The notes under the pieces: model-generated
Databases searched by the model: none
The model's input: only the letters and a program-made list of their open reading frames with translations
Told to the model about the DNA's origin: nothing
Shown here: piece by piece, positions 1 through 17,937 of the stretch
How the letters are laid out: each line of letters opens with the position of its first letter
Position numbering within the stretch: position 1 is the stretch's first letter
Made by a program: the position numbers and the translations under genes
NCBI GenBank assembly: GCA_963783885.1
Contig: CAWAPJ010000039.1
Location: 1 to 17,937, forward strand
Source: Waddliaceae bacterium
GTDB lineage: Bacteria > Chlamydiota > Chlamydiia > Chlamydiales > SLFE01
Direction: 5' to 3'
Length of the DNA stretch: 17,937 bases

Positions 1-108
1 GCCCTTGTTCAACCATAATTCAATCATCATGATATTTTGTTTTACCTATACAGGGTGGTTTCTCTTCGTAAAAAGAATGTAAAGATGCAGAAAGACTTGG
101 ATCCTTTT

Positions 109-345
109 TTATTCATTGATCGATTTTCCTGATTGAGCAGGAAAAACAGCTTCTCCTACCTTTAAACTCAGTATAAAAGGTTCTTTTTTTATTTTTTTAT
201 AATCAGAAAAGCGCATCCTCCCAGTTACAAACCAACCATTCTCTCCATCTGCAACCGATACTCGCGCCAATACTCCTGGATAACATTTCCATAAATTAAT
301 ATCTGTAATTTGTCCAATAACCGCTAATAAAGTGTTTTCTGTCAC
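109..345 (-). CDS. Small hypothetical protein (78 aa), possibly a gene remnant
   Basis: GTG start preceded by SD-like AAGAGGGA; no recognisable motif. Confidence 0.4.
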   Translation of the reverse strand: MTENTLLAVIGQITDINLWKCYPGVLARVSVADGENGWFVTGRMRFSDYKKIKKEPFILSLKVGEAVFPAQSGKSINE

Positions 346-364
346 TCCCTCTTGTAATAAATGT

Positions 365-528
365 GGTTCTTGAGAAGAATTGGGGGCGGTCTTAGGTTAA
401 TTTCATGAAAAAAATTTGCTAAGAAAAAGCTCGTGCCCGTGCCCGCGTGCGTGCCCGTGCCCGATTTTATATCAAATTTTTTTCATCAGATTCCTCTAAT
501 TTTTAGCCCCCAATTCTTCACAAGAACC
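365..528. mobile_element. Palindromic MITE-like element (164 bp) with central GTGCCC microrepeat
   Basis: 23-bp terminal inverted repeat with 1 mismatch (365-387 GGTTCTTGAGAAGAATTGGGGGC; 506-528 reverse complement GGTTCTTGTGAAGAATTGGGGGC). Perfect 14-bp inner inverted repeat (405-418 / 473-486). GC-rich core of GTGCCC/GTGC units at about 432-463. No coding capacity. Confidence 0.65.
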
Positions 529-673
529 TAAAAATCTCGATGAAGATGCCGACAATTTAAGCGTGACAGAGCACTAGTCTGTAAAGATAAAATGCAAGTT
601 AACATTCATAATGTCGAGATGGTTCTTGTGGAATAGGTCAGGTTTTTGCAATGGATAGAGGTATGAATAGAAT

Positions 674-925
674 TTAGGCAGCTTTTTTCGAAATTACAGA
701 ATATAAATAGGCTGGTGAAATGTCTGCACCGTTATCCCAAACGATTGTTCCAAGTTCTTGATTCACTTTTACTGTTTTGAAATACTTGTGATCTTTCAAT
801 TTTTCAAAGATACCTTTAAATGGGATAATCTCAGAGATATTCACCTCTCCTTCCAAGCCGTCATCGAAACGCACAAACAGCTTATATTCACCAACAACCT
901 TAACTTCTTGTACATCACGCAACAT
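674..925 (-). CDS. DUF2442-family protein, putative antitoxin
   Basis: 83 aa with family-typical pattern YKLFVRFDDG...GIFEKLKD...F...GTIVWDNGADISPAYLY; lies 3 nt downstream of the DUF4160 gene. Confidence 0.85.
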   Translation of the reverse strand: MLRDVQEVKVVGEYKLFVRFDDGLEGEVNISEIIPFKGIFEKLKDHKYFKTVKVNQELGTIVWDNGADISPAYLYSVISKKAA

Positions 926-928
926 GAT

Positions 929-1189
929 TTACTCCAGTGGAGGAATTTTTTTTAATTCGGCAAATTTCTCCGCCAATTGCCAGTCTTCTCTCAATTCTTC
1001 TTGATGGATACTTGCCCATTCGATGACTAATCCTAATACTTTGGGTGGCAATTTACCATCGAGTAAGGCTAAATCTTCGATTGAAATCGTAGCCTTATAC
1101 TCATTGTATCTCACGTGAAAATGAGGGGGATTATGATCTTTATAAAACATTGCGATCACTATTCCCAGAAAGCGGCTAATCTCAGGCAT
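929..1189 (-). CDS. DUF4160-family protein, putative type II toxin
   Basis: MPEISRFLGIVIAMFYKDHNPPHFHVRY...GKLP...VIEWASIHQEELREDW...IPPLE is the typical DUF4160 pattern; SD AGAGGA upstream. Confidence 0.88.
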   Translation of the reverse strand: MPEISRFLGIVIAMFYKDHNPPHFHVRYNEYKATISIEDLALLDGKLPPKVLGLVIEWASIHQEELREDWQLAEKFAELKKIPPLE

Positions 1190-1244
1190 TTATCCTCTTA
1201 ATTTCAAAATATAATATTACCTGAAAAAAGGGAAAAAATCAAAC

Positions 1245-1334
1245 GTATTCGGCGGATAGGTGAAATATGGGTTATTGAAAATAATGGTTTACATTAAGAG
1301 ATATTTATCTCTTATTTGCAAACCCACCGAATAC
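1245..1334. repeat. Degenerate inverted repeat with an internal 20-bp palindrome
   Basis: GTATTCGGCGGATAGGTGAAATA (1245-1267) versus the reverse complement of 1313-1334, GTATTCGGTGGGTTTGCAAATA. Palindrome TAAGAGATA-TT-TATCTCTTA at 1295-1314. Confidence 0.5.
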
Positions 1335-1398
1335 AAATTTATACAAATACCTGCTATGCTAAGCTATTTATAATTAATAGTTTCGAGATACAAACCGC

Positions 1399-4288
1399 TC
1401 AATCCGAAACTTCAATCCTCTCGAGCTTTTGAGCTGCCAGGTCGAAATGAGGCCACCGATGCCAAAGGGCGTAATCGCCGATAATGTAGAATCGCAGGCA
1501 TGCGCGAGTGACTGCGACGTTCAAGAGATTCGGCTTGCGGGTTGCCCACTCAAGAGCACCGAAAGTTGTCTGGTCTCCTCCAAGAACAAAAAAGACAGCT
1601 GATGCCTGTTTTCCTTGAAAAGAGTGCACGGTCCCAACAGCCTCTCCCACCCATGAACGGAGCGATGCATTGAATTTGACTTCGAAAAGCTTTTTTATGG
1701 TCTTTTCCCGCACGATGAGATGCTGGATTTGCCGCACCACTTCGCGGAAGGGGGAAATGACAAAAACATCGGGGGTGTTCATCTTGTTCAAGAGGCTGGT
1801 AAGTTGATGGATAAGAGCGGCTCCTTGAGCGGGAACGTATTGACGATCCGTGACATTTCCGGGAATGTCGTACCAGCAACTCTTCGGCAAGGAGCAAAGA
1901 AGGGATTCTGTAGCCAGCACCATGCTGTTTTCATAGGCGATCTCATTGGCAATAGAGAACATGGGTTCCATGCAGCGCCGATGGACCCTGAGAGGGGCCC
2001 CCAGCCAAAAGGAAACCTCCCCAACATGACGTGTCATTCCATATTTGGAAGCCGCATCCATCAGGTTTTGTACGGAAACTCGGGAAGGAGCCCAAGAAAG
2101 GAGGTGATCCTTAAGCCGAAGTTTAGCCATGCCATCGACAACTTCCGGGGGGATGGTGCAAATGGGTTCAATCTGGAAGGGATCGCCGATCGAAAGAACT
2201 CTTTTTGCCCTCCAGATCGCGCCGACAGCTGCCTGAGGCAGCGCTTGTCCGGCTTCGTCGATGAACACCCAGCCGAGGCTTTGAGGTTCTAAATATCTGA
2301 AGAGACGGGCCACGGAAGCAAACGTCGAAGAAAGGAGGGGGATAAGCAGAAAAACGCTCTGCCAGACAAGAAGGGTATCGCTTGCAGTTGTCGGATTTTT
2401 TCCTTGGAGAAGATTCGAGATAGCCATGAGATTCCCCCCGGAATCCTCCTCTCTGCCGGAGGGTTTCTGCGAGCCAGGCTTCATGAAGGGCTATGGCCGC
2501 GATAAATAATTCTGTACGGATATGGTTGAGCGCAGCCGTTTGATAAAATCCCTGTTTTTGATTTTCAGAGTCTTCAAGAGAGCCATCCGGTATGCGGGCA
2601 TCCCGGTGGGCTCTTTTTAACTTTTCATAAAAGTTTTTGCATATGTTTTCCCAAAGAGCATCATCGAGCAGCTCGAGCTCTTTAGCTTCTACGTTTTTGC
2701 GAAGCTCCTTCAGTTCTTCCTGAATTTTTTGAATATGCTCCTTGCGTGTATGGAGTTCGTCTATAGCGGCAATTTGCTTCCGTGCATACTGTCTGGACTG
2801 ATTAGACCATTCGTTCCAGCTTTTCTCTTTGGCCAGCCGCTTCCAGATTGCGGGACGCTGCTGATTCCAAAGTTCTACCTGCTTTTCGACAAGATCGAGA
2901 CGCATTTTGGCTTCTTCCTCTTCTTTTCGGAGCTCATCGAGCCCAGCTTCCCTGGCATCAGTTATCTTTTCTAACTCCAGCAGTTCGCTAAGCCCCTTGT
3001 CATGAAGAGATCCTGCTCTCCTTATCTCATCGTGCAGATAGGCGAGGTCATCAAGCGCATCTGCCAATGCCTCATGCCGGCGCTGAAGGGATAAAAACCG
3101 ATCCCTGGCTTCGGCGAATGAGGGGCCGCTATACTCGCCGGCCCAATCCCAAATTCGCTTTCCTTGCAGCTTGTCGTCGCGGCTGATAAAAACCCTATTG
3201 ACTAAGCGGCGGCAATTTTCCACATTGCCCAAGGCGGCGGAAATCAAACCCCACGCTTCATTTTTCTCAAGGTCAAGCAGCCTGCCGGCAACCGGCTCTA
3301 AATAGGATGTATGAGCATAGGCAGGGTCCAACTGCCTGCGGAGGGGTAGTTCATGCGAGAGATTTTGGACAGCCGTATTATTGGAGGAAACGACAACCAT
3401 TTCGTACCCAAGCAAAGAAGGATGAAGGGTACTGACATAGACAGGATCTCCCCCCTCGAAACCAACAGCGATTGTCCCTGTGAAGGCGGCTTTGGAGCGA
3501 GTAAACTGCGCGAGAGCCTCTGCTCTTGCTACGATATTCTCCGCGATAATCTCCCGAAGGAGGGTCGTCTTTCCTGTACCGGGGGGACCGTTGACCGAGA
3601 AAATGCCGCCCTCGGCGAGAGAACACATCGTTTGGTTGACGGCAAACTGCTGCATCAATGCCTGTTGATGGGACCTGCTTGCAGGCCAGCGGCCTTTTGG
3701 CAGCTTCTCAGGCTTCAGCGCTTCGAGAACCGCTGCCTCGCCCCTGTCTCCCTCTAGAAGGACCCGCTGCTTGCATTTTCTGCTCAAATAGAGATCAAGA
3801 GGGGTCCCTTTTTGGGAAAAAAGGGAAGCGCCGGCCCTTTCCAGATCTTGGATGTAGAAACTATTCAGGATGGGAACATTTTGTTCCGAATCAAATTTTG
3901 AATTTTTTGCCGTTCTTACCACTTCGCACGTTTCGATTAACGCGATCGGATAATCGAGGGGCTTAAAGCCCGCAAAACGGAAAAGAATCTCTACCAGATG
4001 GCTGATAGCTTTATGATCCAGAACACCTGCCTGTTCTTTAGGCAGGCGCACGACCCTTTTCGAAAGTGTTGTGATAAACTCTTCATCCAGATCTTTTAAG
4101 AGGCGCTGAACCGCTTTCCAATAATTTTCCATTGTGAGAAACGACGACTCCTGATTCAACAGGCGCCCGTGGGCCCAGGGCAAAGTCGAAAGGGAAAGAG
4201 TTCCCAAAAGCGGAGTGCCGAACTTCGTGACCGAAAGTTTGGCAAAGCAGCTCATCGTCGCATCTGAGCCGCACTGCCTCCAGCCCAC
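1399..4288 (-). pseudogene. Superfamily 1 helicase, DNA2/NAM7(UPF1)-like (AAA_11/AAA_12), frameshifted and probably 5'-truncated
   Basis: ORF 2168-4288 has Walker A GPPGTGKTT, motif Ia VVSSNNTAVQN and a coiled-coil insert. ORF 1399-2484 has DEAGQ, GDPFQIEP, HRRC, GTVHSFQGKQ and NVAVTRA. Removing one G from the G6 run (plus-strand C6 at 2434-2439) joins them as ...RGGFRG-NLMAISNLL..., about 960 aa. Confidence 0.85.
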
Positions 4289-4303
4289 CGACTGCCATAC
4301 ACT

Positions 4304-4822
4304 CGGCTGCTCGGTTACATCAAACGCGACAAGAAAAATTTAAAAACCACTGAACGGGGCCGCTGTCTCGTCGCACTGATCCGGGATCCCTCCTTGAAAT
4401 CGGTGGAGCTGACCGGAGAGTGGGAAGCCAAACTGAAGTCGATCGAAGAGGGAAAGTTCTCTCCGGATACTTTCATGAAAGAAATCGCGCACTTCACACA
4501 CAGCATCCTTAAGACAAGCGACATCTTATCCGTTCAAGGAAATGCCCTGGGATTATGCCCTCTTTGCGAGAAGCCGATTATCGAAGGAAAAAAAGGTTAT
4601 GGATGCTCGGCGTGGAAGAGCGGCTGCAAATTCGTTCTTTGGAAAGACCAGCCTGGAATTCGTCTGCAGCCTGCGCAGGCGCGCTGCCTGCTGCAAAAAG
4701 GAATCCTTTTCACTCCTGAGGGCCGATCGATTCTGACCTTAAACAAAAAAGGCCGGCTCACAAAAATACCCATACCTAAGGTGAGAGCACGTGTGAAACC
4801 GAGCTCACAGAGTGACTGTTGA
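4304..4822 (+). pseudogene. topB: C-terminal fragment of DNA topoisomerase III (type IA)
   Basis: The frame extends upstream of the listed ORF: LLGYIKRDKKNLKTTERGRCLVALIRDPSLKSVELTGEWEAKLKSIEEG, followed by zinc ribbon CPLC...GYGCSAWKSGCKFVLWK. Toprim and catalytic Tyr regions are absent; in-frame stop at 4265-4267. Confidence 0.82.
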
Positions 4823-4868
4823 AATGATTTTTTAAGATGCTCTATCACGAATGCTCATCCTACCATAT

Positions 4869-5603
4869 TTAGTAATAAGCTGAGGATCCTTCATATCTCG
4901 ACTTTTTTTCACATAAGGTTAAAATAATAATTCCCATCAAGGGATAAAATACGCATTGGAGTACCACCATCGAAATTGAAATATCAAATAATGATGTGCT
5001 ATTTCTAAGGTGTTCACCTAACCTTGTCGGTAAATAAAACGCTATCATTTGAATCCATGAAGGAAAAAATTCCGAGGCAAAGAATACGCCTGACAAAAAT
5101 AGAAGGCTGTTGTTAAGAATATTAACCAGCCAACCTGTGTCTTTCAAAATTAATGTAATTCCTGTTAAAGCAAACGATATACCCATCAACGACGGAAGAA
5201 TTCCAACCATGATTAAATATGTCGAGAGTGAAATTGTTTGAAAAGTCACAAAAAAATGGAGAATTTGCAGAACAAAAAGTATTGAAAAAACTCTTGTTAT
5301 GGCCGCAACAATTTTGGCTGCAAATAATTTTTTTAGAGAAAAAACAGACAGATAATTCTGTTCAAATGTTCCAAGATTCATCTCATTAGCAATTTTCCCT
5401 GATAAATCGCCAATGAGAACAATAGAAAAAAACCATATTGAATAGGAGTCAAATGAAAAACCCCGAGTTTCAGATAAAAAGGAGAGGTAATAATAAAATA
5501 CTGAAACTCCAATCAGTTCACCAAGCCATTGAAAACGATAGGAAAAGATTGTATAAATTTCCTTTTGAATTTCATTCATAATTAACCGTAGGAACAAGCT
5601 CAA
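4869..5603 (-). CDS. ABC-2 type exporter permease
   Basis: About 6 hydrophobic segments; NEMNLGTFEQNYLS and FLSGVFFASEFFPSWIQMIAFYLP are typical ABC-2 motifs. Starts 1 nt after the ATPase stop; an alternative ATG lies at 5579. Confidence 0.85.
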   Translation of the reverse strand: MSLFLRLIMNEIQKEIYTIFSYRFQWLGELIGVSVFYYYLSFLSETRGFSFDSYSIWFFSIVLIGDLSGKIANEMNLGTFEQNYLSVFSLKKLFAAKIVAAITRVFSILFVLQILHFFVTFQTISLSTYLIMVGILPSLMGISFALTGITLILKDTGWLVNILNNSLLFLSGVFFASEFFPSWIQMIAFYLPTRLGEHLRNSTSLFDISISMVVLQCVFYPLMGIIILTLCEKKSRYEGSSAYY

Positions 5604-5604
5604 T

Positions 5605-6234
5605 CTATTTCTCCAATGTTATGATCCTGGTGCAGGTTTGATTTATCCATTCATCGTCATGGGATGCTGCGATGATGAGTTTTTGGTTAGAACTTAGCAC
5701 TTTCAAATACTCGCTAAATGATATTTTCGAATTGACATCAAGTCCATTTGTCGGTTCATCCAAAAATAAAAACTTAGGATCATGGGCGAGTGAACAGCAA
5801 ATAGCTACTTTTCTCTTTGTTCCTAGTGATAGTTCCTCAACTCTATTGTTTATGTAATTTTTGATTCCAAAATAATCAAATAATCTGATTCCTTCTTTAA
5901 TCAGTGAGTTGGAAAACACCCCCTTTAAACCTGCAAAATATATGAAATTTTGAAGAGCAGTCAACCTCCAGTAAAGGTGGCGTGTACTATCGAAAAGAGT
6001 TCCGATATTTCCCATAAGGTTATTCCTTTCAAGCTGTATATCAGTGTTGTCATAATATATATGCCCTTTATCCGGAGCTAATATTCCACATAGAATTTTT
6101 AGAAATGTGGTTTTTCCCGAACCGTTCCTTCCGACAAATCCAATAATTTCCCCAGTTGAAAATCTATGGTTAGAATCAACAAGGATTTTCTTCCGATCAA
6201 ATGATTTTGAGACATTTTTTACTATTAAGGTCAT
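5605..6234 (-). CDS. ABC exporter ATP-binding protein
   Basis: Walker A GRNGSGKTT, signature LSLGTKRK, Walker B FLFLDEP, H-loop ASHD; TAATG overlap with the upstream gene. Confidence 0.95.
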   Translation of the reverse strand: MTLIVKNVSKSFDRKKILVDSNHRFSTGEIIGFVGRNGSGKTTFLKILCGILAPDKGHIYYDNTDIQLERNNLMGNIGTLFDSTRHLYWRLTALQNFIYFAGLKGVFSNSLIKEGIRLFDYFGIKNYINNRVEELSLGTKRKVAICCSLAHDPKFLFLDEPTNGLDVNSKISFSEYLKVLSSNQKLIIAASHDDEWINQTCTRIITLEK

Positions 6235-7055
6235 TAGATAATATTATTAAAATAATCAATAATCCTGTTTTGAAATCCTTCAATTTTAGAAGAATAATAG
6301 GGAATCGGTGAACTCATTCCAAAACAAATTGTTTTGCCGTTTACAAAGAAGAGAATCTCAAATATCCGATAAGAAAAAAGCTTTGCAATCTGAATGGAGT
6401 ATAGTTTAATTTTATTCGCTTGATCGCAAGTAAGTGAGAAACTTTTTTCACATTGATATATTCTGACATCCTTTCCAACTATAGATGAAACAACCGGCAC
6501 TCCATCCGGCTTAACAAATGCAAAGGAACTATCCTTTACTGAAGGGCGCCAATAGTAATAATTGTTTGGATTGGAGCAAACAAGTCTTGGATGATTAGTG
6601 TAATCAGCCAGGTTGCCGAGAAAGTATTCAGGGGTTGCCAACTTTGTTTTCAGTTTATGAATCATCTCCCATTGACGGGGGAGCGAATATCGATTTTCAT
6701 TTAACCCGAAGGCTCCAGGTTGTCCGAATGCTTTTGGAAATGCGGAGAGAGCAAACATGAGATAAGCGCGAAATTCGGATTTGGCATACTGTTGATCCTC
6801 ATGAACAAAATCAACAAATAACTCATCAGAAATTCCAAAAACTCTATTTATTAGATACGTGCTTTTGCAATTTTTGACGACTTTTCCATCTGGAAATTCC
6901 CATGAAACAGAAACACCTGATTCACTCACTTCGTCAAAAACTGATGCTTTGTCAAGGAAGTCACGAAGCGATATAGGATAGATATTTTGCAAACGATCCA
7001 ATAATGTCTTCGTGACTGGCTCATTTTTATGACTAAAAATTAGAATCGTACTCAT
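6234..7055 (-). CDS. Degenerate ATP-grasp-like protein (probable non-catalytic partner)
   Basis: N-terminal ILIFSHKNE strand, INR, and DQQYAKSEFRAYLMFAL...PG...SLPRQW...TPEY resemble the N-terminal half of RimK/graspetide synthetases. The FQE and E-x-N motifs are missing. ATGA overlap with the upstream gene. Confidence 0.55.
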   Translation of the reverse strand: MSTILIFSHKNEPVTKTLLDRLQNIYPISLRDFLDKASVFDEVSESGVSVSWEFPDGKVVKNCKSTYLINRVFGISDELFVDFVHEDQQYAKSEFRAYLMFALSAFPKAFGQPGAFGLNENRYSLPRQWEMIHKLKTKLATPEYFLGNLADYTNHPRLVCSNPNNYYYWRPSVKDSSFAFVKPDGVPVVSSIVGKDVRIYQCEKSFSLTCDQANKIKLYSIQIAKLFSYRIFEILFFVNGKTICFGMSSPIPYYSSKIEGFQNRIIDYFNNII

Positions 7056-7597
7056 CGATAGATGATATTTCCGTTTTCTACTTTACCGCATACTTGAGCA
7101 TGTTTTGAGACAATGACCTGTCCTCCTGGAACTTCAAAAGTAATATTTTTGTTTACTATAGTATTTCCGAGCAAATTAACGACTTGCGTCGAATTCGGAT
7201 TTTCTGTTTTTCGGATTAACAAACTATTGAGTTCGCAATCTTTAAAATTTGTATTCTCTGATGCAACACTCACTAATTCATTAAATTGACTGCCTCCTCC
7301 GGAAATTGAACCGTTTACTTTAGTCAAATTGACTTGCGTATTAGAGATGAATAATTGGCCATTTAAAACGACTTCTTCCACCGTGCTGTTGTGGAGGGCA
7401 AGTGAACCATTAACTGAAATGCTTTTCTTAATTGTACAATCATCTACAAGAATACTTCCATTACTATCTATTCGGTCAAGAGTTTCATTTTTATAGGTTT
7501 CTGAATATTGATAATTTGATTTCATAGAAGGTGCTCCACTTAGACCAATAAATGTTAGTATTAATAAAATAAAAAACTGTAATGAAATTTTGTTCAT
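7052..7597 (-). CDS. Secreted or membrane-anchored beta-helix (bactofilin-like) protein, 181 aa
   Basis: The likely start is ATG 7597, an ATGA overlap with the ATP-grasp stop, not 7699. Signal-like MNKISLQFFILLILTFIGLSG is followed by repeated xNGS/NGQ turns about 17 aa apart. Confidence 0.65.
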   Translation of the reverse strand: MNKISLQFFILLILTFIGLSGAPSMKSNYQYSETYKNETLDRIDSNGSILVDDCTIKKSISVNGSLALHNSTVEEVVLNGQLFISNTQVNLTKVNGSISGGGSQFNELVSVASENTNFKDCELNSLLIRKTENPNSTQVVNLLGNTIVNKNITFEVPGGQVIVSKHAQVCGKVENGNIIYR

Positions 7598-8439
7598 AAT
7601 ATATTTTCCTTTTTTTGTATAAGTGCTTTGATAAATGATTGAGTAAATTGGCTTCGGCTTGGATGATTGAAAGTGCTCCAGCCTGGCCCTGGATTGCATT
7701 CTAAGCAGAAGTATTTTTCACCTTGTTTGATAAAATCTATCCCAACGAATCGATTTTTCTCGATTGAAGCCAAGCTCTTACAAAACTTGTAAATACTTTC
7801 TGGTAATTTTGAAACGCAATATTCGATTGAACCTTTTGATGCATACCGGTAATCGATATGATCCTTTGAAGATACCTCAAGTGACCAACATTGGTTATCC
7901 AAAATGTGGACACGTTGATCGATTCCATTAACCCGTTCTTGAAAAAGAGTCGGTAGATATTGAAGATTATCCTTTTCCCAATCTTTATATTCTTTGCCTG
8001 TTGCCGCGATTGATCTCATGCTAGAGCATGACTTTGAAATTAGATCATCTTGAATTCGTTCATTTATCGCCTTAGCATCTCCCTTAATCAAATATGTTTT
8101 TGGAATTGTAACCGAAGAGCTTTTTGATTTGACCAAAGAGCGGATCGCTTGAAATGGCTTGGAAGAGTTTTGATAATGATCTCTTTTTTGTCCGATACTA
8201 TTACCTTTCCAAATATCCATAACCTCGAAAAATGCCATATGCTTATTGTAATAAGGATGGTCAACCACTACACCTGGATGCCTATGGTAAACGGAGATTG
8301 GGGATATTTCCGTATCTTTTGTAAAAAAGAGAAGATCGCCATTTCTGAAAATGAAGTCCCATGTATAACCTAATTCATCAAAATATAGATGCAGAACAGG
8401 TGCTGAGGAGATCGCTTCTGCATAGAATTTTTTTTGCAA
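7594..8439 (-). CDS. RimK-like ATP-grasp ligase (candidate RiPP maturase), main body; true N-terminus probably in the adjacent frame
   Basis: Motifs NSSKPFQ, IPKTYL, ISKSCSSMRS, PTLFQERVNGIDQRVH, IDYR, FVGIDFI and CLECNPGPGW (E-x-N metal-binding motif). The TTG start sits directly after an in-frame TAG and inside an A-run context. Confidence 0.88.
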   Translation of the reverse strand: MQKKFYAEAISSAPVLHLYFDELGYTWDFIFRNGDLLFFTKDTEISPISVYHRHPGVVVDHPYYNKHMAFFEVMDIWKGNSIGQKRDHYQNSSKPFQAIRSLVKSKSSSVTIPKTYLIKGDAKAINERIQDDLISKSCSSMRSIAATGKEYKDWEKDNLQYLPTLFQERVNGIDQRVHILDNQCWSLEVSSKDHIDYRYASKGSIEYCVSKLPESIYKFCKSLASIEKNRFVGIDFIKQGEKYFCLECNPGPGWSTFNHPSRSQFTQSFIKALIQKKENIL

Positions 8440-8584
8440 CTAAATCTTCCATGCTTGAAAGGATGACAATACTTTCATGAGTTTCTACATTGTCACCTTT
8501 TCTTAACTGAGGCATTTCAATGGTCTTCAATGTCGAACCAGGAACTGAAGGCCGAAATGATTTAGGAATAAAAGTTCTTTTCAT
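8378..8584 (-). CDS. 68-aa ORF; probably the frameshifted N-terminus of the ATP-grasp ligase and/or a leader-like peptide
   Basis: SIVILSSMEDLVAKK resembles the first beta-strand and helix of ATP-grasp maturases. Deleting one A from the A8 run (plus-strand T8, 8428-8435) gives ...EDLVAKKFYAEA..., a continuous 329-aa protein from 8584 to 7594. Confidence 0.55.
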   Translation of the reverse strand: MKRTFIPKSFRPSVPGSTLKTIEMPQLRKGDNVETHESIVILSSMEDLVAKKILCRSDLLSTCSASIF

Positions 8585-8587
8585 TCC

Positions 8588-8737
8588 CTAAAACTCAAAT
8601 ACGTCTTCTGCAGACTGTTCATTTGTGATAAGATCATCAAATTCGAATGTTGAAATAAATCCAGTATCTTCTGAACCGTCTTTTCCACCTTCTTTTTCGT
8701 CTGACCCACCTTCTTTTCCATCGCTAGAATATCCCAT
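8588..8737 (-). CDS. Candidate RiPP precursor peptide (49 aa), absent from the ORF track
   Basis: My translation: MGYSSDGKEGGSDEKEGGKDGSEDTGFISTFEFDDLITNEQSAEDVFEF*. Strong SD TAAGGAG 6 nt upstream; first gene of the ATP-grasp/ABC operon. Confidence 0.75.
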   Translation of the reverse strand: MGYSSDGKEGGSDEKEGGKDGSEDTGFISTFEFDDLITNEQSAEDVFEF

Positions 8738-8743
8738 TTTTTT

Positions 8744-8750
8744 CTCCTTA
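8744..8750 (-). promoter_or_regulatory. Shine-Dalgarno site of the precursor ORF
   Basis: Minus strand reads TAAGGAG-AAAAAA-ATG. Confidence 0.75.
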
Positions 8751-9021
8751 GGGTTTTTTTAGTTATGAAAAATTAGCAGACGAATCTTTTTTTTGTCCAT
8801 ACCTTATGCAGTCTGATGTGATTTTTTTTGGTTATCAAATTCTTGGAGGGTACGCTGTTTTCATTTCAAACACAACTTTTGACAATATCTCGGAGGGCTG
8901 TCAGGAGTATCTGCTCAGTATTGTTGTTCTTAGTTTGGAATAGGTTGAGTTAACAATCAGCTCAACCATTTTCGCTCTCACTTTAGACAAGAATTTTCTA
9001 AGGGAGTGATTCATGTAGATA

Positions 9022-11226
9022 TCAGTACACAGAAAACAACTGTCCCACAGATATTCCTCCATCGTTTGGAGGAATATCTTCATGCCAAAAGACTTCATAG
9101 CCGTCTTGAGTCAATTTTTTGATTGCTTTTTCTGTAAGAATTTTATTTTGGAACACCCCACCGGTAAGGATAACTTGTTTTTGTCCTGAAACTTCGCAAA
9201 CTGCGAGGATCATTTCCACTAAAGTGTTATGGAATTTGGCCGCAGTTTTGTTTTGGGGTTCTGTGATGATCTGTCTGATCATCGGCTCCCAATCGATGAT
9301 GCCATTGTTTCTACCGAATTGAAATGGGTAAGCTTCGTCGGTTTCCGGCTCTTCGCTTAAAAACTCCAGCTCCATGGCTGCCTGTCCTTCATAGGTGATT
9401 GTCTGGCGAAGTCCGATAAGGGAGGCAATTGCGTCGAACAGTCGTCCTGCGCTGGAACATCGAGGCGTTTGAAACCCTCTTAAGAGAAGGGTTTTTAAAT
9501 TGTTCCGTTCGGAATTTGAGAGAGTTTGAATGGGAAAGAGATTGGTTTTTTCAAAAAGCTCTTCTCCAAAAATTTCATACAGCAGCCCGATAGCGGAAAG
9601 GCGGGGTTCATTGACGGCTCTTTCTCCGCAGGGGAGAAGAAACGGGCGAAGATGGGCAATTCTTGTTGATACGAGATCTTTGCCAATTAGAAAAAACTCG
9701 CCGCCCCAAACTGTTTGATCGAGACCATATCCGGTGCCGTCGAAGGAGACTCCGAGTAGAGGAGGCGTCAGTTTGTGTTCGGCCATGCAGGAGTAAACAT
9801 GGGCGGCGTGATGCTGGCAGTGGATAAGAGGCTTTCCCATTTTGGAGGCAAACATTGTGGAGAAGTAGGCTGGATGGCAGTCGGCGATCACAACTTCCGG
9901 TTCAATATTGTAAAAACTGAGTAGAGAGTTGATTTCTTTGGAAAAACTGTTCATAGCCTTTTGGGTTTCAAGATTTCCGATATGCTGGCTGATGGTGATC
10001 GTTTTTCCTCTTGCCGCCGCGACGGTATTTTTCATATGCCCGCCCACTGCAACGGAGGGGGGAAGCTCGCGGTCAATTGTCAGTGGAATCGACGAGTAGC
10101 CCCTGGCACGCCTGAGAATCATTTTGCGTCCAGCAACTTCCCGGACGATAGAATCATCCACAGCGTGGGCGATGGGGCGGTCGTGAACGAGAAAAAAGTC
10201 GGCGATCCCTTTAAGGTCCGAGAGGGCTTCTACGTTATCAATGCAGATCGGCTCATTCGACTTGTTGCCGCTGGTAGCGATGACAGGGAAGTTCAATTCG
10301 CTTAGCAATAAATGATGAAGTGGGGAGTAGGGGAGCATAATCCCTAATAGATTTGATGATTTTCCTTTAAGCAAAACGATTGGAGCCTGCGGCGATGTAA
10401 GAAGATTTTCTTCAGTTTCCGAGACATGGCAATAGGTTTTGACCTGCTGCATGGAGGGAAACATGAGGGCAAAAGGTTTCTCGGGCCTTTGCTTCCTTTG
10501 CCTTAAGGTTTCAATGCTTTGGTTGTTTGCGATGAGTTGAAACCCGCCGATTCCTTTTAAGGCCAGAATGGACCCTCGTCGAATTTGCTCTAAGGCCATT
10601 TGGAGTGCTTCTTCTTTTGAGGCAAGATGAGTGCCTTCGGAATCGAGCAGGGCAAGCTGAGGGCCGCACTCTGGGCAGGCGTTAGGCTGGGCATGAAACC
10701 TTCTGTCGGCGGGGTCGTCGTATTCCGCACGGCATGCTTGGCACATGGTAAATTTTTTCATGGTCGTGCAGCTTCTGTCATAGGGGAGCTTTTCGATGAT
10801 GCTGAACCTGGGCCCGCAGTCGGTGCAGTTGGTGAAGGGGTAGTGGAAGCGGCGGTTTTTTGGATCGGTGATATCTTTGAGGCACTCTTTGCACGTGGCA
10901 AGGTCGGGAAGAACAATCGTATCGGGCGTGGAGGCTTTATCGCTTTTTTTGATAGCGAATCCATTTTCATTGATCGGTTCTAGAAACGAAATTTCGATAT
11001 CGTCAATCGAGGCGTTTTTGGGTTTCGTCGTTTGGAGAAGGTGAGCAAAGTCATCGAGACTCCTCGCCTTTCCCTCTGCCTCGATGACAACTCCCTCATT
11101 GGAATTGACTATCCATCCGGCTATGCCCAATTTTTTAGCGAGGTTATAGATGAAGGGACGGAAGCCGACACCTTGAACAATGCCTTTTACAACTAACCGC
11201 TTTCTTTGAACATTGCTTTTTGCCAT
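9022..11226 (-). CDS. hypF: [NiFe]-hydrogenase maturation carbamoyltransferase HypF
   Basis: Acylphosphatase GIVQGVGFRPF; zinc fingers CKEC...CTDCGPR and CQAC...CPECGP; KGIGGFQL; QHHAAH; DGTGYG; PPNDGGISVGQ. Confidence 0.97.
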   Translation of the reverse strand: MAKSNVQRKRLVVKGIVQGVGFRPFIYNLAKKLGIAGWIVNSNEGVVIEAEGKARSLDDFAHLLQTTKPKNASIDDIEISFLEPINENGFAIKKSDKASTPDTIVLPDLATCKECLKDITDPKNRRFHYPFTNCTDCGPRFSIIEKLPYDRSCTTMKKFTMCQACRAEYDDPADRRFHAQPNACPECGPQLALLDSEGTHLASKEEALQMALEQIRRGSILALKGIGGFQLIANNQSIETLRQRKQRPEKPFALMFPSMQQVKTYCHVSETEENLLTSPQAPIVLLKGKSSNLLGIMLPYSPLHHLLLSELNFPVIATSGNKSNEPICIDNVEALSDLKGIADFFLVHDRPIAHAVDDSIVREVAGRKMILRRARGYSSIPLTIDRELPPSVAVGGHMKNTVAAARGKTITISQHIGNLETQKAMNSFSKEINSLLSFYNIEPEVVIADCHPAYFSTMFASKMGKPLIHCQHHAAHVYSCMAEHKLTPPLLGVSFDGTGYGLDQTVWGGEFFLIGKDLVSTRIAHLRPFLLPCGERAVNEPRLSAIGLLYEIFGEELFEKTNLFPIQTLSNSERNNLKTLLLRGFQTPRCSSAGRLFDAIASLIGLRQTITYEGQAAMELEFLSEEPETDEAYPFQFGRNNGIIDWEPMIRQIITEPQNKTAAKFHNTLVEMILAVCEVSGQKQVILTGGVFQNKILTEKAIKKLTQDGYEVFWHEDIPPNDGGISVGQLFSVY

Positions 11227-11419
11227 TCGTCATCAAATTCATTTTTTAAAATATATGATATAATAGGTTAGATCTATAAGGATTTCCAGTAAAATTGAAT
11301 ATGCTGGGACTGGATCACCAATTTAAGCTTAAAGCGTTTTAGTCCCTTCTCTACCATTCTTTTCCGGTTGCCTCGCAGCTACTTAAACCTTGTGCGCAAG
11401 CTCGTCGGCATCGCCATCA

Positions 11420-11449
11420 TTGATTTCGGAGCCTCCTTTATGATATACT
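11420..11449 (+). promoter_or_regulatory. Putative sigma70-type promoter of the F-box gene
   Basis: TTGATT (11420-11425), 18 nt, then TATACT (11444-11449) with an extended TG at 11441-11442; ends 7 nt before ATG 11457. Confidence 0.4.
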
Positions 11450-11456
11450 TTCTCCG

Positions 11457-12815
11457 ATGAATGCCATTAAAAGATTTTTTCTCACTCAAAAACCCCCTGA
11501 ATTGGGAAGTTTTAACACTATCCCCAATGAGTTGATTTTGCATATCGCAAGCTACCTACCCGCATGGCAGGATAGACTATCTTTTTCCCATGTCTGCAAA
11601 ACATTCCGGCATTGCCTCCCTATTGACCAAAGATATATTCGATTCTGCCAAATGCTCTCAAAAGACGCTCGAGTTAAAGAAATCGTGCTTCCTCCAAAAC
11701 GCAGATTTTTTCACTCGCAAGAAACACATGAAATATTCGTCCCTGAATTCGGAATCGATAAAAAAGATATACATTACTTTACCATTTTTGATGATGACCT
11801 TAAAAGCAGACAGACTGTTTTCAAATCTTACACCTTTAAACAATACATTGAACAGCTAGTCCAACAAGGAATTTTAAATACGTATATAAACCAACTGACA
11901 ACAACACATGAGGGAAAAACCTTATTGAGAAGCCACGTCGTTTTTTCAACTAAAGATAGTATTTTTTATTTAGATAGAGAGTTGTCCGAGGCCCATATCC
12001 TCGCCCGAGGATGCTTTCTTTACAATTCACGAATTCGATACCGATACGATAGATTAAACCAGAAACTCTACATCTTCAATAAACCGACGGATGCCACAGT
12101 TCTGACAATCTATAAAGAAGTGCGTCACGGCTTCAAACTTCTACAGAAGATCTCGTTCACTGAAGATCTAAACATAGGCTGGTTCAAAGTCGATCAAAAA
12201 CTCAATAAAATCTTTATTCACTGCAACATAACTCAAAATTCCTTAAAACTCCTGGAATTGAAACAAGATGTATATAAATTTAGGGATCTGATTAAATATC
12301 ACATATTCGATACTCTTAAATGTTTTTATGATGATAAGAACCATTGGCTGATTGCCATAGAAAAAAACTATCTCAGAGTTATCAATGGATCGAGTGAAGA
12401 CATCTTATATTCCACAACGATGACGCATCTCGCAAAAGGAGAGCATTTAGTTAATTTTTATGACCAGACTACCTGTAAACTCTTCACAGCCGTGAAAAAA
12501 AGAGATGAGCATAGTAAACCGTGGAAAGAAGTTAACTTAGAGATTTGGGACATAGCCAGCGGTAAACGGATTAGGAGCTTCTCGCTTTGGAAAGGTGACC
12601 ACGCTCCCCAACGAATCGATTATGACCCTGAAATAAATATCGTTATGATTCAATCGAAGAAAAAAATAACATTCTGGGATCCTGAAACCGGCAAGCGGGT
12701 AACTGACAAAGAATTCCCCTACGATCAGGTTGTTTGGGATAAAGAGCAGATGAAACTCATTTATCTGGAATGCGGGAAAACCCATGTTCTAGGCTTTAGG
12801 CAAGACGCTCACTAG
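11457..12815 (+). CDS. F-box domain protein with probable beta-propeller (WD40-like) C-terminus; candidate secreted effector
   Basis: F-box FNTIPNELILHIASYLP...RLSFSHVCKTFR; C-terminal blade-like motifs LEIWDIASGKRI, ITFWDPETGKRV and recurring YD/WD. Confidence 0.8.
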   Translation: MNAIKRFFLTQKPPELGSFNTIPNELILHIASYLPAWQDRLSFSHVCKTFRHCLPIDQRYIRFCQMLSKDARVKEIVLPPKRRFFHSQETHEIFVPEFGIDKKDIHYFTIFDDDLKSRQTVFKSYTFKQYIEQLVQQGILNTYINQLTTTHEGKTLLRSHVVFSTKDSIFYLDRELSEAHILARGCFLYNSRIRYRYDRLNQKLYIFNKPTDATVLTIYKEVRHGFKLLQKISFTEDLNIGWFKVDQKLNKIFIHCNITQNSLKLLELKQDVYKFRDLIKYHIFDTLKCFYDDKNHWLIAIEKNYLRVINGSSEDILYSTTMTHLAKGEHLVNFYDQTTCKLFTAVKKRDEHSKPWKEVNLEIWDIASGKRIRSFSLWKGDHAPQRIDYDPEINIVMIQSKKKITFWDPETGKRVTDKEFPYDQVVWDKEQMKLIYLECGKTHVLGFRQDAH

Positions 12816-13132
12816 TACTCTATCAACTTTGTATTGATAAGTGAGACGCGATCTTTTCGGGAGCTGCCATTGCGCTTGATATCCACGCTTCGGCAGTCAT
12901 TTGTTTTATCAATGGAGAAAGCGATAAAGATCTGGAAAGGTTAAAAACAACAATGTGTGTTGTTAGTTCGGTAGCTGCAGTCTCCCTAATCATTTTCAGC
13001 ATGAGCAATCCCTCCATTTACAGTTTTTTTCTGTAGCGTGTAAAGATGTACCATCATTGGATGGATGAACTGCAAAAAGATTACATACGTTTAATATATG
13101 AGTTGAGCGGCACACATTTTGCTGTGGATTTT

Positions 13133-13194
13133 AGATAGTGTCGTCAAATTAAATTCCTCCAAAGAGCAAGACACCTAATTTGACGACACTATCT
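13133..13194. repeat. Perfect 19-bp inverted repeat (mini IS-end remnant or hairpin)
   Basis: AGATAGTGTCGTCAAATTA (13133-13151), 24-nt spacer, TAATTTGACGACACTATCT (13176-13194). Confidence 0.8.
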
Positions 13195-13270
13195 GATGAA
13201 TTTTCCAAAATTTCAACCAGCGAGATAAAAGCGCTAAAAGAAGGCAATGCTTAGACCCTGCCCCACCACC

Positions 13271-13534
13271 TCAAGCTTCAATTTCGACGCTCTCGAGCAT
13301 CACGCTTTGGGCATGGGGGGCGTTTTCGTCTTTGTCCTCGATAATTTCAAGCTGGGCGCCTTCGGCGGCGGTTCCGAGGGAAAATGTGTCGAAGTGGTCG
13401 CGAAAGTGAGGGGCCGAAAGATGGGAGTGGGCCCCCAGCTTGATCTTCATTTTTACAATTCTTTTGCCGTCGTTTTCTTCGGAAAGCGAAGCGATTTTCG
13501 CGAGCAGGTCTTTAAATAAACTCATTTCATGCAT
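13271..13534 (-). CDS. hypA: Short HypA/HybF-family nickel metallochaperone (87 aa)
   Basis: MHEMSL N-terminal Ni motif (true start ATG 13534), KLG..S, GTAAEGAQLEI, and a LESVEIE C-terminus; overlaps the protease stop. Confidence 0.85.
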   Translation of the reverse strand: MHEMSLFKDLLAKIASLSEENDGKRIVKMKIKLGAHSHLSAPHFRDHFDTFSLGTAAEGAQLEIIEDKDENAPHAQSVMLESVEIEA

Positions 13535-13986
13535 TGCAGGATGTCCTCTTCTATTGTTTTGCAAATGTTTGGCAGTTTTTCTTTTAGGTTGTCAGAGATG
13601 TCCTCTTCAAGAGAAAAATGATCGGACTCGATACCATAGAGGATAAATTGTTCGGGAAAGTTTCCCAGGGCTTGCCCGAGCTCGATCACTTCAGAGACGT
13701 CCATAAGGTGGGTGGATGAGCGGGAAAAAACGGCAGGTATTTTTTTCTGAAGAGGCTCGAAGCGGTGAAGGAAGCCGGTTTCTTTTTCACCCGAAAATAT
13801 GGCGTCGATCAGAAATACGGACTTTCGATCTTTCCATATGTCAAGCAGATTGATTGTATTGCCGCGGCAGTAGACGAAATCTGCTGAGGAATTTAAGTTT
13901 TTTTCGAGAGCGCTTGCGATTTCAAGGCCGACGGCGTCGTCGCCTCTTAATGGGTTTCCGAGACCTATGATTAGGGGCTTTCTCAT
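13522..13986 (-). CDS. Hydrogenase maturation endopeptidase (HycI/HybD/HoxW family)
   Basis: [23 protein letters not shown] and LYGIE motifs. True start is ATG 13986, an ATGA overlap with the large-subunit stop. Confidence 0.93.
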
Positions 13987-15284
13987 GATCGTTTCACTTT
14001 GAGTTTTAAAAAGTGGGCCGAGCAGGAGATGCAGGGATCGTGGTTTCGGATGAGCTGCTCGCATTTTGTGGTCAGCGCCTTTTCGCTTTGGTCGATATGG
14101 TCGACTAAATAGTTGTGCAAATCCTCTTCAATGGTTTTTTGATTTTGGGATGTTGGGGGGACAATCGAGGCAAACCGGATTGTGCCGTCTTTTTCGATTT
14201 CATAGTGATGGTAAAGGAGTCCGCGGGGCGCTTCTGTGGCGCCGTAGCCGACGCTTTCTTTCGGTTCTATGGGATAGGCGGATTCTTCAGGTTTTTCATA
14301 TTGGTCGATAATCCGGAGCGCCTCGTCGAAGGCAAAAAGCACTTCGAGGCTTCTGACGATGATGCTTTGAAAGGGGTTTTTGCAAATTTTAGGAAAGCCG
14401 ATCTCTTTTGCCGTTTCTTTGACGATGGGGGGTAAATTTTGATAGTTGAGGGCGTAGCGGGCCATAGGTCCGGTAAAGTAGGAGCCGCGCTCTTTGATCC
14501 GCGATTGCAGGGCGTTGGAATAGTCGACCTGATATTCCTCAAAATGGTTTTCAAAGTCTTCGGGAGAAATGTTAATTCCTTTTGTGGATTGAATCTCCCC
14601 GACATCCATGGGGTAATACTCAGGGTGGGCGAGCGAAACGAATTCATAGTCCTTTTCAAAATCGGGAAAATCAAATCCAGAGACCCATTTGACCGTTTCA
14701 ACGGCGGCGTCGCGGGCCCATTTGAGCTCGTCAGTCAGGCTTAGCAGATCTTTTTTTTCGGGTACTTTGTAAAACCCGCCAACTTTGACGTTGATCGGAT
14801 GGATTTCCCTTCCGCCCATGAGAGCCACTATGCTATTGCCCGCTTTTTTGAGGCGAAGGCCTCTTTTCACTTCTTCGGGATATTTTTGCGCCATTTTGAT
14901 GGCATCGGGAAAGCCGAGAAAGTCGGGGGCGTGGAGCAGGTGGATATGCAAACCGTGGCTCTCTATCCACTCGCCGCAATAGACCAGCCTCCTGAGCTTG
15001 GCAAGCTGTCCTTCGACAGTGATGCCAAGGGCGTTTTCCATGGCGTGGACGGAGCTCATCTGATAGGCGATGGGACAAATGCCGCAGATGCGGGCAGTGA
15101 TGTCGGGCGCTTCGCGGAAATCGCGCCCTCGAAGGAGGGCTTCGAAAAATCTCGGAGGCTCAAAGATTTTTAGTTTCACATCTTTAACTTTGTCCTCTTC
15201 GATTTCGACATAAAGGGCTCCTTCTCCTTCAACGCGGGCGAGATAGTTGACATTGATCGTTTTAGTGCGGGATTTATTTTTCAT
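13983..15284 (-). CDS. Group 3b-type (sulfhydrogenase) [NiFe]-hydrogenase large/alpha subunit, 433 aa
   Basis: ARVEGEG, EPPRFFE, L1 RICGIC, GGREIHP, EAPRG, L2 DPCISCSAH and a short cleavable tail. Start is ATG 15284. Confidence 0.95.
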
Positions 15285-16047
15285 GCTTGACACTTTCCGA
15301 TTTGAAGGGTTCCATCCAGGCGTAGAATTTTCGGTATTTGCGGACGAGCTCCCGTTCGGAAACACCCATTTTAATCGAGAACCAGCTGCTTAAAGAGTCG
15401 GTATGTGCGTGTTCTTTCGGGCCGTAGCAGCCGTAGCATCCGCGATTGTAGGTGGGGCAGAGGGCGTCGCACCCTGCGTGGGTGACCGGTCCCAGGCATG
15501 GGGTGCCGTGGGCCACCATGACGCAGACATTGCCTTTCTGCTTGCATTCCATGCAAACGCTTTTGTTGGGAACGTTGGGGCGTTTGCCGAGCAAAAAAGA
15601 GGAGATCACTTCAATAAGCTGGGTTTTATTGATCGGACATCCCTGCAGCTGGAAATCTACTCTGACGTGGTGGGAAATCGGCGTCGATTTGTCGAGAGTG
15701 TCGATGTATTCTGGGCTGGCGTAGACGATTGAGAGGTATTCTTTGACATCCTTGAAATTTTTCAGAGCCTGTATTCCGCCGGCAGTTGCGCAGGCGCCGA
15801 TAGTGACCAGGTATTTGGAGGCGGCTCTGATTTTTTGAATGCGCTCTTTGTCATGCTCGGTGGTGATCGACCCTTCGACAAGAGAGAGGTCATAGGGTCC
15901 CTCGATTTCGGTTTCTGTGGCCTCGCGGAAATAGGCCACTTCGAGCTTCTCGGCAATCGGAAGGAGCTCGTCTTCGCAGTCGAGGACGGTCAGCTGGCAT
16001 CCGTCGCAAGAAGCAAATTTCCACACGGCAAGCTTTGGTTTCATCAT
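15274..16047 (-). CDS. Group 3b-type [NiFe]-hydrogenase small/delta subunit
   Basis: [31 protein letters not shown]...C...[20 protein letters not shown]. Confidence 0.94.
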
Positions 16048-16098
16048 ACCTCAGTTTGTAACCTATTTTTATCTTTAGCGCCATAGATTCCGGTTAGA

Positions 16099-16157
16099 TT
16101 TTGGTGATTTCTTTGAAGCTAAAGGTTGAAGCCTTTAGCAATATGAAATCACCAAAA
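16099..16157. repeat. Intergenic hairpin between gamma and delta subunit genes
   Basis: TTTTGGTGATTTC (16099-16111) pairs with GAAATCACCAAAA (16145-16157); inner GCTAAAGG (16118-16125) pairs with CCTTTAGC (16132-16139). Confidence 0.7.
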
Positions 16158-16178
16158 GCTGTGGATGATATACTGATG

Positions 16179-17009
16179 TCAGATTTCCTTTTTAGCAAAG
16201 AATGGTTTTACTTTCTCATAGGGTAAAATCGAACCATCCTTGCAGATAAAGTTTGAGAGATACTGGCATCTGCCGCAATGGCCGATGGCGCATTTCATGT
16301 TCCTCTCCATGGCAAGATAAATATCGCTGGCGTCTATCTCTTTTTGGAGGAGCTCGCCTGCGGAAAAGCGGAGCATGATCTCCGGTCCGCATAATAGGGC
16401 CGTCGAGTTTTTTAGGGAAAAGGGAATATGGGAAATGAGCTTTGTCACAACGCCCACATTGCCTTTCCAATTTTCGTTTGCGACGTCGACAGTGATGTAG
16501 ACGCGTCCGCCAAGCTGCTCTTTCCATTGTTTGAGCTCCTCCATAAAAACGATATCAGCAGGCTCTCTCGCTCCATATAAGAGGGCGATCTCACCGTAGT
16601 CTTTTCGATAATTGAGGAGGTGGTGGATCATCGGGCGGAGAGGGGCAATGCCAATACCTCCTGCGATCAGGACAACGTTTTTATTTTTGCAACTTTCGAT
16701 CGGCCAGCTCGACCCAAAAGGGCCCCTGATGCCAACTTGCTGTCCCACATCGAGGCGGGAGAGTGCCCGCGTGACATTGCCAACAATTTTGATTGTGTGC
16801 CGATAGCATTTATCATTTTTGACATCGCTTGAAATCGAGATCGGGATATCTCCGATGCCGAAAGCGTAAAGCATATTGAATTGTCCGGGTGAAAACAGCA
16901 GTTTTTTCCCCGGAGGAGGACGAAGCTCTAAAGTAAACGTATCTTTGGTTTCGTATTTTTTTTCGGTGATCCGAAAAAATTCCGGTTGTAAGTTATCGAG
17001 AGTTTGCAT
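16179..17009 (-). CDS. Group 3b-type hydrogenase gamma subunit (FAD/NAD(P)-binding, 2Fe-2S)
   Basis: PGQFNML, PISISS, RGPFG, AGGIGIAP, CGPEIM, ERNMKCAIGHCGRCQ...ICKDG. Confidence 0.92.
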   Translation of the reverse strand: MQTLDNLQPEFFRITEKKYETKDTFTLELRPPPGKKLLFSPGQFNMLYAFGIGDIPISISSDVKNDKCYRHTIKIVGNVTRALSRLDVGQQVGIRGPFGSSWPIESCKNKNVVLIAGGIGIAPLRPMIHHLLNYRKDYGEIALLYGAREPADIVFMEELKQWKEQLGGRVYITVDVANENWKGNVGVVTKLISHIPFSLKNSTALLCGPEIMLRFSAGELLQKEIDASDIYLAMERNMKCAIGHCGRCQYLSNFICKDGSILPYEKVKPFFAKKEI

Positions 17010-17237
17010 TTGATTCTATATTGGTAAATATGGTGAAAAAATAATAGATGAAAGTCCTTTTTTACCAAATACTACTAAGCAGAATAATTTTTATCTAGTG
17101 TGTATTTCTAGAAATTCAATATGATCTTCTGGATGTAAGCATTCGGCGACTGAGTGTTTCTCGGGAGATTGAGAGGGTAGGAGCCGGCTATAATGCAATA
17201 GGCGAGTCGATTTTAACTGGTAAAAGTTGCAAATTCA

Positions 17238-17246
17238 TGCTATAAT
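17238..17246 (+). promoter_or_regulatory. Putative extended -10 element
   Basis: TGCTATAAT about 55 nt upstream of ATG 17302; no good -35 element. Confidence 0.3.
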
Positions 17247-17301
17247 TTTCTAATATAAATCATCAAAAACAACAAACGTTTAAATATCTAGCAGGTCTCA
17301 A

Positions 17302-17937
17302 ATGATCTCCTTATGGGGCAAATCCTCACACAAATACCGGTATCAAATCCCTCCTAATCAAGAAGATTTAATCTTGGAGCTGCCTGATGAACTTTATTAT
17401 AAAATTTTTACTTATTTATTAACACCAAGGGAGCTCGCGACAACAGCTTTGGTTTGCCGTCGGTGGAACACTCTTTCTGAAGATCCGAGATTTTGGAAAG
17501 TTATGTTTAAGAATCTCCCCTCAGTACAAAATCCTAGAGAAACAGCAAGAGTTTTTTACGGTCAATTTCCCAAAGAGCTAATGAAAGCGTTTCCATTTCA
17601 AAAAAACCTGGTAAACATCCCTATCTTATCCCCCAAAGAATCGGCAAACATAGAAAATAAAATAGGGGAGCTTCGTTTTTGTACTTTGAATTTTAATCGT
17701 AAGTGGGCGATATGGCAAGACAAGAATCAGCTGATTCACATGGGTATCAGATCTTATTCTCCTGAATATCGTGATTTACAGCAATCGCTAGATAGGGACA
17801 CCCTTAAAACCACAATTGAGTTTGTCCATTATCCCGAATCTCATTACTTTTTACACATCTTTCAATATAAGACCCCATCAGAATGGAAATATAGGACCTA
17901 TAACTACAAAGGAAAAACACCCGCATCCAACTACCTT
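17302..17937 (+). CDS. F-box domain protein, partial (runs off the window end; absent from the ORF track)
   Basis: My translation is open for 212 codons: MISLWGKSSH...ILELPDELYYKIFTYLLTPRELATTALVCRRWNTLSEDPRFWK, a canonical F-box. Confidence 0.88.
   Translation, partial: MISLWGKSSHKYRYQIPPNQEDLILELPDELYYKIFTYLLTPRELATTALVCRRWNTLSEDPRFWKVMFKNLPSVQNPRETARVFYGQFPKELMKAFPFQKNLVNIPILSPKESANIENKIGELRFCTLNFNRKWAIWQDKNQLIHMGIRSYSPEYRDLQQSLDRDTLKTTIEFVHYPESHYFLHIFQYKTPSEWKYRTYNYKGKTPASNYL

Follow-up and report, generated by a model that had tools for sequence, protein, structure and literature searches.

The six closely packed ORFs found on the minus strand (8737..4869) of an environmental chlamydia (Waddliaceae bacterium contig CAWAPJ010000039.1) probably encode an undescribed graspetide-like RiPP pathway whose core lies at the N-terminus and whose ligase works with a pseudo-enzyme, as judged by gene order, homology, folds, conservation, gene fusions and a predicted complex. 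Positions are those of the window, the whole stretch of 17,937 nucleotides that was analyzed. If true, this would be a graspetide group with a required pseudo-enzyme paralogue, an extreme N-terminal core, C-terminal recognition and a secreted beta-solenoid, and would provide a defined ribosomal natural product for the environmental chlamydiae, inhabitants of eukaryotic hosts. The window itself is of lesser value, given that its ligase is frame-shifted.

Gene layout, distribution and accessory genes

The genes are ordered as peptide, ATP-grasp ligase, secreted beta-solenoid, pseudo-ATP-grasp, ABC ATPase and ABC-2-like permease (Table 1), and the junctions between them are, in gene order, a 3-nt gap, ATGA, ATGA, TAATG and a 1-nt gap. 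The preliminary description of this DNA had claimed a co-oriented six-gene run in this order, with ATGA/TAATG overlaps or gaps of 1-3 nt and no peptidase gene. All six ORFs were recovered on the minus strand at the positions claimed, the junctions matched, and it was confirmed that the operon lacks a peptidase gene. Gene order was kept in 10/10 sources reaching the permease, and most shorter loci agreed as far as they extend. Because the order recurs across sources and the small ORF has changed mostly at synonymous positions, the run of ORFs was not considered a product of chance. Counts from a promoter and terminator scan were near chance.

Table 1 Features of the operon in the window
Feature	Position (strand)	Length	Basis or remark
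Candidate precursor peptide gene	8588..8737 (-)	49 aa	ORF and AAGGAG, upstream conservation, synonymous-dominated changes, 45 relatives
ATP-grasp ligase, N-terminal frame	8378..8584 (-)	68-aa ORF	Homologous to full-length relatives as far as the A8 run
Ligase frameshift site	8428..8435		A8 homopolymer of the coding strand (T8 on the + strand); meeting point of the two ligase frames
ATP-grasp ligase, main frame	7594..8439 (-)	281 aa	Every family-invariant residue retained
Secreted right-handed beta-solenoid	7052..7597 (-)	181 aa (from MNKISL...)	Alignment and model; weakly bactofilin-like
Predicted pseudo-ATP-grasp partner	6234..7055 (-)	273 aa	No sequence family; fold, fusions, predicted complex
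ABC transporter ATPase	5605..6234 (-)	209 aa	PF00005, DrrA-like match
ABC-2/DrrB-like membrane permease	4869..5603 (-)	244 aa	TIGR00025 below cut-off; conserved beside the ATPase

The ligase was patchily distributed and present in 9/400 genomes sampled from the phylum. The operon is low in GC and often decayed. Four different gene orders were observed, with the peptide, ligase and partner recurring in all of them; the beta-solenoid is missing between the ligases at one locus (L031), and at another (L022) a different secreted protein stands in its place.

The ABC ATPase named in the preliminary description was supported by PF00005 (95.6 bits, cut-off 25), and a DrrA-like match (2.7e-37) fell below its cut-off. 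The permease, which conservedly adjoins the ATPase, matched TIGR00025 below cut-off (4.5e-4), and the exporter is generic in type.

The protein previously described as a secreted beta-helix has a signal-peptide-like N-terminus and NG repeats in the alignment, and its predicted model (pLDDT 88.1) is a right-handed beta-solenoid. Foldseek returned no match to this model at E ≤ 0.001, and the pentapeptide-repeat immunity proteins AlbG and MfpA were among the weak rows. Pfam gave no family for the window's protein at E ≤ 1, and so no Bactofilin (PF04519) match above the gathering score; weak Bactofilin matches were obtained for 10/18 relatives (best 0.0033). The bactofilin BacA (2n3d) resembles the model (Z 10.6, rmsd 2.2, 97/103 residues aligned, 22% identity), but, unlike bactofilins, the protein has a signal-peptide-like N-terminus. 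Because the generic solenoids pertactin and pectate lyase scored as high as BacA or higher (Z 12-13), no family could be assigned.

The ATP-grasp ligase and its frameshift

Each of the window's two ligase frames was analyzed on its own, and the alignments were made with intact relatives. The best NCBIfam matches of the ligase were graspetide maturases (TIGR04187, 7.2e-10; MvdC, 1.6e-7; grasp-with-spasm, 2.7e-7), with bit scores far below the curated cut-offs (38.6 vs 350 for TIGR04187, 30.8 vs 425 for TIGR04185 and 30.2 vs 230 for TIGR04192). The nearest relatives outside the ligase family also scored highest on TIGR04187 (1e-33 to 4e-40), below cut-off. When the family profile was searched against the PDB at E ≤ 1, PsnB (1e-8), AMdnB (1.4e-4) and MdnB (0.018) were recovered and nothing else relevant. 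By these profile comparisons, the ligase is a distant homologue of the graspetide macrocyclases PsnB, AMdnB and MdnB and is closer to them than to RimK.

Residues invariant across 43 ligase relatives were K (two Lys), Q, D/R/H, D-Y-R-Y, D and E-x-N, all of which are present in the window. The ligase retains its ATP/Mg residues, and its D-aromatic-R motif is kept as IDYRY, aligned to IDFRQ of PsnB and VDWRR of MdnB; a 'DFR' motif is called critical for graspetide synthetases in the accessible part of PMC13097080.

An alternative, which we consider unlikely, is that the ligase extends the peptide with amino acids or some other amine and yields a tailed product or carrier, with no cyclization. 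RimK tails protein S6 and LysX loads the carrier LysW; both systems would share with this one ATP-grasp chemistry on the carboxylates of a small acidic protein, and the peptide is small and acidic in the manner of LysW. The ligase also weakly matched the alpha-L-glutamate ligases CofF (1.4e-4) and MptN (7e-3), and one intact relative (P0016) scored about equally on MvdC (20 bits) and MptN (19 bits). However, TIGR00768 (rimK_fam) gave no match to the ligase by hmmscan at E ≤ 0.1, and a genome-wide search with it at E ≤ 1e-5 found three other places in the window's own genome and not this locus. No RimK or LysX structure was returned by the ligase profile search of the PDB at E ≤ 1; for the partner model, a RimK fold match was present, though weaker. 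The ligase keeps the D-aromatic-R motif, the last residue of the peptide is Phe and not acidic, and no downstream carrier-pathway enzyme was found in any of the four architectures. Grouping of the ligase with RimK/LysX, which the preliminary description had named as a refuting outcome, was thus not seen in the profile searches; neither this check nor the one on the upstream peptide went against its reading.

The window's ligase is split in two frames at the A8 run. Full-length relatives are 325-345 aa long, and their N-termini align with MKRTFIPKSFRPSVPGS... and ...IVILSSMEDLVAKK of the window. Unless a sequencing error accounts for the A8 run, the frameshift may leave this operon copy inactive. 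We judge the chance to be slightly short of even that the window's copy, and this copy only, is a decaying, non-functional remnant with a real frameshift and no product. The break lies within the A8 run itself, and two contigs of other runs have the same run length with no gap, although with only 10-11 letters on one side, too few to count as bridging. A second gene on the contig, encoding a helicase, is also split, and operon copies elsewhere are plainly decayed (L006, L016, L023, L026, G044) or have been struck by IS elements. In contrast, all family-invariant residues of the ligase are intact apart from the shift and the remaining five operon genes are unbroken. The ligase and helicase splits are both located in or close to homopolymers, as is typical of sequencing errors, and no contig bridging the A8 run was found under the 31-letter rule.

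The predicted pseudo-ATP-grasp partner

No Pfam or NCBIfam family matched the partner and its profile found nothing relevant among PDB sequences; its kinship to ATP-grasp enzymes is visible only in the fold. The predicted model (pLDDT 97.5) folds as an ATP-grasp protein, and Foldseek matched it to MdnC (7.7e-11, TM 0.71), CdnC, AMdnB, PsnB, PruB and RimK (7qys, 1.7e-7). The ATP/Mg ligands typical of ATP-grasp enzymes (Lys, Glu, Asp, Glu-x-Asn) are not conserved in it. Among 62-63 relatives, the near-invariant residues of the C-terminal half were W, P, G, P, L, F and F only, and no conserved K, D, E, N or R was found in that half. Alignment of the partner to the ligase with hhalign placed L/G/S opposite the D/E/N Mg ligands, at a probability of just 1.3%. 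The earlier claim of a degenerate ATP-grasp is borne out by the modeled fold, nearest to MdnC, CdnC, AMdnB and PsnB, and by catalytic-type residues that are not conserved, and the partner looks like a catalytically dead paralogue of the ligase.

The partner is fused to the active ligase in three relatives (P0168, P0170, P0177). Both proteins occur together in 7/10 genomes holding either, the remaining 3 being broken or at a contig edge. The predicted ligase-partner complex scored 0.91 and the best control 0.39; a mark of 0.91 was attained by 116/157 solved complexes and by 2/215 mismatched pairs. At least 97% of contacts were common to the prediction runs, with a partner pLDDT of at least 91, and the modeled interface comprises the family-specific N-terminus and HNxSKxYQ motif of the ligase and near-invariant D, E and Y of the partner. 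The partner is predicted to bind the ligase. Solved graspetide ligases share this fold and are homodimers, so the high score may stem from mere likeness to such dimers.

The small peptide and the proposed pathway

The peptide ORF has AAGGAG 7 nt 5' of its start and is single-copy in the window's genome. A conserved small peptide upstream of homologous ligases, which the preliminary description had proposed to look for, was found in 16/16 sources having the ligase 5' end and flank, with variant forms in L022, L031 and L032. Residues 1-20 are near-invariant, MG[FW]SSDGKEGGSDGKEG[CSG]KD, across 45 unique sequences: S4, S5, D6, K8, E9, S12, D13, K15, E16 and D20 are invariant in 45/45, K19 is kept in 44/45 and D24 in 43/45. 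The C-terminal part is variable and ends in [VI]FxF in the family (VFEF in the window). For codons 2-22 at 13 loci, 677 synonymous vs 214 non-synonymous codon-pair differences were counted, on which measure the peptide is under purifying selection. The near-invariance of the 20-residue block, while the ligases are 41-60% identical, suggests a constrained target. N-myristoylation of the MG start was considered and dropped, since an aromatic third residue and an Asp as the sixth do not fit the motif. A presumed mimicry of outer-membrane-protein C-termini by the C-terminal aromatic-x-Phe was likewise dropped.

The operon, probably horizontally mobile among environmental chlamydiae, would make a graspetide-like ribosomal peptide. 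The active ATP-grasp ligase would pair with its dead paralogue, and this heterodimer would bind the 46-49-aa peptide. Within the invariant block SSDGKEGGSDGKEG-x-KD...D, Asp/Glu side chains would be activated by the active subunit with ATP, and these would be joined to Lys (perhaps Ser, or the N-terminal Gly amine) to form side-chain lactam or ester rings. The variable C-terminal part would serve for recognition, as a follower tail in place of an N-terminal leader, and the ABC-2-type pump would carry the product over the inner membrane. For the secreted beta-solenoid, binding, immunity or a scaffold are the options. We infer the chemical steps, the export and the roles of the two peptide halves.

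Several points stand against the graspetide reading. By profile score, all curated family matches are far below cut-off; in the aligned peptides, the block rich in donors and acceptors begins at residue 2, unlike the usual leader-core order; and the operon has no peptidase gene, a generic exporter and an unexplained beta-solenoid. The frame-shifted ligase of the window and the decayed copies elsewhere weigh against it as well. Modification of the peptide is a deduction, its invariant block could serve a purpose other than cross-linking, and the beta-solenoid and exporter have no assigned role. It could be argued that the small protein is a regulator or secreted factor and not the substrate, and that the true target of the two ligase-like proteins is the beta-solenoid, the envelope or a small molecule. 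We regard this as quite improbable: the beta-solenoid is missing or replaced at L031 and L022 as described above, whereas the peptide accompanies both ligases in every architecture, and what is invariant in it are precisely residues of the kinds linked by ligases of this sort, Lys/Ser and Asp/Glu.

A more specific version of the graspetide-like pathway, which is possible but doubtful, holds that the live and dead ATP-grasp proteins form an obligate heterodimer acting on a leaderless N-terminal core with a C-terminal [VI]FxF follower. The caged product, perhaps closed via the free amine of the N-terminal Gly, would act on a conserved target in hosts or competitors, which would explain why the 20-residue Gly/Lys/Asp/Glu/Ser block stays fixed from one chlamydial family to another; this would be the first defined chlamydial RiPP.

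Literature searches for graspetides in chlamydiae returned nothing relevant, and those for chlamydial RiPP gene clusters returned only generic antiSMASH 'RiPP-like' counts (PMC9666466). Searches for pseudoenzyme ATP-grasp proteins in RiPPs and for ATP-grasp in Parachlamydiaceae found nothing, 'Chlamydia' does not occur in the main text of PMC8939145, and the accessible parts of two PMC13097080 supplementary files hold no chlamydial names, where the family may sit under an accession.

Microviridin (MdnA/MdnB/MdnC), plesiocin (PsnA/PsnB) and chryseoviridin (CdnC) share with this operon a same-fold ligase with the D-aromatic-R motif, encoded next to a short Lys/Ser- and Asp/Glu-rich precursor, and the ligase-like proteins of the operon match graspetide ligases best in both sequence and fold. 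A co-encoded short peptide with conserved Ser/Lys and Asp/Glu was found here, but the graspetide arrangement of an N-terminal leader and C-terminal core was not seen in the main peptide type, whose invariant donor/acceptor block is N-terminal and leaderless. An N-terminally extended peptide was observed in a few relatives (P0274, P0297-P0299, L022). A C-terminal leader is termed 'unnatural' for graspetides, and described so far as an engineering trick, in the accessible part of PMC13003496. Unlike the microviridin, plesiocin and chryseoviridin systems, the operon is hosted by chlamydiae, its ligase lies far below the curated cut-offs, and it carries a recurring dead paralogue, an ABC-2 pump and the secreted beta-solenoid but neither a peptidase nor a PCAT. 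It differs from RimK and LysX/LysW in the absence of a rimK_fam match and of pathway enzymes and in its non-acidic peptide end.

A parallel for the predicted partner is rosaritide. The first report of graspetide synthesis that depends on a partner dates from 2026 (PMC13097080) and concerns MirB-MirC, in which the synthetase may need a strictly co-occurring, non-catalytic, co-encoded partner for an active complex. The ligase described here may likewise need its co-encoded, non-catalytic partner. MirC is an unrelated, SurA/PpiC-like chaperone-type protein, whereas the partner in this operon is predicted to be a degenerate ATP-grasp paralogue that is fused to the ligase in some organisms.

The operon and its conserved peptide

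The genome (2.16 Mb in 46 contigs, with an estimated completeness of 89%) carries the operon on C39, a contig represented in its entirety by the window. The junctions previously claimed for the six genes (a 3-nt gap, ATGA, ATGA, TAATG and a 1-nt gap) were recovered as described, and the block indeed contains no peptidase gene. Relatives of the window genes were derived from Parachlamydiaceae and Waddliaceae MAGs, which marks the source as an environmental chlamydia.

Features of the operon and of the surrounding contig
Feature	Position	Strand	Remark
Peptide, 49 aa	8588-8737	-	AAGGAG upstream
ATP-grasp ligase, two frames	8378-8584 and 7594-8439	-	
181-aa protein (solenoid)	7052-7597	-	signal-peptide-like N-terminus
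273-aa protein (partner)	6234-7055	-	no family match
ABC ATPase	5605-6234	-	clear ABC_tran match, 95.6 bits
244-aa membrane protein (permease)	4869-5603	-	weakly DrrB-like
142-aa ORF adjoining the operon 3' end	4394-4822	+	truncated DNA topoisomerase III relic
SF1 helicase (AAA_11/AAA_12), overlapping frames	1399-2484 and 2168-4288	-	
DUF4160 and DUF2442 small genes, adjacent pair	674-1189	-	
HypF maturation gene	9022-11226	-	
F-box-like protein	11457-12815	+	E 5.1e-7; additional weak beta-propeller match
NiFe-hydrogenase set	13522-17009	-	HycI-type protease, large subunit, small subunit, NAD-binding Fe-S subunit
F-box-like protein	17302-17937	+	E 8e-15

The preliminary description had made a conserved small peptide upstream of the ligase a test of its reading, and this peptide was present in all 16 sources that contained the ligase 5' end and at least 150 nt of flank. 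Across 13 distinct loci, residues S4, S5, D6, G7, K8, G11, S12, D13, K15, E16, D20 and D24 were constant. The codons of these residues varied (four codons each for G7 and S12), and codons 2-22 showed 677 synonymous versus 214 non-synonymous codon-pair differences. The peptide is co-inherited and under strong selection at its Lys, Ser, Asp and Glu positions, and is accompanied by a pump gene.

A database search with the peptide returned 55 relatives at E ≤ 0.01, and conservation was determined from the 46 that start canonically and are 43 residues or longer (45 unique). Residues 1-20 read MG[FW]SSDGKEGGSDGKEG[CSG]KD with three exceptions or fewer per position, D24 was retained in 43 of the 45, and the four C-terminal residues read [VI]FxF (F at -3 in 44 and F at -1 in 43). 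The roughly 18 residues between the conserved block and this ending were freely variable. In relatives P0274 and P0297-P0299, the block was preceded by an N-terminal extension of 10-30 residues ending in ...EI[FY]FG, a possible leader that would be cleaved in front of the conserved Gly. No second peptide copy was found in the genome.

All ten sources reaching the permease (L001, L002, L005, L007, L008, L013, L014, L016, L019 and the window) shared one gene order, namely peptide, ligase, solenoid, partner, ATPase and permease, and most shorter loci had the same order within their reach. Three loci were arranged differently: peptide, partner, fused ABC, a different secreted protein and ligase in L022 (1490-5813, +); peptide, class I SAM methyltransferase, ligase and partner in L031 (635-3778, +); and partner, class I SAM methyltransferase, solenoid-like protein, two peptides and ligase in L032 (842-3913, -). 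Their peptides differ, each having a near-N-terminal Lys/Asp/Glu/Gly-rich block (directly behind MG in L031 and L032, behind a 17-residue extension in L022) and an aromatic-x-Phe end. What all architectures share is a core of peptide, ligase and partner.

Exceptions to the common gene order, several of them decayed copies, were also recovered. The operon of L006, which has the most deviant peptide, is visibly decayed and lies in fragments; the partner is in two ORFs in L016, and L018 continues for 330 nt after the solenoid gene without a partner. Ligase remnants were found in L023 and L026, and a 44-aa remnant in L025. The copy in genome G044 (L033, G044:C1:240500-247500) was destroyed by two DDE transposases, one of which cut the ligase, and the peptide of this copy is one SDGKEGG repeat short. 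Given these copies, the low GC content of the operon (0.349 versus 0.448 for the genome, among the lowest 1.4% of 2-kb windows), its absence from one genome of the same genus, and the integrase and AbiEii gene flanking it in L007, the operon fits a mobile, often-lost island.

Affinity and reading frame of the ligase

The ligase had only a sub-threshold Pfam match (ATP-grasp_3). Its best NCBIfam matches were graspetide maturases (TIGR04187, 7.2e-10; MvdC, 1.6e-7; grasp-with-spasm, 2.7e-7), all far under the family cut-offs, and glutamate-ligase models matched more weakly (CofF, 1.4e-4; MptN, 7e-3). Among solved structures, the single sequence matched PsnB (3.1e-5), MdnB and AMdnB, and a profile of 13 relatives matched PsnB (1e-8), AMdnB (1.4e-4) and MdnB (0.018), with no match to RimK at E ≤ 1. 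A rimK_fam search of the whole genome found three other places and did not find the ligase locus at E ≤ 1e-5. A grouping with housekeeping RimK/LysX, considered beforehand as the competing placement, was not seen in these profile and model searches.

The ligase IDYRY aligned to IDFRQ of PsnB and VDWRR of MdnB; the 'DFR' motif is termed critical for graspetide synthetases in excerpts of PMC13097080. Two Lys, Q, R/H, D-Y-R-Y, D and E-x-N were invariant in 43 relatives, and every family-invariant residue is retained in the window copy: the ligase is of graspetide type, with its active-site residues intact. The nearest proteins outside the family (actinobacterial and other, 27-33% identity) scored best on TIGR04187 (1e-33 to 4e-40), also below the cut-off. 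Against this trend, the intact relative P0016 reached no more than 20 bits with MvdC and 19 with MptN. Judged by sequence comparison, the family therefore lies at a distance from other graspetide ligases, as an outlier that belongs to no curated family.

Approximately 50 ligase relatives had 325-345 aa and were 41-60% identical. The 68-aa upstream ORF aligned with their N-termini (MKRTFIPKSFRPSVPGS..., ...IVILSSMEDLVAKK), and the 281-aa ORF carries on where that alignment stops. The two frames meet at an A8 run (T8 on the + strand, 8428-8435). Among contigs of four public runs, none bridged the A8 run under a 31-letter criterion: two, from two salt-marsh studies, span it gap-free but extend just 10-11 letters on one side, and the best-covering source has no sequence there. 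Stretches matching 7000-9000 at 99% identity or more came from four studies, one metagenome run being from soil and three from salt marsh. The split helicase is a second such gene on the contig, its frame change lying near a C6 run (2434-2439), and it fits homopolymer sequencing errors or real decay alike. Activity of the ligase copy in the window would depend on the true length of the A8 homopolymer.

The ATP-grasp-fold partner

The partner matched no Pfam or NCBIfam family, and its profile (62 relatives) returned nothing relevant among PDB sequences; an exhaustive search gave 176 cluster representatives at E ≤ 0.001. Its AlphaFold model was very confident (pLDDT 97.5, pTM 0.92) and matched, using Foldseek, MdnC (5ig9, 7.7e-11, TM 0.71), CdnC (7mgv, 1.5e-10), AMdnB (7m4s, 1.9e-10), PsnB (7drm, 5.2e-9), PruB (9bou, 1.2e-8) and RimK (7qys, 1.7e-7). 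Near-invariant residues of the family are W, D, E, Y, L, Q, W, P, W, P, G, P, L, F and F. ATP-grasp enzymes bind ATP and Mg in the C-terminal half, and in that half the partner family has no conserved Lys, Asp, Glu, Asn or Arg. A weak profile alignment, a hint only at a probability of 1.3%, placed L, G and S opposite D, E and N of the ligase. Given that the protein has an ATP-grasp fold but lacks conserved catalytic-type residues in its C-terminal half, we read it as a putative pseudo-enzyme. One relative came from a Psychromonas MAG, and the ESM Atlas contained partner-like clusters (73-199 members each) assigned to Pseudomonadota and Actinomycetota, which at scores of 0.96-0.97 serve as a lead only; the family probably reaches beyond chlamydiae.

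This apparently dead paralogue is fused to a ligase-like domain elsewhere and is predicted to bind the ligase. In P0168, P0170 and P0177 (590-612 aa, metagenome contigs), the partner domain is N-terminal and an active RimK-like ATP-grasp C-terminal. The C-terminal half of P0170 shares 30% identity with the ligase family (E 2e-36) and contains both DYRY and ESN..PGW. In a 400-genome phylum sample, the ligase occurred in nine genomes, the partner in eight and both in seven. The exceptions were G044 (ligase split by an IS element), G079 (fragmented in 100 contigs, with a partial ligase match over 216 of 332 model positions) and G346 (partner at a contig start).

The predicted ligase-partner complex scored 0.91, versus 0.39 for the best of three controls; 116 of 157 solved complexes attained this mark, as did 2 of 215 mismatched pairs. 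Solved graspetide ligases, which have the same fold, are known as homodimers, so the pass may reflect likeness. Putative ligase-partner binding is supported by the prediction, in which runs shared at least 97% of contacts and partner pLDDT was at least 91. The predicted interface involves the family-specific ligase N-terminus (residues 2-5, 9 and 12) and HNxSKxYQ motif, and the near-invariant D91, E98 and Y102 of the partner.

Putative pathway and accompanying genes

On the evidence of genes, conservation and models, the system would operate in the manner of a graspetide pathway, from which it differs in failing the curated family cut-offs and in having no usual leader-core layout. The ligase-partner pair would bind the peptide, perhaps by its C-terminal part as the recognition element, and the live subunit would phosphorylate Asp/Glu side chains and close rings with Lys, and perhaps also with Ser or with the Gly amine that Met removal exposes. 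Export of the product would fall to the pump. Lactams are slightly favoured, since the distant L022 peptide keeps Lys and Asp/Glu but not Ser.

Excerpts of PMC13097080 report partner-dependent graspetide synthesis in 2026 with a SurA/PpiC-like partner, which is unrelated to the ATP-grasp-fold partner here, and those of PMC13003496 describe an engineered C-terminal graspetide leader as 'unnatural'. Literature searches returned no paper connecting either graspetides or ATP-grasp RiPPs to a pseudo-ATP-grasp partner or to chlamydiae, the RODEO tables of PMC13097080 being covered in part.

The 181-aa protein, aligned with 17 relatives, has a hydrophobic N-terminal segment and NG pairs every ~16 residues. 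Its model is a beta-solenoid (pLDDT 88.1, with low values confined to the first 30 residues) that had no Foldseek match at E ≤ 0.001. A wide structural search returned many generic solenoids (pertactin, pectate lyases, autotransporters; Z 10-13) as well as bactofilin BacA (Z 10.6, rmsd 2.2, 97 of 103 residues, 22% identity). Pfam Bactofilin matched weakly in 10 of 18 solenoid relatives, with no match for the window protein.

Elsewhere on the contig, the topoisomerase relic matches only the C-terminal part of DNA topoisomerase III (positions ~569-670 of 863), and the hydrogenase region has a GC content of ~0.5, above the genome mean. The two F-box-like proteins are eukaryote-like and fit a symbiont of eukaryotic hosts.
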